From: Candidatus Thorarchaeota archaeon
GTDB lineage: Archaea > Asgardarchaeota > Thorarchaeia > Thorarchaeales > Thorarchaeaceae
NCBI GenBank assembly: GCA_004524445.1
Contig: SDNP01000012.1
Span: 1 to 64,000 of the forward strand
DNA length: 64,000 nt
Reading direction: 5' to 3'
The position numbers were made by a program, and so were the translations under genes. The notes under the pieces are model-generated. The model was not told the DNA's origin and searched no databases. It saw only the letters and a list, made by a program, of their open reading frames with translations. Numbering within the stretch: the first letter of the stretch is position 1; the number at the start of each line of letters is the position of its first letter. This document shows, piece after piece, positions 1 through 64,000 of the stretch.

Positions 1-18
1 CAGTAACATAGGAACGTT

Positions 19-834
19 TTGAAAATGATGAGATCGATTGCATTTGGTGATGAGCGACCCTTGATTATGGCCCACCGGGGAGACCCTGTGGCTGCCCCTG
101 AAAATTCTCTACTTTCAATGAGAAAGGCTGTTGAGATCGGCGTAGACTTTCTGGAAACAGATGTTAGAATGACGCGAGACAACCATCTCGTACTATTCCA
201 TGATGAAACGCTCTTGAGAACCACTGGAAGAGAGAGCAAAGTCAAGGAGCTGACTCTTGACGAAATGAAGGAGATTGACCTCGGCGAAACATTCAGTCCC
301 GATGGTAAAAAGTTCCCGTTCCGTGGCAAAGACATTGGGATTGTAACACTAAAGGATGCCTTTGATGCGTTTCCCGATATACCATTCAATCTGGACATAA
401 AAGACAAGGATCCCGTCGCTCCAGAGATGCTAGCATCCATAATCCGGGAGTACGGTCGCCAAGAGAATGTCATTGTTGCCTCTTTTCATGACAAGCAATT
501 AGTTCGTTTCAGGAATTCGATGCCAGAAGTAGCAACATCGGCTTGCCCAGGAGAAATCACCAGATTTGTCTTTGCTCTCAAAATGCGGGTACTGCGCCTA
601 TTCAACCGAGGATGTAAATATGAGGCGTTTCAAGTTCCCCTAAAATACGGCATGATTTCTGTTGTTGATGACAGGTTTCTTCAAGCAGCACATGAGCGTG
701 ATGTGGCGGTTCATGTGTGGACAATCAACGGACGTGAGAAGATGGAAGAACTGATAGACCTCGGAGTAGATGGAATTTTCACTGATGAACCGGCCCTATT
801 GAAGAGCGTACTCTCAGAGAGAGGGATGCTATAG
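19..834 (+). CDS. Glycerophosphodiester phosphodiesterase (GDPD family)
   Basis: AHRG...PENS, ETDV...D...LFHD and VHVWTIN...GVDGIFTD motifs. Confidence 0.93.
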   Translation: MKMMRSIAFGDERPLIMAHRGDPVAAPENSLLSMRKAVEIGVDFLETDVRMTRDNHLVLFHDETLLRTTGRESKVKELTLDEMKEIDLGETFSPDGKKFPFRGKDIGIVTLKDAFDAFPDIPFNLDIKDKDPVAPEMLASIIREYGRQENVIVASFHDKQLVRFRNSMPEVATSACPGEITRFVFALKMRVLRLFNRGCKYEAFQVPLKYGMISVVDDRFLQAAHERDVAVHVWTINGREKMEELIDLGVDGIFTDEPALLKSVLSERGML

Positions 835-961
835 TTCATTTGCCAATCAGTCACGTAAGGTAAGCGAAATAGCTTAATATGGGGAGAACGGAATCATCGA
901 TTAGGACCCGCCACATTAACACCCATTGTGCAGGGTTCAACGTAAACAGGTGAATCACAAG

Positions 962-1093
962 ATGACATGCCCAGAATTCAACGAAAAAGACAACACATGT
1001 GGGGTAGATGACTTCAAATTCTATGAAGGAATGCGCAAGCCCTGTGAAACTCCTGGTATGACCAAAGACAAATGTCCGCGCTTCATGCAATAG
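962..1093 (+). CDS. Small four-Cys protein (43 aa), below the ORF-track cutoff
   Basis: ATG962..TAG1093 encodes MTCPEFNEKDNTCGVDDFKFYEGMRKPCETPGMTKDKCPRFMQ; AGGTGA RBS at 948-953; TATA-like CTTAATAT at about 873. Confidence 0.65.
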   Translation: MTCPEFNEKDNTCGVDDFKFYEGMRKPCETPGMTKDKCPRFMQ

Positions 1094-1185
1094 CTAGCTA
1101 ATGTGGAGCCTTCTTTAGCAGGCATTCACTTGATGCGAGCTTTTCTCTTTGGGGAGGAGGAACAGTGCTCCATAAGAAACAATGC

Positions 1186-1234
1186 GCCTTAGTCTAGGAC
1201 TGAGCCCGCACTAAGACCGGGCTTCTCAGTCCCC
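1186..1234 (-). ncRNA. Putative structured RNA (hairpin with H-type pseudoknot)
   Basis: 12-bp stem GGACTGA-GCCCG / CGGGC-TCAGTCC with a 3-nt bulge; on the minus strand the loop GTCTTAGT pairs with downstream ACTAAGGC. Confidence 0.35.
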
Positions 1235-1351
1235 TTTATCATGATAGAACTCTCATTTTCCAAGAAAATAACATATTTGCATGGAAAAAGGAAACGGCAA
1301 CAGTTATCAACATGCAGATACGGAATGTTGTTCACAGATGGTGGCAAGGAA

Positions 1352-1618
1352 ATGGTCAAAGCGTATATCCTTATCAAAACAGAGAGTGGGCGGGAAGATA
1401 GCGTCCTACGAGAGATTCTAGAACTCTCTGTGACTGAAGAAGCACACAAGGTCTTCGGTGCTTTTGATATCATAGCGGAGGTTAGAGGTAGAGATATGGA
1501 GACTTTGGTTGAGGTTATTACTGGCAAAATTAGAACTATATCAGGAACTGTTGATACTCAATCATTGATGGCCATAGATGTCGAGCTCGATATGGTTTCA
1601 ACTAGCCTTGCAAATTGA
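1352..1618 (+). CDS. Lrp/AsnC ligand-binding (RAM) domain protein, stand-alone
   Basis: MVKAYILIKTESG...VFGAFDIIAEV...IRTISGTVDTQS pattern, no HTH; start moved to ATG1352. Confidence 0.85.
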   Translation: MVKAYILIKTESGREDSVLREILELSVTEEAHKVFGAFDIIAEVRGRDMETLVEVITGKIRTISGTVDTQSLMAIDVELDMVSTSLAN

Positions 1619-1713
1619 TCGGTTCGATCACACTAAGCTTCGAGTCTGTCCAAACATCAGTTAAAAAGGACCTCTGGAATAATGAATTGGAGAAAAAATA
1701 GGAGGTAATTCAT

Positions 1714-2550
1714 ATTCCTATCAAGAAGTTATCTAGAAAGCCCTTCGCAGTAATGCTTCAAGATGATTCTGGCGAGCTATCCCCAGTAAAGCTTGACATC
1801 GACTTTGTAAATAGTAGAAATGCGCTAATAGTTTTAGATGAAAACTCTGATACCTGTTGGGTATGGATTGGGAGAGATGTTGGTATGCCAACGCGGATGC
1901 ACGCCCTAAGAATGAGCAAAAGCGTGCAGAAATCTGGATATCCTATTGGAGAAACTACAATTGGCATGGCCACAGAGAACTTAGTCGAGATAATGGAAAG
2001 AGATGCTAACGTTCCAGAGGTGTCCGAAAAAATAGCCCGGTTCAAGCAGGTAATAGGAGGAAATTGGAAGTTCGAAGACCAATTTCTTGCGTATAGGGCA
2101 GAAAAAGCCAAAGAATTCGAAGCCAGTGCTCCTAAAATTGTTGATAAAGGTCCGGAACCGGAAGAGGAATCACAGGAAACAGAACCGACTACTGCTTCAT
2201 CAGCTCCTCCGCCAGCACCGCCGCCAAGACAAGTCATCGCAGAAACTGCAGAGGAACCTTCACCTCCGCCCGAACGCACGGAGAAAGAAATCTCAGCGAG
2301 TATCACATCGATTGCTGAACAAAAGGCAGCACTGCTCCTATATTCGGCTGTTAAGAATACCGAGCTTGTTTATGCAGAACGCTTTGAACGCGACGGTAAT
2401 ATGGGCCTAAAAATTGAAGCCCCCGGGGTGATGGTCATAGAAGCTACCTTGGAGGGTGAAGATCTTTCCATAAATCCCCCTGATTTCGGACAATCTGAAG
2501 GTGCAAGACAAATCAAGAGGACATACGAAGCCTGGTCGGATATGCTATAG
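1714..2550 (+). CDS. Gelsolin-like domain protein with Pro-rich linker and C-terminal domain
   Basis: NSRNALIVLDE...CWVWIG resembles the gelsolin core; PPPAPPP linker; AGGAGGT RBS at 1700-1706 points to ATT1714 (first ATG is 1753). Confidence 0.65.
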   Translation: MPIKKLSRKPFAVMLQDDSGELSPVKLDIDFVNSRNALIVLDENSDTCWVWIGRDVGMPTRMHALRMSKSVQKSGYPIGETTIGMATENLVEIMERDANVPEVSEKIARFKQVIGGNWKFEDQFLAYRAEKAKEFEASAPKIVDKGPEPEEESQETEPTTASSAPPPAPPPRQVIAETAEEPSPPPERTEKEISASITSIAEQKAALLLYSAVKNTELVYAERFERDGNMGLKIEAPGVMVIEATLEGEDLSINPPDFGQSEGARQIKRTYEAWSDML

Positions 2551-2605
2551 AAAGCAAGAGAGGAAAGCGTAAATCACCAGACATTTGTCGGTGGTTACGG
2601 TTACC

Positions 2606-3361
2606 TTATTCGCGTATTCTATACCAATATTCATACAAACTTTCGAAGCCTAATTGCTGGTAGAGCGTCAAAGCAGGATAATTTTCAGTTTCTACTTGAA
2701 GATAGGCTTTTGAAGCGCCCAGTGTTTGTGCCCAAGACAGCAGGCGGTAGCTCACAGCTGTACCAGCACCACTCCTTCGATGTTTAGGAATTGTTGCAAT
2801 ATTGAAGAGACCACACCATTCGTCGCTCTGGACGCCAAGGCCTACTGCAACCAATTTGTCATTAATACTTGCTGTACCGAAGGCTTTTGGTAATGATGAT
2901 CTTATCATTAATGATCTTCTTATCATCATTGACTCCGTTTTGTAGCCCGACCCCAATTCATAGGCTTTCATCCATTCGTCTGTAGGAGCACCGAGAATCT
3001 CCGTTTCAATTGATTGATCTCTTTGAGAAATATCTGAAATTCGCCCAGTCTGAACGTAAACTGGAAAGCGCTTGGCAAATCCCTGCTTTTCGAGAGTATT
3101 GTCGAGGGCATTCGGAACACTGTATTGAGTCATCTGGAAAAGAACGGGAGTGTCTCGTTCCTTATAGAAATTGACAACATGATTGATTGCATTTTCCATG
3201 TTGGATTCCTTTGGAGGGCCGATTGGTAAGACGCTATTGGCTCTACGAGTCACACCACCGTTAAAACGCAGATACCAGTTGCCAAATTGCTCAACCTCCT
3301 TTGGCATCCATGATTGGTAGCCGATGTATTCCAACCGCTTAGAAAGCTGCTTTGTATTCAA
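2606..3361 (-). CDS. GNAT family N-acetyltransferase
   Basis: IAT.PKHRRSGAG acetyl-CoA motif; AYLQVETENYPALTLYQQLGF. Confidence 0.9.
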   Translation of the reverse strand: MNTKQLSKRLEYIGYQSWMPKEVEQFGNWYLRFNGGVTRRANSVLPIGPPKESNMENAINHVVNFYKERDTPVLFQMTQYSVPNALDNTLEKQGFAKRFPVYVQTGRISDISQRDQSIETEILGAPTDEWMKAYELGSGYKTESMMIRRSLMIRSSLPKAFGTASINDKLVAVGLGVQSDEWCGLFNIATIPKHRRSGAGTAVSYRLLSWAQTLGASKAYLQVETENYPALTLYQQLGFESLYEYWYRIRE

Positions 3362-3476
3362 TGTAAGCTTCCCAAGGCCAACACTCCTTAAAGCCTATGT
3401 GAGTCAATCCAATAGACCTTTAGAGGAGCATTCAACCCGTTCTTCTTACCATCAATATAATGAGTGTGACTTTGTG

Positions 3477-4415
3477 ATGAGTCAACTTCGCTGGAATTCA
3501 ATGCTTGGAGAATGGGTAATTGTTACCCCGAAACGTGCAGACAGACCATTTCAGGAACAGGCCAAAGAATGCCCCTTCTGTCCCGGACAGAGTGAAACGG
3601 AAGGAGAATGGGACGTTTTAACGCTTGATAACAAGTACGCCGCCTTGCAAGCAGAGCAGCAGCCAATCGATATTGACCACGAGTTGGTAATTGGAGCACC
3701 AGCACACGGCTTTTGCAAAGTCATAATACAATCGCGGGACCACAACGAGCAATTCGAGAACATGAAGGACTCACAGTTGAATAAGGTAATGGGCGAGTAT
3801 CTGAGAGTAACTGAGGAACTCCAAGAGCAGAGGGGAGTTGAATACATAATGCTATTCGAGAACCGAGGAAAAGCCATTGGTGTGAGTCTTAATCACCCTC
3901 ATTCACAGGTCTATGCACTCCCATTTGTCCCACCTCGTGTCGAAAGAGAACTTACCCAATTCAAGAAACACAGGCAAAAATATGGAAATTGTCTGCTTTG
4001 CGAAACAATTGAGAACGAGATGAAATCAAAAGAACGCATTATTCGAGAAGAAGATGATTTCATTTCACTCGTTCCCTACGGTGCAAGGCTACCTTATGAA
4101 GTCCATATCTACCCAAGGAATCACATTTCGAACCTTCTAGAACTAAAAGGTAGTTTACAACAGCTTGGCAGCATGATTAGAGATGTCACGAGAAGGTACT
4201 CCAATGTCTTTCAAGAAACAGCGTATGTAATGGTCTTTCATGACAGCCCCTCCAATGGCAAACGAAAAGACTGGCATTTTCATGTAGAATTTTATCCTCC
4301 ATGGCGTGATAGTTCGAGAAGAAAATACATTGCAGGGATTGAACAAGGCGGATGGACATATACGAATGATTCCAGCCCAGAGGAAAAGGCGAAAGAATTG
4401 AGGATGGCGCTATAA
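3477..4415 (+). CDS. galT: Galactose-1-phosphate uridylyltransferase
   Basis: MSQLRWN...GEWV, CPFCPG, FENRG...GVSLNHPHSQ catalytic HxHxQ; start moved to ATG3477. Confidence 0.95.
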   Translation: MSQLRWNSMLGEWVIVTPKRADRPFQEQAKECPFCPGQSETEGEWDVLTLDNKYAALQAEQQPIDIDHELVIGAPAHGFCKVIIQSRDHNEQFENMKDSQLNKVMGEYLRVTEELQEQRGVEYIMLFENRGKAIGVSLNHPHSQVYALPFVPPRVERELTQFKKHRQKYGNCLLCETIENEMKSKERIIREEDDFISLVPYGARLPYEVHIYPRNHISNLLELKGSLQQLGSMIRDVTRRYSNVFQETAYVMVFHDSPSNGKRKDWHFHVEFYPPWRDSSRRKYIAGIEQGGWTYTNDSSPEEKAKELRMAL

Positions 4416-5572
4416 TGGAAATACCTGCAGGAATGGATGATGCACTTAGCAGCTTGAGGACCACTACAAAGGGAGATCGCATTCTCTCAAGAGCGCCAGG
4501 TAGGGTTGAAGTCCTTGGTAACCACACAGACTACAATGGCGGGATGGTATTAGCCGCAACTATAGATAATTTCGTTTGGAGCCTAGGTGTACCATCAAAT
4601 GATGTCCGGCTATACTCAATGGATTATGACCAAAGTATTGTGTTCAATAAGACAGATATTCAGCGCATGAATAGCCTGTCATGGGAAACCTATGCCAGAG
4701 GCATTTATTGGGCAATGAGGAGAAGAAAGAGGAACGTCAAAGGAGTAACGGCAGTCATCTATGGGAACGTTCCTCAGGAGAGTGGATTGAGTTCTTCTGC
4801 AGCCTTGGAAGTCTCATTGGTTAATCTCATTCTTGAAGCCAGTGGCCTGAAGATTCCTCAGAAGGCAAAGGCCATGCTGGCATATGAGGCGGAAAGGCTG
4901 TTCTGCGGGGTATCATGTGGAATCATGGATCAGTTTACTTCGCAGCTCGGAAAGCCCAATACATTGCTATCGATAAACTGCGGCAATATGGTCACAAGAG
5001 ATGTCGATTTCTCTCCCAATCTCCGATTGGTGACTATCGATTCAAAGGTTTCAAGACCGGCAAAAGCAGCATTGAATGAGAGACGTAAAGAGTGTCAGGT
5101 GGCTCTAAAACAATTGAGAGCTGCAGGATGGGACATCGGCAAGATTAGTGATATCAATCCGGCATATCTGGACCAGATTTCGGATACACTAGAGCCCCTC
5201 TTGGAAAAAAGAGTACGGCATGTTGTCAATGAAAATATCCGAGTGAAAGAAGGAATAACTGCCCTGAGGAGTGATGACTACAAGAGATTTGGTCAACTCA
5301 TGTATGAGTCTCATCAGAGCTCAAAGAACCTCTACGAGGTCTCTCATCCTAGACTCGATTTGCTCGTAGAAATCGCATCTGAGAAGAAGGGAGTTATCGG
5401 CAGTCGATTGACAGGAGCCGGATTGGGCGGATCGGTTCTTGTTATCGTCGATGAACAGAAAGCGGCAATGGTTGCAGATGATATTCTACAAGACTACCAG
5501 AAGGAAAGCGGGATAGAATCAAAGGCCAGGATATCAAGCATTCCCGGAGGAGTCCTTGTCGAACGGGTCTAG
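4415..5572 (+). CDS. galK: Galactokinase
   Basis: APGRVEVLGNHTDYNGG, GLSSSAALE, CGIMDQ, GSRLTGAGLGG; stop/start overlap with galT. Confidence 0.93.
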   Translation: MEIPAGMDDALSSLRTTTKGDRILSRAPGRVEVLGNHTDYNGGMVLAATIDNFVWSLGVPSNDVRLYSMDYDQSIVFNKTDIQRMNSLSWETYARGIYWAMRRRKRNVKGVTAVIYGNVPQESGLSSSAALEVSLVNLILEASGLKIPQKAKAMLAYEAERLFCGVSCGIMDQFTSQLGKPNTLLSINCGNMVTRDVDFSPNLRLVTIDSKVSRPAKAALNERRKECQVALKQLRAAGWDIGKISDINPAYLDQISDTLEPLLEKRVRHVVNENIRVKEGITALRSDDYKRFGQLMYESHQSSKNLYEVSHPRLDLLVEIASEKKGVIGSRLTGAGLGGSVLVIVDEQKAAMVADDILQDYQKESGIESKARISSIPGGVLVERV

Positions 5573-5638
5573 AAGGGCAAAACTAACCAAGGCAAACAAT
5601 TCATATTGTAGCCGGACTGCGTAGATATCATCTAATCT

Positions 5639-8593
5639 ATGTGGGTGCTAGCTGTGAATATTGACGAACTCAAAGCTCTCGTTATTAGTGAAACTCATTG
5701 GGACAGAGCCTGGTATATGACCTTTCAGCAATTCAGATTGAAATTGGTCAAACTCGTAGACAAGCTTCTGCCAATATTGGAGAATGATTCGAGATTTTCA
5801 CATTTCACCTTTGATGGTCAGACAGTGGTTCTAGAGGATTATCTGGAGGTAAAACCTCAGAAACGAGAGGCGCTAACTGAGTTAATTCAAGATGGTAGAA
5901 TCTTGATTGGGCCTTGGTATGTCTTGCCTGATATCTTCCTAGTGTCAGGAGAAGCACTGCTTAGGAATTTGTGCCAGGGGAAACAAGTAGGCGAAGAATT
6001 TGGCCCGGTCATGAAAGTGGGATACATACCTGATCCTTTTGGACATGTAAGCCAAATACCATTAATCCTACACCAATTCAGGATAGATTCCGTCATCTTT
6101 GCTAGAGGTACAGGAGAAGAGAGTGAAGAGCTCGGCTCTGAATTCATATGGCAAGCAAGTGATGGCACAGAGGTTGTTGCCCACTGGCTGCCACTCTCTT
6201 ATGGTAATATCGCAGAACTACCACAGGATGTTGATGATGCAGTTTCGGTCATAGAGGGAGTCATAGACCAACTGGAGCCATGGTCAAAGACGGATTTGCT
6301 GCTTCTAATGAATGGCTCAGACCACGTAGAACCGCAATCTCATCTTCCTGATGTCATTGAACAGTATAATTCCCTGCATGAACAACCCATTCAAATAGGA
6401 ACATTACCCATGTTTGTCGATCATATCCAGAAGCGCAGAGATGACTTGAAGACATTCCAGGGTGAGTTCCGTCGCTCTAAATATCATAACATACTATCTG
6501 GGGTCTACTCAACGAGAGTATATCTCAAACAGTCGAATGAATACTGCCAACGATTGCTAGAAAGAGTGGTTGAGCCGTGGTGTGCCGCAGCAAGCTCAAC
6601 GGGTTTTAGATACCCAAATGATGAAATCAGGCTAGCATGGAAATATCTTCTCAGAAACCATCCCCACGATGATATTTGCGGTTGTAGTATTGACGAAGTC
6701 CATGAGGATATGATGGAACGATTTCGATGGGTACAAGAGATTGGACATGAGGTAGTAGATGACGCCTATGAATATACCGTACAGAAACATAGGACAAATG
6801 AGCCAGGCGTACTAATTCTGAATCCCCTACCGTATGAGAGAACAGGGGTTGCCATTTTTGATTTTCCAGCCTCAGATATCAGATTTGCCACAATAGCGGA
6901 TGTCAAACTGAAAGATCCCGCGTTGAAACCACAAACACCACTTGAAGCCGCCAAGAACGAGATTCACATCGCATTTGTTAAATCACAAGGCTTTGATCCA
7001 ACTCCCTCATCTACAAGAGTAATCGAGAAGAATGGAGTTAAGCTGACTGAATTTGAATTCGATTTCACCGGGTTGCTTTCTTTGTTCCCGCAGCTTCAAG
7101 ATTCTCTTAGACATTTGTCATCGGTATATAGAGTTCGTGTAAATGAACAAAATCGTATTGTACAGGTATTAGCTCGGAAATTTGATGCAGAGGATGTCGT
7201 ATCAGGCTATCTAATGCTGTCTGATGAAAACGGAACTCCGTACCCGGCCCAACTCTTAGATATCGAGTATCGACCTGATGAAGATGCACGACTCGTTTCC
7301 GATCAGGAGGAGTTTCTCAAATTTGCCATTCAAGTGCATGAAGCTCCAGCACTCGGAACAAAACGATTGGACCTGCAGATAGAAGAAGAGGCCACAGAAG
7401 CGCCTTCTGAGGGCAGCGTTGAGTGCGAGGCAAATACACTCGAAAATAATCTAGTGCGGGTTGAGGTTGGAAAGAATGGAACCATATTGCTCAAGGATAA
7501 ACGGACTGGAGAAGAGTATAGCGGATTATTGGAATTTGAAGACACAGGTGATGTTGGTGATGAATACGACTACAGTCCGCCACCCGATCAAGTCGTTGTT
7601 CGTTCATCTGATATTGATGTTGCCATAGAACCAGGCTACCAAGGACCCCTAGTGGGATCCCTCCTAATTCACGGCTCTCTTGATATCCCGATTCAAGCAA
7701 CTCCTAATCTTCGCACACGGTCAGACGAATATACAAGCTGTGAATTTACAACGGAGGTCACCCTCTATGCAAATAATCCCACCATGGAGGTTGTCACAGT
7801 GTTCCAGAACTTCGCGGAAGATCATCGGCTACGGGTCTTACTTCCAACAGGTACCGGTGCAGAAACATGTACAGCCGACAGTGCATTCGATTTGATAACG
7901 CGGCCGATTCGCCCGCAAGAACATGACGACTGGTACCAGCCCGTTGCACCCACGTACCCTATGAGAAGCTTTGTCACCATGGGGAAAGGCAACCGAGGTT
8001 TGACTGTCACAACAAGAGGACTACTGGAATTCGAAGTGCTTGAGGAGCAAGAGAGTACTATAGCAGTAACGCTTCTACGGTCAGTTGGCTGGTTGTCCAG
8101 AATGGGAATGAAAACAAGACGAGATGCAGCGGGGCCAGTCCTTGAAACCCCAGATGCGCAATGTCTTGGCACGAATATCTTTGAATTCGCAGTTACTCCC
8201 CGGGGACAAAATCAAGATATGGTTTCTGTATACGAAGACTCTGAGCAGTACCTAGTTCCGCTTGATACCGCATTTGTACCAAAATTGCAGCAAGGGTCAG
8301 AGGGCGTTTATAGATCAACCAATTTGAATATCACGCCAAAAGCGGCCAGACTGTCGGCATTCAAACAGTCCGAAGATGGAAACCACCTCGTTATCCGGGT
8401 TTGGAATGTATCTGAGGAAACGCTAGATTGCGAGGTCGAACTGGGTTTTGATGTAGACGAAGCAATTCCAGCCAGAGCAGATGAAGAGCTGGATTCTTCA
8501 TTCAAGGTCACGCTAACACATCGCTCAAAGTTTAAGATGCAGATTCCTGGTAGGGGAATGAGAACAGTCCTGTTGAAGCCAACTGAAGCCTAA
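5639..8593 (+). CDS. Alpha-mannosidase, glycoside hydrolase family 38
   Basis: THWDRAWY, FDGQ, GPWY.LPD, GYIPDPFGH nucleophile region, NGSDH, HPHDDICGCS. Confidence 0.93.
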   Translation: MWVLAVNIDELKALVISETHWDRAWYMTFQQFRLKLVKLVDKLLPILENDSRFSHFTFDGQTVVLEDYLEVKPQKREALTELIQDGRILIGPWYVLPDIFLVSGEALLRNLCQGKQVGEEFGPVMKVGYIPDPFGHVSQIPLILHQFRIDSVIFARGTGEESEELGSEFIWQASDGTEVVAHWLPLSYGNIAELPQDVDDAVSVIEGVIDQLEPWSKTDLLLLMNGSDHVEPQSHLPDVIEQYNSLHEQPIQIGTLPMFVDHIQKRRDDLKTFQGEFRRSKYHNILSGVYSTRVYLKQSNEYCQRLLERVVEPWCAAASSTGFRYPNDEIRLAWKYLLRNHPHDDICGCSIDEVHEDMMERFRWVQEIGHEVVDDAYEYTVQKHRTNEPGVLILNPLPYERTGVAIFDFPASDIRFATIADVKLKDPALKPQTPLEAAKNEIHIAFVKSQGFDPTPSSTRVIEKNGVKLTEFEFDFTGLLSLFPQLQDSLRHLSSVYRVRVNEQNRIVQVLARKFDAEDVVSGYLMLSDENGTPYPAQLLDIEYRPDEDARLVSDQEEFLKFAIQVHEAPALGTKRLDLQIEEEATEAPSEGSVECEANTLENNLVRVEVGKNGTILLKDKRTGEEYSGLLEFEDTGDVGDEYDYSPPPDQVVVRSSDIDVAIEPGYQGPLVGSLLIHGSLDIPIQATPNLRTRSDEYTSCEFTTEVTLYANNPTMEVVTVFQNFAEDHRLRVLLPTGTGAETCTADSAFDLITRPIRPQEHDDWYQPVAPTYPMRSFVTMGKGNRGLTVTTRGLLEFEVLEEQESTIAVTLLRSVGWLSRMGMKTRRDAAGPVLETPDAQCLGTNIFEFAVTPRGQNQDMVSVYEDSEQYLVPLDTAFVPKLQQGSEGVYRSTNLNITPKAARLSAFKQSEDGNHLVIRVWNVSEETLDCEVELGFDVDEAIPARADEELDSSFKVTLTHRSKFKMQIPGRGMRTVLLKPTEA

Positions 8594-8624
8594 TCATTAT
8601 CCTTACGGCTGGGAGAGAAGAATC

Positions 8625-9347
8625 ATGGAATCTGAAGGAAAGGAGCGAGGTTGTGTTGTTGAGGAACACGCCCCAATTCTGCACTTTCATCCTCGTGAGG
8701 GAGAGTTCTGCTGTTACCCATCAGATGCAGAGGAAGTATATTCCAAGTTTCACCAAAGATGGGATGAATTCAATAGAGATGTCAGTCCAAGTCAACTTAA
8801 CCAAGCCACACCCTGCTACTATGAGCTCTGGCAAGACGAATCAATGACGCAGATTCGGTATTGGATATGGTACAACTACAATAGATTTCCAGGGGCGCCC
8901 TTTGGTCTGGGAGACCATATTGGAGACTGGGAGCATGTTGAAGTCAGAATCTATCACAAACAGCATCGCGGAACACTATGGTTGCTTTCCAATCATCTTG
9001 ACTATAGACTTGCTGCAATACCCGAGGGGTTTACCCTTCCTCAGCGGAAGTCCCGTACTCCAATATTGGATAAAAATCACATCCATGTTTGGTCAGCATT
9101 GGGGTCACATGCGCATTATACATCACCAGATAGCGAACCACGGTGCTATGCCCGTATTCTATGTGACAAAGTCAAGGATGGGGGAGAGATTTGGAATACA
9201 TGGCATACTCTGAAGCCACTGGGTAAAACAAATTTCCATACCTTTACCGGAAGGTGGGGTAACAGTGGATCACCAAGGAGTCCATCTAACCCGTACAACA
9301 ACCGGTGGCGAAATGCACCAAATTTGGTCCCGGAATACACAGAATAA
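8625..9347 (+). CDS. Vps62-like protein
   Basis: HAPILHFHP.E...YPSD, IRYWIWYNYN, HIGDWEHVEVR, SALGSHAHY, FTGRWG...PRSP. Confidence 0.7.
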   Translation: MESEGKERGCVVEEHAPILHFHPREGEFCCYPSDAEEVYSKFHQRWDEFNRDVSPSQLNQATPCYYELWQDESMTQIRYWIWYNYNRFPGAPFGLGDHIGDWEHVEVRIYHKQHRGTLWLLSNHLDYRLAAIPEGFTLPQRKSRTPILDKNHIHVWSALGSHAHYTSPDSEPRCYARILCDKVKDGGEIWNTWHTLKPLGKTNFHTFTGRWGNSGSPRSPSNPYNNRWRNAPNLVPEYTE

Positions 9348-9367
9348 CCCGTAATGATTGCCCATTA

Positions 9368-9421
9368 TGTTCGTCACTGCTCGATTATGTTCATTAGTGT
9401 ACAATAATGGCAAGCTTTATA
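9368..9421 (+). promoter_or_regulatory. trpB2 promoter: four 10-bp-phased TGTACA-like boxes, then a TATA box
   Basis: TGTTCG 9368, TGCTCG 9378, TGTTCA 9388, TGTACA 9398; TTTATA at 9416-9421. Confidence 0.55.
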
Positions 9422-9469
9422 TCAGGGTTCGGTCCTGCATGCCAAAACGATTCTGAGGTAAATTCGAAT

Positions 9470-9520
9470 ATGGACGTGTATCGTGGCCAATGGCACAGGG
9501 GTCCAAGGAGACCCGCCTAA
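9470..9520 (+). CDS. Putative Trp-containing leader peptide (16 aa)
   Basis: MDVYRGQWHRGPRRPA*; GAGGT RBS-like site upstream; lies between the TATA box and trpB2. Confidence 0.45.
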   Translation: MDVYRGQWHRGPRRPA

Positions 9521-9682
9521 TAGTAGACAGACACGATACTAGTCCTATTGCTAATCCTTCGTCTCAGCAGTGCCATCTTCGGGTTCCTGCTTTCGTTTCC
9601 AGAGAGATTTCCTTAGGTAGCACCCCTGAGATCGATTCCTACCTCGATTCTGTTCATTTCTTTAATTTAGGAGATTACAGTA

Positions 9683-10990
9683 ATGACACAAGTGAAGACT
9701 AGAATACTACTTGACCCAGAAGAAACACCGAAACATTTCATCAATATAGTCCCGTATTTGAGGCGCAAGCTAGATCCCCCTTTAAATCCGTTAACAGATG
9801 AACCGATGCCACCGGAAGCTCTAGAGGCTATATTTGCACGTGAATGCGTTAAACAAGAGGCCTCGACCGAGAAGCGAATTCGTATTCCGGAAGAGGTGCG
9901 CGAAGGGCTCATGCATTTCTCCCGTCCAACGCCATTGCAACGAGCAATTCGCCTTGAGAAATATCTCAAAACACCTGCAAGGATTTACTTCAAACGGGAA
10001 GATGTATCACCAACGGGCAGTCATAAATTGAATACAGCTCTAACCCAAGCGTATTATGCACAGCAACAAGGGGTGGAGAGGCTCGCAACTGAAACGGGAG
10101 CAGGACAATGGGGGAGCGCTGTTGCCCTTTCTTGTTCATATCTTGGATTGGAGGCCATGGTCTATATGGTACGCATCAGTTACGATCAGAAAAAATACAG
10201 AGGTGCTCTAATGAGGAGCTATGGCGGAGAAGTCGTCCCAAGTCCATCAACAAGAACTGAATTTGGAAGAAAGATTCTGACTGAAAATCCGGACCATCCA
10301 GGCACCTTAGGTATAGCCATCAGCGAGGCACTAGAGGATACCATGAAAAGCGATCGAACGAAGTATACCTTGGGCTCGGTTCTCAATCATGTCCTGCTCC
10401 ATCAGACAGTAATTGGACAGGAAACTATCGAGCAACTGAATATGGTTGAAGAAACACCGGATGAGGTAATAGGATGTGTTGGTGGGGGTAGTAATTTCGC
10501 AGGGCTATCTTATCCCATGTTGGCAAGCGATGATTTCACCAACACAAAGTTCATTGCCGCCGAACCAAGTGCTTGCCCTACCCTCACCGAAGGGAGATAT
10601 TGTTACGATTTCGGCGATACTGCTGGAATGACACCCAAACTGAAGATGTATTCTCTTGGAGCCTCGTTCACACCACCCAAAATTCATGCAGGGGGACTTC
10701 GTTATCATGGTGTTGCACCAACAATCAGTATGCTGTATGAGGATAAGAAAATCGAAGCCAAAGCCTATGGTCAAATTGATGTCCTGAATGCGGGTATAAC
10801 CTTCGCTAAGACAGAAGGCATCATTCCAGCACCTGAGTCCGCTCATGCAATTAAGACAGCGATTGATAGCGCACTAGATGCCAAGGAAAATGGCAGAGAG
10901 AAGGTCATTGTGTTTGGGCTGTCAGGCCATGGACACTTCGATATGCTAGCATACGAAGCATTGATGCAAGGCGAGTTAGAAAATACCTGA
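9683..10990 (+). CDS. trpB2: Tryptophan synthase beta chain, type 2 (TrpB2)
   Basis: [19 protein letters not shown] (PLP Lys), [35 protein letters not shown]; no trpA nearby. Confidence 0.96.
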
Positions 10991-11015
10991 TAATGGATAC
11001 CTAATAATGAATACT

Positions 11016-11060
11016 AGGTAGAATCCAGCAAAGTAGCTGCAGATTCTACCTGATTTTTTT
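11016..11060 (+). terminator. Hairpin plus T-tract after trpB2
   Basis: AGGTAGAATC-CAGC...GCTG-CA-GATTCTACCT followed by T7. Confidence 0.65.
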
Positions 11061-11143
11061 GTTGTTGTTGTCTAGCAAGGAAATGAACATGGAATGAAAT
11101 AACGTACTCCAAATAGATTCAAGAACTGTACACCAAACGAGTT

Positions 11144-12733
11144 CTACTGAATTCCAATAGGCGCATACCCCTTTCGCAATATGGTATCAACAGCCTGGTG
11201 CCATTCTCGCCGATAGTCTTTATTGTAATGGGCGCCTCGACATTCCTTTCGCATTCTAGCCATTTTGATAATCAATTCAGCCACAATTGCTATGTTTCTT
11301 AATTCTATCAGATCAGGAGTTATGATAAAATCCCAGTAGAATCTGTTGATTTCTTTGGTTATCAATCCGATTCTGTTTCTTGCCCGTATGAGCCTCTTTT
11401 GAGACCTGACAATGCCCACATAGTTGACCATTATTCGTCGGATTTCGTCCCAAAGATGCGAAATCACAACTAACTCGTCCGGATCGGTTGCATGTCCGGG
11501 GTCCCACTGAGGGATTTGTGCCCCTGGAATAGATTTCGAATTTTGCTTTATTGCAGACAGGGATGCGTTATGAGCCAGCACTGCCGCCTCCAGTAGCGAG
11601 TTTGATGCCAACCGGTTTGCACCATGAAAACCAGTGCAGGCAACCTCGCCTATGGCATATAGTCCTTCAATATCTGTTTGTCCGTTAATACTGGTTTTGA
11701 CGCCACCCATGATATAATGGGTCGCAGGCACCACAGGAATTGGTTCCTTTGTAATGTCTATTCCAGCCTGAAGGCATGTTTCATGGATATTCGGAAATCG
11801 ATTTCGGACAAATTCCGCCGTCTTGAATGAAATGTCAAGCCAGACGTGATCAGCACCAGTTTTCTTAAGCTCATTATCAATTGCTCGTGCCACAATATCA
11901 CGGGGTGCAAGCTCTGCATCGGGATGGTAGTTGGGCATAAAGCGGGTACCATCCGACCCTAAAAGCAAAGCACCTTCACCTCGCAAAGCTTCAGATATCA
12001 AAAACGAACGAATCGTAGAATGATGAAGGAGAGTGGGGTGAAACTGTACTAGCTCCATATTCATTATTGAAGCGCCTGCTCGATACGCCATAGCGATTCC
12101 ATCACCGGTAGCTACATCCGAATTGCTGGTATACAGAAAGACGCGTCCAGCACCCCCTGTCGCCAATACTGTCACGGGGGCCTGATAGCGTTCAACTTCC
12201 TTGGTATTATTGTCCAGGACATAGGCTCCGTAGACACGGTTATTCTTTACGTAGAGATTTACAGCCATATGATTCTCAGAAATGTTGATTGTTTCGCAAT
12301 CCTCAGCAGCATTTGCTAACGCGTTCTCTATGTCCTTGCCCGTATGATCTTTCACATGGAGAACCCTTCTATTGGAATGTCCGCCCTCAAGGCCCAATTC
12401 ATACTCTCCGTTGCTGTTCTTTGAAAACTCAACACCGTATTTCTCAAGGTCCCCTATTCGATCCGGGCCAGCGCGTACCATAGATTCAACAACCTCAGGG
12501 TGACAAAGCCCGCCGCCCACTCTAATTGTATCAGCAATATGTGATTCGAATGTATCTTCGGGGGAAACAACTGCTGCAATGCCACCTTGTGCCCGCCATG
12601 TGGATGAATCTCTCAATCGCCGCTTAGTAATCAGGTCGACCGTACCACGTTTTGCTACCTTCAAGGAAAACAGCAATCCAGCAAGCCCACTCCCAATTAC
12701 AAGAAAGTCAGATTCGTATACTTTTTCTGACAT
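11144..12733 (-). CDS. nadB: L-aspartate oxidase
   Basis: IGSGLAG, AQGGIA, EGGHS.RRVLH, QFHPT, SEALRGEG, ELAPRD, HGANRLASNSLLE; start moved to ATG12733. Confidence 0.95.
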   Translation of the reverse strand: MSEKVYESDFLVIGSGLAGLLFSLKVAKRGTVDLITKRRLRDSSTWRAQGGIAAVVSPEDTFESHIADTIRVGGGLCHPEVVESMVRAGPDRIGDLEKYGVEFSKNSNGEYELGLEGGHSNRRVLHVKDHTGKDIENALANAAEDCETINISENHMAVNLYVKNNRVYGAYVLDNNTKEVERYQAPVTVLATGGAGRVFLYTSNSDVATGDGIAMAYRAGASIMNMELVQFHPTLLHHSTIRSFLISEALRGEGALLLGSDGTRFMPNYHPDAELAPRDIVARAIDNELKKTGADHVWLDISFKTAEFVRNRFPNIHETCLQAGIDITKEPIPVVPATHYIMGGVKTSINGQTDIEGLYAIGEVACTGFHGANRLASNSLLEAAVLAHNASLSAIKQNSKSIPGAQIPQWDPGHATDPDELVVISHLWDEIRRIMVNYVGIVRSQKRLIRARNRIGLITKEINRFYWDFIITPDLIELRNIAIVAELIIKMARMRKECRGAHYNKDYRREWHQAVDTILRKGYAPIGIQ

Positions 12734-12949
12734 GTATGATGACCCGCAATTTTTGTAGTCGTCAGAAGAGAACAATCTCTGTACGCTAAGGCTCGTGGGA
12801 GTTGACATTACATATACACGTTATGGAAGAAACGATTACTCCATTGGATATTTGTTCTATTATCCTGCATATTCAGGAAACATTAATAACTCACGCTAAA
12901 TGGAGCGCATGTAAGAAGCCTTCCTCGCATAATATAATAGGCGATAATC

Positions 12950-13843
12950 ATGAATATTGAAGGAATTGTAATCTTCGACGCAAGTAGTGGTATTCCTTTA
13001 TATTCCAAATTAAGAGATGATATTGATTCGTCCTTATTCTCGAGCTTCGTTGCAGCCATTGGTCACTTCTCAAAAGAACTGAAGTTTGGAGGATTGTCTT
13101 CTTTCACCACGGAAGAGAAAATGATCTTCTTAGCGGCTAGGGACCAGACAATCACTGCACTGATCACTCCTAAACGGAAAGAGTTTGACCGTGCGTATTC
13201 ATTGGCTAATGAACTAGGAAGAAAATTTGAAGACATGCGATTGGGCGAAGAGTCACTTCAACCCGACGTCTACAGTGAGTTCTCTCAAGTCGCAGAATCG
13301 TTTCTCAAAAGAATTCGTAATCCATTTGTTTCAAGAGTTGCTGAGTTTGTGCATAATGAGTATGGCGGAGAGGTATCAATCAAGCCGCGCCTTCTCAAGA
13401 AGTCGGGAACAGAAGGGATAATGGATATGACAATTAATCTGGGCATTAGATATGACCCAGAAGAGAATAATGGGAATGGACGAAGTGTCACAGATGCAAT
13501 GTCTGACAACTACATTTTCTGCAAACTGTCAGACGGCCGAATTAGCCGAGGCGAAATGATGGAATTTGTGGACTCTGTTGATGGCTTCGGAATTAGAGTC
13601 ATGAATAGGGGAAAGCTCGAATTCAAACCATATTATCCCAGACGAGCTGTGGTCGTTGCAAGAGACTATACCCCGCAAGTCTTTGAGTATTTGGAAAAGC
13701 TGCCAATAAAGAATGGTGGAACGTATATCGATGGGTCTCATGTTTTTGCTGGGTTGAAATTGCGTGGCAGTGGTCATAATTCAGAGTGTTTTGTAGACGT
13801 TTGGAAATGGCATGATGAGGGTGAACCAGAGAGACTTTTGTAA
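12950..13843 (+). CDS. Longin-like domain fused to a restriction-endonuclease-like (Mrr-type) domain
   Basis: N-term IVIFDASSGIPLYS...LFSSFVAAIGHFSKEL; C-term SG...MD...IFCK...EMMEFVD...AVVVARDYT. Confidence 0.55.
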   Translation: MNIEGIVIFDASSGIPLYSKLRDDIDSSLFSSFVAAIGHFSKELKFGGLSSFTTEEKMIFLAARDQTITALITPKRKEFDRAYSLANELGRKFEDMRLGEESLQPDVYSEFSQVAESFLKRIRNPFVSRVAEFVHNEYGGEVSIKPRLLKKSGTEGIMDMTINLGIRYDPEENNGNGRSVTDAMSDNYIFCKLSDGRISRGEMMEFVDSVDGFGIRVMNRGKLEFKPYYPRRAVVVARDYTPQVFEYLEKLPIKNGGTYIDGSHVFAGLKLRGSGHNSECFVDVWKWHDEGEPERLL

Positions 13844-13859
13844 GCGTTTTTCACGGATT

Positions 13860-15494
13860 TTAGGATTCTGACATGTAATCGTACATGAAGTCCCTCGGCG
13901 GAACGAAGTTTTCTTTGATTGTCCGTGGTGAAACCCAACGCATAAGGTTCAATCTACTACCAGCCTTGTCGTTTGTACCAGATGCACGTGCCCCACCAAA
14001 TGGCTGTCTGCCTACGACAGCACCAGTGGGTTTATCATTGATATAGAAATTGCCAGCAGAATATCTCAGGATTTTGCTAGCTTTCACGATTGCATCTCTA
14101 TCGGATGCGAATACCGAACCTGTTAGCCCATATGGTGAGGTCTCATCACACAAATGCAGAGCTGCTTCATAATCATTCTCATCATAGACATATATAGTGA
14201 GCACAGGACCGAATATCTCCTCTTCCATCAGTTTCAGTTTGGGGTCACTTGTCACAACTATTGTTGGTTCAATGAAGTATCCCTTTGCAGCATCAGATTT
14301 TCCACCAGCGATGATTTCTGCCGTTTTGGACCTCTTGGCGAAGTCAATGTAGTTGGTTATGCGATTGAAGGAGGCCTTGTCAATTACTGCATTCATGAGA
14401 TTTGTAAAGTCTTCAACATCACCCATTTTTACCCGTTGTACGTCAGCAAGCAATTGTTCTCTAGTTTGCGCCCAAATAGAACTAGGAATATATGCACGCG
14501 ATGACGCGGAGCATTTCTGTCCCTGGAATTCAAATGACCCCCGCACTAGGGCAGTAACAAGCTCATCTATGTTCGCGCTCTCATGTGCAAAAATGAAGTC
14601 CTTCCCTCCGGTTTCACCGACAATGCGAGGGTAGTTCCTGTATTTCTCTATATTCGATGCGACCTGCTTCCACATTGCCCGAAAGGTCTCCGTGCTACCA
14701 GTGAAGTGGATTCCAGCCAGCTTTGGATGATCAATAACAGGGTCTCCCACTCTCGCCCCAGGACCAGGGAGAAAGTTAATCACGCCGGGTGGAATGCCGG
14801 CCTTGACGAATACCTGCATGACATGATATGCGGCGTAAACAGCTGACGAGGCAGGTTTCCAAATAACCACGTTTCCCATCATAGCTGGAGCCGATGGTAA
14901 ATTACCCATAATGGACACAAAATTGAATGGAGTGACTGCAAACACAAAACCTTCCAAAGGCCGATATTCAATTCGATCCCATTCACCTTTGGCAGAATTA
15001 ACCTGCATCCGGTAAATCTCTTGCATATAGTAGGAATTGAACCTGAGAAAATCGACAAGTTCTGCAGCGGCATCTATCTCAGCTTGATAAGTATTTTTGC
15101 TCATATCCAGCATAGCGGCTGCGTTCAAAGTCTGTCGATATGGCCCAGCAATTAGCTCTGCTGCCTTGAGAAATATCGGAGCCCGATCATACCAAGGCAT
15201 TGACGACCACGACTTTCTAGCCTCGAGTGCTGCTTGGATGGCGTTAATTGCCTCCTCAGTACCTGCATTATGATAGTCAGCAAGAACGACCTCATGATTA
15301 TGAGGTATGACCGATTTTCGAGTGTTTTCGGTCCGTACCTCATTTCCCCCAATGATTAGAGGTATATCCAATTTTGACTGCTTCATTTCATGCAGTTTCT
15401 GTTTCAACTCTTTCCGCTCAGGACTATTAGGCATGTACTTCAGAAGTGGCTCGTTATCTGGCTTGGGAATGTGGAATTTTGTGCCTGTTGCCAT
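13860..15494 (-). CDS. pruA: 1-pyrroline-5-carboxylate (glutamate semialdehyde) dehydrogenase
   Basis: QAEIDA..EL.DF.RFN, YRPLEGFV, ETGGKD, FQGQKCSA, EEIFGP, FGGARASGTNDK; start moved to ATG15494. Confidence 0.94.
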   Translation of the reverse strand: MATGTKFHIPKPDNEPLLKYMPNSPERKELKQKLHEMKQSKLDIPLIIGGNEVRTENTRKSVIPHNHEVVLADYHNAGTEEAINAIQAALEARKSWSSMPWYDRAPIFLKAAELIAGPYRQTLNAAAMLDMSKNTYQAEIDAAAELVDFLRFNSYYMQEIYRMQVNSAKGEWDRIEYRPLEGFVFAVTPFNFVSIMGNLPSAPAMMGNVVIWKPASSAVYAAYHVMQVFVKAGIPPGVINFLPGPGARVGDPVIDHPKLAGIHFTGSTETFRAMWKQVASNIEKYRNYPRIVGETGGKDFIFAHESANIDELVTALVRGSFEFQGQKCSASSRAYIPSSIWAQTREQLLADVQRVKMGDVEDFTNLMNAVIDKASFNRITNYIDFAKRSKTAEIIAGGKSDAAKGYFIEPTIVVTSDPKLKLMEEEIFGPVLTIYVYDENDYEAALHLCDETSPYGLTGSVFASDRDAIVKASKILRYSAGNFYINDKPTGAVVGRQPFGGARASGTNDKAGSRLNLMRWVSPRTIKENFVPPRDFMYDYMSES

Positions 15495-15564
15495 TGCAAC
15501 ACCTCGATGTGTTAACAATAGTAAATACGCCCAGTGTGATTTAAGTCTTGAGATAGTTGTTCCG

Positions 15565-17892
15565 CTAAGTTCTGTGATATGCAAGAACAACTGATTCGCT
15601 GAAAGGAACCATTATGATCAAATGGTTCTCCTCCTGCCGCTCAATGACTGCTCCACCATATGCCTTGACCATGTTTAGCGGGAAGTGTGATGGGATACTG
15701 AATTCAATCTCTTCAGGAAGCTGTTCCAAAGTAAGTTCAATCTGATGCTGATTGGCTGATGGAGCGAATTCAATTCCAATTGGTCCAAAGATACTTGGAA
15801 TCCCTTTCACCATAAGAGGAACCTCGGTTGTGAACCACTCCTCCGGAATGCCTTGTGCAACAACCAGATTGCTCCCACGTTCTACCATTAGCATATCTCT
15901 GACTAGAATTATCATGTCTCGAGCGGCCTTTATGCTACAACCATTACCTAGCCCACCCCTTCTTGTTTCCAAATTTATTGTTTCGGGAAGAAAGCCATAG
16001 GAACTTCTGTGCTTAAGAACCCAATTGAAAATATGTTCTGCAAGGTCTCTTCTCCCGCGTAATGCGAAGAAATGGGCAAGATGTAGTGACAAATAGGAGG
16101 TGACTTGTTTCAAGTCTGAAGATGAACGGAATAGACCGCGAAAGATATGCTCTTTCTCCAAATATATTCCTAGGCTCATTAGATTCTGTATATCAAGACT
16201 ATCATCCCTGAGTAATGCAACGAGCCCAAGCAAATCCAAAGCCTGCCGGACTTTCTTAGCTGAATCGAGGATTCGGGGCCAATCCCCAGCAAGTAGATCC
16301 TTTTCAGCATCTTGCAACAGTCTTCTACTTGACTCTTGAACCACGAGTAGTCGTTCTTCATCCAGGTCACTCTTTTCGGTGGCCGTATTGATTGCTATTC
16401 TAGTAAACGTTGATATTAATAAAAGAAAAATCAAATCTGAGAACCCGAATTTTCGTTTCAATGGATTGTAGGCACTAAATTGACCGGAAGGTGGAATACT
16501 CGTGATTTCCAAAGAGATGATGTTGACGTCAGTTCTATGAGATTCAGGTACTGATTTGTCAGAGTAACCATACTCTGCATCGAATACCTGAAAAACCTTA
16601 GAAGTGTGAAACCTAAGCAACTCCTCCAGGATGTGCTTATTCTCTGAACTGAATTGCAAATCAATCTTGGCTACTTCGGAAAATACCCAGATGATAGCAA
16701 GAATGGACTCGACATCTTCAATCTCAAGTGTTCTTTTCATCAGCTGTTCCCGTTCTAATACATTCGAACACCCGCATCTCGAAGCGGCTATGATTGTTCT
16801 AGCAAGATCAAGCGAATTGGAAAGGGTAGGATACTCCAAGCTTCTTGATATCGCTGATTTTGCCTGGATTGCCAAGCTCGCCTTTGCCTGCGCAAGAGTC
16901 TGAGTTATAGATTCTGTTGGATATATTCCTGCAAGCCTCTTCCCCGAGAATTCAAACCATTCCAGAACCGCTCTATCTCTAGCTTCTACGCTAAGACGCG
17001 GCTTAACGAAATTCGACCCACTTTCAATAGCGGATAATGGAGTGGCGAAAAACAGAGACCTTCGTTCTGCAGGCTGCAATTCTATTTCAAATTTCATAAT
17101 AGCCGTAGCAAGCCCTCTCTTTGTGCTAAATGTAGAATCTTTTCGGTCTGTATCCTTCATCACATCGTCTATGAGATTGGGGTTGTCTGCAGTGGTCATT
17201 ATCAATCCATTGGGAGAAGTATCCGATATCAGAGCCAATAAATCGTCGGCATAGAGGTGGTTCTCATCTTCATCAAAGTCAATTCTCTCTATTGGTAGAA
17301 CACCCAGCTGATTGAACGGACGCACTGCGACAAAAAAAGTAAAACTGGCGGGTTCGAGGGATATATTCTTGAGAAGCATCTCATTAAGGATAAATTCTTG
17401 ATTCTCATTCTCTGTGTAGTAGACCAATCTCTGCAGAATAACAGCTCCATGAGACCGATTCATCTGGTAGATTTGGTCCTCGGGCGATAGAATCATGATG
17501 TGTTCCTCTGCTACATGTTCGCTGGGAATATATAGCCCATCATCGTCAAGGAACCAGAAGTCGATTGAGCCAATAGCATGCGGAGTTGAAATCATACCAG
17601 CAGAGTCCATCTTTGCATAGTTGACTGAGCCAACCCCACCCACTACAATCCATGAGTTATTTTCATTATTGTATAAGAGGGGCGTACTGCTGCCTATCTC
17701 ATCTCTTTCCGAAAGTATCATCCATCGTGGGAGCATCCACTTCTCAGCCCGATTATGAAACTTGGCTGTGAGGGCAGCACGGATTACCTGCAATTCTTCC
17801 ATCTCATTGCCGAAGTTGCCATCTATTGTCACACGATTGAATCTGGCATTGCGCCTGAATCGTTCAATAAGTGATTGAGTTCTGTTGTCCAG
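15565..17892 (-). CDS. Hypothetical protein, possibly a degenerate six-hairpin glycosidase-like protein
   Basis: Long ORF; beta-rich N-half, helical middle, C-term LVVAQGIPEEWF...IPSIFGPIG tail; GGAGGT RBS 7 nt before CTG17892. Confidence 0.5.
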   Translation of the reverse strand: MDNRTQSLIERFRRNARFNRVTIDGNFGNEMEELQVIRAALTAKFHNRAEKWMLPRWMILSERDEIGSSTPLLYNNENNSWIVVGGVGSVNYAKMDSAGMISTPHAIGSIDFWFLDDDGLYIPSEHVAEEHIMILSPEDQIYQMNRSHGAVILQRLVYYTENENQEFILNEMLLKNISLEPASFTFFVAVRPFNQLGVLPIERIDFDEDENHLYADDLLALISDTSPNGLIMTTADNPNLIDDVMKDTDRKDSTFSTKRGLATAIMKFEIELQPAERRSLFFATPLSAIESGSNFVKPRLSVEARDRAVLEWFEFSGKRLAGIYPTESITQTLAQAKASLAIQAKSAISRSLEYPTLSNSLDLARTIIAASRCGCSNVLEREQLMKRTLEIEDVESILAIIWVFSEVAKIDLQFSSENKHILEELLRFHTSKVFQVFDAEYGYSDKSVPESHRTDVNIISLEITSIPPSGQFSAYNPLKRKFGFSDLIFLLLISTFTRIAINTATEKSDLDEERLLVVQESSRRLLQDAEKDLLAGDWPRILDSAKKVRQALDLLGLVALLRDDSLDIQNLMSLGIYLEKEHIFRGLFRSSSDLKQVTSYLSLHLAHFFALRGRRDLAEHIFNWVLKHRSSYGFLPETINLETRRGGLGNGCSIKAARDMIILVRDMLMVERGSNLVVAQGIPEEWFTTEVPLMVKGIPSIFGPIGIEFAPSANQHQIELTLEQLPEEIEFSIPSHFPLNMVKAYGGAVIERQEENHLIIMVPFSESVVLAYHRT

Positions 17893-18105
17893 ATTCAGTA
17901 CCTCCGTGACAATGGTAGTGTGATAATTCAGATTGAAATATAATAAGTAGTATTTATGTCTCATTCGGGTGAACAGAGAACACCGGTAAGATTTAAGCTA
18001 CTGCCAAAGATTAATAGGATTTGAACAAGGCATTTTCAATAAGCAGACCCACAGTGTCAATGAAAGGAAAGAGAGATACACGGAATGAGCTAGGAGAAGA
18101 CAGAT

Positions 18106-19293
18106 TTGGCTGAAATTGTCACAAGACCATCAAGACGGATCACCAACATGATTGCCAAGGAGCTGCGTCTTATTGTGAAGGATAAGGTGGCGCTATTTCT
18201 CATTTTTCTCCTACCTGCCGCGCTCATCGGCATGTTATATTGGACAACAAATCAGAGTTCTTTTGGAGGGTTTGGAGGTGGTGGTGGCGGTAGAGATGCA
18301 GGTGATGCCACTAATACCACAGACACTAGTGGGTTTGAAAGTGACTTGGTACTAGGTCTCATTGATAGAGATACTACAACTTCATATCCCGGTCAAGACC
18401 TGTCTGAAAATTTCACTGGTTACCTTCGAGAATTCACGAGAGAACTGATTATCTACAATGATACTAACAAAGCCTATCGGGACCTGTATGAGGAAAAAAT
18501 CGCAGGGTATATTGTCATTCCGGACGGTTTTGAAGAGAATTTGACTGAGAATAATCCGACCTATGTAGAGGTCCATGTTGATGCAACTGATTTCCTCGCT
18601 GAGTCTCGAATACAAGGTGTTGTACAAGGGGCTACCATAGTATTTCGCGCTTCAAAGATGTGGATTAAGTCGGAGGTCTTTCCATCCGTCAAAATTGAAT
18701 TCACTCCAGAGGGGAATTACATGAATATTTCATTCGGAGGATTCATTGTGATTTTCTCAAGCTATCTTGGAATCGCCATGACATCTGCACAGTCTATCGT
18801 TGGCGATGTGCCACTGAGGAGAATGTTGCTTACTCCGACTAATCGGCTCGAAGTAATAGTTGCTAAAGTGATGGGCTATCTTATTATCGGTTTCTTCCAA
18901 TCCCTTCTTCTGATTACTCTCTGGATTCTAGCCTTTAATCTCTCTCTTAATACGGGATTTGGATCGCTTGTCGCGATTATGAGCTTGACCTCCTTGACTG
19001 GGTCCACCACTGGATTACTGATTTCTGCAATTGCGGACACGAGACTTCAAGCAAATCAGATGTTCTTGTTTGTCTTGTTTGGATCTGTGATTCTATCTGG
19101 ATTCTTCATTGATGTGGGTTTCCTTGACGAGGTTCTCCCCCTCAATCAAGGCTTACGACTGCTTATTGACACAGCTTTCAAGGGACTGAACCTACTTGAT
19201 GTGTTTGACAAGGTATTGAAGCTGCTTGGGTTCTCGATTGCTGCGATACTAGTGGCGACTTTTGTATACGCCAAAAAGCCAACTCTAGGTTAG
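18106..19293 (+). CDS. ABC-2 type exporter permease with extracellular loop
   Basis: KELRLIVKDK + TM1, extracellular IVIPDGFE, LRRMLLTP...AKV, five further TMs. Confidence 0.9.
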   Translation: MAEIVTRPSRRITNMIAKELRLIVKDKVALFLIFLLPAALIGMLYWTTNQSSFGGFGGGGGGRDAGDATNTTDTSGFESDLVLGLIDRDTTTSYPGQDLSENFTGYLREFTRELIIYNDTNKAYRDLYEEKIAGYIVIPDGFEENLTENNPTYVEVHVDATDFLAESRIQGVVQGATIVFRASKMWIKSEVFPSVKIEFTPEGNYMNISFGGFIVIFSSYLGIAMTSAQSIVGDVPLRRMLLTPTNRLEVIVAKVMGYLIIGFFQSLLLITLWILAFNLSLNTGFGSLVAIMSLTSLTGSTTGLLISAIADTRLQANQMFLFVLFGSVILSGFFIDVGFLDEVLPLNQGLRLLIDTAFKGLNLLDVFDKVLKLLGFSIAAILVATFVYAKKPTLG

Positions 19294-19300
19294 TGATGAT

Positions 19301-20986
19301 ATGGTACAAAGAAGTGAAACAAAGCCCCTTTCTGAAGACGAAGACATCCCTTTTGTAGAAGAAGCATATTTCACAGGAGCTAGGATTGGCGAGGCCATAG
19401 ATTGGTGCATTGAACGGAAGGATAGAGAATTACACTGTGAAGTTGAGGGAAGATTAAATTCAACAAACAAAGATGTAGAATTCAATGGAAGAATTCTCAC
19501 TGTTAAGAAAGGGCTCATCTCAAGGAAAATTGCGGTCATTATCAATGAGGATATGCAATCAAAACGGAGAGATGGGTTGGACGCAGTAGTGACAGTTGGG
19601 GGAAACACGAGTTCCCAAGAAGATGTCGCTGCCAGTCAAATCACTGTTCAAAACTACCTGAGAAGAGATATGTCCGGAGATCTCTATTATGATGGTCGTG
19701 ACCTACAACAGGCCGTCAAAGATGCCACGAAGATGCAAAAGAACCGGCAGATATCCTGCACTGTTTGGGGCAAGAGAATGTCGGACAAGTTACCCATTAC
19801 AATCAAGGGCAATCTAGTAGGCTCAGCGGCTTCCCCAGCCCCGATCCTTCCCGAAGGTTTCCTTGAGGTGCGTGTAGAACCCGAGGACTCAGTTGGAAGC
19901 CCCAAGATATTCACGGTTGTACAGCCACAATTGATTATAGGTCCCCGTACGGATCCCAATCTTACCGTTATCGCAGATAAGGTGTATATTCAGCCATTTT
20001 CATGGATTGAAACACCAGCGTATAGGAATGTGATTGAAACAAGGAATCTCACTGTGAAGGTAAGAAGCGGTAAGAAGATAATTGAGAATGTGTCCTTCTC
20101 TATCAAAGAAGGAGAGATGCTTGCAGTCATCGGAGAATCAGGTGCAGGAAAATCAACAACCATCAAAGCGTTGATTGGAGACATTCCAAGCACAGGAGTG
20201 GCCCGAATCGCGGGCATAGACTCACGGAATGCTCAGAAAGTGCGCTATTTCTTTGGTTACTGCCCGCAGGACCTCTCGTACATGTATGAAACGTTTACAC
20301 CTCTCGAAAACATCATTGCTTTCGGGAAGCAGTATGACATAGCAGAGTGGCAGTTGATCCAAGAAGGAAAGACACTGCTTCGTGACTTTGGCATTCTAGA
20401 GAAGGGCAACAGCCCAGTAAAGGAGCTAAGCGGTGGACAACAACGTAGGGTTTCAATTGCGATGGCGCTGGTTCATCGTCCGAAAGTACTTCTGATGGAC
20501 GAACCAACTTCCGGTCTGGATCCGGACAATAGAAATGAGCTTTGGCAGTTTCTTGATTATATCAACCAAGAATATGGCACCTCAATGGTAGTCATTACTC
20601 ACTATCCAATAGAAGCAGAATTCTGCGATAAGGTAGCAGTATTCATGCGTGGTAAGAGCCTTGTGGCATTTGGCACGCCGGCGAACCTAAAGGCCTCAAT
20701 GCCAAATAGGGGATTCTCAGTAGGTGTAGTCCTGGAAGAAGTTGACCCCCGAGCCCGGCCGACCCTTGAAGAGGTTGAGGGAGTCACTTTCGTGCTTCAG
20801 CGGGGAGAATTAGTCAAAGTCTTCACGGAGGAGCCGCTTCAAATTATCGCAGAAAGATGTGTAGAAGCCCTCTCTTCAAAAGGAATTGAAGTGAAGATTG
20901 TAAAGACAAAGGCAGTGGCCGATATGGTTGATTATTACATCGCCGTAACAAGAGGCCTAATCACCGGCACCATAGAGAAATCATAA
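19301..20986 (+). CDS. ABC ATPase with tandem TrmB-sugar-binding-like N-terminal domains
   Basis: GESGAGKST, LSGGQ, LLMDEPTSGLD, ITH; about 240-aa N-extension with two repeats incl. VTVGGNTSSQED. Confidence 0.88.
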   Translation: MVQRSETKPLSEDEDIPFVEEAYFTGARIGEAIDWCIERKDRELHCEVEGRLNSTNKDVEFNGRILTVKKGLISRKIAVIINEDMQSKRRDGLDAVVTVGGNTSSQEDVAASQITVQNYLRRDMSGDLYYDGRDLQQAVKDATKMQKNRQISCTVWGKRMSDKLPITIKGNLVGSAASPAPILPEGFLEVRVEPEDSVGSPKIFTVVQPQLIIGPRTDPNLTVIADKVYIQPFSWIETPAYRNVIETRNLTVKVRSGKKIIENVSFSIKEGEMLAVIGESGAGKSTTIKALIGDIPSTGVARIAGIDSRNAQKVRYFFGYCPQDLSYMYETFTPLENIIAFGKQYDIAEWQLIQEGKTLLRDFGILEKGNSPVKELSGGQQRRVSIAMALVHRPKVLLMDEPTSGLDPDNRNELWQFLDYINQEYGTSMVVITHYPIEAEFCDKVAVFMRGKSLVAFGTPANLKASMPNRGFSVGVVLEEVDPRARPTLEEVEGVTFVLQRGELVKVFTEEPLQIIAERCVEALSSKGIEVKIVKTKAVADMVDYYIAVTRGLITGTIEKS

Positions 20987-21007
20987 ATCCAGAGAGGAGG
21001 AAAAGGA

Positions 21008-24000
21008 TTGAGCGCACAAAAATGGGTAGCAGTTCTCTTGATGCTAGTATTTGCGTTGAGTCTGATTGCTCCAATACATTCAGCCCCTATTGAACGAGAT
21101 TCGCCTCAACCGAAGAACAAAATCGACCAGAGATTATTCAACGCCACATCGAAAAATGCGCCAGTGGACACGCTGGTGCGATATGATTCAGACATATCTG
21201 AATACCAAATAGAGAATGCCATATCATTGATTGACGCATATGCTGAGATTCCACAAACCTTTCAAGAACTGAATATGATGCGCGTGAAGTTAGCAGGAGA
21301 AGCGCTCTCGGATTTAGCTGAACTGGACTACATCCGTAAAATCTGGTCAAATGAAATACTGAAACTGAACCCTCTGAATTTCACCCAATCGAAATCTACA
21401 GAAGACTACGTATCACCAGTCGATCTCATTGGAGCCAGGGATCTTTGGGACATGGGGTACAATGGATCAGGCTCAGTCATTGCCATACTCGATACTGGTG
21501 TTGACTTTACACATCCCGACCTTGATGATTTTGATAATTATTCAGGCAATGCACTCGGGTCCAAAGTTACTGCGTTTGCCTCCTTTGTTGAAGCAGACTC
21601 TCTTCCCTTTGATCTCATCGGTCACGGTACATATGCGGCCTCTATCGTAGCCGGTACAGGAAACAAATCTAATCGCGTATATTCTGGAATCGCACCTGGC
21701 GCAACTCTTCTTTCGGGCAAGGTTACATTGGGTGGTCTATTCGCCTTGCCGAGTTGGATTGTTTCTGGCATTGAATGGGCAGCTAGTAGAGGAGCCGATG
21801 TGATCCTCATGCCCTTCAATACTTTTGGGGCTCCTGGCGATGCTGTTTCAGAGGCAGTCAAAATTGCAGTTCAGCGTGGAATATTCGTTGTAGCTGCCGC
21901 AGGAGACGATGGTCCAGATTACCTCACCGTGATGTCACCCGGTGGCATAGCAGAGTGCTTCACTGTTGGAGCCTATGATTCTAAACTCGATATGGTTCCT
22001 GATTTTTCAGGGAGAGGACCATCCCTAGGTCTTATCACCAAACCCGACCTTGTTGCTCCAGGCGTTGGGATTGTTGGGGCAAAGCCGGGAGCAGCTCTTG
22101 CCGAGTCAGGATTCACCGGATTTGACCTCCAAGATTTGAGTGGATTCTCCGCATTGCTTGGCGGCCAATTGGGGGAGAGTGTAGACGATTACTACGTACG
22201 AGGAGATACAACAGCAGCAAGTGCAGCCATCGTAGCAGGGGCTGCCTCGTTATTAATGGAGGCATTCGATAGAGCAACTCCAATAGTAATTGCAAATACT
22301 CTACGTGATACAGCAACGCCCCTAGATTATGGTGCTAATGATGCAGGCGCAGGCCTACTCAATCTTCCAGCAGCCTTTGATGAATTGAGTAGAAAACAAA
22401 GGCCAATTTCGACACATAACAGAACAACGGGAATACCTCTTCTAGCGTTTGGCCTCCTGACATCTTCAGGGTTGAATGCAGAAACAACACTCTTGATGAG
22501 TAGCTTTGGAACAAGCATAGTAGCTCTAGACGAGAGAGATAACCAAGAAGGCTCGATTCATTTGTTGATGGGGATGTTTTCTATAAAATGGAATGACCTT
22601 GAGCCAATGAGTCTGATGAATTTCAATGTAAAGAGAGAATTGCACCAAGTTGCCCTTGCCTCGCAGCAGAGTAATTACAACAGATGGGTAGGCGTTCTCT
22701 CATACGATGAGCAGGTGTATTTGACACTACTAGTAGAGTCGTATAATCTCACTCTGTTCGAGGAAACCTCAACTACAGCTTTCAAAATCACCCCGTACAT
22801 CTTGAATCTTGGTATGAACCCTATTTACAACGTGAGTCTCTATCTTGATTACTCGCTTGATCTGTTCCTAGATGGCCGTGATGATTATGGAAGGTATGCG
22901 CTGGGGAATCAACAGCTATTTGCCTATGGAATTTCGGAGGATAATCGCAATTTCTACTTCGGCATGAACTCCAGCATGCCGCTCTCAGCTTTTGAAGTTG
23001 GTAACTCTTCAGAAGTGTCTGACCATGTGTCATCAGACAATCTCACGGGAAACACACAATTCTATGGAGACGTCGGCCTTGGCATGAAATGGAACTTTGG
23101 CACATTAGACCCAAACGAATTAAGTAATGTGACAATTTCCATCGGATTCGGCGCAAATCGAACCACACTTGATGCATCAATCAGGAGAATGTGGGAACTT
23201 GAGCCACCTGCCACTTTCTCACAACGCGGAGACCTCCTTGTCGTTGAAGCAGATATACCCCGAACGGCTCAGACCAATCAGAATTATCAGTCACGTGCGG
23301 TTATTATGAATATTGGAGTAGAGAGTAGTCAGGCAGTGGCAATTCTAGCTATTGCGAATGGCTCACAGCAAGAGGGGACGGCCTTCACACGATATTTCTC
23401 ATTTGATGAAATTGAACCATTTAATGCTCGAGTCATAACGACCGAATGGAGCCCAGTAGAAGAAGGAATTCACACAGCTGCGTGGGCGGTGGCCACGGGA
23501 TTCGAATTTGCATTGCAGCTAGTCGCTAGTCCTACCGAAACGCTTTCAACAAGTGGAGTGAGTCTCTTGGATGACTTTCTTCTGAGAGACCTCTTTGTGA
23601 TATCGCCAATTCGGTCAACGTCGATTTTTCCAAAAGAAGTGCCATTTGGACCATTTGATTTGCGTTTTCCTATAGACTTTGGACTCTATTATTTCACTCT
23701 ATCAACCACCGTGAGTCTAGGGAACTTGACCGTAGAAAAGTATGGCAATGCTGCTGATTGGGGAAATATCACACTTCCATCCTCTGAGGATGTAGACGGA
23801 TTTTACAACTTCTCCTTATTCACACTAGTACCGCCAATCACAGTTGACGGATATCACAGATGTGACTACGTGTTGAATTCCGAATTTGGCTGGTCGATGA
23901 ATCTTACTCTAGAGAGCAATTTGGAATATCCTCGTGCAATGATGCTACTTGATACGTCTCACGGAGGTGGGTTTGGTGCGTTTGGAAATTTTGGAGGAGG

Positions 24001-25372
24001 GATATCTGTAGATATTGGAGGTGATAGCGGAGGTCTGCCCAGCTTCCCACTAGCACAGGATACAGGTCAACAGGATGGCGAGGAGGGACTGGACTTTCAG
24101 TTTGGTGTAGGAGATATTGATTCGATAGGTTCTTTGACAGATATGCTGGAGTCTTTTAGACTCACTACGTTCTCGGGCTTATCCAGCATGAAGAAGCAGA
24201 TGGCGGATGCCGGTCTAAACCTCATCGAAACGCCGGGAATAGAACTGGAAAGCGCGCTTCTTTCTCAATTCTCTTCTATCTTTATGTTCCAGCCATCGGA
24301 GGGCTTCAACAGTACAGATGTGAGTACGCTTAGAACTTTTTCCGCGAGCTATGGTAAGCTGATATTGTTTGGAGATTCCGATGACAGAGCGAATCTTACG
24401 GGAATAAACCAACTGCTACAACCGTACGGTTACCGCATGCAGGGTAAACACGAATCAGAAAATACAACCGGGATTTATCAGAATTCCATTCTTGGAAAAG
24501 GAATGACCTGTATGTGGCTTGGCGGTGGAACCTTCATTGAAAACAATCAATCACGCGCCCAAGTAGGACTAAATGGAAGACCTGTTGTGCTCTTGGATCA
24601 TACACGCCCGGAACTGGCATTATTTGGATCCTCACGGATATTCATGAACAAACACCTCGTGAAATGTAATAATAGTATTCTATTGGATAACCTCATAGAA
24701 TATCTGTTGAGAGATACGCTGACAACCGAAACGAGCCTCTCAGAAGACACGAACCGATTCCCCGTCGGAAAGAGTGTCTATGTAAATCTGAAGGTTTGGG
24801 ATTATTATGGTGATCCTGTTGACGACCTCACGGTGGCAATTGCGTTTGAACTGCCAAACGGCAACTTCTCCTATTTCATTGCCGGGTTTGTCGAGGATGG
24901 GCTATACTCATCGCAGTTTCTGCCATCCTATTGGAGTTCAAATGGAACTATTAACGGAATATTCATAGTTTTGAGAGAAGAATACGCTGGTACTTACGCC
25001 AGTGTGACTTTTGAGCTATATACCACCCCACCTACTAATGGCACAAGAAATGGCGAGCCTCTCTTCACCTTAGTCCAAGTTGCATTTGTCACATCCATTG
25101 GCATTTTTGGAGTTGTCTTGGTCGGTCTAGCTTGGAACAAATACCGAAGAGGGGTCCGCCTTAGAATACCGGAGATAGATACGGAATTGGGTCAGGATAT
25201 TGACAACACGTTGAATATGTTGCTCGCTGTCTTCACGCAAATGGAAGATGTGATTCAACGGGACGACTTGGATCGGATTCAGAAGATTGAGGCATTGCGG
25301 AGTTTGATGGTGAGCATGGAGAAGGCTCAAGAGGAGTATGAAGATGTTAGCGACAGAGTAGGAGGTGTATAG
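21008..25372 (+). CDS. Membrane-anchored S8 subtilase homolog, probably inactive, with GIFT-like domain
   Basis: Signal peptide, prodomain-like region, LDTGVD, GHGT, KPDLVAPG; GDTTAASAAIVAG replaces GTSMAxPxVAG; C-terminal TM and helical tail. Confidence 0.85.
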   Translation: MSAQKWVAVLLMLVFALSLIAPIHSAPIERDSPQPKNKIDQRLFNATSKNAPVDTLVRYDSDISEYQIENAISLIDAYAEIPQTFQELNMMRVKLAGEALSDLAELDYIRKIWSNEILKLNPLNFTQSKSTEDYVSPVDLIGARDLWDMGYNGSGSVIAILDTGVDFTHPDLDDFDNYSGNALGSKVTAFASFVEADSLPFDLIGHGTYAASIVAGTGNKSNRVYSGIAPGATLLSGKVTLGGLFALPSWIVSGIEWAASRGADVILMPFNTFGAPGDAVSEAVKIAVQRGIFVVAAAGDDGPDYLTVMSPGGIAECFTVGAYDSKLDMVPDFSGRGPSLGLITKPDLVAPGVGIVGAKPGAALAESGFTGFDLQDLSGFSALLGGQLGESVDDYYVRGDTTAASAAIVAGAASLLMEAFDRATPIVIANTLRDTATPLDYGANDAGAGLLNLPAAFDELSRKQRPISTHNRTTGIPLLAFGLLTSSGLNAETTLLMSSFGTSIVALDERDNQEGSIHLLMGMFSIKWNDLEPMSLMNFNVKRELHQVALASQQSNYNRWVGVLSYDEQVYLTLLVESYNLTLFEETSTTAFKITPYILNLGMNPIYNVSLYLDYSLDLFLDGRDDYGRYALGNQQLFAYGISEDNRNFYFGMNSSMPLSAFEVGNSSEVSDHVSSDNLTGNTQFYGDVGLGMKWNFGTLDPNELSNVTISIGFGANRTTLDASIRRMWELEPPATFSQRGDLLVVEADIPRTAQTNQNYQSRAVIMNIGVESSQAVAILAIANGSQQEGTAFTRYFSFDEIEPFNARVITTEWSPVEEGIHTAAWAVATGFEFALQLVASPTETLSTSGVSLLDDFLLRDLFVISPIRSTSIFPKEVPFGPFDLRFPIDFGLYYFTLSTTVSLGNLTVEKYGNAADWGNITLPSSEDVDGFYNFSLFTLVPPITVDGYHRCDYVLNSEFGWSMNLTLESNLEYPRAMMLLDTSHGGGFGAFGNFGGGISVDIGGDSGGLPSFPLAQDTGQQDGEEGLDFQFGVGDIDSIGSLTDMLESFRLTTFSGLSSMKKQMADAGLNLIETPGIELESALLSQFSSIFMFQPSEGFNSTDVSTLRTFSASYGKLILFGDSDDRANLTGINQLLQPYGYRMQGKHESENTTGIYQNSILGKGMTCMWLGGGTFIENNQSRAQVGLNGRPVVLLDHTRPELALFGSSRIFMNKHLVKCNNSILLDNLIEYLLRDTLTTETSLSEDTNRFPVGKSVYVNLKVWDYYGDPVDDLTVAIAFELPNGNFSYFIAGFVEDGLYSSQFLPSYWSSNGTINGIFIVLREEYAGTYASVTFELYTTPPTNGTRNGEPLFTLVQVAFVTSIGIFGVVLVGLAWNKYRRGVRLRIPEIDTELGQDIDNTLNMLLAVFTQMEDVIQRDDLDRIQKIEALRSLMVSMEKAQEEYEDVSDRVGGV

Positions 25373-26354
25373 ATTGGTTGAGAAGAGGGTAAAAGAAATA
25401 GTCGTTGAGGACCTCAAAGTTGCTTTCGGTGACTTTTACGCACTGAAGGGGGTTTCTTTCTTCGCCAACAAAGGCGAATTCCTAGGCATTATCGGGGCCT
25501 CGGGAGCCGGAAAGACGACGGTCCTGAGAGTGCTAACGGGACAACTCAGTCCCACCGATGGAAGGGCATTCGTTGGAGGCATGGATGTGACGAAGAAGAA
25601 GGACCTCATCAGTCTACTTGTGGGATATGTTCCCCAACTTGAGCACATCAGCCTGTATTACGACTTCTCAGCTCTTCAAAATGCCCAATTCTTTGGAAGG
25701 CTCTTTGGAATGAGACCCAAGGAGATAGAGGAGCGAGCAAGACAAGTACTCACGATTCTTGGATTTGATGAGGAACTGATGACCAAGGATGTCGACAAAT
25801 TGTCTGGTGGAGAACGAAAGAGGGTTTCCATTAGTTTGGGGATGATTCACGACCCTCCAGTTTTGTTGTTGGACGAACCGACTACCGGTCTGGATGCGCA
25901 CCTTAGGCATGAAACACTAAACTACTTGAAGGAATTAAATTTCGAGCTCGGTACCACTCAGGTGATTATATCCCATGATCTTGAAATCGTAGATTACTGT
26001 ACTCGCGTTGTCCTATTAGAGAATGGATATGTGAGCCAGTTTGGTACTCCCGAGGATCTCATCTCCACTCTCCCTGGACAGGGTGAGAGCCTGAAGGTTG
26101 TCCTCCAAAGCATGTCCCGACCGGTCTTAGATAAACTCAGCAAAATCGAAGGAGTAGAATACATGGCCCGGTCCGGCAGAAATGCTCTCAAGCTGTTTAT
26201 TGACGAGCCCGCGGAACATATGTTGCCTGTTGTGCAGGAGCTCAACGAGTTAGAATTACCATATGAGGAGATCAGCATCGTGGAGGCAGATTTCTTCGAT
26301 TATTTCCAAGTAAAGCCCTGGAAAGAAAAGGGCAAAGGAGTGGTTGTACCATGA
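25365..26354 (+). CDS. ABC transporter ATP-binding protein
   Basis: GASGAGKTT, LSGGE, LLLDEPTTGLD, ISHD; overlaps both neighbours. Confidence 0.93.
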   Translation: MYRLVEKRVKEIVVEDLKVAFGDFYALKGVSFFANKGEFLGIIGASGAGKTTVLRVLTGQLSPTDGRAFVGGMDVTKKKDLISLLVGYVPQLEHISLYYDFSALQNAQFFGRLFGMRPKEIEERARQVLTILGFDEELMTKDVDKLSGGERKRVSISLGMIHDPPVLLLDEPTTGLDAHLRHETLNYLKELNFELGTTQVIISHDLEIVDYCTRVVLLENGYVSQFGTPEDLISTLPGQGESLKVVLQSMSRPVLDKLSKIEGVEYMARSGRNALKLFIDEPAEHMLPVVQELNELELPYEEISIVEADFFDYFQVKPWKEKGKGVVVP

Positions 26355-29300
26355 AGGCCTATCAGATTGCATTGGCAGTTGTGTTATTTTGTGTGATTGT
26401 GGGATTGCAGAGCACTGCAGTTAATCCCACAACCCAAGGAGAGGTGTTTTCCATTCAGCATCCCCCTATGCAGCTGTCGCAATTGACTCCTTACGAAACT
26501 GCACTGGTATGGTCTAACACTACAGATGGCACGATTGTTGACATTGTCGTTGGTAATTTTGATGGAGATGCTAATGCCGAGGTCACGATAGTCACTCAGA
26601 ATGGAACGCTATTCATTCTTGATTCAGACGGGACTGAGATTGTTCAACTCACACTCAATGGTGTACCGAGGTCTCTTGATGTACTCACAGCTGATGGCGA
26701 TGCCATCGATGAAATTGTCATAGGCACAAGCGACGGAATTGTGATACTATCGGCAAATGGAACTGTGGTAGCCAATGTGACACTGAGTTCCTCTGTTGAA
26801 GTAGTGGCCTCTGCTGACCTGGATGGAGATGGAATACATGAGGTGATTGCCGGGTCCAGCAGTGGACGAGTCTACGCCTATGCGGTTAATTCATCTCAAC
26901 TCTGGAATTACACATCCAGTGGAGCAATAACGGTGCTGCACACTGGGGATATAGATTTGGATGGTAAGGAGGAAGTACTCTCTGGAAGTAGCCTCGGTGC
27001 TGTGGCAATGTTGAATGAGAGTGGCGGGTTGGTCTTTTCAAAGACAGCGTCGTCAGCAATACAAGTCGCCGCATTGGCTGACACCACTGGCACAGCAGAG
27101 TTGGAAGTGCTATACGGAGACGCATCTGGCAATATCCGTGAGTTCTGGAGAAATGGTACCCTCAGAATGTCACTGACCCTGCAGGATGCAATTTCCTCCC
27201 TGGAAGTAGGCGACCTCCTCTCGGGAGGTGTCAGGGAAATTGCAGTTGGTACGACAGGGAGTGAGCTGCGTGTCTATAACTCGTCATACCATCTGCAGTG
27301 GAACAAGACACTTGCGAATACGGTTTCTGCCATCTTATTCTCTGATGTGGGAGGTCTTCCCAGTGATCAGCTCTTGGCAGGTGTAGATGGTGGTTCCATT
27401 CAAATCTTCAATGCGACGGGACGGTCTATCTCTCAGACGGATATCACCGGTTTCTCAGGTGTGCTAGACGACGGTGACTTGGACAACAACGGGAGAATGG
27501 AGTTCATTGTGGGTACTGATACCGCCGAAGTAGCGGCATACGGCAAAGACCACGACAAAGATGGCTTGGCTGATGCCAGAGAGACCCTGATTGAGGGCAC
27601 AGACCCTTCGAAGGCTGACACCGATGGCGATCGGCTAAGTGATGGGGAAGAGGTCTTGGAATATGGCACGGATCCGTTGAACCCAGATTCAGATGGTGAT
27701 GGTCTAAACGACTTTGCAGAGGTAATCACGTATGGTACCGACCCGAACTCACCAGACTCAGACGGCGATGGCCTGACGGATTGGCAGGAAGTGTATCTGG
27801 GAACTGACCCGAACCTGGCTGATACCGACGGTGATGGCCTGACAGATTACGAGGAGAATAATGTCACGAAGACCTCACCCACCATGGCCGATTCAAACGG
27901 GAACGGTATCAACGATGCACAGGACGATAACGATGGTGACGGTCTGACCAACATACAGGAAGTTCGTATCACCCTAACCGATCCCAATGACGTGGACACC
28001 AACAACAACGGGATATCAGACTACTATGACGATGAGGATGGTGATGGCCTGGCGAATTGGAAGGAAATTGAACTCGGAACAGGCGTCCATAATCCAGACA
28101 GCGACGGAGACGGCCTCCTTGATGGAGAAGAGGTGAAGACGTACAAGACAGACCCACTCGATGAGGACACCGATGGAGATGGACTGACCGACTATGAAGA
28201 AGTCAAGATTGTTGGCTCAGACCCGACAAAGAGTGATACAGACGGGGATGGATTGAACGATTACGAGGAGTATGTAACCTATGGCACAAATGTGACCAAC
28301 AGTGACACCGATGGAGATGGACTCACCGACTACGAAGAGATTAGAGTCTACAGCACCGACCCCTTAGTGGCTGACTCGGATGGTGACAACATCAGTGATG
28401 GTGACGAGGTTCTCATATACGAAACAGATCCGAACTCAGAAGACACAGACCTCGATCAGCTAAGCGATTATGACGAGATCTTCATCTACAACACGGACCC
28501 ATTGTCGAGCGATACAGATTCAGATGGATTAGATGATTATGCAGAGGTCATGGTTTGGGGGACGGATCCCAACTCTGCTGATACAGATGATGACGGCATT
28601 TTAGACAAGGATGAAATTGATTTCTATCCTACTTTCAACGCGACCAACGCATATACCTTCAATGATACCATCAACGACTACGAATGGGATACTGATGGGG
28701 ATGGGCTGTGGAATGGTCACGAGTTCTACCTGACCAGAACAAACCCGAATAGAACTGACTCAGATTTGGACGGGATTCCCGATGACCAAGAGGACTTGGA
28801 CCTCGATGGATTGACCAACTATGAGGAGCTGTATATCTATGGAACGCATCCGCGTCGGCCAGATACCGATGGAGATGGAGTGAAGGATGGAGACGAGGTT
28901 CTCATCCTTGGGACAGACCCACTTGATACCGATTCAAACGACAATGGCGTCAGCGACTATGACGAGGACTTCGATGGAGATGGCCTAAGCAACGGTATCG
29001 AGCTCTACATCACAAATACTGATCCCCTCAACGCATATACCCATGGTCCCAGTGAACCCCGCGACGATATGTACGACTCTGATGGCGACGGACTTCCCAA
29101 CTGGTTTGGAGTCGAGATGACAGGCACAGACCCACTGTATGATGATTCCAACGACAATGGTATTCTAGATGGCGATGAAGACCCCGATGGCGATGGCCTC
29201 TCAAACTACGAGGAATATCTAGCGGGAACAGACCCTCTCAACGAGGATACAGATTCAGATGGCCTGACTGACTATGAAGAAGTAATGTTAACGCTGACAG

Positions 29301-32300
29301 ATCCTCTGGATCCAGATAGCGATGATGATGGAATAAACGATGCTGACGATGACCAGGACCATGACGGGCTCAGCAACATTGACGAGATTCGCGTGTATAA
29401 CACATCACCAATACTCTGGGATACTGACGGGGACATGCTTAGCGACGGACTTGAGATTGAAGTCGGTCTCGATCCCCTGAATAATGATACGGATGGAGAT
29501 GGACTTCTGGACGGCTATCACGACCTCAATGGCAACGGTAGATGGGATCCCGGAGAGCCTGGCGAAGACATCAATGCAAATGGAGTTGTTGACCCTGGCG
29601 AAACAGACCCCAATAATCCGGACAGTGACGGAGATGGACTTCTCGACGGAGAAGAGATCAATCTGGGAACTGATCCGCTAGACCCTGATACTGATGAAGA
29701 CGGACTCACCGATGGGGAAGAAGTTCACGAATACGGTACCAATCCGTTACTATCGGACTCAGATGGCGACGGTCTGGATGACTACATAGAAGTAGTAATC
29801 ACAGGGACTGACCCTAATGATCCCACCACATATGGCTCAATCAATGACTATGATTATGATTCTGATGGCGATGGTATCTCGAATGGCGATGAGATCTACG
29901 TCTATGGCACATCTCCAGGAGATGCTGATTCGGACAACGATAACCTAGATGACTGGGCTGAGATTTTCGTGCATGGCTCAGACCCAAATAATCCCGATTC
30001 TGACGGTGATGGGTTGAACGATGGGGAAGAAGTTGAATTTGGAACAGATCCCTTGAAACAAGATACTGATGGAGACGGGCTTGACGACTATGTCGAGATT
30101 ATGGTGCTTGGGCTTAATGCCACACGTGTGGATACTTTCTACAACGGCACCTCTGACTATGATCTTGACATGGATGGCGACGGGCTTAGCAATGGGCTTG
30201 AGATTTATGGATACGGAACAGACCCGATGAAGGCGGACACTGATGGTGACGGGCTTAGTGACGGGTTTGAGGTATATGTAGCTGGAAGCTCGCCAACTGA
30301 CAAAGACACTGACGACGATGGTATCAGCGACTACGACGAGTACTATGTCTATGGTACAAATCCCAGAAGGGTGGATACAGATGGAGATGGCATCAGCGAC
30401 TATGACGAGGTATATTTCTATCTCACGGACCCGACACATTGGGATTCCGATGGAGATGGACTCTCTGACTATGATGAAGTGTTTGAGTATGAAACAGATC
30501 CCAACTCCGCTGATACAGATGGTGATGGAATCTCAGACAAGAAGGAGCTGGAACTGGGGACTGACCCAAATCTCGCAGACACCGATGGAGACGGACTTAC
30601 CGACTATGAAGAATGGAAGATATACGGAACTGACCCGCTGGAAGCTGATTCCGATGGAGATGGACTAAACGACAAGGAAGAGATAGAACTAGGAACCGAC
30701 CCAAACAATGCTGACTCTGATTTTGACTCGTTAAGCGATGGAGATGAAGTCAACCTTTACGGAACAAACCCTCTGGATGCTGATACGGATGGAGACAATC
30801 TGGCAGATGCAGACGAGATATGGAACAGCCACACGGACCCAACTAATCCTGACACTGATGGAGACGGGATTACTGATGACCTTGAAGACATAGACGGTGA
30901 TGGAATAAACAACTTTGACGAGATATACCTCTACGGAACCAACTGCACCCTCATCGATACCGATGGGGACGGATTGTCGGACTATTACGAGATCTTCGTG
31001 AGTGGAACTTCTCCAGTCAATGCTGATACGGACGGGGATGGCATTCCAGACTGGGAGGAGCTCTTCTACTACTTCAGCGATCCGCTCAGAGTGGATTCAG
31101 ACGGGGACGGACTCACAGACTACGAAGAGGCCTTTGTCTACTACACTGCACTCAACAGCACCGATACCGACGGCGATGGGCTCAGTGACTACGATGAAAT
31201 CAAGGTCTTCGAAACCGACCCGTTGAACCCGGACACGGACGGAGACGGACTCACAGATTACGAGGAGCTGAATACCTACAACACCGATCCTCTGAGGGCA
31301 GACACGGACGGAGACGGGCTGACCGACGCACAGGAAGTCGCCATCGGGACGAACCCCCGACTGCAAGACACCGATGGAGATGGACTCACCGATTTTGAAG
31401 AGAATAACGTGACTCTGACTGACCCCCTCAAATTCAGCACTCAGGACAACGGAGTTTCGGATGCAGACTGGGATATGGACAATGATATGCTTACTAACAT
31501 ACATGAGCTGAGACTGACCAAGACTGACCCCCGAAACAATGACACGAATGGCAATGGCATCATAGATGGTTTAGACGACGAAGACAGAGACCTGTTGACC
31601 AACTATGAGGAATGTGTCTTAACGGAGACCGATCCCCGAAACAAGGATACAAATGGAAACGGAATCAGCGACTACAACGATGATGAAGACGGAGATGGCC
31701 TTAGCAACGGAGATGAAATCAACATCTATAGTACGGATCCATTATTGAAAGACACAGATGGGGATGCGGTAAATGACTATGATGAAGTCATGGAATACCA
31801 TACCGACCCCTTAAACGCCGACTCTGACGGCGACGGACTGGACGACGGAGTTGAGATTTTCGACTATGGTACGAACGCTCTCTCCAATGACACGGACTCC
31901 GATCTGCTGTCGGACTACGAGGAGATCTTCCTGACCGACACCGACCCAACCACAAACATGACTTACCCGGGAATACTCGACTCGGAATACGACTCTGATG
32001 GCGACGGGCTCTCCAACTTAGATGAGCTGCGAGTCTATGGCACCAATCCCCTCGACCCAGACTCTGATAACGACGATCTGCTTGATGGCCATGAGGTTGA
32101 GATTGGGACCTCTCCAACAGACCCAGACTCCGACTCTGATGGTCTCCTAGATGGTCACGAAGTCCTCGTTCTGGGAACCGACCCGCTCGATCCCGATAGC
32201 GATGGAGATGGAGTGACGGATTACGATGAAGTCATGGTCTACATGACCAACCCCACCTCAGCAGATACAGACGGAGATTGGCTGACAGACTATGATGAAA

Positions 32301-33106
32301 TCTTCATATACGAAACCGACCCGCTCGATCCCGATAGCGATGGAGACGGAGTGACGGATTACGATGAAGTCATCACCCACGGAACCGATCCGTTCTCAGC
32401 TGACACTGACGGCGATGGGTTAGATGACTATTTCGAGATTATGAACATTGGTTTATTTGGATTATCGCCAACAAATAACGATACAGATTCTGATGGTCTT
32501 GATGATTATGAAGAAGTAATGATTTACCACACCCGTGCCGATAATCCGGACACGGATGGCGATGGATTGACCGACTATGAGGAGGTCGTCATCTATGGAA
32601 CCGACCCCCTTGACCCTGATACGGATGGAGATGGCTTCATCGACTCACAGGATTTTGACCCCAAAATCCATTGGATAGTACCTATCGCATTGCTGCTACT
32701 GATAGTAGGGGTCATTGGTGCGGTATTCCGGAAGATTCGCGAAGAGCAGGAGACAAAGCGCCCCATTACACGCGCGGAACCAGCAAGTCCCGGACTGGAG
32801 CCAGGTATGGACGTTGAAGTTGATTATAAGATTCGAGAGGGAAGAGTGGTCTTTGGTGTAGCCATACGGAATGGCTCTGAACATCTGATGCGCAATGTGC
32901 AGGTGATTCTGGGTGTTCCAGACCTCACAGACACCATAAAGAGCAAGCATGTGGGCACAGTTGATGCGGGAGGCTTCAATGTAGTAGAGGTGGAATTTGA
33001 GCTGCAGCCGGGTGCGGAGGGAGAGCTAGTTGGCATGGTTGAGTACGACACCGAAGATGGAGAGCACAGAGTGGTGAATCTCAGACCGGTACGGATTGTT
33101 GCCTGA
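26351..33106 (+). CDS. Giant type-I membrane surface protein: FG-GAP propeller, Ca-binding DxDxDG (TSP3-like) repeats, TM, cytoplasmic beta-sandwich
   Basis: Signal peptide; DxDGDG..E blades with many NxT/S sequons; long array of GTDPxxxDTDGDGLxDxEE; IHWIVPIALLLLIVGVIGAVF TM followed by RKIR. Confidence 0.88.
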   Translation: MKAYQIALAVVLFCVIVGLQSTAVNPTTQGEVFSIQHPPMQLSQLTPYETALVWSNTTDGTIVDIVVGNFDGDANAEVTIVTQNGTLFILDSDGTEIVQLTLNGVPRSLDVLTADGDAIDEIVIGTSDGIVILSANGTVVANVTLSSSVEVVASADLDGDGIHEVIAGSSSGRVYAYAVNSSQLWNYTSSGAITVLHTGDIDLDGKEEVLSGSSLGAVAMLNESGGLVFSKTASSAIQVAALADTTGTAELEVLYGDASGNIREFWRNGTLRMSLTLQDAISSLEVGDLLSGGVREIAVGTTGSELRVYNSSYHLQWNKTLANTVSAILFSDVGGLPSDQLLAGVDGGSIQIFNATGRSISQTDITGFSGVLDDGDLDNNGRMEFIVGTDTAEVAAYGKDHDKDGLADARETLIEGTDPSKADTDGDRLSDGEEVLEYGTDPLNPDSDGDGLNDFAEVITYGTDPNSPDSDGDGLTDWQEVYLGTDPNLADTDGDGLTDYEENNVTKTSPTMADSNGNGINDAQDDNDGDGLTNIQEVRITLTDPNDVDTNNNGISDYYDDEDGDGLANWKEIELGTGVHNPDSDGDGLLDGEEVKTYKTDPLDEDTDGDGLTDYEEVKIVGSDPTKSDTDGDGLNDYEEYVTYGTNVTNSDTDGDGLTDYEEIRVYSTDPLVADSDGDNISDGDEVLIYETDPNSEDTDLDQLSDYDEIFIYNTDPLSSDTDSDGLDDYAEVMVWGTDPNSADTDDDGILDKDEIDFYPTFNATNAYTFNDTINDYEWDTDGDGLWNGHEFYLTRTNPNRTDSDLDGIPDDQEDLDLDGLTNYEELYIYGTHPRRPDTDGDGVKDGDEVLILGTDPLDTDSNDNGVSDYDEDFDGDGLSNGIELYITNTDPLNAYTHGPSEPRDDMYDSDGDGLPNWFGVEMTGTDPLYDDSNDNGILDGDEDPDGDGLSNYEEYLAGTDPLNEDTDSDGLTDYEEVMLTLTDPLDPDSDDDGINDADDDQDHDGLSNIDEIRVYNTSPILWDTDGDMLSDGLEIEVGLDPLNNDTDGDGLLDGYHDLNGNGRWDPGEPGEDINANGVVDPGETDPNNPDSDGDGLLDGEEINLGTDPLDPDTDEDGLTDGEEVHEYGTNPLLSDSDGDGLDDYIEVVITGTDPNDPTTYGSINDYDYDSDGDGISNGDEIYVYGTSPGDADSDNDNLDDWAEIFVHGSDPNNPDSDGDGLNDGEEVEFGTDPLKQDTDGDGLDDYVEIMVLGLNATRVDTFYNGTSDYDLDMDGDGLSNGLEIYGYGTDPMKADTDGDGLSDGFEVYVAGSSPTDKDTDDDGISDYDEYYVYGTNPRRVDTDGDGISDYDEVYFYLTDPTHWDSDGDGLSDYDEVFEYETDPNSADTDGDGISDKKELELGTDPNLADTDGDGLTDYEEWKIYGTDPLEADSDGDGLNDKEEIELGTDPNNADSDFDSLSDGDEVNLYGTNPLDADTDGDNLADADEIWNSHTDPTNPDTDGDGITDDLEDIDGDGINNFDEIYLYGTNCTLIDTDGDGLSDYYEIFVSGTSPVNADTDGDGIPDWEELFYYFSDPLRVDSDGDGLTDYEEAFVYYTALNSTDTDGDGLSDYDEIKVFETDPLNPDTDGDGLTDYEELNTYNTDPLRADTDGDGLTDAQEVAIGTNPRLQDTDGDGLTDFEENNVTLTDPLKFSTQDNGVSDADWDMDNDMLTNIHELRLTKTDPRNNDTNGNGIIDGLDDEDRDLLTNYEECVLTETDPRNKDTNGNGISDYNDDEDGDGLSNGDEINIYSTDPLLKDTDGDAVNDYDEVMEYHTDPLNADSDGDGLDDGVEIFDYGTNALSNDTDSDLLSDYEEIFLTDTDPTTNMTYPGILDSEYDSDGDGLSNLDELRVYGTNPLDPDSDNDDLLDGHEVEIGTSPTDPDSDSDGLLDGHEVLVLGTDPLDPDSDGDGVTDYDEVMVYMTNPTSADTDGDWLTDYDEIFIYETDPLDPDSDGDGVTDYDEVITHGTDPFSADTDGDGLDDYFEIMNIGLFGLSPTNNDTDSDGLDDYEEVMIYHTRADNPDTDGDGLTDYEEVVIYGTDPLDPDTDGDGFIDSQDFDPKIHWIVPIALLLLIVGVIGAVFRKIREEQETKRPITRAEPASPGLEPGMDVEVDYKIREGRVVFGVAIRNGSEHLMRNVQVILGVPDLTDTIKSKHVGTVDAGGFNVVEVEFELQPGAEGELVGMVEYDTEDGEHRVVNLRPVRIVA
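27545..32660 (+). repeat. Coding tandem array of roughly 70 units of about 22-23 aa
   Basis: Consensus GTDPxxxD(T/S)DGDGLxDxEE visible throughout the translation; count estimated from length. Confidence 0.9.
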
Positions 33107-33278
33107 AGACCAGCTAACTCGACATCCTTCGAAAAAGCATGGAAACTGCATTATATTTGACTATCTTTTTCGTAAAGCGGATAATCAAAAGGTATAATAC
33201 TGATTTCTAGTAAATTTATCCGCGAATCCGTTTGTCAACCATCGGGATTGTAGGGCAACCAAAGGAAATGTTCGCGGG

Positions 33279-34562
33279 ATGAATCGGGAAGAAATGCTGA
33301 GCTCAATCATGAACATCCTAAGCGGGATGAAAATCGATTCAGAGGTTGAGCCAGAGAGAATACGACCGCCTCTAGTACATTCTAGAAAACGACGGGATCT
33401 GAAGACGCTGGAGGATGAGCTCCGTTTGACCATGGATGAGCTCGAACAGACGTCGTCTCTGGGTATCCTCCTCGGCCGATTGGCGAACCTACATCTTCAG
33501 GAGGGGGACTTCTCCTCAGCAATCCTGCTTTATGAACGGGGACTACGAATCGAACCAAAACAACCCGAAGCGTGGACAAATCTAGGCTTGGCAAAGATAC
33601 TCTCAAACAACTCAGATACTGCAATTGGCTGTCTTGATACTGCCCTTGAGCTGGATTCGACTAATTCGAGAGCGATCTGTTTCAAGGGCCTTGCCCATCT
33701 GAAACAAGGTTCTGTTGCTGAGGCTAAGAGAGTCTTCAGCGACATTGTAGACTATCAACCCAAATGCGAACGCGCACTGATTGGTCTGGGTCTGTGCCAC
33801 AAGAAGAAAGGCGAACTGGATAAAGCAATCTCATGGTTCATGAAGGCCGACATGGAAAATAGTGGGAGTCTTGCAGCAGAATTGGAGTTGGGGAAGTTAT
33901 ACTTGGAACAGAAGCAATACAGGAAAGCTGAGGAGGCATTTCACGAGGCTGTGAAAATCGATGGGGGCAACCCAACAGCAATTGTGGGGCTGGGCGACGC
34001 CCAATTTGGGAAACAAAAATACAACGAGGCATTATACTTCTACAACAAGGCACTGACAGCAGTAAAGGGAGACCCCGAGCTCTGGGTCAAGAAAGGCAAC
34101 GCTCACAAGATGAATCGTTCGTATGAAGAAGCTGCTGAGGCATATCAAAAGGCAATACAGGCAAATCGTGAATATATCCCGGCGTGGATAAAAGCCGCAC
34201 AGGTTTATGTTTTGATGAAGGATGCAGATACCGCCCTGGAGTTCTTTAAGACAGCAATATCGCTTGCCCCAGAGAACGCGGATGTCGTCCATCAACGGGG
34301 ACTCGTGAATCTCTCAATCGGGAATCTGAATGCGGCATTGGCAGACTTCGACAAAGCTTTTTCGGTCGATGCGAGTAATCCGGAACATCTATACTACAGA
34401 GCTGGCATCTTGGAGAAACTTGAAAGGTATGATGAAGCACTGAGAACATGGCAAATTGCCAGAGATCTGTATGAAGATATCGAGAATACCACTCGAGAAG
34501 CAGAATGCAATGCAAAGATGAAACGTCTGAAGCGTCTCCATGATTTAGAGGAGTACGAGTGA
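33279..34562 (+). CDS. Tetratricopeptide repeat protein
   Basis: About 10 34-aa repeats (AWTNLG, ALIGLG, LWVKKG, AWIKAA, YYRAG). Confidence 0.92.
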   Translation: MNREEMLSSIMNILSGMKIDSEVEPERIRPPLVHSRKRRDLKTLEDELRLTMDELEQTSSLGILLGRLANLHLQEGDFSSAILLYERGLRIEPKQPEAWTNLGLAKILSNNSDTAIGCLDTALELDSTNSRAICFKGLAHLKQGSVAEAKRVFSDIVDYQPKCERALIGLGLCHKKKGELDKAISWFMKADMENSGSLAAELELGKLYLEQKQYRKAEEAFHEAVKIDGGNPTAIVGLGDAQFGKQKYNEALYFYNKALTAVKGDPELWVKKGNAHKMNRSYEEAAEAYQKAIQANREYIPAWIKAAQVYVLMKDADTALEFFKTAISLAPENADVVHQRGLVNLSIGNLNAALADFDKAFSVDASNPEHLYYRAGILEKLERYDEALRTWQIARDLYEDIENTTREAECNAKMKRLKRLHDLEEYE

Positions 34563-34574
34563 GCGAGTATTATT

Positions 34575-37500
34575 CTACTTGAAGATAAGAGCAGACAGAT
34601 TCTTCAACGTCTTTACTTCATCACAGCTACTTGAGAGGACAATATACCCTTGTAGACTCGTACTCTCACCTGGATACAATTCTCGTTCATCAGAGAGATC
34701 GAACATCTGAGCTTTATCACTAAGTGTGGCAAAGGACAAGGTCTCTCTGTGCTTCGCAGTGGAGATCAGGCCAATAGGCTGGGGGGAGTTTGGAATGCAA
34801 ATCCATCCTTCTTGAGCTGAAGACTGAACTGACAGATGTTGACCGGTGGGCTCTATTAGCTGCTCTTTGCCATTGAAGGTTGTGAGGACATTGGATAACG
34901 GCATTCCATTCTGCTTTAGCGCACCACGGAAGCCAAAAGTGAAACGTGCCCATTTTTTGCTTTTATTTTCCGCTTTGACAGAGAAATGTAGCAGAGGTGT
35001 TCCCGGGAGGACAAGATACCGAAGTCGCCAGACGAAATCTTTGAGCCCCGGGCAATGTTTTAGGCTTGAAGTCATCTCATAACCAGTCCATGGGGATAAT
35101 TCTATCTGCGTCGCTTTCCAGGATTCCTTCGGAAGAGCTGATTCCCAGTCCCATATACCTTCAGCTTGAATAATGGGAGAGATTCCGGAGTGGAAACGGG
35201 CCCACCAGACAAAGGGCTTTGCCTTCGGGAAAGTATCATAGAGGACACTTTCTTCACTTCCTTTGGATATGCGAAGAAGTCCGCCGCAGTAGTCAGGAGA
35301 CACAGCAATGCTTAATGGTTTGGTCAGCAATTGGTGGAGTTTCTTGCCTTGCGCTTGACCAATTTCAACATCCACTCCCTGAGGAGAATCGTACGCGATT
35401 GCAGCAAATGGAATCCTAGCAATTCGATTCTGAAAGCGGAGAGTAATCTCGCCACCTTCTCGTAGCCAAGAAGCATCGGAAGAGGCGTGGAGCCTGAGTA
35501 GTACCCGGTAGGGCGAGTTAATTCCCAGTGAATCAGAGCGGAATTCGAATGTATCCTGATTATCCAAAGTTATGCCGTTGGGAAAATCCATTCTCCCTTG
35601 TACTGCCACAGGAGTTTCATTAATTACCCGAATTTCAAATTCGATATCATTGACATTGTTCCGCCTCAGGAGAAGGGAGGATTCTGAGTGAAGCCCCCTT
35701 ACATTGCCGGGAGAAATGAAACCAACCTGCAAATCAGATTGAATTTCTTGCGGGTGGCCTGGCATCCTTCTGTTATTGAGGTTAGCCGATAGGTTCCTAA
35801 TTTTAATCCATTCTCCATCTCCAATATAGAATCTAAGGAGTCGCTTCTCAATGGTTTCGCTCGGAGCTATGTTAGGCAATCCGTACTCAAAATACGGTAA
35901 TCCGCGTCGTCGAAGCCTAATCTCTCTCAGGTCTTCTCCTATGTCCCAAAGATAGCCAAGCAACACCTTATCATCATACATCGAAACTGCAGCCCATTGT
36001 TCATGGTATTCTTTGGGTTTTCTAGGTAGTTGCTCATTTCCACTCCATTCAGCAGAAGAGAGATGGTATATCTTACCCCTAAGGGGAACGTAAAGTTTCT
36101 GACCATTGAAATCCGCCCAACCCGCGATTCTTACGCCCAAATTATCTAGAACTTCTTGACCGTTGTTAGTCATCTCGATAGAGGTTTCCAAGTACTCCTG
36201 TCCAGGAAACACCTTGAAGCAAATGTCAAGTTTGCATCCCGGGGTTTCAGTTGACTCTCCCTGAAGGCGAACTTCAGCGTAATCATTGGTGTTGTGAATT
36301 TGTATGTCAAACCTCTTTCGGTCCCATTCAGAACCACCACTCGGAAATGGATAACCCAATGCCGGCAAGAAACCCCAAAGGGAAAGTGTCCGATTAGTCT
36401 GTTTGTGCCAAATTTTGCGCAATGCCATAGGTGGCTGGTCATTAATTCCTATTCTGAAGCTGAAGGTCTCCAATATTAGAAGCCCATGTGGACTTCTGTA
36501 GGCAACAGCCCCGCTTGGGCTAATAGTTGGAATTGGGATTCGCTGCCGGCTTAGCCAGGATTCTTGGCCACTCTGCTCTACTTTCAGATCTAACTCTAAC
36601 ACGCTGACATCGGATTCATCTGAATCTGGTGCATTTAATTCTATGAGAATCTCTGTGCTTTCACCAGCTTCCAAATAGAACCGTTCTCTTGTGGGATCTA
36701 TAATGGTGTCTTCACTTGGAATAATCTCTGCAGTACCACTGAGTTGGAGCTCAGCATTGCTGGACAATATTACACCTATCTGTTTCTTCTCACCTGGTGA
36801 AAGGGCGAGAAAAGGAGGATTTGTGGTCACGCTAATTAACTCGGTGGGAATCAGACCACTGTAGAGCAAGATTTTTTCTCCACCGAATTCGAGAGCAAAC
36901 TCGGCCTGCGTTCTTACTTTAATGTCCGGGTCCTTATCTCGATCCAATGGCTCAGCGGCTTTATCGATGGAGAAGAAACCAGGTAACTCGACCGTTTCAT
37001 TTGGGTTCAATATCCCTGTATCCTCATCTTTCAGCTTGATGTGAAAATAGTCGGAGGAGGAAATAGTAAGCTGATATGGCAGTGGTCCTTCAGTGCCATT
37101 CTTGAGCCTAATCGAGAATGGAACTTCACCGTATCCGATGTATCCAATGTGCCTCTTGGGTTTGATTTCAGCCGCTATAGTTTGACCATCGAGAGTCCGA
37201 GAGAAACCGCACATGCCCTTTGCCTCGCGGTCAATTACCACATCAAGTGTATCGCCATTACCTGCAAAATGATACTTGAACACCCCAATGCTGTCCTCCT
37301 GAACAGTGTCGGGTTCCTGCGTGATATCACGCTCAAGAGAGTTATACCAGTTATGGCGCTTGAAGAATTCCGAGAAAATCTCTGCATTCAGGATTCCTGG
37401 AATATGTGATTCCATGAGGACGCTGGTTTCTGGAACCCAGTTGTACCCAACGCGTTTGTAAAGCGGCACAGCTTTCAGATTCCCACCCCACGTATGCAAG

Positions 37501-37874
37501 TCCACGCGGCGCTTGCCTGCTCTTGCAGAGGTTTCTGCCGCTTCGATTAGCATAGCCTTTCCAAAGCCACGTTTCTGAAATTCTGGATTTACTCCGAGGA
37601 GACCTACATATGATGCTTCAGGATCTAATTCGCTTTGGCACACGTTACAGTGTCCCACAATTTTGCCGTCAACTTCTGCAATCAGCACGCGAATATCTTC
37701 TTTCTTCTGAAGATTGTCAAGAACCCTTTCTGTTGTGATTGGTGTGCCACCCGTGAAGCCTCCGGGCCATGAGTCACTATCATCAAAGCTATTGAAGCAC
37801 TCCGCCAGCAGTTTGGCATCTTCTCTGGTCTTTGCGATATCTCGCACGGTGCCTTCTGACAGCTTATTGGACAT
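34575..37874 (-). CDS. Large protein with N-terminal GNAT acetyltransferase domain
   Basis: VNPEFQKRGFGK, DLHTWGGNLKAVPLYKRVGY; about 900-aa beta-rich remainder; start moved to ATG37874. Confidence 0.8.
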   Translation of the reverse strand: MSNKLSEGTVRDIAKTREDAKLLAECFNSFDDSDSWPGGFTGGTPITTERVLDNLQKKEDIRVLIAEVDGKIVGHCNVCQSELDPEASYVGLLGVNPEFQKRGFGKAMLIEAAETSARAGKRRVDLHTWGGNLKAVPLYKRVGYNWVPETSVLMESHIPGILNAEIFSEFFKRHNWYNSLERDITQEPDTVQEDSIGVFKYHFAGNGDTLDVVIDREAKGMCGFSRTLDGQTIAAEIKPKRHIGYIGYGEVPFSIRLKNGTEGPLPYQLTISSSDYFHIKLKDEDTGILNPNETVELPGFFSIDKAAEPLDRDKDPDIKVRTQAEFALEFGGEKILLYSGLIPTELISVTTNPPFLALSPGEKKQIGVILSSNAELQLSGTAEIIPSEDTIIDPTRERFYLEAGESTEILIELNAPDSDESDVSVLELDLKVEQSGQESWLSRQRIPIPTISPSGAVAYRSPHGLLILETFSFRIGINDQPPMALRKIWHKQTNRTLSLWGFLPALGYPFPSGGSEWDRKRFDIQIHNTNDYAEVRLQGESTETPGCKLDICFKVFPGQEYLETSIEMTNNGQEVLDNLGVRIAGWADFNGQKLYVPLRGKIYHLSSAEWSGNEQLPRKPKEYHEQWAAVSMYDDKVLLGYLWDIGEDLREIRLRRRGLPYFEYGLPNIAPSETIEKRLLRFYIGDGEWIKIRNLSANLNNRRMPGHPQEIQSDLQVGFISPGNVRGLHSESSLLLRRNNVNDIEFEIRVINETPVAVQGRMDFPNGITLDNQDTFEFRSDSLGINSPYRVLLRLHASSDASWLREGGEITLRFQNRIARIPFAAIAYDSPQGVDVEIGQAQGKKLHQLLTKPLSIAVSPDYCGGLLRISKGSEESVLYDTFPKAKPFVWWARFHSGISPIIQAEGIWDWESALPKESWKATQIELSPWTGYEMTSSLKHCPGLKDFVWRLRYLVLPGTPLLHFSVKAENKSKKWARFTFGFRGALKQNGMPLSNVLTTFNGKEQLIEPTGQHLSVQSSAQEGWICIPNSPQPIGLISTAKHRETLSFATLSDKAQMFDLSDERELYPGESTSLQGYIVLSSSCDEVKTLKNLSALIFK

Positions 37875-37982
37875 CTTGATAGCCTCCACTAGAATTAAGG
37901 GAAACATCTATCCCCGATGGCAAATGATTAAGAGTTTTTTGAACTCCGCCAATAGCTTCGAGGGATTCCATACCACTTAGGA

Positions 37983-39695
37983 CTATATGCCCAGCTGCTT
38001 CTTCAGTTCCGCAAGTTCCAGAGTGTTAATGACCCTATTTGGCTCGATCCAACCACGACGGGCAAGAGTAACACCTAGTTCTATGAATCTCAGATGCTCT
38101 GTGCTGTGGGAGTCTGTTCCAATCGAGAACCTCAAATCATGATCTTTGGCATCAATTAGGTGAGAGTCAGGAAGATCCATTCTTGTAGGGAAGCAATTTA
38201 TTTCAAGGCAGACATCTTGATCCTCAGCTGCACTGTATATAGCAGGCAGGCCTAATTCATAGGGCTGTCTTTTGTTGAGGAGCCGACCAGTGAGATGCCC
38301 GATTATATCCACATGTTCATTATGAATGGCGGAAAGGATTCGTTCAGTAATTTGTTCTTGAGATTGTGACAACCCGGAGTGGATGGCTGCAACAACAACA
38401 TCCAACTCCTCAAGAGCATCATTGGCAAGGTCCAGTTTGCCGTCTGAATCTATGTTCACTTCCGCGCCAGGAAGAATAGTAAACTCTTCTAATTCCTCAT
38501 TCACTTTATCGATTTCTTTCTGTCGTTCTTGAAAATCATCTTCGTCCAACCCCGATGCAATTCCTAATCCTTGGGTATGATCACAAAGCGCAAGAAACTT
38601 CAGGCCAGATGCTTTCGCGGTGAGGGCCATCTCTTTCATAGAATGAACCCCTTCACTCCAGTCGCTATGTACATGAAGGTCTGATTTGAGATGCTCAAAA
38701 TTCAGAACCTCCGGAAGTCTCCCCTCCCCAGCTGCCTTTATTTCTCCTCGATTCTCTCTTAGCTCGGGAATAATATATTCCAGTTCCAATTTTCTGTATA
38801 TTTCATCCTCTGTCTTCGAAGCCAAGGTTTCTTCTGATTCTCTGTCCTCCAAGCCATATTCACTTAATTTCCAATTATGGTCTATGGCCCGCTTTCTCAA
38901 GGCAATATTATGGTCCTTAGAGCCGGTAAAATACAATAATGCCGCTCCGAAATTTTTCTCATCGATGACTAAGAGATCCACTTGCAGGTTATTCTTCAGC
39001 ACAACAGTGCTCTTTCTTTCGCCCTTGGATAGAACTCGCGCAACTTTCTCGCTGGATGTGAAAAAATCCATCACCTTAGAAGAATTGTCTGATATGACAA
39101 GAATATCAGCATCCCCAATAGTTGGTCTGCGCCTGCGTGTTGATCCAGCAATCTCAACGCGGCTAACATAATCCAGCTCGTCAAGTTGGGTCTTTATTTC
39201 TTCTACATCGGGCAGCATATATCCTAAGACAAATCGTTCGTGGCTCTCTCGATACATCGAGATATTTTCCAATATGTTCTGTTCAGTCTTCTCTCCAAAT
39301 CCCTCAAGTTCGCGAATTTTGTGATTCTGAGCTGCATGCTCTAACTCATCAACAGTTGTTATTTTCAGTTCTTGATACAGCTTCTCAGCCATTTTTGGAC
39401 CTATGCCTTCAACAGCCATGAGACTCCGCAATCCTTGGGGCATTTCTTCACGAAGGTTGTTGAGATACTCCAATTCACCCCGCTGGAGGTATTCAGCAAT
39501 TTTTTCAGCGATGCTCTCACCTACACCCGAAACCTCTTGCAGCTCTCCCTGGTGATATACCTCTTCAATTGGATCCGAAAGCGTTTCAATAGCGCCAGCG
39601 GCTCTTCTATAGGCTCTTGGCTTCCACTGAACTCCCTTGATTTCAAGATAGTCTGCGATTTCATAGAGTATGTCGGCTACTTCCTGGTTTTTCAC
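37983..39695 (-). CDS. polX: Family X DNA polymerase with PHP domain
   Basis: HhH GVGESIA, GSTRRR...GDADIL, QVDL, YFTGS..HN, PELREN; PHP DLHVHSDWS and TDSH. Confidence 0.95.
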   Translation of the reverse strand: MKNQEVADILYEIADYLEIKGVQWKPRAYRRAAGAIETLSDPIEEVYHQGELQEVSGVGESIAEKIAEYLQRGELEYLNNLREEMPQGLRSLMAVEGIGPKMAEKLYQELKITTVDELEHAAQNHKIRELEGFGEKTEQNILENISMYRESHERFVLGYMLPDVEEIKTQLDELDYVSRVEIAGSTRRRRPTIGDADILVISDNSSKVMDFFTSSEKVARVLSKGERKSTVVLKNNLQVDLLVIDEKNFGAALLYFTGSKDHNIALRKRAIDHNWKLSEYGLEDRESEETLASKTEDEIYRKLELEYIIPELRENRGEIKAAGEGRLPEVLNFEHLKSDLHVHSDWSEGVHSMKEMALTAKASGLKFLALCDHTQGLGIASGLDEDDFQERQKEIDKVNEELEEFTILPGAEVNIDSDGKLDLANDALEELDVVVAAIHSGLSQSQEQITERILSAIHNEHVDIIGHLTGRLLNKRQPYELGLPAIYSAAEDQDVCLEINCFPTRMDLPDSHLIDAKDHDLRFSIGTDSHSTEHLRFIELGVTLARRGWIEPNRVINTLELAELKKQLGI

Positions 39696-39699
39696 CAGC

Positions 39700-41457
39700 C
39701 TACGCCTCCTGGTTTTCGTACATGGTCACAATTTCTGATGTGGTTGTTGCATCTGTTGGACTCTTGTCAGGACGCCAATTTTGAAACCTGGGAAAGCGAA
39801 GAGAGAGCCCTCGATCTCCGTCCCCATCGCATGTGTGCACAGGACTCTTTGTTATTTCAGAGGATAGAATTTCTGCAACGTACTTGGGATAGAACCAGTA
39901 ATCGGGTTCAATATCCTTTGTCGCTGATATCCTAGCTGGTCGCGAATCGGTCTTAGCATCTTCCAGCTTGTCGGGTAGATTTTCTAGTACCTCATCAGTG
40001 AATCCACTACCAAGCTTGCATACTGTTTCAAAAACAGCCTCTTCTTTGTTGTAGGTCGCACACAATAACGATCCGTAAGTACCTGCACGGGCACCTTTAC
40101 CCGCATAAGCACCAATTATGACTAGGTCCAGAGTATCAGAAAGGTCAGAGGCATAACTTGGTTTCCATTTAATCCAGCTCCACTCTCTTGCACCAGCACG
40201 ATAGCGTGAATTATCTCCACAGGATTTACATACAACGCCCTCAAGTCCCCGATCTAGACATTCCTGGAAAAATTCGTCGATAGCTTCAAGCTTCGAACTA
40301 GTTACGCGCCCTGCAATCTTCATCTTGGCGGTTTCATTCACTGTTCTTTCAAGGTTGTTTCTTCTCTCAGGATAGAGCTTTGTCAGAAGTGATTTTCCAT
40401 TCTTATAGAGGATATCAAAGACAACGTATTGTACGGGGATTTTTTCCGCATACTCTTCAACATCATATTTCCGCCTTCTATTCATTATTCGTTGAAACGG
40501 ATAGTACTCTTCTTTTTCAAAGTCATAGGCAACAGCTTCCCCATCTAGAATAACAGATTCTGCAGAGGTGTGGTCTTGTACATATTGAACTATATCTGGA
40601 AACTGCCCTGTCACTTCATTGAGTCTTCTCGAGTATAATCGAGTCTTATCTCCGTCCTTATGGGCTTGGATCCGTTCACCATCATATTTCTCCTCTGCTG
40701 CAATAACCTCAGACCCTATCTTCTCCATAAGAGTTGTCAAACTGTCCACTCGCTGAGCTAACATGGGTCTAAGTGGACGATTGATGGCTACACGCATTCT
40801 CTTGATTCCGTCCAAACCGCTCTTTGCAAGCACTTCAGCAACGTGTCCAATGTCTGAAGATACGTTGTAAGCATGCTCCAAGGGTTCTCTCTTATCCTTT
40901 GAACCAAGAAAGGCTTCTGCTAGACCATCAAGTACGGTCATATCACCAGCCCCCAGCCGCATCGTACCCAATGCAAGCCGAACTATGTAACGACGCTCCA
41001 AATCATTGCTGGCCGCTAATAGACTAGCAAGGATACGCTTCTTTTCCTCTTGGGAACCAGATCCACTTGCGTTCGCGATGGCAATGAGTCCCTGGTGAAC
41101 TTCATCTACGGTCAGATTGGTACCGGTTTTGAGTTCATCTTGATACAGCTCGTGCCGCCTTCCATAGAAATAAGCAGCACCATCACCAAGGTCACCCAAC
41201 TCCTTCATCTTTGATTCGACTTCGCTCTCATCAACATTTGATGCCATTGCCACGCTGGCCTTGGTCATCTCTTCTCCCAATCCAACTTTGACATCCCTAT
41301 AGTCAGCCGCAATATCCCCAGTCAAGAAATAGGCAGCTATGTCGATTATTTCCTCGTCAATCTCAGTGAAAAGGTCGGACATAATGGAGATCATTTTGTT
41401 TCGAGATGAGGTTTCTTCTATCTTTTCGAAGTATTGGGCAAGAACCTCAAATTTCAA
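39700..41457 (-). CDS. lig: ATP-dependent DNA ligase
   Basis: PMLAQ, EEKYDGERIQAH, LDGE, FDILY, EGVVCK, WIKWK, GSGFTD, SLRFPRF. Confidence 0.96.
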   Translation of the reverse strand: MKFEVLAQYFEKIEETSSRNKMISIMSDLFTEIDEEIIDIAAYFLTGDIAADYRDVKVGLGEEMTKASVAMASNVDESEVESKMKELGDLGDGAAYFYGRRHELYQDELKTGTNLTVDEVHQGLIAIANASGSGSQEEKKRILASLLAASNDLERRYIVRLALGTMRLGAGDMTVLDGLAEAFLGSKDKREPLEHAYNVSSDIGHVAEVLAKSGLDGIKRMRVAINRPLRPMLAQRVDSLTTLMEKIGSEVIAAEEKYDGERIQAHKDGDKTRLYSRRLNEVTGQFPDIVQYVQDHTSAESVILDGEAVAYDFEKEEYYPFQRIMNRRRKYDVEEYAEKIPVQYVVFDILYKNGKSLLTKLYPERRNNLERTVNETAKMKIAGRVTSSKLEAIDEFFQECLDRGLEGVVCKSCGDNSRYRAGAREWSWIKWKPSYASDLSDTLDLVIIGAYAGKGARAGTYGSLLCATYNKEEAVFETVCKLGSGFTDEVLENLPDKLEDAKTDSRPARISATKDIEPDYWFYPKYVAEILSSEITKSPVHTCDGDGDRGLSLRFPRFQNWRPDKSPTDATTTSEIVTMYENQEA

Positions 41458-41553
41458 CCTTAATCCGTCATATTAAACATAGTTATGTGCGAAATAAGAG
41501 TTTGGAAGCATTCGTTTTAAAAAAGGAGCCATCCAAACTAAAACAGAAATAAA

Positions 41554-41577
41554 TGGAGGGGGCAAAATCCCCCACCA
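41554..41577 (-). terminator. Hairpin terminator of the 44902-41586 operon
   Basis: TGG-A-GGGGG-CAAAAT-CCCCC-A-CCA, followed by T-rich sequence on the minus strand. Confidence 0.5.
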
Positions 41578-41585
41578 CCGAAGCT

Positions 41586-42353
41586 TCAGGATAGTGTAGC
41601 CTGCACGCCACCCATAGTGGCAGTTGCTGATATGGTCAATGTCTGAGAAGCAGAGTTGTAGTCAGATGTTTCATAGATGTTTCCGTCAACCCCACTCCAA
41701 CCATTTGCAACAATATCTACTCCACCGATTGTAGTGCTAGCAGTGAATCGCCCCCCAACAGAATTAGGTAAAGCGACATTCATCTGAATCCCACCAGTAG
41801 TGGTTTCAGCAACGAAATGGACATCATCGCCATAGAGTATTGCATCATCGCTCAGAGTCAATTCTATGCCGCCAGTAGTTGCAGTTATGTCAACGTTACC
41901 AATATGGGCATACTCATTGATAGCCACCTGACACCCCCCAGAAGCGACGTTCAAATCCATAGTATAGTTTGATCCGCTGCCTAGTGTTACATTCACAGCT
42001 GCAGCTGGATAATCAAGCGTGATGAAACCAGATGCATAGTCCACTGTAGGCAAGCCGTATTGTTGTATTGTGTTATTAGGAACTTCCATATCAATTCTGT
42101 ACAGAAGTGCATTGTCTTCCACAAACATTACTCTAACAGCTCCAGCATCAATTGATATATTCACAGTTGTTAGTTCTGGCATTGTGGTGGGCTCACGTTC
42201 AAATGTGAATTCAGTGGTGTCCTGCCAGTTAGTACCAGTCCAATTCCAGTGAGCTGTACCAAACCATGCTAGAGCTCCGACTACAATTGCACCGATAACT
42301 ATGACAGCTATGATGCAAGCAACCATCGTGTTGTTTCGTTCGTAATTACTCAT
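41586..42353 (-). CDS. Membrane-anchored DUF4097/adhesin-like beta-repeat protein
   Basis: N-terminal TM; repeated TTGGI/ASGGC/TIGGV beta units; start moved to ATG42353. Confidence 0.7.
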   Translation of the reverse strand: MSNYERNNTMVACIIAVIVIGAIVVGALAWFGTAHWNWTGTNWQDTTEFTFEREPTTMPELTTVNISIDAGAVRVMFVEDNALLYRIDMEVPNNTIQQYGLPTVDYASGFITLDYPAAAVNVTLGSGSNYTMDLNVASGGCQVAINEYAHIGNVDITATTGGIELTLSDDAILYGDDVHFVAETTTGGIQMNVALPNSVGGRFTASTTIGGVDIVANGWSGVDGNIYETSDYNSASQTLTISATATMGGVQATLS

Positions 42354-42990
42354 TGTCGGTATTCTTCCTTTCAAATTTCTTGAGAAAATCATTCCATTGC
42401 TCTCGGTGTTTCCGATATATCGAATCTTTTTCCAACGCAAACTTCCGCATGATGCGTGATGCGTCATTTCTGACTGAGGGAGAGAGTTGCCGGTAGAGCT
42501 CTTCGTCACAGATAGGCAGATTAGAACTAACTTCATTCTCTATCTCTATCAATTGCCTCAGTAATTCCATTGCTTCTTGTTTCTGGGAATCGGCGATATC
42601 TATCCCATACACTCTCAGTGCAGAAACCGTTGATTGAAGCCGATCCTTCGCAAATTGAGCAACTCCCCCATTTGTTTGCATCATGCCGGATATTCCAAGG
42701 CGATACTCTCTAGCAGATGTGCGATAGAATCGCTGAGTGATGCCAGTGGGGGTTTGTTCTGTGCGCTCCTGGACCACCAGACCTGCTTTCTTCAGCTTAT
42801 CAATATGGTGCAGTATGGTCCCAGGATTCTTGTCTAGAGCATCAGCAAGCTGCTTCACCGTCATCGGAACATTTGATAAATACTTGAACACAATGGCGGC
42901 TCTAGTTGGTTCAAAGAGTATCTTGATCGTTTTTGGGTCAGAAATTACTTCTAAATCCGACATAGGTAGTACTTCTTCTTCGTCTGACAT
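42346..42990 (-). CDS. ArsR-like winged-helix transcriptional regulator
   Basis: EPTRAAIV...MTVKQLADAL.KNPGTILHHIDKLKKAGLV...RFY. Confidence 0.88.
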   Translation of the reverse strand: MSDEEEVLPMSDLEVISDPKTIKILFEPTRAAIVFKYLSNVPMTVKQLADALDKNPGTILHHIDKLKKAGLVVQERTEQTPTGITQRFYRTSAREYRLGISGMMQTNGGVAQFAKDRLQSTVSALRVYGIDIADSQKQEAMELLRQLIEIENEVSSNLPICDEELYRQLSPSVRNDASRIMRKFALEKDSIYRKHREQWNDFLKKFERKNTDNE

Positions 42991-42993
42991 CTT

Positions 42994-43944
42994 CTATACA
43001 TCCCCCACAAGTCGGATATCAGGTTGTGTTTCTTCATGCTGTGTGCCATTCACTCCACTTAGTATCATATACACGCGACTCAAAACGATTACAGCAGCAG
43101 GAAAATGGATGAAAATCAGAAACAGCACAACCGCCACACCATAGAGGCCGAGTATGCTAATTGCTATGACACCAATACTTGCGAAATATGGAGTAAGCAT
43201 CAATGGCAGAACCAGTAGAGTTGGAATTCCGATTAGAGATATCCAGACAGAAAACACCCTGTCGAAATACCGGGTACTCATCTTCAAAGAAACTCGTACT
43301 GCATCCAGAACTGAGTGTCCATCTATGATCGCTGGGAATACCATTGATAGAAGCCCCATGACCACTGTGAGGTATATCACACTACCTGCTGAGAACACAG
43401 TTATTGTTGCGTTTGTTGGAGTCATGAACACAATTGGTCCCGCAAAGACGAAAAGCAAGCCAACTGGTAGGATGGCTAATAGGAACATTATGATGCCGCC
43501 TCCAGCAAGCTCTAAGAATTTGCTCTTGTACCATGCAAAAACGCCCTGTGCGGTGGTTCCTTCACTCTCCACAATTTCTCTGCCCATTCCAAAAAGCGCC
43601 CCCACAGCTACTAGAACTGGAGCCGCAATTGGCAGAAGAATTAGCGCAAAGATTCCAAAGATGGCAGCACCGCTGATGCTTGAGAAGTCTGTTGCCAAGG
43701 TTGTGAATAGCAACACGAGGTCCTCAAAACCAATTGTCAAAATAAATAGTGGTACAATGATGACAAGCAGTACGACCATGAGAAGTACCGTAACGACAAG
43801 AACACCTAGCGTTCCAAGAATAAAAGATATGACGTTCTTGAAAGCAAACCGATAACTAATCTTCCAGTCTTGGAATAGGGTTCTAAGGCTTGATTGTTTT
43901 TCAGACATTTTGTTATCACCTAAGGGGGTAGTTTGAGTGTCCAC
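42994..43944 (-). CDS. Multi-pass membrane protein, paralog of 43985-44902
   Basis: About 6 TMs; GALFGMGREIVESEGTTAQGVFAWY; start may be ATG43908. Confidence 0.8.
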   Translation of the reverse strand: MDTQTTPLGDNKMSEKQSSLRTLFQDWKISYRFAFKNVISFILGTLGVLVVTVLLMVVLLVIIVPLFILTIGFEDLVLLFTTLATDFSSISGAAIFGIFALILLPIAAPVLVAVGALFGMGREIVESEGTTAQGVFAWYKSKFLELAGGGIIMFLLAILPVGLLFVFAGPIVFMTPTNATITVFSAGSVIYLTVVMGLLSMVFPAIIDGHSVLDAVRVSLKMSTRYFDRVFSVWISLIGIPTLLVLPLMLTPYFASIGVIAISILGLYGVAVVLFLIFIHFPAAVIVLSRVYMILSGVNGTQHEETQPDIRLVGDV

Positions 43945-43984
43945 AGAGTAATTACATCCGCAGACACTCGTTGTCGCTCATATA

Positions 43985-44902
43985 TCACATCATTGGTACT
44001 TCAGGTGCAGTTGGCTCGTAGACTTGCCCCCCAGTGATTTCATGATACACCTTCACAATTGAAATGACTGCCATGGGTAGGAAGAGGAGAAGAGTTAGAA
44101 GACCTGCAATAACAGCCCAAATCCCAATGAAGATTGCAGCTGGATTGAGTGCCATAGCGGGATTGGGACCAATCAGCAGACCGCCAATTATCACTGGAGA
44201 GTAGACAAGCACAAAGAATACAATCAGACCGCTTAATAATCCGAACACGCGCTCGAAGTTCTTTTTGGCCAGATTGAATGACTCTTTGAATGCATCTTGT
44301 ACATTCTGCCCGTTTACAACGCTGGGTATGACCATGAGGCAAAATCCCACCGTGATAAAGGTGTATATGAAGCTAAAGACTGAGAGTACTATTGAGGCGA
44401 CTCCAGTCACTTGGAAGTCCATCGCCCATGAAACCAGGCCGTACACAATGCCTTGGGGAACGAGTATGATTAGTGTAAGGATCACACCAGTTCCGGCGAA
44501 GGTAAGGAATTTGCGCCTAAACCATGAAAAAGCAGATTCAGCTTTGGTTTCGCCAGTTTCTACGACCTCTTTACTCATGCCAAAGATTGAGCCTACTACT
44601 ACAAGAGCTGCAGCAGCAAAGGGCAACATTATCAAGATACCAACACCACCGATGGCAAAGATTGCACCAGGATTGTGCGGCATAGTGTTAGCCATCCACT
44701 GTCCCCACTCAGTCCATACAACTGGCCCAGTGAGTAAGAACAAAGCGACAATGGGGATTGCAATAACCATCACAATCAGGACGAGTACTATTGCCATTCC
44801 TAAGTTAGCTAAGAAGTACGAGAGCATGTTGTTCTTGGCCATCCTTAGACTTGACTTCAAGTTCTCGTAGATTGTTCCGAAGGAGGTTGTTTGATTCGAC
44901 AT
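43985..44902 (-). CDS. Multi-pass membrane protein
   Basis: About 6 TMs; GSIFGMSKEVVETGETKAESAFSWF is shared with the neighbour. Confidence 0.8.
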   Translation of the reverse strand: MSNQTTSFGTIYENLKSSLRMAKNNMLSYFLANLGMAIVLVLIVMVIAIPIVALFLLTGPVVWTEWGQWMANTMPHNPGAIFAIGGVGILIMLPFAAAALVVVGSIFGMSKEVVETGETKAESAFSWFRRKFLTFAGTGVILTLIILVPQGIVYGLVSWAMDFQVTGVASIVLSVFSFIYTFITVGFCLMVIPSVVNGQNVQDAFKESFNLAKKNFERVFGLLSGLIVFFVLVYSPVIIGGLLIGPNPAMALNPAAIFIGIWAVIAGLLTLLLFLPMAVISIVKVYHEITGGQVYEPTAPEVPMM

Positions 44903-45035
44903 TAATTTTCCACCGTAATGTTTGTCAATCGTTATATCGTTTGACTTATACCAAAATAGGCTTCTTTATTTATAAGTATTTTGATGTTTGCCAAACATCG
45001 GGGCGTTTGGGAGAAGGAGAGTTAATCACCAAAAG

Positions 45036-45118
45036 CAGGGGGTGGTCAGCACAGCCAGTGGCGAGCTGAATTGGTTGTCGAGGGAGGTCGACAGACACAT
45101 GTCGAACTGACTATCCTG
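45036..45118 (+). ncRNA. Putative three-way-junction structured RNA
   Basis: P1 45039-49/45107-17, P2 45051-59/45070-78, P3 45088-93/45100-05; five G-U pairs favour the + strand. Confidence 0.4.
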
Positions 45119-45241
45119 ACCAATAGCATATTCATATCTAGGAAACATAAACTCGTAAAAAGTCGGCAACCTATACCACTCTAGCTGACATATTTAATAA
45201 GCTTAGACTCTACGAAGAAAAGCAATCGAGGGGACCAAGAT

Positions 45242-46852
45242 ATGGACGAAGAAGCGAATGAAAAGCAAGAAACCGAGTTCGACTCAGAGATGTACCTTGA
45301 GATTCTCAGAGAAAACCCACCAATGAAGCGATATGTATCGCGTGGAGATATTCCTGATTCGGTCGATATTGAGGGTCCTCATGAAGATGCAGACAGGGCC
45401 ATATTTAGGGCACTACGATTCGTAATGAGTGATGGAACTCCCAGATTCCAACCCGTACTGGGGTCCGCTGGACTTGGCAAGACGCACTTATTCTGGGCAT
45501 TGAAGGACAAGGAGAATGAATTTGGGCGAGGGTCATACTTGGCAGTATACGTTCCTTCGCCACCAGCCCCTGTTCGAGTACCCCTTCATTTTCATGCATG
45601 TTTAGTAGATGAGGCTGGGGAGGAGATCTTTGAGAGCGCTACTGATATGCTCATTACAAAAATGCGCGATGTCAAAGGAGAGCCGACTGAGATTTATGAC
45701 TACAACTTGGCACTAAATCGCCTATTAGTTGATTATCCAGGTATATCTGCAGATGTCGTCAAGGCACTTCTCAGATACAGATTGGATCCCGGAAACAAGG
45801 ATTTGGCCAGAAGATGGTTGCTCGGCGATGCACTTGATGAAGAGGAAATGGAAAGACTTGATGTACGAACTATCCTAGAGGATGATGACGTCACAATGGC
45901 CACCCTTAAGCTCCTGTTTGAGGGCTCAGATCAGCCGATTCTCTTGTTCATCGATGAGATGGAGGGTCCCTACAACACTCATGGAGAAGAGGGAGAACGT
46001 CATTTTTTGGAGATAATCAAGATGATCTACCATGAGGGCACAAATGTAGCCATTGTCACATCTTGTCTCACCGACATCTGGGACCGTATTTTTGAGATAG
46101 CAGATGAGCCCACGAAGACACGAATGGAGGAACCAGTACACCTCAGAAAATTTGAGAGAGAAGACATCGAACGATTCATCATTGAATCCATGACTAAGTA
46201 TTGGACTGAACAAAACATAGTGCCTCCTCCCAACCCAACCTATCCTCTTGGCAAGAAGCACATTGAAGAAGCATTTGAAATATCTAAAGGAAACCCGCGG
46301 GAAGCTCTCAGGCACTTGATCCCACTTATTGACTCCATACTCTTTGAAACAGAACCCGAACCCATTGAACCACAAGCAGATTATGTGATCAAACTAACGG
46401 CACCAGTAGTCATTAATTCGATAGCAGCTGGGCTTCAACAGATTGGAGAACAGGAAGATATACAGGTCAGCCTTATGGTTGCCAAGGGTGTCGCTGACCG
46501 GCAAGCCACAGCGATTCTTCGAGCCGAGAAGGGAGATACCGCAAAGCGAATAGCCATAGATGTGGCAAACGTGAAGGATTGGAATCGAAGCGGAGGAGTT
46601 GCGGCATATTACTCAGTAAAGCGGCTAAAAGAAATAATGGATAAAGATGAAGCGGACTTTGCCATAGTTGCTGTGCCAGAGGAAACGGGAGGCACAAAGT
46701 TCCAGGCAATAAGTGATGACTTGGATGAAAAACTGACAAGCCTCAAATTAACAGAAGAATCAGCTAGATCGCTGGTCAGGGGGACAACTGAGGAGAAGCT
46801 TGATGCTTTTCAATCACAGGTGTTCAAGGATATTCTCTCAAAGCTATTCTAA
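45242..46852 (+). CDS. P-loop AAA-type ATPase (BrxD/DUF2791-like) with C-terminal alpha/beta domain
   Basis: GSAGLGKT Walker A, LLFIDEME Walker B, ARRWLLGD, GNPRE. Confidence 0.75.
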   Translation: MDEEANEKQETEFDSEMYLEILRENPPMKRYVSRGDIPDSVDIEGPHEDADRAIFRALRFVMSDGTPRFQPVLGSAGLGKTHLFWALKDKENEFGRGSYLAVYVPSPPAPVRVPLHFHACLVDEAGEEIFESATDMLITKMRDVKGEPTEIYDYNLALNRLLVDYPGISADVVKALLRYRLDPGNKDLARRWLLGDALDEEEMERLDVRTILEDDDVTMATLKLLFEGSDQPILLFIDEMEGPYNTHGEEGERHFLEIIKMIYHEGTNVAIVTSCLTDIWDRIFEIADEPTKTRMEEPVHLRKFEREDIERFIIESMTKYWTEQNIVPPPNPTYPLGKKHIEEAFEISKGNPREALRHLIPLIDSILFETEPEPIEPQADYVIKLTAPVVINSIAAGLQQIGEQEDIQVSLMVAKGVADRQATAILRAEKGDTAKRIAIDVANVKDWNRSGGVAAYYSVKRLKEIMDKDEADFAIVAVPEETGGTKFQAISDDLDEKLTSLKLTEESARSLVRGTTEEKLDAFQSQVFKDILSKLF

Positions 46853-46868
46853 CTTCGCTCCCGCATGA

Positions 46869-47597
46869 CTAGGGACGACCGAGTCTTTCAATAAGTTCCT
46901 TATGCTCGCAGGATGGCATCATTTTCACAGCCTCTGCTATATTCTGACTGACATGCTTGGGAATATGAGTGTCCTGCCAAATGTGATGACGCTTGAACTC
47001 TGCAATTTCAAGATTCTCGCAAATTCCTCGAATAGTAGTGGTTAGGTCTGTCTGAATGCTTCTCATGGTTCGGGAGTTTATAAGAGGAAAAATAATGCTT
47101 GGAGCGGCGGGAATCAGAAACAATAGTGCAAACCCTAAAGATGTAGCCGGCATCCATTGCAGAAGAAAATCAATCGTGTCGACAGGCATGGAAAGAATAT
47201 TGTATACGTGCAAAAGGGCGGCAGTATACGATCCGATATACAAGAGGAGGGATACAAAAGATATGACCAGAAAGGGAAACCCCACCAGCAATAGATTGTC
47301 AATCATGTTTCTCTTTGAAACGTAGGGCAGGATAGCTCCTCCAATGAAACTCGTATCGTCATTCCCTTTCACCCTCTGGAATGGGAGAACACAATCATTC
47401 AATTTCAAAGAAAGAAAACTCCTGTCACTATGTTGTGTTATACTTTCATATCCCTTCTCAGAAAATCTCTCAAGGAGCAATTCAAGTGTAGGAAGAGGTT
47501 CACCCTGTATGAGGAAAAGAAACCCCTGGTCAGAGTCCATTGGTTTCAGGTACCACAACCTACACATGGTCCTCAAAATATTTCCGTACTCATCCAA
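46869..47597 (-). CDS. Hypothetical membrane protein (2 TM)
   Basis: 242-aa ORF with two hydrophobic segments. Confidence 0.6.
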   Translation of the reverse strand: MDEYGNILRTMCRLWYLKPMDSDQGFLFLIQGEPLPTLELLLERFSEKGYESITQHSDRSFLSLKLNDCVLPFQRVKGNDDTSFIGGAILPYVSKRNMIDNLLLVGFPFLVISFVSLLLYIGSYTAALLHVYNILSMPVDTIDFLLQWMPATSLGFALLFLIPAAPSIIFPLINSRTMRSIQTDLTTTIRGICENLEIAEFKRHHIWQDTHIPKHVSQNIAEAVKMMPSCEHKELIERLGRP

Positions 47598-47767
47598 CTT
47601 AAATTAACGGGGTATCTATCATATTAACTCGAGTTTGATTTCATTTATTATGCAACTTGTAATTTCGCAAGTATCAATCCCAAGGTTGATTGTTTCTTTC
47701 TGATAGTTCAAAGAAGATAATATTGAATGTATTTCGAAAAATAATCGTACAATTGATGGACAAATCA

Positions 47768-48226
47768 TTATTCGTCTTCAAGAATGATTTTTGCCGTGCC
47801 TTCGAAAACGGAAAGCTGGTCATCTGTGATTTTATTTCCACCTTCATCCACCACATACCAAGCAGATTTTGGGTCAATTTCATCAAATGGCCATTGCTCC
47901 TCCAAGACATTCCGTAAAATCTTGTCAGGTTCTGCCCTTAGGAAGTACTCGTCCCCGGTCGCGGGATTCTTCACCACTCGAGCAATTTTGCCATCTTGTT
48001 CCTTCGTTATGCTGGTGGATGAGCGTAGAATGTTTAGTTTGCCAGAAAAGTAACAGAAACTAAGAAAGAGGAGGATAGATGTAACAATAAGGAGTGAGGC
48101 AGATTGGGTTGGGGGAAGAGGAAGTATACCTGTTTCCCTAAACGCGCCCCAATAATAGAGAAGAATTATTGCAAAGGGAACTAGAAGGAATAATGCTGAA
48201 AGGATACCAATCTCTTTCTTCTTCAA
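47768..48226 (-). CDS. Small membrane protein (2 TM plus about 75-aa soluble domain)
   Basis: Two TMs then an acidic alpha/beta tail; GGGTG RBS-like site upstream. Confidence 0.65.
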   Translation of the reverse strand: MKKKEIGILSALFLLVPFAIILLYYWGAFRETGILPLPPTQSASLLIVTSILLFLSFCYFSGKLNILRSSTSITKEQDGKIARVVKNPATGDEYFLRAEPDKILRNVLEEQWPFDEIDPKSAWYVVDEGGNKITDDQLSVFEGTAKIILEDE

Positions 48227-48348
48227 TCGCTAAGCACACCCACCCGAATTCGTTGTGTAACTGACATCTCCTTGGTAAAACAGGGAATTTACGCATAAAT
48301 AGCTTCGGTGCAAATCGATGCAATTGGCAGAGGTTCTATTTCTGCAAT

Positions 48349-49455
48349 TTAGTTGCAGAATACGAATATGCTTTCGACGACATCGCGGAACTCATCATGA
48401 GGTAAGGCTTCATGGGCGCCAATATTCGTGTCACCATATCTCTCTTGATAATAGAGAACTACTCTACGTAATCCAACTCTGCAGAGTTCATCCGCATTTT
48501 CAACGACCAGATAGCATGCAAAATCATCAGACCGCTCAATGATCACCTCTCTTGATTCAAGCCGTACGTGGCGCAGATTTTCTTCTCTGTCAGTACTCCT
48601 AGTTATCTCATCAATGAGTTTGGATGTCCCACAGATTGCTGCTGATGTCAACTCAGCTGTGATGAGGTTATCTTGACTCCAGTCATAATAAGCCAACGCC
48701 ATGCTGGTATCGATTGAGGAAACAAGTATGATTCGTTGGGGAGTCGCGTGTGAGAATGAGAGAAAGAGAGGATGGCGTGTGAAAGCATAGATTACCAAGC
48801 CCACCGAGAAAGAAAATGAAACATTGGATACCACAGCCCCATACTGATTTGGTAAAATGAAAAGAATGAAAGAGCCTAGAAAGGCCGTAATCAATCCCAC
48901 ATAGAGGAGTTTCAACGACCTTCGTACCATGTAGGGGATGTTCTCTGATTTTTTCCTTTTCGCAACAATGCCCAAGATTTCTAGGGCAGGAAGAGCGGTC
49001 AACGCATTAAGTATCACAAAAAGCATATTGTCCGACGTTACAAACCATATAGAATTCAAGTAATCATAGATTACGAACACATTTCCAGGAAGAATATACA
49101 TAACGCACATTCCAGCATATATCATTGCATAGAGTATGAGACGGTCCCAACTCACTTTGGCCTGTCCACCAATAATTCCTCTTAGGATCAAGAATGCCCC
49201 CAAATAGAACAGCAGACCGCTACTCCGAAGAGATACCTCCATGATGATCTGATCCGTGTTGGCTGGTGAATACCTAAACAACAAATCCACTATGCTGGAA
49301 GTGCCAAGAAGAATCATACCGGAGGAAACGAATAGAAGGGGTCGGAATTCCCACTTGCGATATGCATCAATGGACCGCCATGCCATATACAGAAAGATGA
49401 GCAAAGTGATGACAATGGCGGCAATGTTTAATAGAGCAATAGATGAGAGTTGCAT
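48349..49455 (-). CDS. 7TM membrane protein fused to a C-terminal longin-like domain
   Basis: Seven hydrophobic segments, then RIILVSS...ELTSAAICGTSKLIDEI...LRHVRLESREVIIE...CYLVV. Confidence 0.7.
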   Translation of the reverse strand: MQLSSIALLNIAAIVITLLIFLYMAWRSIDAYRKWEFRPLLFVSSGMILLGTSSIVDLLFRYSPANTDQIIMEVSLRSSGLLFYLGAFLILRGIIGGQAKVSWDRLILYAMIYAGMCVMYILPGNVFVIYDYLNSIWFVTSDNMLFVILNALTALPALEILGIVAKRKKSENIPYMVRRSLKLLYVGLITAFLGSFILFILPNQYGAVVSNVSFSFSVGLVIYAFTRHPLFLSFSHATPQRIILVSSIDTSMALAYYDWSQDNLITAELTSAAICGTSKLIDEITRSTDREENLRHVRLESREVIIERSDDFACYLVVENADELCRVGLRRVVLYYQERYGDTNIGAHEALPHDEFRDVVESIFVFCN

Positions 49456-49663
49456 TTTGGTGGTGCGCTCCGACAGGATGCTTTGCTAGGTAGCGTGAGT
49501 TGTAGATGAGAATGAGCCTAGCAGAATAATAAGTCTATGTCAACTGGAATGAGGGTTTAGCAACATCAAAAGCAAACTTGGAGATATATGAGATGACAGT
49601 TTGGACAATGAGCGGGCTTCAGTGTGGCGCTTAAATTCTCTGCTTCTGAACTCTCATCCGAGG

Positions 49664-50102
49664 TCATCCCACGACCTCAAGGAGTTCAACCCAGTACCGT
49701 TTCTGGGAGGACAACACTCCTTTGTGCAAGATTGTCCAACCTAGAATAAACGGTTTCTCAAGACGTAGTTCACCCAATCTAATCTCGAATACAGTGTCAG
49801 CAGCATCAATCTTACTGCCGACTATTTGGGCATAATTTCTCAAAATTGCTGCTCTCTTGTCTGTTGTATAAGCCATATAGCTAATATGGCAATAGTTCGA
49901 ATGTCATCTTGCCGTACTGAAATTTCCTCTACCTTCTTTAGAATCTCAAGAAGTCCATTAGCCTCTAAAGTTGCCCTCTGTGATGTCAATTCAGCGACAA
50001 TCTTCTCCATATCATCTGCGAATTAATCAAGTGATTGTTTCACTTCTTTGACCGTGCGCCATCAACTATTTGATCTACATTCCAAGACCGATCTTCCACC
50101 AT
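49664..50102 (-). pseudogene. Degraded 5' fragment of an oligoendopeptidase F (M3B)-like gene
   Basis: GAGGAG RBS, MVEDRSWNVDQIVDGA / frameshift / TVKEVKQSLD*FADDMEKIV... / frameshift / YMAYTTDKRAAILRNYAQ...FEIRLGEL. Confidence 0.5.
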
Positions 50103-50193
50103 AATGAAAACCAGCTCCTCAGCATAGCAATTGCATTAAAAGCACTGCAGTCTCAGCCTTCATCAAGACGCAAGACAATGGACGCACATTAGG

Positions 50194-50859
50194 TTGAGTG
50201 AAGATACAATGGCAGCCTATCGATATGACCTGCACATACACACCAACTACTCAGATGGCGTTGCCTCTGTCAGAGAAGTTGTGGAGAAGGCAGCGGCACT
50301 CCGACTTGAAACAATAGCTATCACCGACCACTTCTGGCCATCTTTGGGTAGTCAACGGGCAAAGAGAGGACTCATCAAAAATCGCAGAATCGAAATCGAC
50401 CAGCTGAGAAGTGAGTATCCAGGACTCAGAATTCTTGATGGGGCAGAAGTAGATATCATGCCATATGGTAAACTGGCAGATGTTTCGGGTGGGTACGGTC
50501 AATTTGACATCCTAATAGGTTCATTTCATTACACCTGCGATTCATCACTCTGGAGTTCTACATTGATAAAGGCACTGAGAGAGTTCAACTTCGATACATT
50601 GGGACATTGGGATGGTTATCTGACAAATTATCGGAAAGAGGACGGGCGGAGAGCGGCACAAGCACTTGCAGAAGCAAATGTGGCGATAGAATTGAGCGCC
50701 AGATATCCTGTCAGTCATACCGAGTTCCTAGAACTTGCGAGGGATGCCGGCTGTAAGTTTGTCTTGGGAAGCGATGCGCATACCCTTAACGAGATTGGAC
50801 GATTAGATGACCAAATCAAGATGGCAGAAGCTCTGAATCTTCCTCTCGTAGAGTATTAG
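50194..50859 (+). CDS. PHP domain phosphoesterase
   Basis: DLHIHTNYSDG, AITDH, GAEVD, GSFH, LGH, GSDAH. Confidence 0.9.
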   Translation: MSEDTMAAYRYDLHIHTNYSDGVASVREVVEKAAALRLETIAITDHFWPSLGSQRAKRGLIKNRRIEIDQLRSEYPGLRILDGAEVDIMPYGKLADVSGGYGQFDILIGSFHYTCDSSLWSSTLIKALREFNFDTLGHWDGYLTNYRKEDGRRAAQALAEANVAIELSARYPVSHTEFLELARDAGCKFVLGSDAHTLNEIGRLDDQIKMAEALNLPLVEY

Positions 50860-50940
50860 CAGGGTAAAGAAGAATATCCAGAACGTTTTTGTCTGCTATC
50901 ACCTCTCTATTTCCTGGATATTTAACGGAGGAATAACTCG

Positions 50941-51363
50941 ATGAATGAAGATAAGCTGCTATTCCCATCAGAAGAATGGATTAATATTTACATGGAAAAG
51001 CTGAACAACAATAAGGCCTACAAAGACGCGGCGTCCACTTGGGAGGGCGATTTCATTTTTCAAATAGACCCCGATGGTGAGATAGTGGAGGAACCCATCA
51101 GATTCTACTTAGACCTTTGGCATGGTGATTGCAGAGAGGCAAAGATGGCGGATGAGGATACTGATGCTGAGTTTGTCTACCAAGGCCCGTACAAGAATTG
51201 GAAGAAGTTGATTGAGGGAGAGATAGACCCGATAAAGGGACTGATGTCAAGGAAATTTAAGCTCGGAAAAGGCGACATGGGAAAAATTATGCGAGCTACA
51301 AAGGCAGCAGCTGAGCTGGTGGCTACTGCATCGCAAATGCCAACCAAGTATCTAGACGAATAG
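50941..51363 (+). CDS. SCP2 sterol/lipid-binding domain protein
   Basis: FPSEEW...WEGDF...LDLWHGDC...WKKLIEGEIDPIKGLM.RKFKL. Confidence 0.88.
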   Translation: MNEDKLLFPSEEWINIYMEKLNNNKAYKDAASTWEGDFIFQIDPDGEIVEEPIRFYLDLWHGDCREAKMADEDTDAEFVYQGPYKNWKKLIEGEIDPIKGLMSRKFKLGKGDMGKIMRATKAAAELVATASQMPTKYLDE

Positions 51364-51397
51364 AACAAACAGCTAAAGACTACCAGGAGCAAGAGTA

Positions 51398-52483
51398 TTG
51401 AGCTTTCTTTACACTGATGTCTGTACATCTTTAGGCATCAAGTATCCCATATTCCAAGGAGGAATGGGGCCCTATAAGACGGAAGACTTGGCGATAGCTG
51501 TCAGTAATGCCGGTGCACTAGGAGTGATTAGTAGCATCGGGATGGCAGCAACGCTTCTACCCGAAGCAGCACCTGTCGATGCAAAGAGGATGTTTGGAGA
51601 GGACCCACCAAAAGAGCTGCTGAGAAAATCAATAGAACGAGTCGCGGAAGAAACAAAGGCAAGTGAGGGAATATTTGGGGTAAATGTGCCCGTGGCATCT
51701 GAGTTCATTCTAGCATCCAAGATGTTCGTGGAACAAGTAATCGAATCAAGAGAGAACGATTCAGAAATTGAGAAGCGGCTCAGAGTTTTAGTTACGTCAG
51801 CAGGCAACCCCACCCCATGGGCGGAAGTGAAGAAGCATGGGCTGACCTGGGTTCATGTTGTACCATCAGTCTATCACGCCAAAAAGGCCGAAAAAGCAGG
51901 AGCAGATATAATCGTCGCTTCGGGGCATGAGGGAGGGGCACATGTTTCATGGGACCCGGTTCACTCAATGGTCTTAGTACCTGCGGTGGTGCGAAGCGTG
52001 GATGTGCCGGTTGTTGCCGCGGGAGGCTTTTGTGATGGGGCATCTTTGGCTGCTGCGATTTGTTTGGGTGCAGATGGTATTCAGATGGGAACCAGATTCA
52101 TTGCAACAAAAGAAAGCGATTTCGAAGATCTTTGGAAGAAGGCGATTATTGACAGAGAGGAAAGACAGACGTTAACGGGAAGGGGGCTATTTGGACCAAT
52201 GAGATTCCTACGAAATAAGAGAGCCGAGAGGATTGTAGAGAGAACATTGAAGGATGTACCTTCATTCTATCTCGGAGAACCAGTGCAGTCAAATGAAGAA
52301 ATCCTGGAATTGGAGAGGTCAGGTTTCGATGAGCTCCTCAATGGCAATGAGAGTGAAGCACTCATGTTTGGTGGGGAGTGTTCAGGCCGAGTTGACGATC
52401 TCCCGTCAGTAGAGGAGCTAATAACTAGAATAATGAATGAATCAAGGAGCGCTTTCAACCGCATATGTGACAGTCTGGAGTAA
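51398..52483 (+). CDS. Nitronate monooxygenase / FabK-like flavoprotein
   Basis: LGIKYPIFQGGM, VSNAGALG, GHEGGAH, AAGGFCDG, GADGIQMGTRF. Confidence 0.9.
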   Translation: MSFLYTDVCTSLGIKYPIFQGGMGPYKTEDLAIAVSNAGALGVISSIGMAATLLPEAAPVDAKRMFGEDPPKELLRKSIERVAEETKASEGIFGVNVPVASEFILASKMFVEQVIESRENDSEIEKRLRVLVTSAGNPTPWAEVKKHGLTWVHVVPSVYHAKKAEKAGADIIVASGHEGGAHVSWDPVHSMVLVPAVVRSVDVPVVAAGGFCDGASLAAAICLGADGIQMGTRFIATKESDFEDLWKKAIIDREERQTLTGRGLFGPMRFLRNKRAERIVERTLKDVPSFYLGEPVQSNEEILELERSGFDELLNGNESEALMFGGECSGRVDDLPSVEELITRIMNESRSAFNRICDSLE

Positions 52484-52587
52484 CTACTCGAAAGAGTCAG
52501 CAGACATAAGAGGGAGTGTTCTAATTGATTGAAAGGAAGGCATATTCAAGCAAATAGCAGGTATGCCATGCCAAGAGGAATGAGAAG

Positions 52588-53763
52588 ATGGTCTGGTGGT
52601 TTCTAGTCCCGAAGGTTGTGTTTGGCGAAGATGCTCTCGATGAACTTGAGCAGATTGAAGGTAAGAAGGCATTCATTGTCACTGACAAGGTGATTGCGGA
52701 AATCGGGCTTGCGGAGAAAGTACAGACAAAGCTTCAAGCACTCAACTGGGACGTTCGCATCTGGAACAATGCAGAGGCAGATCCAAAGGTTTCGACAGCA
52801 AAATCAGCGGCGAAGGAGATGCGAAGCTTTGGAGCAGATTGGATTTTTGCTATTGGAGGCGGATCCGTCATGGATGCCGCAAAAGCCGCGTGGGTACTCT
52901 ATGCGAACCCAGACATGAATCTGGAGGCACTCACACCCTTCGACTCTATAGGGGTCAGAGAGAAAGCAAAACTGGTTTGTATTCCGACAACTGCGGGGAC
53001 AGGTTCAGAAACAACAAAGGCAATAGTTGTTCGCGAAGATGAGTCAGGTAGAAAGTTCGCAACTATCAATTCGGAACTTGTGGCGGATTTGGCAATATTG
53101 GAGCCAGAGTTTGTCAAAGGTCTACCCCGGGACTTGACTGCCTACACGGGAATGGATGCACTGACTCATGCAGTTGAGGCGTATGTATCCATGTGGAAAA
53201 ATGACTTTTCAGATGCATGTGCTCGTCAAGCTATTCGTATGGTCTTTCAATGGCTGCCTAAGTCAGTAGACAACCTGGAGGATTTAGAAGCGAGAGAAAA
53301 GATGCTTGTTGCTGCCAATCTTGCAGGTATGGCATTCAGTAATTCGCAAGTCTGTCTGGCGCACTCTCTCGGACATAGTATGGGATCAGTTCTTCGCACA
53401 CAGCACGGTCTTGCTGTTGGATTGGCCCTTCCATACACCATAGAATACAGCGCACATGATAACCCAGAAACCGCGACTCACTATTCTGATTTGGCAGGAA
53501 TGCTGGGAATTGTCGAAAAGTCTGAGGAGGGCACAGCACGGCTTTTCGCAGAAAGCATTCGGAACTTACAGAAATCGATTGGCTTTCCTACAAGCATAAA
53601 GGAAGCGGGGGTTACAGAGGAGGAATTTGAGAAAGCTCTAGATAAAATGGTAGAATTCGCCATGATGGATTCTAGTATCACGATGACGCCAAGGAATATT
53701 GGAAGCGGAGAAATACGGAGAATGTATGAATACATGTTCGATGGCAAGAGAATTGATTTCTAG
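52588..53763 (+). CDS. Iron-containing alcohol dehydrogenase
   Basis: IGGGSVMDAAK, IPTTAGTGSE, GMDALTHAVE, AHSLGH...HG. Confidence 0.94.
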   Translation: MVWWFLVPKVVFGEDALDELEQIEGKKAFIVTDKVIAEIGLAEKVQTKLQALNWDVRIWNNAEADPKVSTAKSAAKEMRSFGADWIFAIGGGSVMDAAKAAWVLYANPDMNLEALTPFDSIGVREKAKLVCIPTTAGTGSETTKAIVVREDESGRKFATINSELVADLAILEPEFVKGLPRDLTAYTGMDALTHAVEAYVSMWKNDFSDACARQAIRMVFQWLPKSVDNLEDLEAREKMLVAANLAGMAFSNSQVCLAHSLGHSMGSVLRTQHGLAVGLALPYTIEYSAHDNPETATHYSDLAGMLGIVEKSEEGTARLFAESIRNLQKSIGFPTSIKEAGVTEEEFEKALDKMVEFAMMDSSITMTPRNIGSGEIRRMYEYMFDGKRIDF

Positions 53764-53774
53764 GTGGGCTTGAA

Positions 53775-55589
53775 GTGAAGGGATACAGGGGAAAGACACT
53801 CCGAATAAATCTCAGCACATCAGAAACCTCAGTCGAGGAACTGAATGAGGAGCTGGCAAGGCGGTTCATAGGCGGGGCAGGACTTGGAACCAGATTGTTA
53901 TACGATATGGTGGACAAAGATACCAATCCCTTAGGGCCACACAATCCGCTGATATTCATGACAGGACCATTTTGTGGGACGATGGTTCCTACTGGAAGCA
54001 AGGCATCTCTATGTGCACGTTCCCCGTACACGGGTCTCTTGGGATATAGCACCTTTGGAGGTCACTTGGGCGCAGACATCAAGTTCGCCGGTTACGATGG
54101 AATTATCATTACTGGGCAAGCGAGCAAGCCGAGCTATGTTCTAGTAGAAGATGGGGATGTCGAAATCCGAGATGCAAGAGAAATTTGGGGATTAAATACT
54201 GAGGACACATGGAACGCTCTCAAGGAGGAAACAGGTTATAGAAATGCAGGAGTTGCACGCATAGGAATTGCAGGCGAAAATCTCGTCAAATTTGCCAGCG
54301 TGATTGTAGACCACTACCGTGCAGCAGGACGCACCGGAATGGGTGCTGTAATGGGCTCAAAGAGAGTGAAGGCATTAGTTGTAAAGGGGACCGACAGAAA
54401 AGTCCCAGTTTATGATGATGAATTAAGGGAATATACAACAATGCTCAATGATGACAAGAGAGAGGACCCCACATTTGTGATGTACTCCGATTTGGGTACA
54501 GCTGGCTATGTGGATATGGCTAGCATCATGTATGGCTCTCTACCGGCCGGGTACTATACAGTATCAGACTTCGACGCATATGACATCAGCGGGACCACCA
54601 TGCGAGAAAAGATTCTTGTTGGCAAGTCTGCATGCTATCGATGTCCTATTGGGTGTGGCAGGAGAATCAAAGTTGAGAAGGGGAGATACGCAACAGAAGA
54701 GTTTGCAGGACCCGAATTGGAGATTACCGGCACCATGGGTTCCCTCATTCTAAACAACAATCTTGAAGCCTTAGCATATGTAAGCAAGCAGTTCGACTTG
54801 CTAGGCGTCGATTTCATTTCAGGTGGAAACACGATAGCTTTTGCCTACTATCTATTTCAGGAAGGAATCTTAACAGCGAGCGATTTAGATGGTATAGAGC
54901 CTGAATGGGGAGAAGTCGAGAGCGCACTGTCACTATTGGAGAAGATATCGAAAAGGGACGGAGTGGGTGACCTTCTTGCCGAGGGAAGCAAGTCTTTCGG
55001 AGCTGAATATGGTGTTGAGGAGTTGGCGGCACAAGTGAATGGACTAGAGCTTCCTCAGCATGACCCCCGCGGATTCTCGGGTATGGCTATAGCCTATGCT
55101 ACCTCGCCCCGCGGTGCCTGTCATATGAGCGCTGATATGTATAACGTTCAAATGGGCCAGCAGAATGAGGCTCTAGATATTGTAAGTGAGGACAGATTCG
55201 CCAATGAAGCAGATATAGCTGCCAAGCAACAAGACTTCAGGTGTGTCACTAACTCGGCGGTAATCTGCAATTTCTACCCAATAAAGGCTGAAGAGCTTAC
55301 TGAACTCGTGCAAAAGGTGACTGGGTGGGATTATTCTGTATCGGAGCTAGGAATGACTGGGGAGAGAATATTCACATTAATGAGATTGCTTAACCTGAGA
55401 CTCGGTTATTCCACAGAAAATGAAAAGCTGCCTCAAATTGTAATGCAACCTTTGGAGGGACCTACAGAGGGGCATGTTCCTGATATGGATGCACAGCTAT
55501 CCACTTGGTACGAATATCGCAAGTGGGATCGGAAGACAGGCAAACCGAGCACGGAACAACTCGAGAAGCTTGGACTGGACGGTATGTAG
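53775..55589 (+). CDS. aor: Tungsten aldehyde:ferredoxin oxidoreductase
   Basis: AGRTGMGAVMGSK, CYRCPIGC, GPELE, HDPRG, PRGACH. Confidence 0.93.
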   Translation: MKGYRGKTLRINLSTSETSVEELNEELARRFIGGAGLGTRLLYDMVDKDTNPLGPHNPLIFMTGPFCGTMVPTGSKASLCARSPYTGLLGYSTFGGHLGADIKFAGYDGIIITGQASKPSYVLVEDGDVEIRDAREIWGLNTEDTWNALKEETGYRNAGVARIGIAGENLVKFASVIVDHYRAAGRTGMGAVMGSKRVKALVVKGTDRKVPVYDDELREYTTMLNDDKREDPTFVMYSDLGTAGYVDMASIMYGSLPAGYYTVSDFDAYDISGTTMREKILVGKSACYRCPIGCGRRIKVEKGRYATEEFAGPELEITGTMGSLILNNNLEALAYVSKQFDLLGVDFISGGNTIAFAYYLFQEGILTASDLDGIEPEWGEVESALSLLEKISKRDGVGDLLAEGSKSFGAEYGVEELAAQVNGLELPQHDPRGFSGMAIAYATSPRGACHMSADMYNVQMGQQNEALDIVSEDRFANEADIAAKQQDFRCVTNSAVICNFYPIKAEELTELVQKVTGWDYSVSELGMTGERIFTLMRLLNLRLGYSTENEKLPQIVMQPLEGPTEGHVPDMDAQLSTWYEYRKWDRKTGKPSTEQLEKLGLDGM

Positions 55590-55595
55590 GCGGAG

Positions 55596-57107
55596 TCAAG
55601 AGCTCATGTTTCCAACATTAGCTAGAACAGACTTTAGCACATCATAGAGAATACCTACGTCTTCGATTTTCAGTTTCTCGTCGGGAGAATGGGGATTCTT
55701 TATTGTTGGGCCTATCGATACCATCTGTAGTCCAGGGATTCCCGCGCCCAGAATACCGCATTCTAATCCTGCGTGGATGGCTTCCACAATCACATCTTCC
55801 CCATAAACTTCCTCATACTTTTTCCGAAGGAACTTCAGAAACGGACTCTGTGGATTTGGAGCCCAGCCAGGATACGCCGGGCTTCTTGTGCCGACCCATC
55901 CACCCATTTTTCCAATAAACATCAATCGTCGCCTCACAGACTCCAATTCCTCTTGAATACTGCTTCGTGAGGACATCTGTAATTCAATGCCATGTTCATC
56001 AGTATTGATTACTGCCACATTGTTCGATGTTTCGACAAGATCTTCTACTGTCGGTGAATATCTCAGGGGCCCATGTGGGAGAGAATGGATTGTCCGAATA
56101 ACACATACTGAGCTCTCTGTGTTAAATGTGCTAACGGGAACCGACTCGGTCAAAGCAATGTCGATGTTTGGTTCGAGAATACCCCCGTTGATACCTTGTC
56201 TGTTGTAGTAGTCGGTTATTGCTGAGATTTCTTCCTCAATCAGTCTCTTTGTTTCATCTGCATCTTCTTTTTTCACCGCAAAGATAGCATGAGATTCTCG
56301 AGGTATCGCATTTCTCTTACCCCCACCGGTCCAATTGGATAATCTTACCTCGACTTCGTCAACCAAGGTAGACAAACATCGAGCAACAAGTTTGTTTGCA
56401 TTAGCTCGAGGCTCATGAATATCTACACCGGAGTGCCCACCCTGGAGTCCTGAAATGGAAAGTTTCAGGAACAAGTCATCACTCTTCGGCTCAAATTTCT
56501 GGATCTTCTTCTCAAGAACTGTATCTCCACCACCAGCCGAGCCTATAGTTATCACGCCTACATCTTCAGAATCGAGATTTATGAGAAGCTTGCTCTCAAT
56601 GCCCATTTCTTCTGGGTCTAATGCAAAGGCACCTGTGAGACCAGTTTCTTCGTCTACAGTTGCAAGCATCTCGAGAGGGCCATGCTTGACATCCGGGTCT
56701 GTCAATATCGCTAGGCCAAGTGACATTCCAATTCCATTATCTGCTCCTAAGGTTGTTTCGTCCGCATCGACCCAATCACCATTATCCTGAATTCGAACAG
56801 GTATTGGTTTATTCTCAAAATCAAATCCACCTTCTTTATCGGTTTCACATACCATATCCAAATGACCTTGAAGCATGACCGTTGGGGCATCCTCCATGTC
56901 GGGGTCCGCTTCCTTCTTGATGAGAATGTTTCCGGCCTCATCCTCAATAACATCAAATTCTAGGTCAAGTTCTTCGGCCTTCTTGGCAATCCACTTTTTT
57001 AGACGCTGTCTGATTTTCTCCTCTTTCTTTGATGGGCGTGGCGTCTTTGTAAAGACCTCCTCGAAAATATGCCAAACAATTTGTGGCTCTAGCTTCTCAA
57101 GCACCAT
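55596..57107 (-). CDS. pepD: Aminoacyl-histidine dipeptidase (M20C)
   Basis: QGHLDMV, TLGADNG, DEETG, INLDSED, GGHSG, HAGLECG, HSPDE. Confidence 0.94.
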   Translation of the reverse strand: MVLEKLEPQIVWHIFEEVFTKTPRPSKKEEKIRQRLKKWIAKKAEELDLEFDVIEDEAGNILIKKEADPDMEDAPTVMLQGHLDMVCETDKEGGFDFENKPIPVRIQDNGDWVDADETTLGADNGIGMSLGLAILTDPDVKHGPLEMLATVDEETGLTGAFALDPEEMGIESKLLINLDSEDVGVITIGSAGGGDTVLEKKIQKFEPKSDDLFLKLSISGLQGGHSGVDIHEPRANANKLVARCLSTLVDEVEVRLSNWTGGGKRNAIPRESHAIFAVKKEDADETKRLIEEEISAITDYYNRQGINGGILEPNIDIALTESVPVSTFNTESSVCVIRTIHSLPHGPLRYSPTVEDLVETSNNVAVINTDEHGIELQMSSRSSIQEELESVRRRLMFIGKMGGWVGTRSPAYPGWAPNPQSPFLKFLRKKYEEVYGEDVIVEAIHAGLECGILGAGIPGLQMVSIGPTIKNPHSPDEKLKIEDVGILYDVLKSVLANVGNMSS

Positions 57108-57219
57108 GATATTCAATCTCCAGTGCTCTAAGAAAAGAGCAGCCGTCTAATAGTCTTTACCACAGAGACGCTATCTTTTTGTCTATGTTCTCAAATCAAT
57201 TTTGATTGAGAGGATTACA

Positions 57220-58095
57220 ATGGTATTCGATCCCGCACTAACAACAGCACTTCGCGAGGCGCTACCTTGGGCAGGCCCATTCTTCTTGGCAATCACTGAG
57301 CTTGGCTCTGAAACCTTCTATGTAGTACTAATTCTCGTGGGTTACTGGGCATTTCGGAAGAAGGACTCCATTAAGGTGGCATATGTTCTTATCGCATCAG
57401 TTGTATCAAATTACTGGCTAAAACTAGCAATAGCAAACCCAAGACCAGACCCAACGAACTGGTTAGGCGACTACGAAGCGAGTAATTATAGCACACCAAG
57501 CGGTCATTCTCAGAATTCAGCTACTCTATTTGGATGGATAGCTGCAAAAGCGAAAATGTGGTGGATGTACATTTTATCAGGGATTCTTATTTTTCTCATT
57601 GGAATATCTAGAGTGTATATCGGAGTCCACTATTTGGGTGATGTCTTACTTGGGTGGGGAGTAGGAATTCTTACGGTCACATTGCTTTATTTCGCAGAAG
57701 AGCCTATGTCTGCGTATTTTGAGAAAATGGATGGGCTACTCGCATATGGTCTGCTGTTCATCTTCGGACTTTTAGCTACAATTATATCTTCGTTTCTACT
57801 TCCACAGCCACCGGGAGATAATTTCGGAGCATTAGGCGGACTAATCATGGGTTTGGCAATTGGTCTTCCTTTGGAACAGCGATATGTGATGTTTGAAACT
57901 TCTGCACCAAATGGACAGAAGTGGCGAATAATACTCAGGGTTCTTATCGGTCTGATTTTAGTTCTTGGAGTAATGATTGGTCTGGCGCCAATCTTGGTGA
58001 CCGAGAATGTATTTCTCAGGGCTATAAGATATACCCTTGTCGTCATAATTGGTTCCTTTGTTTGGCCTCTGATATTCAAGCGGGTCGGTTTCTAA
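57220..58095 (+). CDS. PAP2 superfamily membrane phosphatase
   Basis: KLAIANPRP, PSGH, SRVYIGVHYLGDV. Confidence 0.92.
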   Translation: MVFDPALTTALREALPWAGPFFLAITELGSETFYVVLILVGYWAFRKKDSIKVAYVLIASVVSNYWLKLAIANPRPDPTNWLGDYEASNYSTPSGHSQNSATLFGWIAAKAKMWWMYILSGILIFLIGISRVYIGVHYLGDVLLGWGVGILTVTLLYFAEEPMSAYFEKMDGLLAYGLLFIFGLLATIISSFLLPQPPGDNFGALGGLIMGLAIGLPLEQRYVMFETSAPNGQKWRIILRVLIGLILVLGVMIGLAPILVTENVFLRAIRYTLVVIIGSFVWPLIFKRVGF

Positions 58096-58156
58096 GACAG
58101 TAATAAAACGCATCTCGATAGATTCAATAGCAGGGACACTAGCTAATAGAAGGAGT

Positions 58157-58885
58157 TTGAAACCTATGGAAAGTAGTTTCAGCAGTCCATTAAACAATCC
58201 TCTGTATCCTCCCCCACCCTACCATTATGAGAATGCACGATTATCTCTTTCATTATTCTATCCGTCGGAGGGTTCAGTTCAATCACTTCTCCCAACTCCA
58301 CTAAAGCCTTCACAGCTTCCGCTCATGGCTTTGCTTGTCGCTGAACAGCCATGCAAAGAAACGGGCACTTTCATGGAGGCAGGGGTACTCGTACAGTGTA
58401 TGTTTGATAATCCGGATTCAGGTCAAGAAGATGTGGGGGTTTATTTCGCTCAGAACTTCGTTGACTCTGACATTGCTCTGGCGGCAGGGAGGGAGATTTG
58501 GGGGTACCCGAGAAAACTCGCGAATATATCTTTGGATTTGAAAGGAGATATATTGAGCACGAAGGTGATTCGAAACGGAACCCTTCTGATAGAAACCACT
58601 TGCGAATTATCAGACGAAGGTGAATGGATTGATAGCGGCCCCAACATCAATGCCAAGGTAATACCGAAAACCGATGGAACTGGTCATTCAATATCATCTC
58701 TGACGGCAGCTTACCTCACCTATGATATTAAGAATGGCCGCTCGGGTGATGTGGAGATAAACATTCATGGGACACCCGAGAATGGTCTTGATGCCATTGA
58801 AATTGAGAGCTCAATGATTGGGCTCTATTTTGAATGCGACATGATTGTTCCTGCGGCGAAAGAAATCGCGAATTTGGAGTTATAG
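58157..58885 (+). CDS. Acetoacetate decarboxylase superfamily protein
   Basis: PPPPYHY, LLP.PL, ALAAGREIWGYPRKLA. Confidence 0.85.
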   Translation: MKPMESSFSSPLNNPLYPPPPYHYENARLSLSLFYPSEGSVQSLLPTPLKPSQLPLMALLVAEQPCKETGTFMEAGVLVQCMFDNPDSGQEDVGVYFAQNFVDSDIALAAGREIWGYPRKLANISLDLKGDILSTKVIRNGTLLIETTCELSDEGEWIDSGPNINAKVIPKTDGTGHSISSLTAAYLTYDIKNGRSGDVEINIHGTPENGLDAIEIESSMIGLYFECDMIVPAAKEIANLEL

Positions 58886-60598
58886 ATATTCACTCGCCTC
58901 AAGTTTAGCTAGCTTCAGACCGGCAAGCCTAGTATTACGTCTAAAGAGAAGATAGCATATCAATGCAAACCCGGGGAGAGCGAGGTATGTATAGAGTACA
59001 TTCATTGTGAGTCCAATCGAAATCATCCCAAAAATCCCGAGATAGCCCAGTAGCAGAGGCAAAGCCAAAGTTCGCACTAGGCTCCATATAGATATCGGCA
59101 TCTGTGTTGAAGAGCCACGCTGTCTCTCTATTTGACGCTCAGCTTTGAATTCTCCTCCATCTGCAGCAGCGTAGGCCGCACTCGCACCTGATGCCATTGT
59201 CAGGAATATTAGACTAATCGTGATTGCGGGAAGGTATACTAAAAGAACAGGAGTGAGGAAGTAGATGACGACCGAGGTTATGATTCCGGCGCCAATTGTA
59301 AATGGAAGAGCGCTGTACACTTTCCCCTTGAGGTAATCCTGCAGATTTGTACTCGCAAGTTGAAGATTCATTATATTGTCACCCTCATAGACTGTTTCGA
59401 GCCCGGCAAAATAATACCCATATGCGAGAGCAATGGGGATCACCGCTGATATCATCAGGTATGGAGTGAACGCAAATGTTGTTTCGCCCCCTGCGAACGC
59501 CGGTAGTATAATCCAGATCACATATCTAATGGGTCCCAAGAGGTATTGTGTCAATACTCTTGCTTCTCGTCTTATGTTCGAGAGATTATACCATATTGAA
59601 ACACTAATCGTTTGGTTGAACTTTATTCCGGGTATTGGCTGTGGATTCCAGGTTGAATGTTCTATAGGCACAGTCTTCTTCGGTGTGCGTTTCTCAGCGG
59701 AAGCAAGCCAACCACTGTAATGCGCTCTCTCGCTTGCAATAGCAGTCAAATAGAGTAGGCCGACTGAAATGAATCCGTAGAAAATTGCCATAGCCAAGTC
59801 CTGCATCGGGATGGGAATGCCAACAAGAGTGCGAAGGGTGATGGAGCTGGCAGCGTAGCCAGGTGTGAGGTCCGACGAGAACCCCAAGGCTTGGAGAATA
59901 TCAAAGATACCACCAAAAAGCCCCGAACCAAAACCGCCATCCGAGAGGTAGAATGATGCATACCAGAGAGTGCCTCCAATTATTCCGGCAGCAGTGAGTA
60001 TCGCATAACCTACCTGCTTCAGTCTTCTCCTTCCAGCCACTAGCCTAGAAACCCCAAGGCCAAGTAGTCCCCCAAAAGAAACGCCAATTGCTATCAGGAG
60101 ATACATCGATAATAGAAACGCGGGAATGGACAGGAAAGCAAAGAGAACGGGGGAAAGTATACTGAACCCAGCAAATATTGATCCGCCAATTACGAGCCAG
60201 AAAATGCTGTTGTAAAATACTGTAATTATAACCTTTTCCAAGAATAGAGTTCTGAGAGAGATGGGCATTACCATAAGATATTCCATTCGGGAGCTATTTG
60301 CTACAGTTGTAGCCATGACTGCAGTTGAGCCCAGAAAAGAAAACAACATGAGTGTATTGAAGATTGTTGCTCCAAGCCCAGGATTTTCCGTAGCAACTGA
60401 ACGTGCCAAGGGCCACAACACAGGCCCAAGAAAAACAATGAACAGTGTGATAATCACAGCGATAGCAATAGCTATTATTAATCTTGAAGACCTCTTCCAG
60501 AGAGGCTCAAGCTCAGTGCGTTTGCCACCAGGATTCACAAAACGAAATGTTCTGGACAAGTCTTGTCGAAGAAGGAAGATCAAATCAGAGAGGTTCAA
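58880..60598 (-). CDS. ABC exporter permease (multi-TM)
   Basis: About 12-14 TMs; MEYLMVMPISLRTLFLEK; coupled to the upstream ATPase. Confidence 0.8.
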   Translation of the reverse strand: MNLSDLIFLLRQDLSRTFRFVNPGGKRTELEPLWKRSSRLIIAIAIAVIITLFIVFLGPVLWPLARSVATENPGLGATIFNTLMLFSFLGSTAVMATTVANSSRMEYLMVMPISLRTLFLEKVIITVFYNSIFWLVIGGSIFAGFSILSPVLFAFLSIPAFLLSMYLLIAIGVSFGGLLGLGVSRLVAGRRRLKQVGYAILTAAGIIGGTLWYASFYLSDGGFGSGLFGGIFDILQALGFSSDLTPGYAASSITLRTLVGIPIPMQDLAMAIFYGFISVGLLYLTAIASERAHYSGWLASAEKRTPKKTVPIEHSTWNPQPIPGIKFNQTISVSIWYNLSNIRREARVLTQYLLGPIRYVIWIILPAFAGGETTFAFTPYLMISAVIPIALAYGYYFAGLETVYEGDNIMNLQLASTNLQDYLKGKVYSALPFTIGAGIITSVVIYFLTPVLLVYLPAITISLIFLTMASGASAAYAAADGGEFKAERQIERQRGSSTQMPISIWSLVRTLALPLLLGYLGIFGMISIGLTMNVLYTYLALPGFALICYLLFRRNTRLAGLKLAKLEASEYL

Positions 60599-61368
60599 TT
60601 CTCTTCACCAGAGTCCTCAAGGTAGCTAGCAATCAATTGCATATCGGGTCCGCCAGTAAGTTCAAGAAAAATTTCTTCAAGAGAGGATTGCCCTTCAGCC
60701 TTTTCGCGGAGCTCATCCAGAGTTCCTTCTGCAATCATCTTGCCATCTTTAATTATTCCAACTCTATCACACATTTGTTCGGCAATCTCTAATACGTGAG
60801 TTGACATAAGAATAGAGGCTCCACGCCTCCTCAATCCATTTAGGATTTCCTTTATTGTCGCGGCACCTCGCGGATCTATTCCGGCTTGCACCTCATCCAA
60901 GATTAGAACCTGTGGTCTATGAACGAGCGCGGCAACCAGACTCACTTTCCGTGTCATGCCTTGAGAGTATGTTTCGATGAGATCATCACTAGCATCTCTG
61001 ATATCCAGCAGTTCAAGGAGCTCCTCAATGTCCTCCGTTCTCTCTTCACCACGGTCGACTCGCCAGATATCAGCAACATAATTGACATATTCCCAGCCAG
61101 TGAGACGCTCTGGTAACACAGGGTTTTCTGGAACATATCCGGTGACTCGCTTTGCTTTCACAATCTCATCCTTTATTCCATGACCGTTTATCTTAGCGGT
61201 TCCCTCGGTAGGCTTGAGTAAACCAAGCAGCATTCTCATAGTAGTTGATTTACCTGAACCATTTGGTCCCAGTAACCCATAGATTTCTCCCGACTTTACA
61301 GTGAACGAGAGATGGTCTACTGCGACGAAGTCTCCGAACTTCTTTGTCAGGTCCTGCGACTCAATCAT
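60595..61368 (-). CDS. ABC transporter ATP-binding protein
   Basis: GPNGSGKST, YSQGM, LILDE, STH. Confidence 0.94.
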   Translation of the reverse strand: MIESQDLTKKFGDFVAVDHLSFTVKSGEIYGLLGPNGSGKSTTMRMLLGLLKPTEGTAKINGHGIKDEIVKAKRVTGYVPENPVLPERLTGWEYVNYVADIWRVDRGEERTEDIEELLELLDIRDASDDLIETYSQGMTRKVSLVAALVHRPQVLILDEVQAGIDPRGAATIKEILNGLRRRGASILMSTHVLEIAEQMCDRVGIIKDGKMIAEGTLDELREKAEGQSSLEEIFLELTGGPDMQLIASYLEDSGEEN

Positions 61369-61469
61369 TAGAATCAAATTTGACAGTTATCAGAGTAATT
61401 TATGCGTTCGCATATATATCCGGTTAGCATCCAACGGATTTATTATTCATTATGATTCGCTCATGTACC

Positions 61470-62564
61470 ATGACGCTAGAAACTTGGAGATTGTTGGACC
61501 TAGGAGCAATCGACCCCCTGGAGACTCAAATCATCTATGATATGGTCGCTCAAGGGATTACAGAGGGAGAATCGCAGAATACAATCATTATTTGCTGGCC
61601 CGCTGAGCCCTTAGTAAGCGTTGGGTACTTCCAAGAGATAGAGAAAGATATTGACCTCGAATTTTGCCGCGAGAATGATATCGTGGTTACACGCCGTGTA
61701 ATCGGCGGGGGTGGTGTCTACCTAGATGATGGACAGCTTTTCTATCAACTAATTGGGCGAGTTGATAGTCCGACTACGCCAAAGCCCATTGATGCCTATT
61801 ATCGGAAGTTTCTCAAAGCACCAGTTCAGGCATATAGGAACCTTGGCATTGAAGCTGAATTTCGGCCGGTCAATGATATTCAGGTCAATGACAAGAAAAT
61901 ATCGGGAAATGGAGCAGGAGATGTTGGTGATGCACGCATTCTCACCGGCAACATGATTTTGGATTTTGACTTCGAAATGATGGTGAAGGTTCTTCGAGTA
62001 CCAAGTGAGAAATTTCGAGATAAAATCTACAAGAGCCTCAAAGACCGGATGTCAACAATTCTACTTGAAACTGGATCAATGCCAGAAAAAGATGAGGTCA
62101 AGATGGACTTAATTGGTCTTTACGAAGAAACCCTTGGCATAGAGCTGGAAAAGGGCGAGTTGTCTTCTTGGGAAAAGAGCAGGATGTTGGAGCTCCGCCC
62201 TAAATACAAATCAGATGAGTGGCTTCATTGGAGAAGCGGTGGAAGACTTGATGCCCGAACGGTTAGAATATCCGCAACAGCATCTGTTGGTACAGCGAGC
62301 CATAAGGCCGAAGGCGGGCTGATTCGGGTGACTGCAGAGGAGGTAGAAAATGAAATTAAGGAAATTGTCATTAGTGGAGATTTCTTCATGCTTCCATCCA
62401 CAGCCATCGGAGCACTTGAGAATAACCTGAAGGGCACGACTCTTTCTAAGGACGCGATACTAGAAAAAATAAAGGAAAGCTATACTGAGTTTGATATCGA
62501 TTCACCAGGAGTCAAGCCAGAAGATATTGCTGACACCATAGAGTTAGCTTTCGAACAGAGGTAG
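61470..62564 (+). CDS. lplA: Lipoate-protein ligase A family protein
   Basis: RRVIGGGGVYLD, NDI..NDKKISGNG, C-terminal KAEGGLIRV...ISGDFF domain. Confidence 0.88.
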   Translation: MTLETWRLLDLGAIDPLETQIIYDMVAQGITEGESQNTIIICWPAEPLVSVGYFQEIEKDIDLEFCRENDIVVTRRVIGGGGVYLDDGQLFYQLIGRVDSPTTPKPIDAYYRKFLKAPVQAYRNLGIEAEFRPVNDIQVNDKKISGNGAGDVGDARILTGNMILDFDFEMMVKVLRVPSEKFRDKIYKSLKDRMSTILLETGSMPEKDEVKMDLIGLYEETLGIELEKGELSSWEKSRMLELRPKYKSDEWLHWRSGGRLDARTVRISATASVGTASHKAEGGLIRVTAEEVENEIKEIVISGDFFMLPSTAIGALENNLKGTTLSKDAILEKIKESYTEFDIDSPGVKPEDIADTIELAFEQR

Positions 62565-62622
62565 AGCGAACGACCCGAGAGGGATTTAACGGATTGCAAA
62601 AAAGTCTTGAAGGTAACCAATC

Positions 62623-63708
62623 ATGTTGTCGGATACCACTTTCTCTGCGATTGCACCAGGAAGAGTCTGCATCTTTGGAGAGCACAGTGATTACTTGGGA
62701 CTGAATGTGATTCCCGCTGCTATTAGCATGTATATCGAAATTTCTTGTTCGCCACGTGATGACCATCTAATGGATATCAGATACACGGATGTGGGAATAA
62801 AGGATACGTTCAAGATTGACAGAGAAATCGAATATGCGCATGAGAGAAACTATGTTAGAAGTGCATTTAATGTTCTTAGAAGGCATGGAATTGTCCCCGT
62901 TTCAGGTTGGTCAATGCATGTCAGAGGGAACATACCTATCGCAGGAGGGCTGTCAAGCTCGTCAGCATTAGCTGTGGCATCCGTCTTGGCATATTCTAGG
63001 ATGGCTGGAGAACCTCTGAATCCCAGGGCGATAGCGGAGCTTGCATTCCAGGCAGAGGTCAAGGAATTTGGAGAGAGTGGAGGTATGATGGATCATTATG
63101 CTTCTGCATGCGGGGGAGTTATACACCTAACTACAAAAGCCAAGATAGAGGTGACAAGAATCCCGGCATCCATCAGTGGGCTTGTCATCGGCGACTCGGG
63201 GGAGATGAAGGAAGATACAGTTGGCGATTTGGCAGAGATCCGTAATTTGGCTGAGAGGGGATACAGCAAACTAGCACGGTATATAGAGAATTTCGATCAG
63301 ACCAAAGCACCCCTTGAAAAGGTCCAACCATTTCTGAACCGGCTTTCCTCAAGAGAGCAAAGAGTGGTGGAAACAACCCTCAAGAACAGGGACTTGACTC
63401 AGCGTGCATATGACACTCTGAAGACCAGTAACTACGAGCCTGAAGATTTAGGCTCAATGATTGACCAACATCATGTCTATCTCCGTGATGGGCTGAATCG
63501 GTCAACCGAGAAAATAGAGGAGATGATACGTGCTGCAAAGGGTGCAGGAGCTTTGGGATGCAAAATCAACGGAAGCGGGGGTGGTGGAACAATGCTGGCA
63601 TATTGTCCAGGAAGGGAGGATGCTGTTTCCTTAGCTATCCAGAGAGCAGGGGGGACACCATATGAGGCCACCATTGCAAAGGGTGCCCACCTGAACATTT
63701 CAGATTGA
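62623..63708 (+). CDS. GHMP family sugar kinase (galactokinase-like)
   Basis: APGRVCIFGEHSDYLG, PIAGGLSSSSA, GMMDH, GCKINGSGGGG. Confidence 0.88.
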   Translation: MLSDTTFSAIAPGRVCIFGEHSDYLGLNVIPAAISMYIEISCSPRDDHLMDIRYTDVGIKDTFKIDREIEYAHERNYVRSAFNVLRRHGIVPVSGWSMHVRGNIPIAGGLSSSSALAVASVLAYSRMAGEPLNPRAIAELAFQAEVKEFGESGGMMDHYASACGGVIHLTTKAKIEVTRIPASISGLVIGDSGEMKEDTVGDLAEIRNLAERGYSKLARYIENFDQTKAPLEKVQPFLNRLSSREQRVVETTLKNRDLTQRAYDTLKTSNYEPEDLGSMIDQHHVYLRDGLNRSTEKIEEMIRAAKGAGALGCKINGSGGGGTMLAYCPGREDAVSLAIQRAGGTPYEATIAKGAHLNISD

Positions 63709-63713
63709 GTTGG

Positions 63714-64000
63714 TCAGTCGCTCGAGGCGAGTTCTTCCATTCTATTTTTAACGATTTCAAGTATTTCGTCTTTGAGATTCTCGCTCTCCTCAATTAGTTG
63801 CTCGACTTCTTTCCGGGTATTTTTGACGAATTTCTCGTCTTTGATATTATCAAGATTTATCTTGACATTAAGAGCTGCTGCCTTAATCGCTGCTGATAAC
63901 GCATACGCAGCACCGCCAGCATCGGTTATGGCATTGATATTGCCCTTCTCGGCTGCAACTTTCGCATGAGTGAGTGCCTCATATGACTGCTTCATGGTTT
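63714..64000 (-). CDS. Cyclodeaminase/cyclohydrolase (FTCD C-terminal) family, 5'-truncated by the window edge
   Basis: AEKGNINAITDAG...AAIKAAALNVKINL..IKDE. Confidence 0.85.
   Translation of the reverse strand, partial: TMKQSYEALTHAKVAAEKGNINAITDAGGAAYALSAAIKAAALNVKINLDNIKDEKFVKNTRKEVEQLIEESENLKDEILEIVKNRMEELASSD

Follow-up and report, generated by a model that had tools for sequence, protein, structure and literature searches.

One gene in the window (the whole 64,000-nucleotide stretch of Thorarchaeota DNA analysed here) encodes a 561-residue ABC ATPase, the sensor ATPase, in which the C-terminal β-barrel subdomain of the TrmB effector domain, duplicated in tandem, makes up the N-terminal 240 residues. 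This gene (19301..20986, + strand; ORF list and translation) is a core member of a conserved five-gene Asgard surface-protein cluster that also contains a second ATPase. The best explanation of its product is a sensor-bearing ATPase subunit of a DrrA/ABC-2-type transporter in this cell-surface cluster. To our knowledge, discussion of the TrmB effector domain has so far treated it solely as the sensing half of transcription factors in archaea; in this protein the sugar-holding subdomain is freed, duplicated and joined to a transporter motor.

Tandem TrmB-type barrels on an ABC ATPase

The sequence-only reading of this DNA had described an N-terminal extension of about 240 residues built from two similar units, and profile comparison and structure prediction bear this out. 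Pfam places PF11495 at residues 39-117 and ABC_tran at residues 262-404, with the extension preceding the onset of the latter at residue 262; the region 19358-20010 corresponds to residues 20-237. Unit 1 (residues 18-122; 19352..19666, +; identified by PF11495, Foldseek, VIA and hhalign) comprises a strand, a helix and a β-barrel, and unit 2 (residues 128-232; 19682..19996, +; hhalign and secondary-structure order) is its diverged duplicate. Both AlphaFold models repeat the strand-helix-barrel order (E20-25/H26-37/E42-122, then E128-131/H132-145/E152-231). At the single-sequence level the likeness between the units is weak (BLASTP E 0.001 over 45 aa), and homology of unit 2 to unit 1 is demonstrable by profiles only: hhalign, with unit profiles built from 30 family members, gave a probability of 98.5% and E 3.3e-15 over 96 columns. 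The full-length AlphaFold model is a confident single-chain prediction (pLDDT 85.7, pTM 0.79), which suggests that the barrels may be packed on the ATPase in a defined manner.

Unit 1 is almost certainly a homologue of the TrmB effector-domain C-terminal subdomain, the fold of which has been described (PMC4158304). It matches PF11495 with 35.4 bits (E 8.5e-9; gathering cut-off 22.2 bits) over profile positions 162-231 of 233, and distant family members likewise match this profile. Foldseek retrieved the TrmB chains 3qph_A (E 6.8e-6) and 2f5t_X (E 1.4e-4). VIA-align superposed unit 1 on 3qph_A with Z 15.9 and an rmsd of 1.6 Å over 91 residues at 21% identity, and on 2f5t_X with Z 15.2 and 1.7 Å over 90-91 residues, the aligned ranges being 18-121 of the model and 247-340 of TrmB; the next PDB chain after TrmB reached Z 6.9. 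Comparison with five Asgard TrmBs by hhalign gave a probability of 93.4% and E 2.6e-7; in this alignment the GG-x5-ED loops fall in register. Because the Pfam match stands above the gathering score and the VIA-align Z is as high as 15.9, the resemblance to TrmB is not due to chance, and the structural similarity to the TrmB C-terminal subdomain that had been proposed from the letters was found for unit 1 by both Foldseek and VIA.

Recognising this link requires a Pfam profile, hhalign or fold comparison, since searches of PDB sequences were empty: neither single-sequence phmmer with residues 1-245 nor a 9-sequence profile of N-terminal fragments returned a match there. A search of the ESM Atlas gave no usable match. 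Among 1.84 billion cluster representatives, phmmer matched only 15 clusters, with no wider family found beyond them; the full-length matched clusters scanned contain the same ABC fusion, and the remainder are mostly short N-terminal pieces, of which P0134 and P0135 had no Pfam match.

We rejected the identity of this protein as a TrmB regulator, because it has neither the DNA-binding domain nor the first effector subdomain. The winged-helix DNA-binding domain PF01978, carried by the Asgard TrmBs P0136-P0140, gave no match in the 561-residue protein at E values up to 1. The TrmB N-terminal effector subdomain with its recognition helix (Ser229) is likewise missing, only the profile and TrmB ranges given above being covered. 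The N-extension is therefore a borrowed domain rather than part of a regulator. We also set aside the genome's own TrmB-like regulator (G000:C49; a 269-aa frame without the C-subdomain) as a complement to the ATPase barrels: short forms of this kind resemble common TrmBL2-type proteins (5bpd matches) and are seen in families that lack the fusion.

The nucleotide-binding domain (residues 245-470; 20033..20710, +; ABC_tran E 3.1e-28) superposes on many ABC ATPases with VIA Z 25-28. Its motifs are all intact (Walker A GESGAGKST, Q-loop PQD, signature LSGGQQRR, Walker B LLMDEPT and H-loop ITHY) and invariant across the family alignment, which argues for an active motor. The C-terminal α/β domain (residues 471-561; 20711..20983, +; TIGR01188, 4yer_A) is of the DrrA/ABC-2 type. 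TIGR01188 (drrA) is the best NCBIfam model, covering residues 259-549 and profile positions 7-300 of 302 at 179 bits, below the subfamily cut-off of 312, and 4yer_A (TM_1403) aligns over residues 241-552 (Z 28.3, 32% identity). Residues 1-240 are covered by none of the best 50 of 998 Foldseek-ranked chains, all of them ABC ATPases spanning 241-555.

The sugar-contact loop and its degenerate copy

In TrmB, six of the seven sugar contacts fall in the C-terminal subdomain, namely Asn305, Gly320, Met321, Val324, Ile325 and Glu326 (PMC4158304). The VGG-x5-ED loop touches the non-reducing glucosyl residue, Gly320 and Glu326 are the two contacts retained in all sugar-sensing TrmB relatives, and the characterised members of the effector-domain family all bind sugars (PMC4158304). 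The TrmB layout from which the sequence-only reading had argued, including the GG-x5-ED loop, is correct according to the P. furiosus chain (...AEITGKN...TLTGRVVGY...VKVGGMFAVIEDYESTEIK), in which G320 and E326 lie within GG-x5-ED, and to the published contacts (PMC4158304).

That unit 1 keeps this motif also held true. The loop VTVGGNTSSQEDVAASQITV (residues 97-116; 19589..19648, +, position 19589 being V97) corresponds to the sugar-contact loop of TrmB, VKVGGMFAVIEDYESTEI, and VGG-x5-ED aligns residue by residue: G100/G101 correspond to Gly319/Gly320, E107 to Glu326 and D108 to Asp327. A GR motif is also common to both proteins, with G63 R64 equivalent to Gly291 Arg292. Unit 1 retains 2/6 of the C-subdomain sugar-contact positions (the Gly320 and Glu326 equivalents); Ile77 stands in place of Asn305, and N102, S105 and Q106 in place of Met321, Val324 and Ile325.

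Family alignments revealed this loop as the best-conserved stretch of the barrel. Among 48 sequences from about nine families, which share only ~35-45% whole-length identity with the Thorarchaeota sensor ATPase, T98, G100 and D108 reach at least 90% conservation, as few positions of the extension do. Within the family E107 is variable (D, S, L, A and Q occur), G101 is replaced by A or S in some members, and the f21 member L026 has lost the unit 1 loop. The retention of T98, G100 and D108, together with the Gly320/Glu326 equivalents shared with sugar-sensing TrmBs, points to a functional constraint there; the conserved G...D might instead be under selection to form a tight turn, not to bind a ligand.

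Unit 2 had been read as degenerate, and rightly so: in this lineage it reads IIGPRTDPNLTVIADKVYI, without the sugar-contact loop motif, the loop having decayed to IIGPRTDPNLTV. The Thorarchaeota unit 2 alone has no Pfam match, its structural matches are confined to generic small barrels, ribosomal protein bL19 among them (Z about 6), and a direct hhalign comparison with TrmB gives a weak match in the right register (probability 27%, E 6.9e-4). Unit 2 of other Asgard families retains [VI]GG...D[VI].A.K, that of P0128 itself matches PF11495, and one family carries an insertion of ~70 aa at the loop site.

A conserved surface cluster with two ATPases

The sensor ATPase is flanked by genes of the same strand. 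Upstream, ending 7 nt before the ATPase start, lies an ABC-2 permease gene (18106..19293, +) encoding 395 aa with ~6 hydrophobic segments and a large loop after TM1 (ABC2_membrane_3 E 2e-28, Pfam); a permease adjoins the sensor ATPase in all loci examined. Downstream follow a subtilase-like protein of 1454 aa (21008..25372, +; Peptidase_S8 E 3.2e-38, Pfam) with a signal sequence, a plain DrrA-type ABC ATPase of 329 aa with all motifs intact (25365..26354, +; Pfam, NCBIfam), and a 2251-aa surface protein (26351..33106, +) with a propeller and 28 TSP3 repeats, translationally coupled to the plain ATPase. The two giant proteins, encoded directly after the two ATPase genes, each possess one C-terminal TM and a cytoplasmic tail of ~80-125 aa (hydropathy scan).

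The plain ATPase is present in 13/13 loci having the fusion. Four other families have the genes in the order sensor ATPase, permease, plain ATPase, and two permeases occur in one family. Subtilase-like genes were found in the loci of families f1, f2, f14, f16, f21 and f23, and the N-terminus of the 2251-aa protein was found after the plain ATPase in the f1 and f2 loci; in the f15 and f17 loci, which keep the barrels, no subtilase gene was found beside the ATPase. In a tree of nucleotide-binding domains, a single branch with 100/100 support divides sensor from plain ATPases, and the families branch in parallel on either side. As one permease is encoded for two different intact ATPases whose trees run in parallel, the design appears heteromeric, and the plain ATPase is likely the hetero-partner of the sensor ATPase.

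We rejected an assignment to the GldAFG system, as GldA and GIFT scores lie below their cut-offs. Against TIGR03522 (GldA; cut-off 402.6 bits) the sensor ATPase reached 105 bits and the plain ATPase 141 bits, and the subtilase-like protein matched IFT52_GIFT weakly (23.6 bits; cut-off 27.2), with no Pfam match to ABC_transp_aux.

No sugar-metabolic or glycosyl-transfer gene is obviously conserved across the families' clusters. A GH38 alpha-mannosidase is encoded ~10 kb upstream of the sensor ATPase; at the tblastn threshold used, this mannosidase was not found in any of 15 loci, most of which end short of 10 kb upstream. These surroundings bear on whether the barrels might recognise cargo. In Wzt, an O-antigen exporter ATPase, a C-terminal carbohydrate-binding domain recognises the cargo, and the barrels might similarly engage a transported lipid-linked glycan, polysaccharide or glycolipid through its sugar head group or terminus before handing it to the permease, a role that we consider unlikely. 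The domain identity and the conserved loop would serve cargo recognition equally well, ABC-2 type transporters are used in glycan and glycolipid export, the upstream mannosidase would fit, and so would the giant surface proteins of the cluster, given that such archaeal proteins are commonly glycosylated. However, the families share no glycosyltransferase and no flippase-linked gene in their clusters, conservation of the mannosidase is not supported in the 15 loci, and a barrel-less second ATPase suits an asymmetric regulatory design at least equally.

The membrane-anchored neighbours also raise a role without any ligand, to which we assign a low probability: the barrels would be a docking scaffold that holds the giant proteins' tails or joins the two ATPases, with mechanotransmission as in FtsEX/MacB. 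The cytoplasmic tails, the adjacency of the giant-protein genes to the ATPase genes, and the loss of the unit 2 sugar loop (with the insertion there in one family) are all compatible with this role. So are weak matches (Z 5-7) to Sm/WYL-like and Pelota N-domain small barrels, which often bind macromolecules. It is at odds with the f15 and f17 families, where the barrels persist and the subtilase gene was not found beside the ATPase. It also sits poorly with the conservation maximum of the barrel falling on the sugar-contacting loop of unit 1, and with the uniform sugar binding of characterised TrmB effector domains (PMC4158304).

The fusion occurs in 126/400 genomes of the phylum and in 80/85 of the family of this Thorarchaeota. 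It is single-copy, and its locus always holds an ABC-2 permease along with the plain ATPase. The fusion is old, arose once, and has been inherited jointly with these two partners. Of 121 genomes sampled, one had a complete TrmB effector domain, and the fused form is much commoner in the phylum than the transcription-factor form. Stand-alone single-barrel ORFs (L027, L028) gave no functional hint from their neighbourhoods, which contain unrelated genes (HAD hydrolase, prephenate dehydratase, pyruvate-formate-lyase-like).

This distribution weighs on whether the extension is an evolutionary relic of an old fusion, stable in structure and silent in function. The degeneration of unit 2 and the replacement of several TrmB sugar-contact positions could be taken that way, but the extension is full-length, without stops and at 58-68% identity in the 80/85 family genomes, and remains recognisable in about nine families despite deep divergence. 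Such full-length, single-copy, stop-free retention across families indicates strong purifying selection and makes a relic very improbable.

Proposed ligand sensing and relation to known systems

We infer a ligand-regulated, sugar-responsive exporter ATPase, in which unit 1 would bind a small ligand from the cytoplasm, with a sugar or sugar-carrying compound the most likely. Unit 2 would probably take the place of the absent TrmB N-subdomain and form the other wall of a cleft. Ligand occupancy may alter the seating of the barrel pair on the nucleotide-binding domain, and this altered seating could switch ATP hydrolysis on or off in a heteromeric transporter of sensor ATPase, plain ATPase and permease, a form of gating comparable to that of the MalK, MetN and ModC accessory domains. 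"Exporter" is a provisional label that follows the ABC-2/DrrA classification of ATPase and permease. Judged from sequence and predicted structure, ligand sensing by the barrel pair stands at about an even chance; the loss of the Ser229 helix, the replaced contact positions, the variability of E107 and G101 and the lack of an obvious sugar-metabolic or glycosyl-transfer gene conserved across families count against it.

A wider and quite improbable extension is that the barrel pair could be the cytoplasmic input of an Asgard-specific inside-out signalling system. A sugar-type metabolite at unit 1 would set the heteromeric ABC-2 motor, which, through the permease and membrane-anchored partners, would alter a site-1-protease-like pseudo-subtilase and a giant integrin-like surface protein in their conformation or display. 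If true, the carbon state of the cell would be linked to its surface behaviour.

The fusion suggests a candidate built-in cytoplasmic ligand sensor on a conserved, uncharacterised surface transport system. This Asgard surface cluster is not yet accessible to genetics, and a soluble 240-residue domain with a predicted pocket offers an easy biochemical entry; its ligand, once found, would tell what the whole system responds to. Such a finding would bring to the control domains of ABC ATPases both a new fold and a new placement, N-terminal and asymmetric. In the literature searched we found no description of a TrmB-domain/ABC fusion, in agreement with the earlier impression that it was undescribed, and nothing on this Asgard gene cluster.

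The N-extension shares with TrmB of P. furiosus and Thermococcus litoralis (3QPH, 2F5T) the fold of strand, helix and flattened β-barrel and the VGG-x5-ED loop. Unlike TrmB, the sensor ATPase lacks the winged helix, the coiled coil and the N-terminal effector subdomain, its barrel is tandem-duplicated and fused to an ABC ATPase, and 4/6 C-subdomain contact positions differ. With DrrA/ABC-2 ATPases such as TM_1403 of Thermotoga maritima (4YER) it has in common the nucleotide-binding domain, the C-terminal domain and a neighbouring ABC-2 permease, whereas TM_1403-type ATPases begin at the nucleotide-binding domain, without an N-extension. The GldA-GldF-GldG system of Bacteroidota gliding likewise pairs its ABC-2 ATPase and permease with a large accessory protein outside the cytoplasm, but GldA has no N-terminal barrels, Gld uses one ATPase type, and the GldA and GIFT scores here, including the weak GIFT match of the subtilase, fall below cut-off.

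Regulatory or recognition modules on ABC ATPases take several forms. Wzt is an ABC-2 exporter ATPase with a sugar-binding module, which differs from the barrels in its β-sandwich CBM fold and C-terminal position. The mycobacterial ABC exporter Rv1747 carries two tandem regulatory modules N-terminal to its ATPase domain, but these are of the FHA fold and sense phospho-threonine rather than a metabolite. The concept proposed here, an extra cytoplasmic domain on the ATPase, is found in MalK, MetN (C2) and ModC/CysA (TOBE), and MetNI, MalK and CysA are among the matches of the nucleotide-binding domain. Their accessory domains bind a small molecule or regulator and gate ATP hydrolysis. Those domains are C-terminal, of other folds, and placed on importers as symmetric dimers, whereas the module of the sensor ATPase is N-terminal, a barrel pair within one chain, on an ABC-2 type transporter whose second ATPase is bare.

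A TrmB barrel and its diverged copy on an ABC ATPase

The sensor ATPase, encoded by a 561-aa open reading frame at 19301..20986 on the + strand (ORF list, translation), belongs to the ABC-2/DrrA ATPases and includes a homologue of the TrmB effector C-subdomain. Its ABC ATPase domain spans aa 262-404 (Pfam, E 3.1e-28), and its ATPase motifs are all intact in the translation and invariant between families in the alignment. Over aa 259-549, the DrrA subfamily model matches the ATPase domain together with the 90-residue C-terminal part, and aa 241-552 resemble the ABC-2-type ATPase TM_1403 (4yer_A, Z 28.3); among the best matches listed in the fold search with the full-length protein, no solved chain covered aa 1-240. 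Outside its N-extension, the sensor ATPase is an ordinary protein. A GldA identity was rejected, as the required scores were not reached.

The N-extension comprises unit 1 (aa 18-122) and unit 2 (aa 128-232). The sequence features on which the sequence-only reading relied were located as claimed: 19358-20010 encodes aa 20-237, and VTVGGNTSSQEDVAASQITV begins at 19589. Pfam and fold comparisons identify unit 1 as a TrmB barrel. PF11495 (Regulator_TrmB) matches aa 39-117, N-terminal to the ABC domain (Pfam, E 8.5e-9; 35.4 bits versus a gathering score of 22.2), covering only the last third of the profile (positions 162-231 of 233). For aa 1-245, AlphaFold gave a model from 52 homologues (pLDDT 71.7), with which Foldseek returned just two significant PDB chains, Pyrococcus furiosus TrmB (3qph_A, E 6.8e-6) and the sugar-binding domain of Thermococcus litoralis TrmB (2f5t_X, E 1.4e-4). 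VIA-align superposed model residues 18-121 on TrmB 247-340 (Z 15.9 and 15.2, rmsd 1.6-1.7 A, 90-91 residues), the next unrelated entry reaching only Z 6.9. The full-length model has a pLDDT of 85.7 (~90 across unit 1) and a pTM of 0.79. The structural likeness to the TrmB C-subdomain that had been set as a test was thus found for unit 1 by Foldseek, VIA-align and Pfam. The sensor ATPase is nevertheless not a TrmB regulator, because the DNA-binding domain and N-subdomain are missing.

Unit 2 is a diverged copy of unit 1. The two are barely similar as single sequences (BLASTP E 0.001), unit 2 alone has no Pfam match, and its fold comparison gave generic small-barrel matches only. Profiles of 30 family members revealed the homology of the two similar units noted earlier (hhalign, probability 98.5%, E 3.3e-15, 96 columns), and secondary-structure elements follow in equal order in the full-length model. 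Unit 2 had also been called degenerate, which holds in the window's lineage, where its loop reads GP-R-x-[DN]-P-N-L-T; more distant families still present [VI]GG...D[VI]xAxK, and in the fragment P0128 unit 2 itself matches PF11495. In family f15, the proteins reach 605-638 aa (L022:6058-7872, - strand; L023:7123-9036, + strand) because of a ~70-residue insertion in the unit 2 loop, at the position that holds sugar in TrmB.

Gene cluster and conserved partners

Five translationally coupled genes at 18106-33106 (+) encode, in order, an ABC-2 permease (18106-19293, +), the sensor ATPase, a 1454-aa subtilase-like protein (21008-25372, +), a second, plain DrrA-type ATPase (the plain ATPase) and a 2251-aa repeat protein (26351-33106, +), with gaps of 7 and 21 nt and overlaps of 8 and 4 nt. 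The gene set recurs across several Asgard families (13 loci from nine families; tblastn with cluster proteins): the window's order is unchanged in three families, four others have sensor ATPase/permease/plain ATPase, with the subtilase gene adjoining in two of the four, and one has two permeases. In a maximum-likelihood tree, a single branch (100/100) divides the sensor from the plain ATPase domains, and the family topologies to either side of it are parallel. Locus comparison and tree therefore establish that the fusion is old, of single origin as far as the sample shows, and co-inherited with the plain ATPase. The motifs of the plain ATPase are also intact; two intact ATPases and one permease thus suggest a heteromeric motor with barrels carried by one subunit only.

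The two giant proteins each carry a signal sequence and a single C-terminal TM helix, with a cytoplasmic tail of ~80 aa in the subtilase-like protein and ~125 aa in the 2251-aa protein; a rival explanation is that the barrels dock these tails. The subtilase-like protein has the DTG (Asp) and GHGT (His) motifs and reads GDTTAASAAIVAG at the expected GTSMAxP, so its nucleophile Ser, judged by eye, appears to be replaced by Ala; IFT52_GIFT matches weakly at ~aa 1198-1240 (23.6 bits, under the cut-off). The 2251-aa protein carries 28 TSP3 repeats; its N-terminal propeller additionally matches models of the ciliary BBS2/BBS7 propellers (E 1e-11 and 6.5e-9).

Divergent from the operon lies a 799-aa ORF (15565-17964, -) with no match in Pfam or NCBIfam, conserved in the window's own family only (28-72% identity, L015-L017). 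A GH38 alpha-mannosidase with four Pfam domains (5639-8593, +) lies ~10 kb upstream of the operon; tblastn, at the threshold applied, detected it in 0 of the 15 loci fetched, and most of these loci end nearer than 10 kb upstream.

Distribution of the extension

A word-indexed search found 142 proteins with the N-extension, nearly all 558-566 aa long, with 58-68% extension identity, and from Thorarchaeota per source naming. Exhaustive phmmer against 1.84 billion cluster representatives matched no more than 15 clusters; the scanned full-length members are the same ABC fusion, and most others are short N-terminal pieces. Within the phylum, the extension occurs in 126 of 400 genomes, with few exceptions once per genome and in open frames 540-655 aa long: in 80/85 genomes of the window's own family and 17/19, 5/5, 6/6, 3/3 and 4/4 of other families, with none in two large families (0/135 and 0/31). 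Because the extension is conserved, its being a silent relic is unlikely.

A complete TrmB effector domain was present in 1 of 121 genomes sampled in the phylum (L030, 377 aa); the remainder, the window's genome among them, carry TrmBL2-like proteins alone, which possess the N-subdomain (PF11495 loci of other genomes compared: L031-L040). The sole other PF11495 match in the window's genome, a 269-aa open frame (G000:C49:8409-8828, L002), matches the N-subdomain part of the effector profile only, like TrmBL2. The sugar-holding barrel in this phylum is therefore mostly found on the ABC ATPase. Single-barrel ORFs of ~145-165 aa also stand alone in a few genomes. Those at L027:5781-6269 (-) and L028:5748-6185 (+), 145-162 aa long, have BLASTP matches to unit 1 (E 9e-10 and 2e-5), no Pfam match and unrelated neighbourhoods.

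The sugar-contact loop and the proposed working

The TrmB C-subdomain holds six of seven sugar contacts (Asn305, Gly320, Met321, Val324, Ile325, Glu326), of which Gly320 and Glu326 are the two retained in TrmBL1, Tgr and MalR (PMC4158304). In a reference profile of five Asgard TrmB regulators aligned to 3qph_A, ...VKVGGMFAVIEDYESTEIK334 pairs with ...SVGGIRAQYEDxTAExIT, which places G320 and E326 inside the GG-x5-ED stretch. The unit 1 family profile aligned with these regulators (hhalign, probability 93.4%, E 2.6e-7), VTVGGNTSSQEDVAAS falling on the GG-x5-ED columns. The claim that unit 1 keeps the TrmB motif is upheld by this register, with four contact positions replaced: G101 (Gly320), E107 (Glu326), D108 (Asp327) and G63 R64 (Gly291 Arg292) are retained; Asn305 becomes Ile77, the Asgard TrmBs likewise being without Asn there, and Met321, Val324 and Ile325 become N102, S105 and Q106. 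T98, G100 and D108 belong to the small set of extension residues retained between families only ~35-45% identical overall.

Together, the analyses demonstrate the domain identity, duplication, conserved loop, intact motor and conserved partners of the sensor ATPase. Binding of a cytoplasmic sugar-like ligand by unit 1 would accord with characterised TrmB effector domains, which all bind sugars (PMC4158304), with the C-subdomain supplying nearly all contacts, and with the conserved loop positions T98, G100 and D108. Against it stand the four differing contact positions, the variability of E107 and the absence of the N-subdomain recognition helix, for which there is no obvious substitute except unit 2. 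As the most likely mode of action, we infer that unit 1 may bind such a ligand, which would then gate the sensor ATPase. By analogy with Wzt, the barrels might instead recognise the transported substrate.

No description of a TrmB-domain/ABC fusion was found in the literature searched, in line with the sequence-only reading. Public pipelines already annotate both Pfam domains on these proteins, so their co-occurrence is visible in databases, yet uninterpreted. MalK, MetN and ModC are ATPases regulated by accessory domains, and ligand gating through unit 1 would be a comparable mode of control. The module of the sensor ATPase, however, differs from theirs in having another fold, in lying at the other chain end and in being carried by one subunit of a probable heterodimer.
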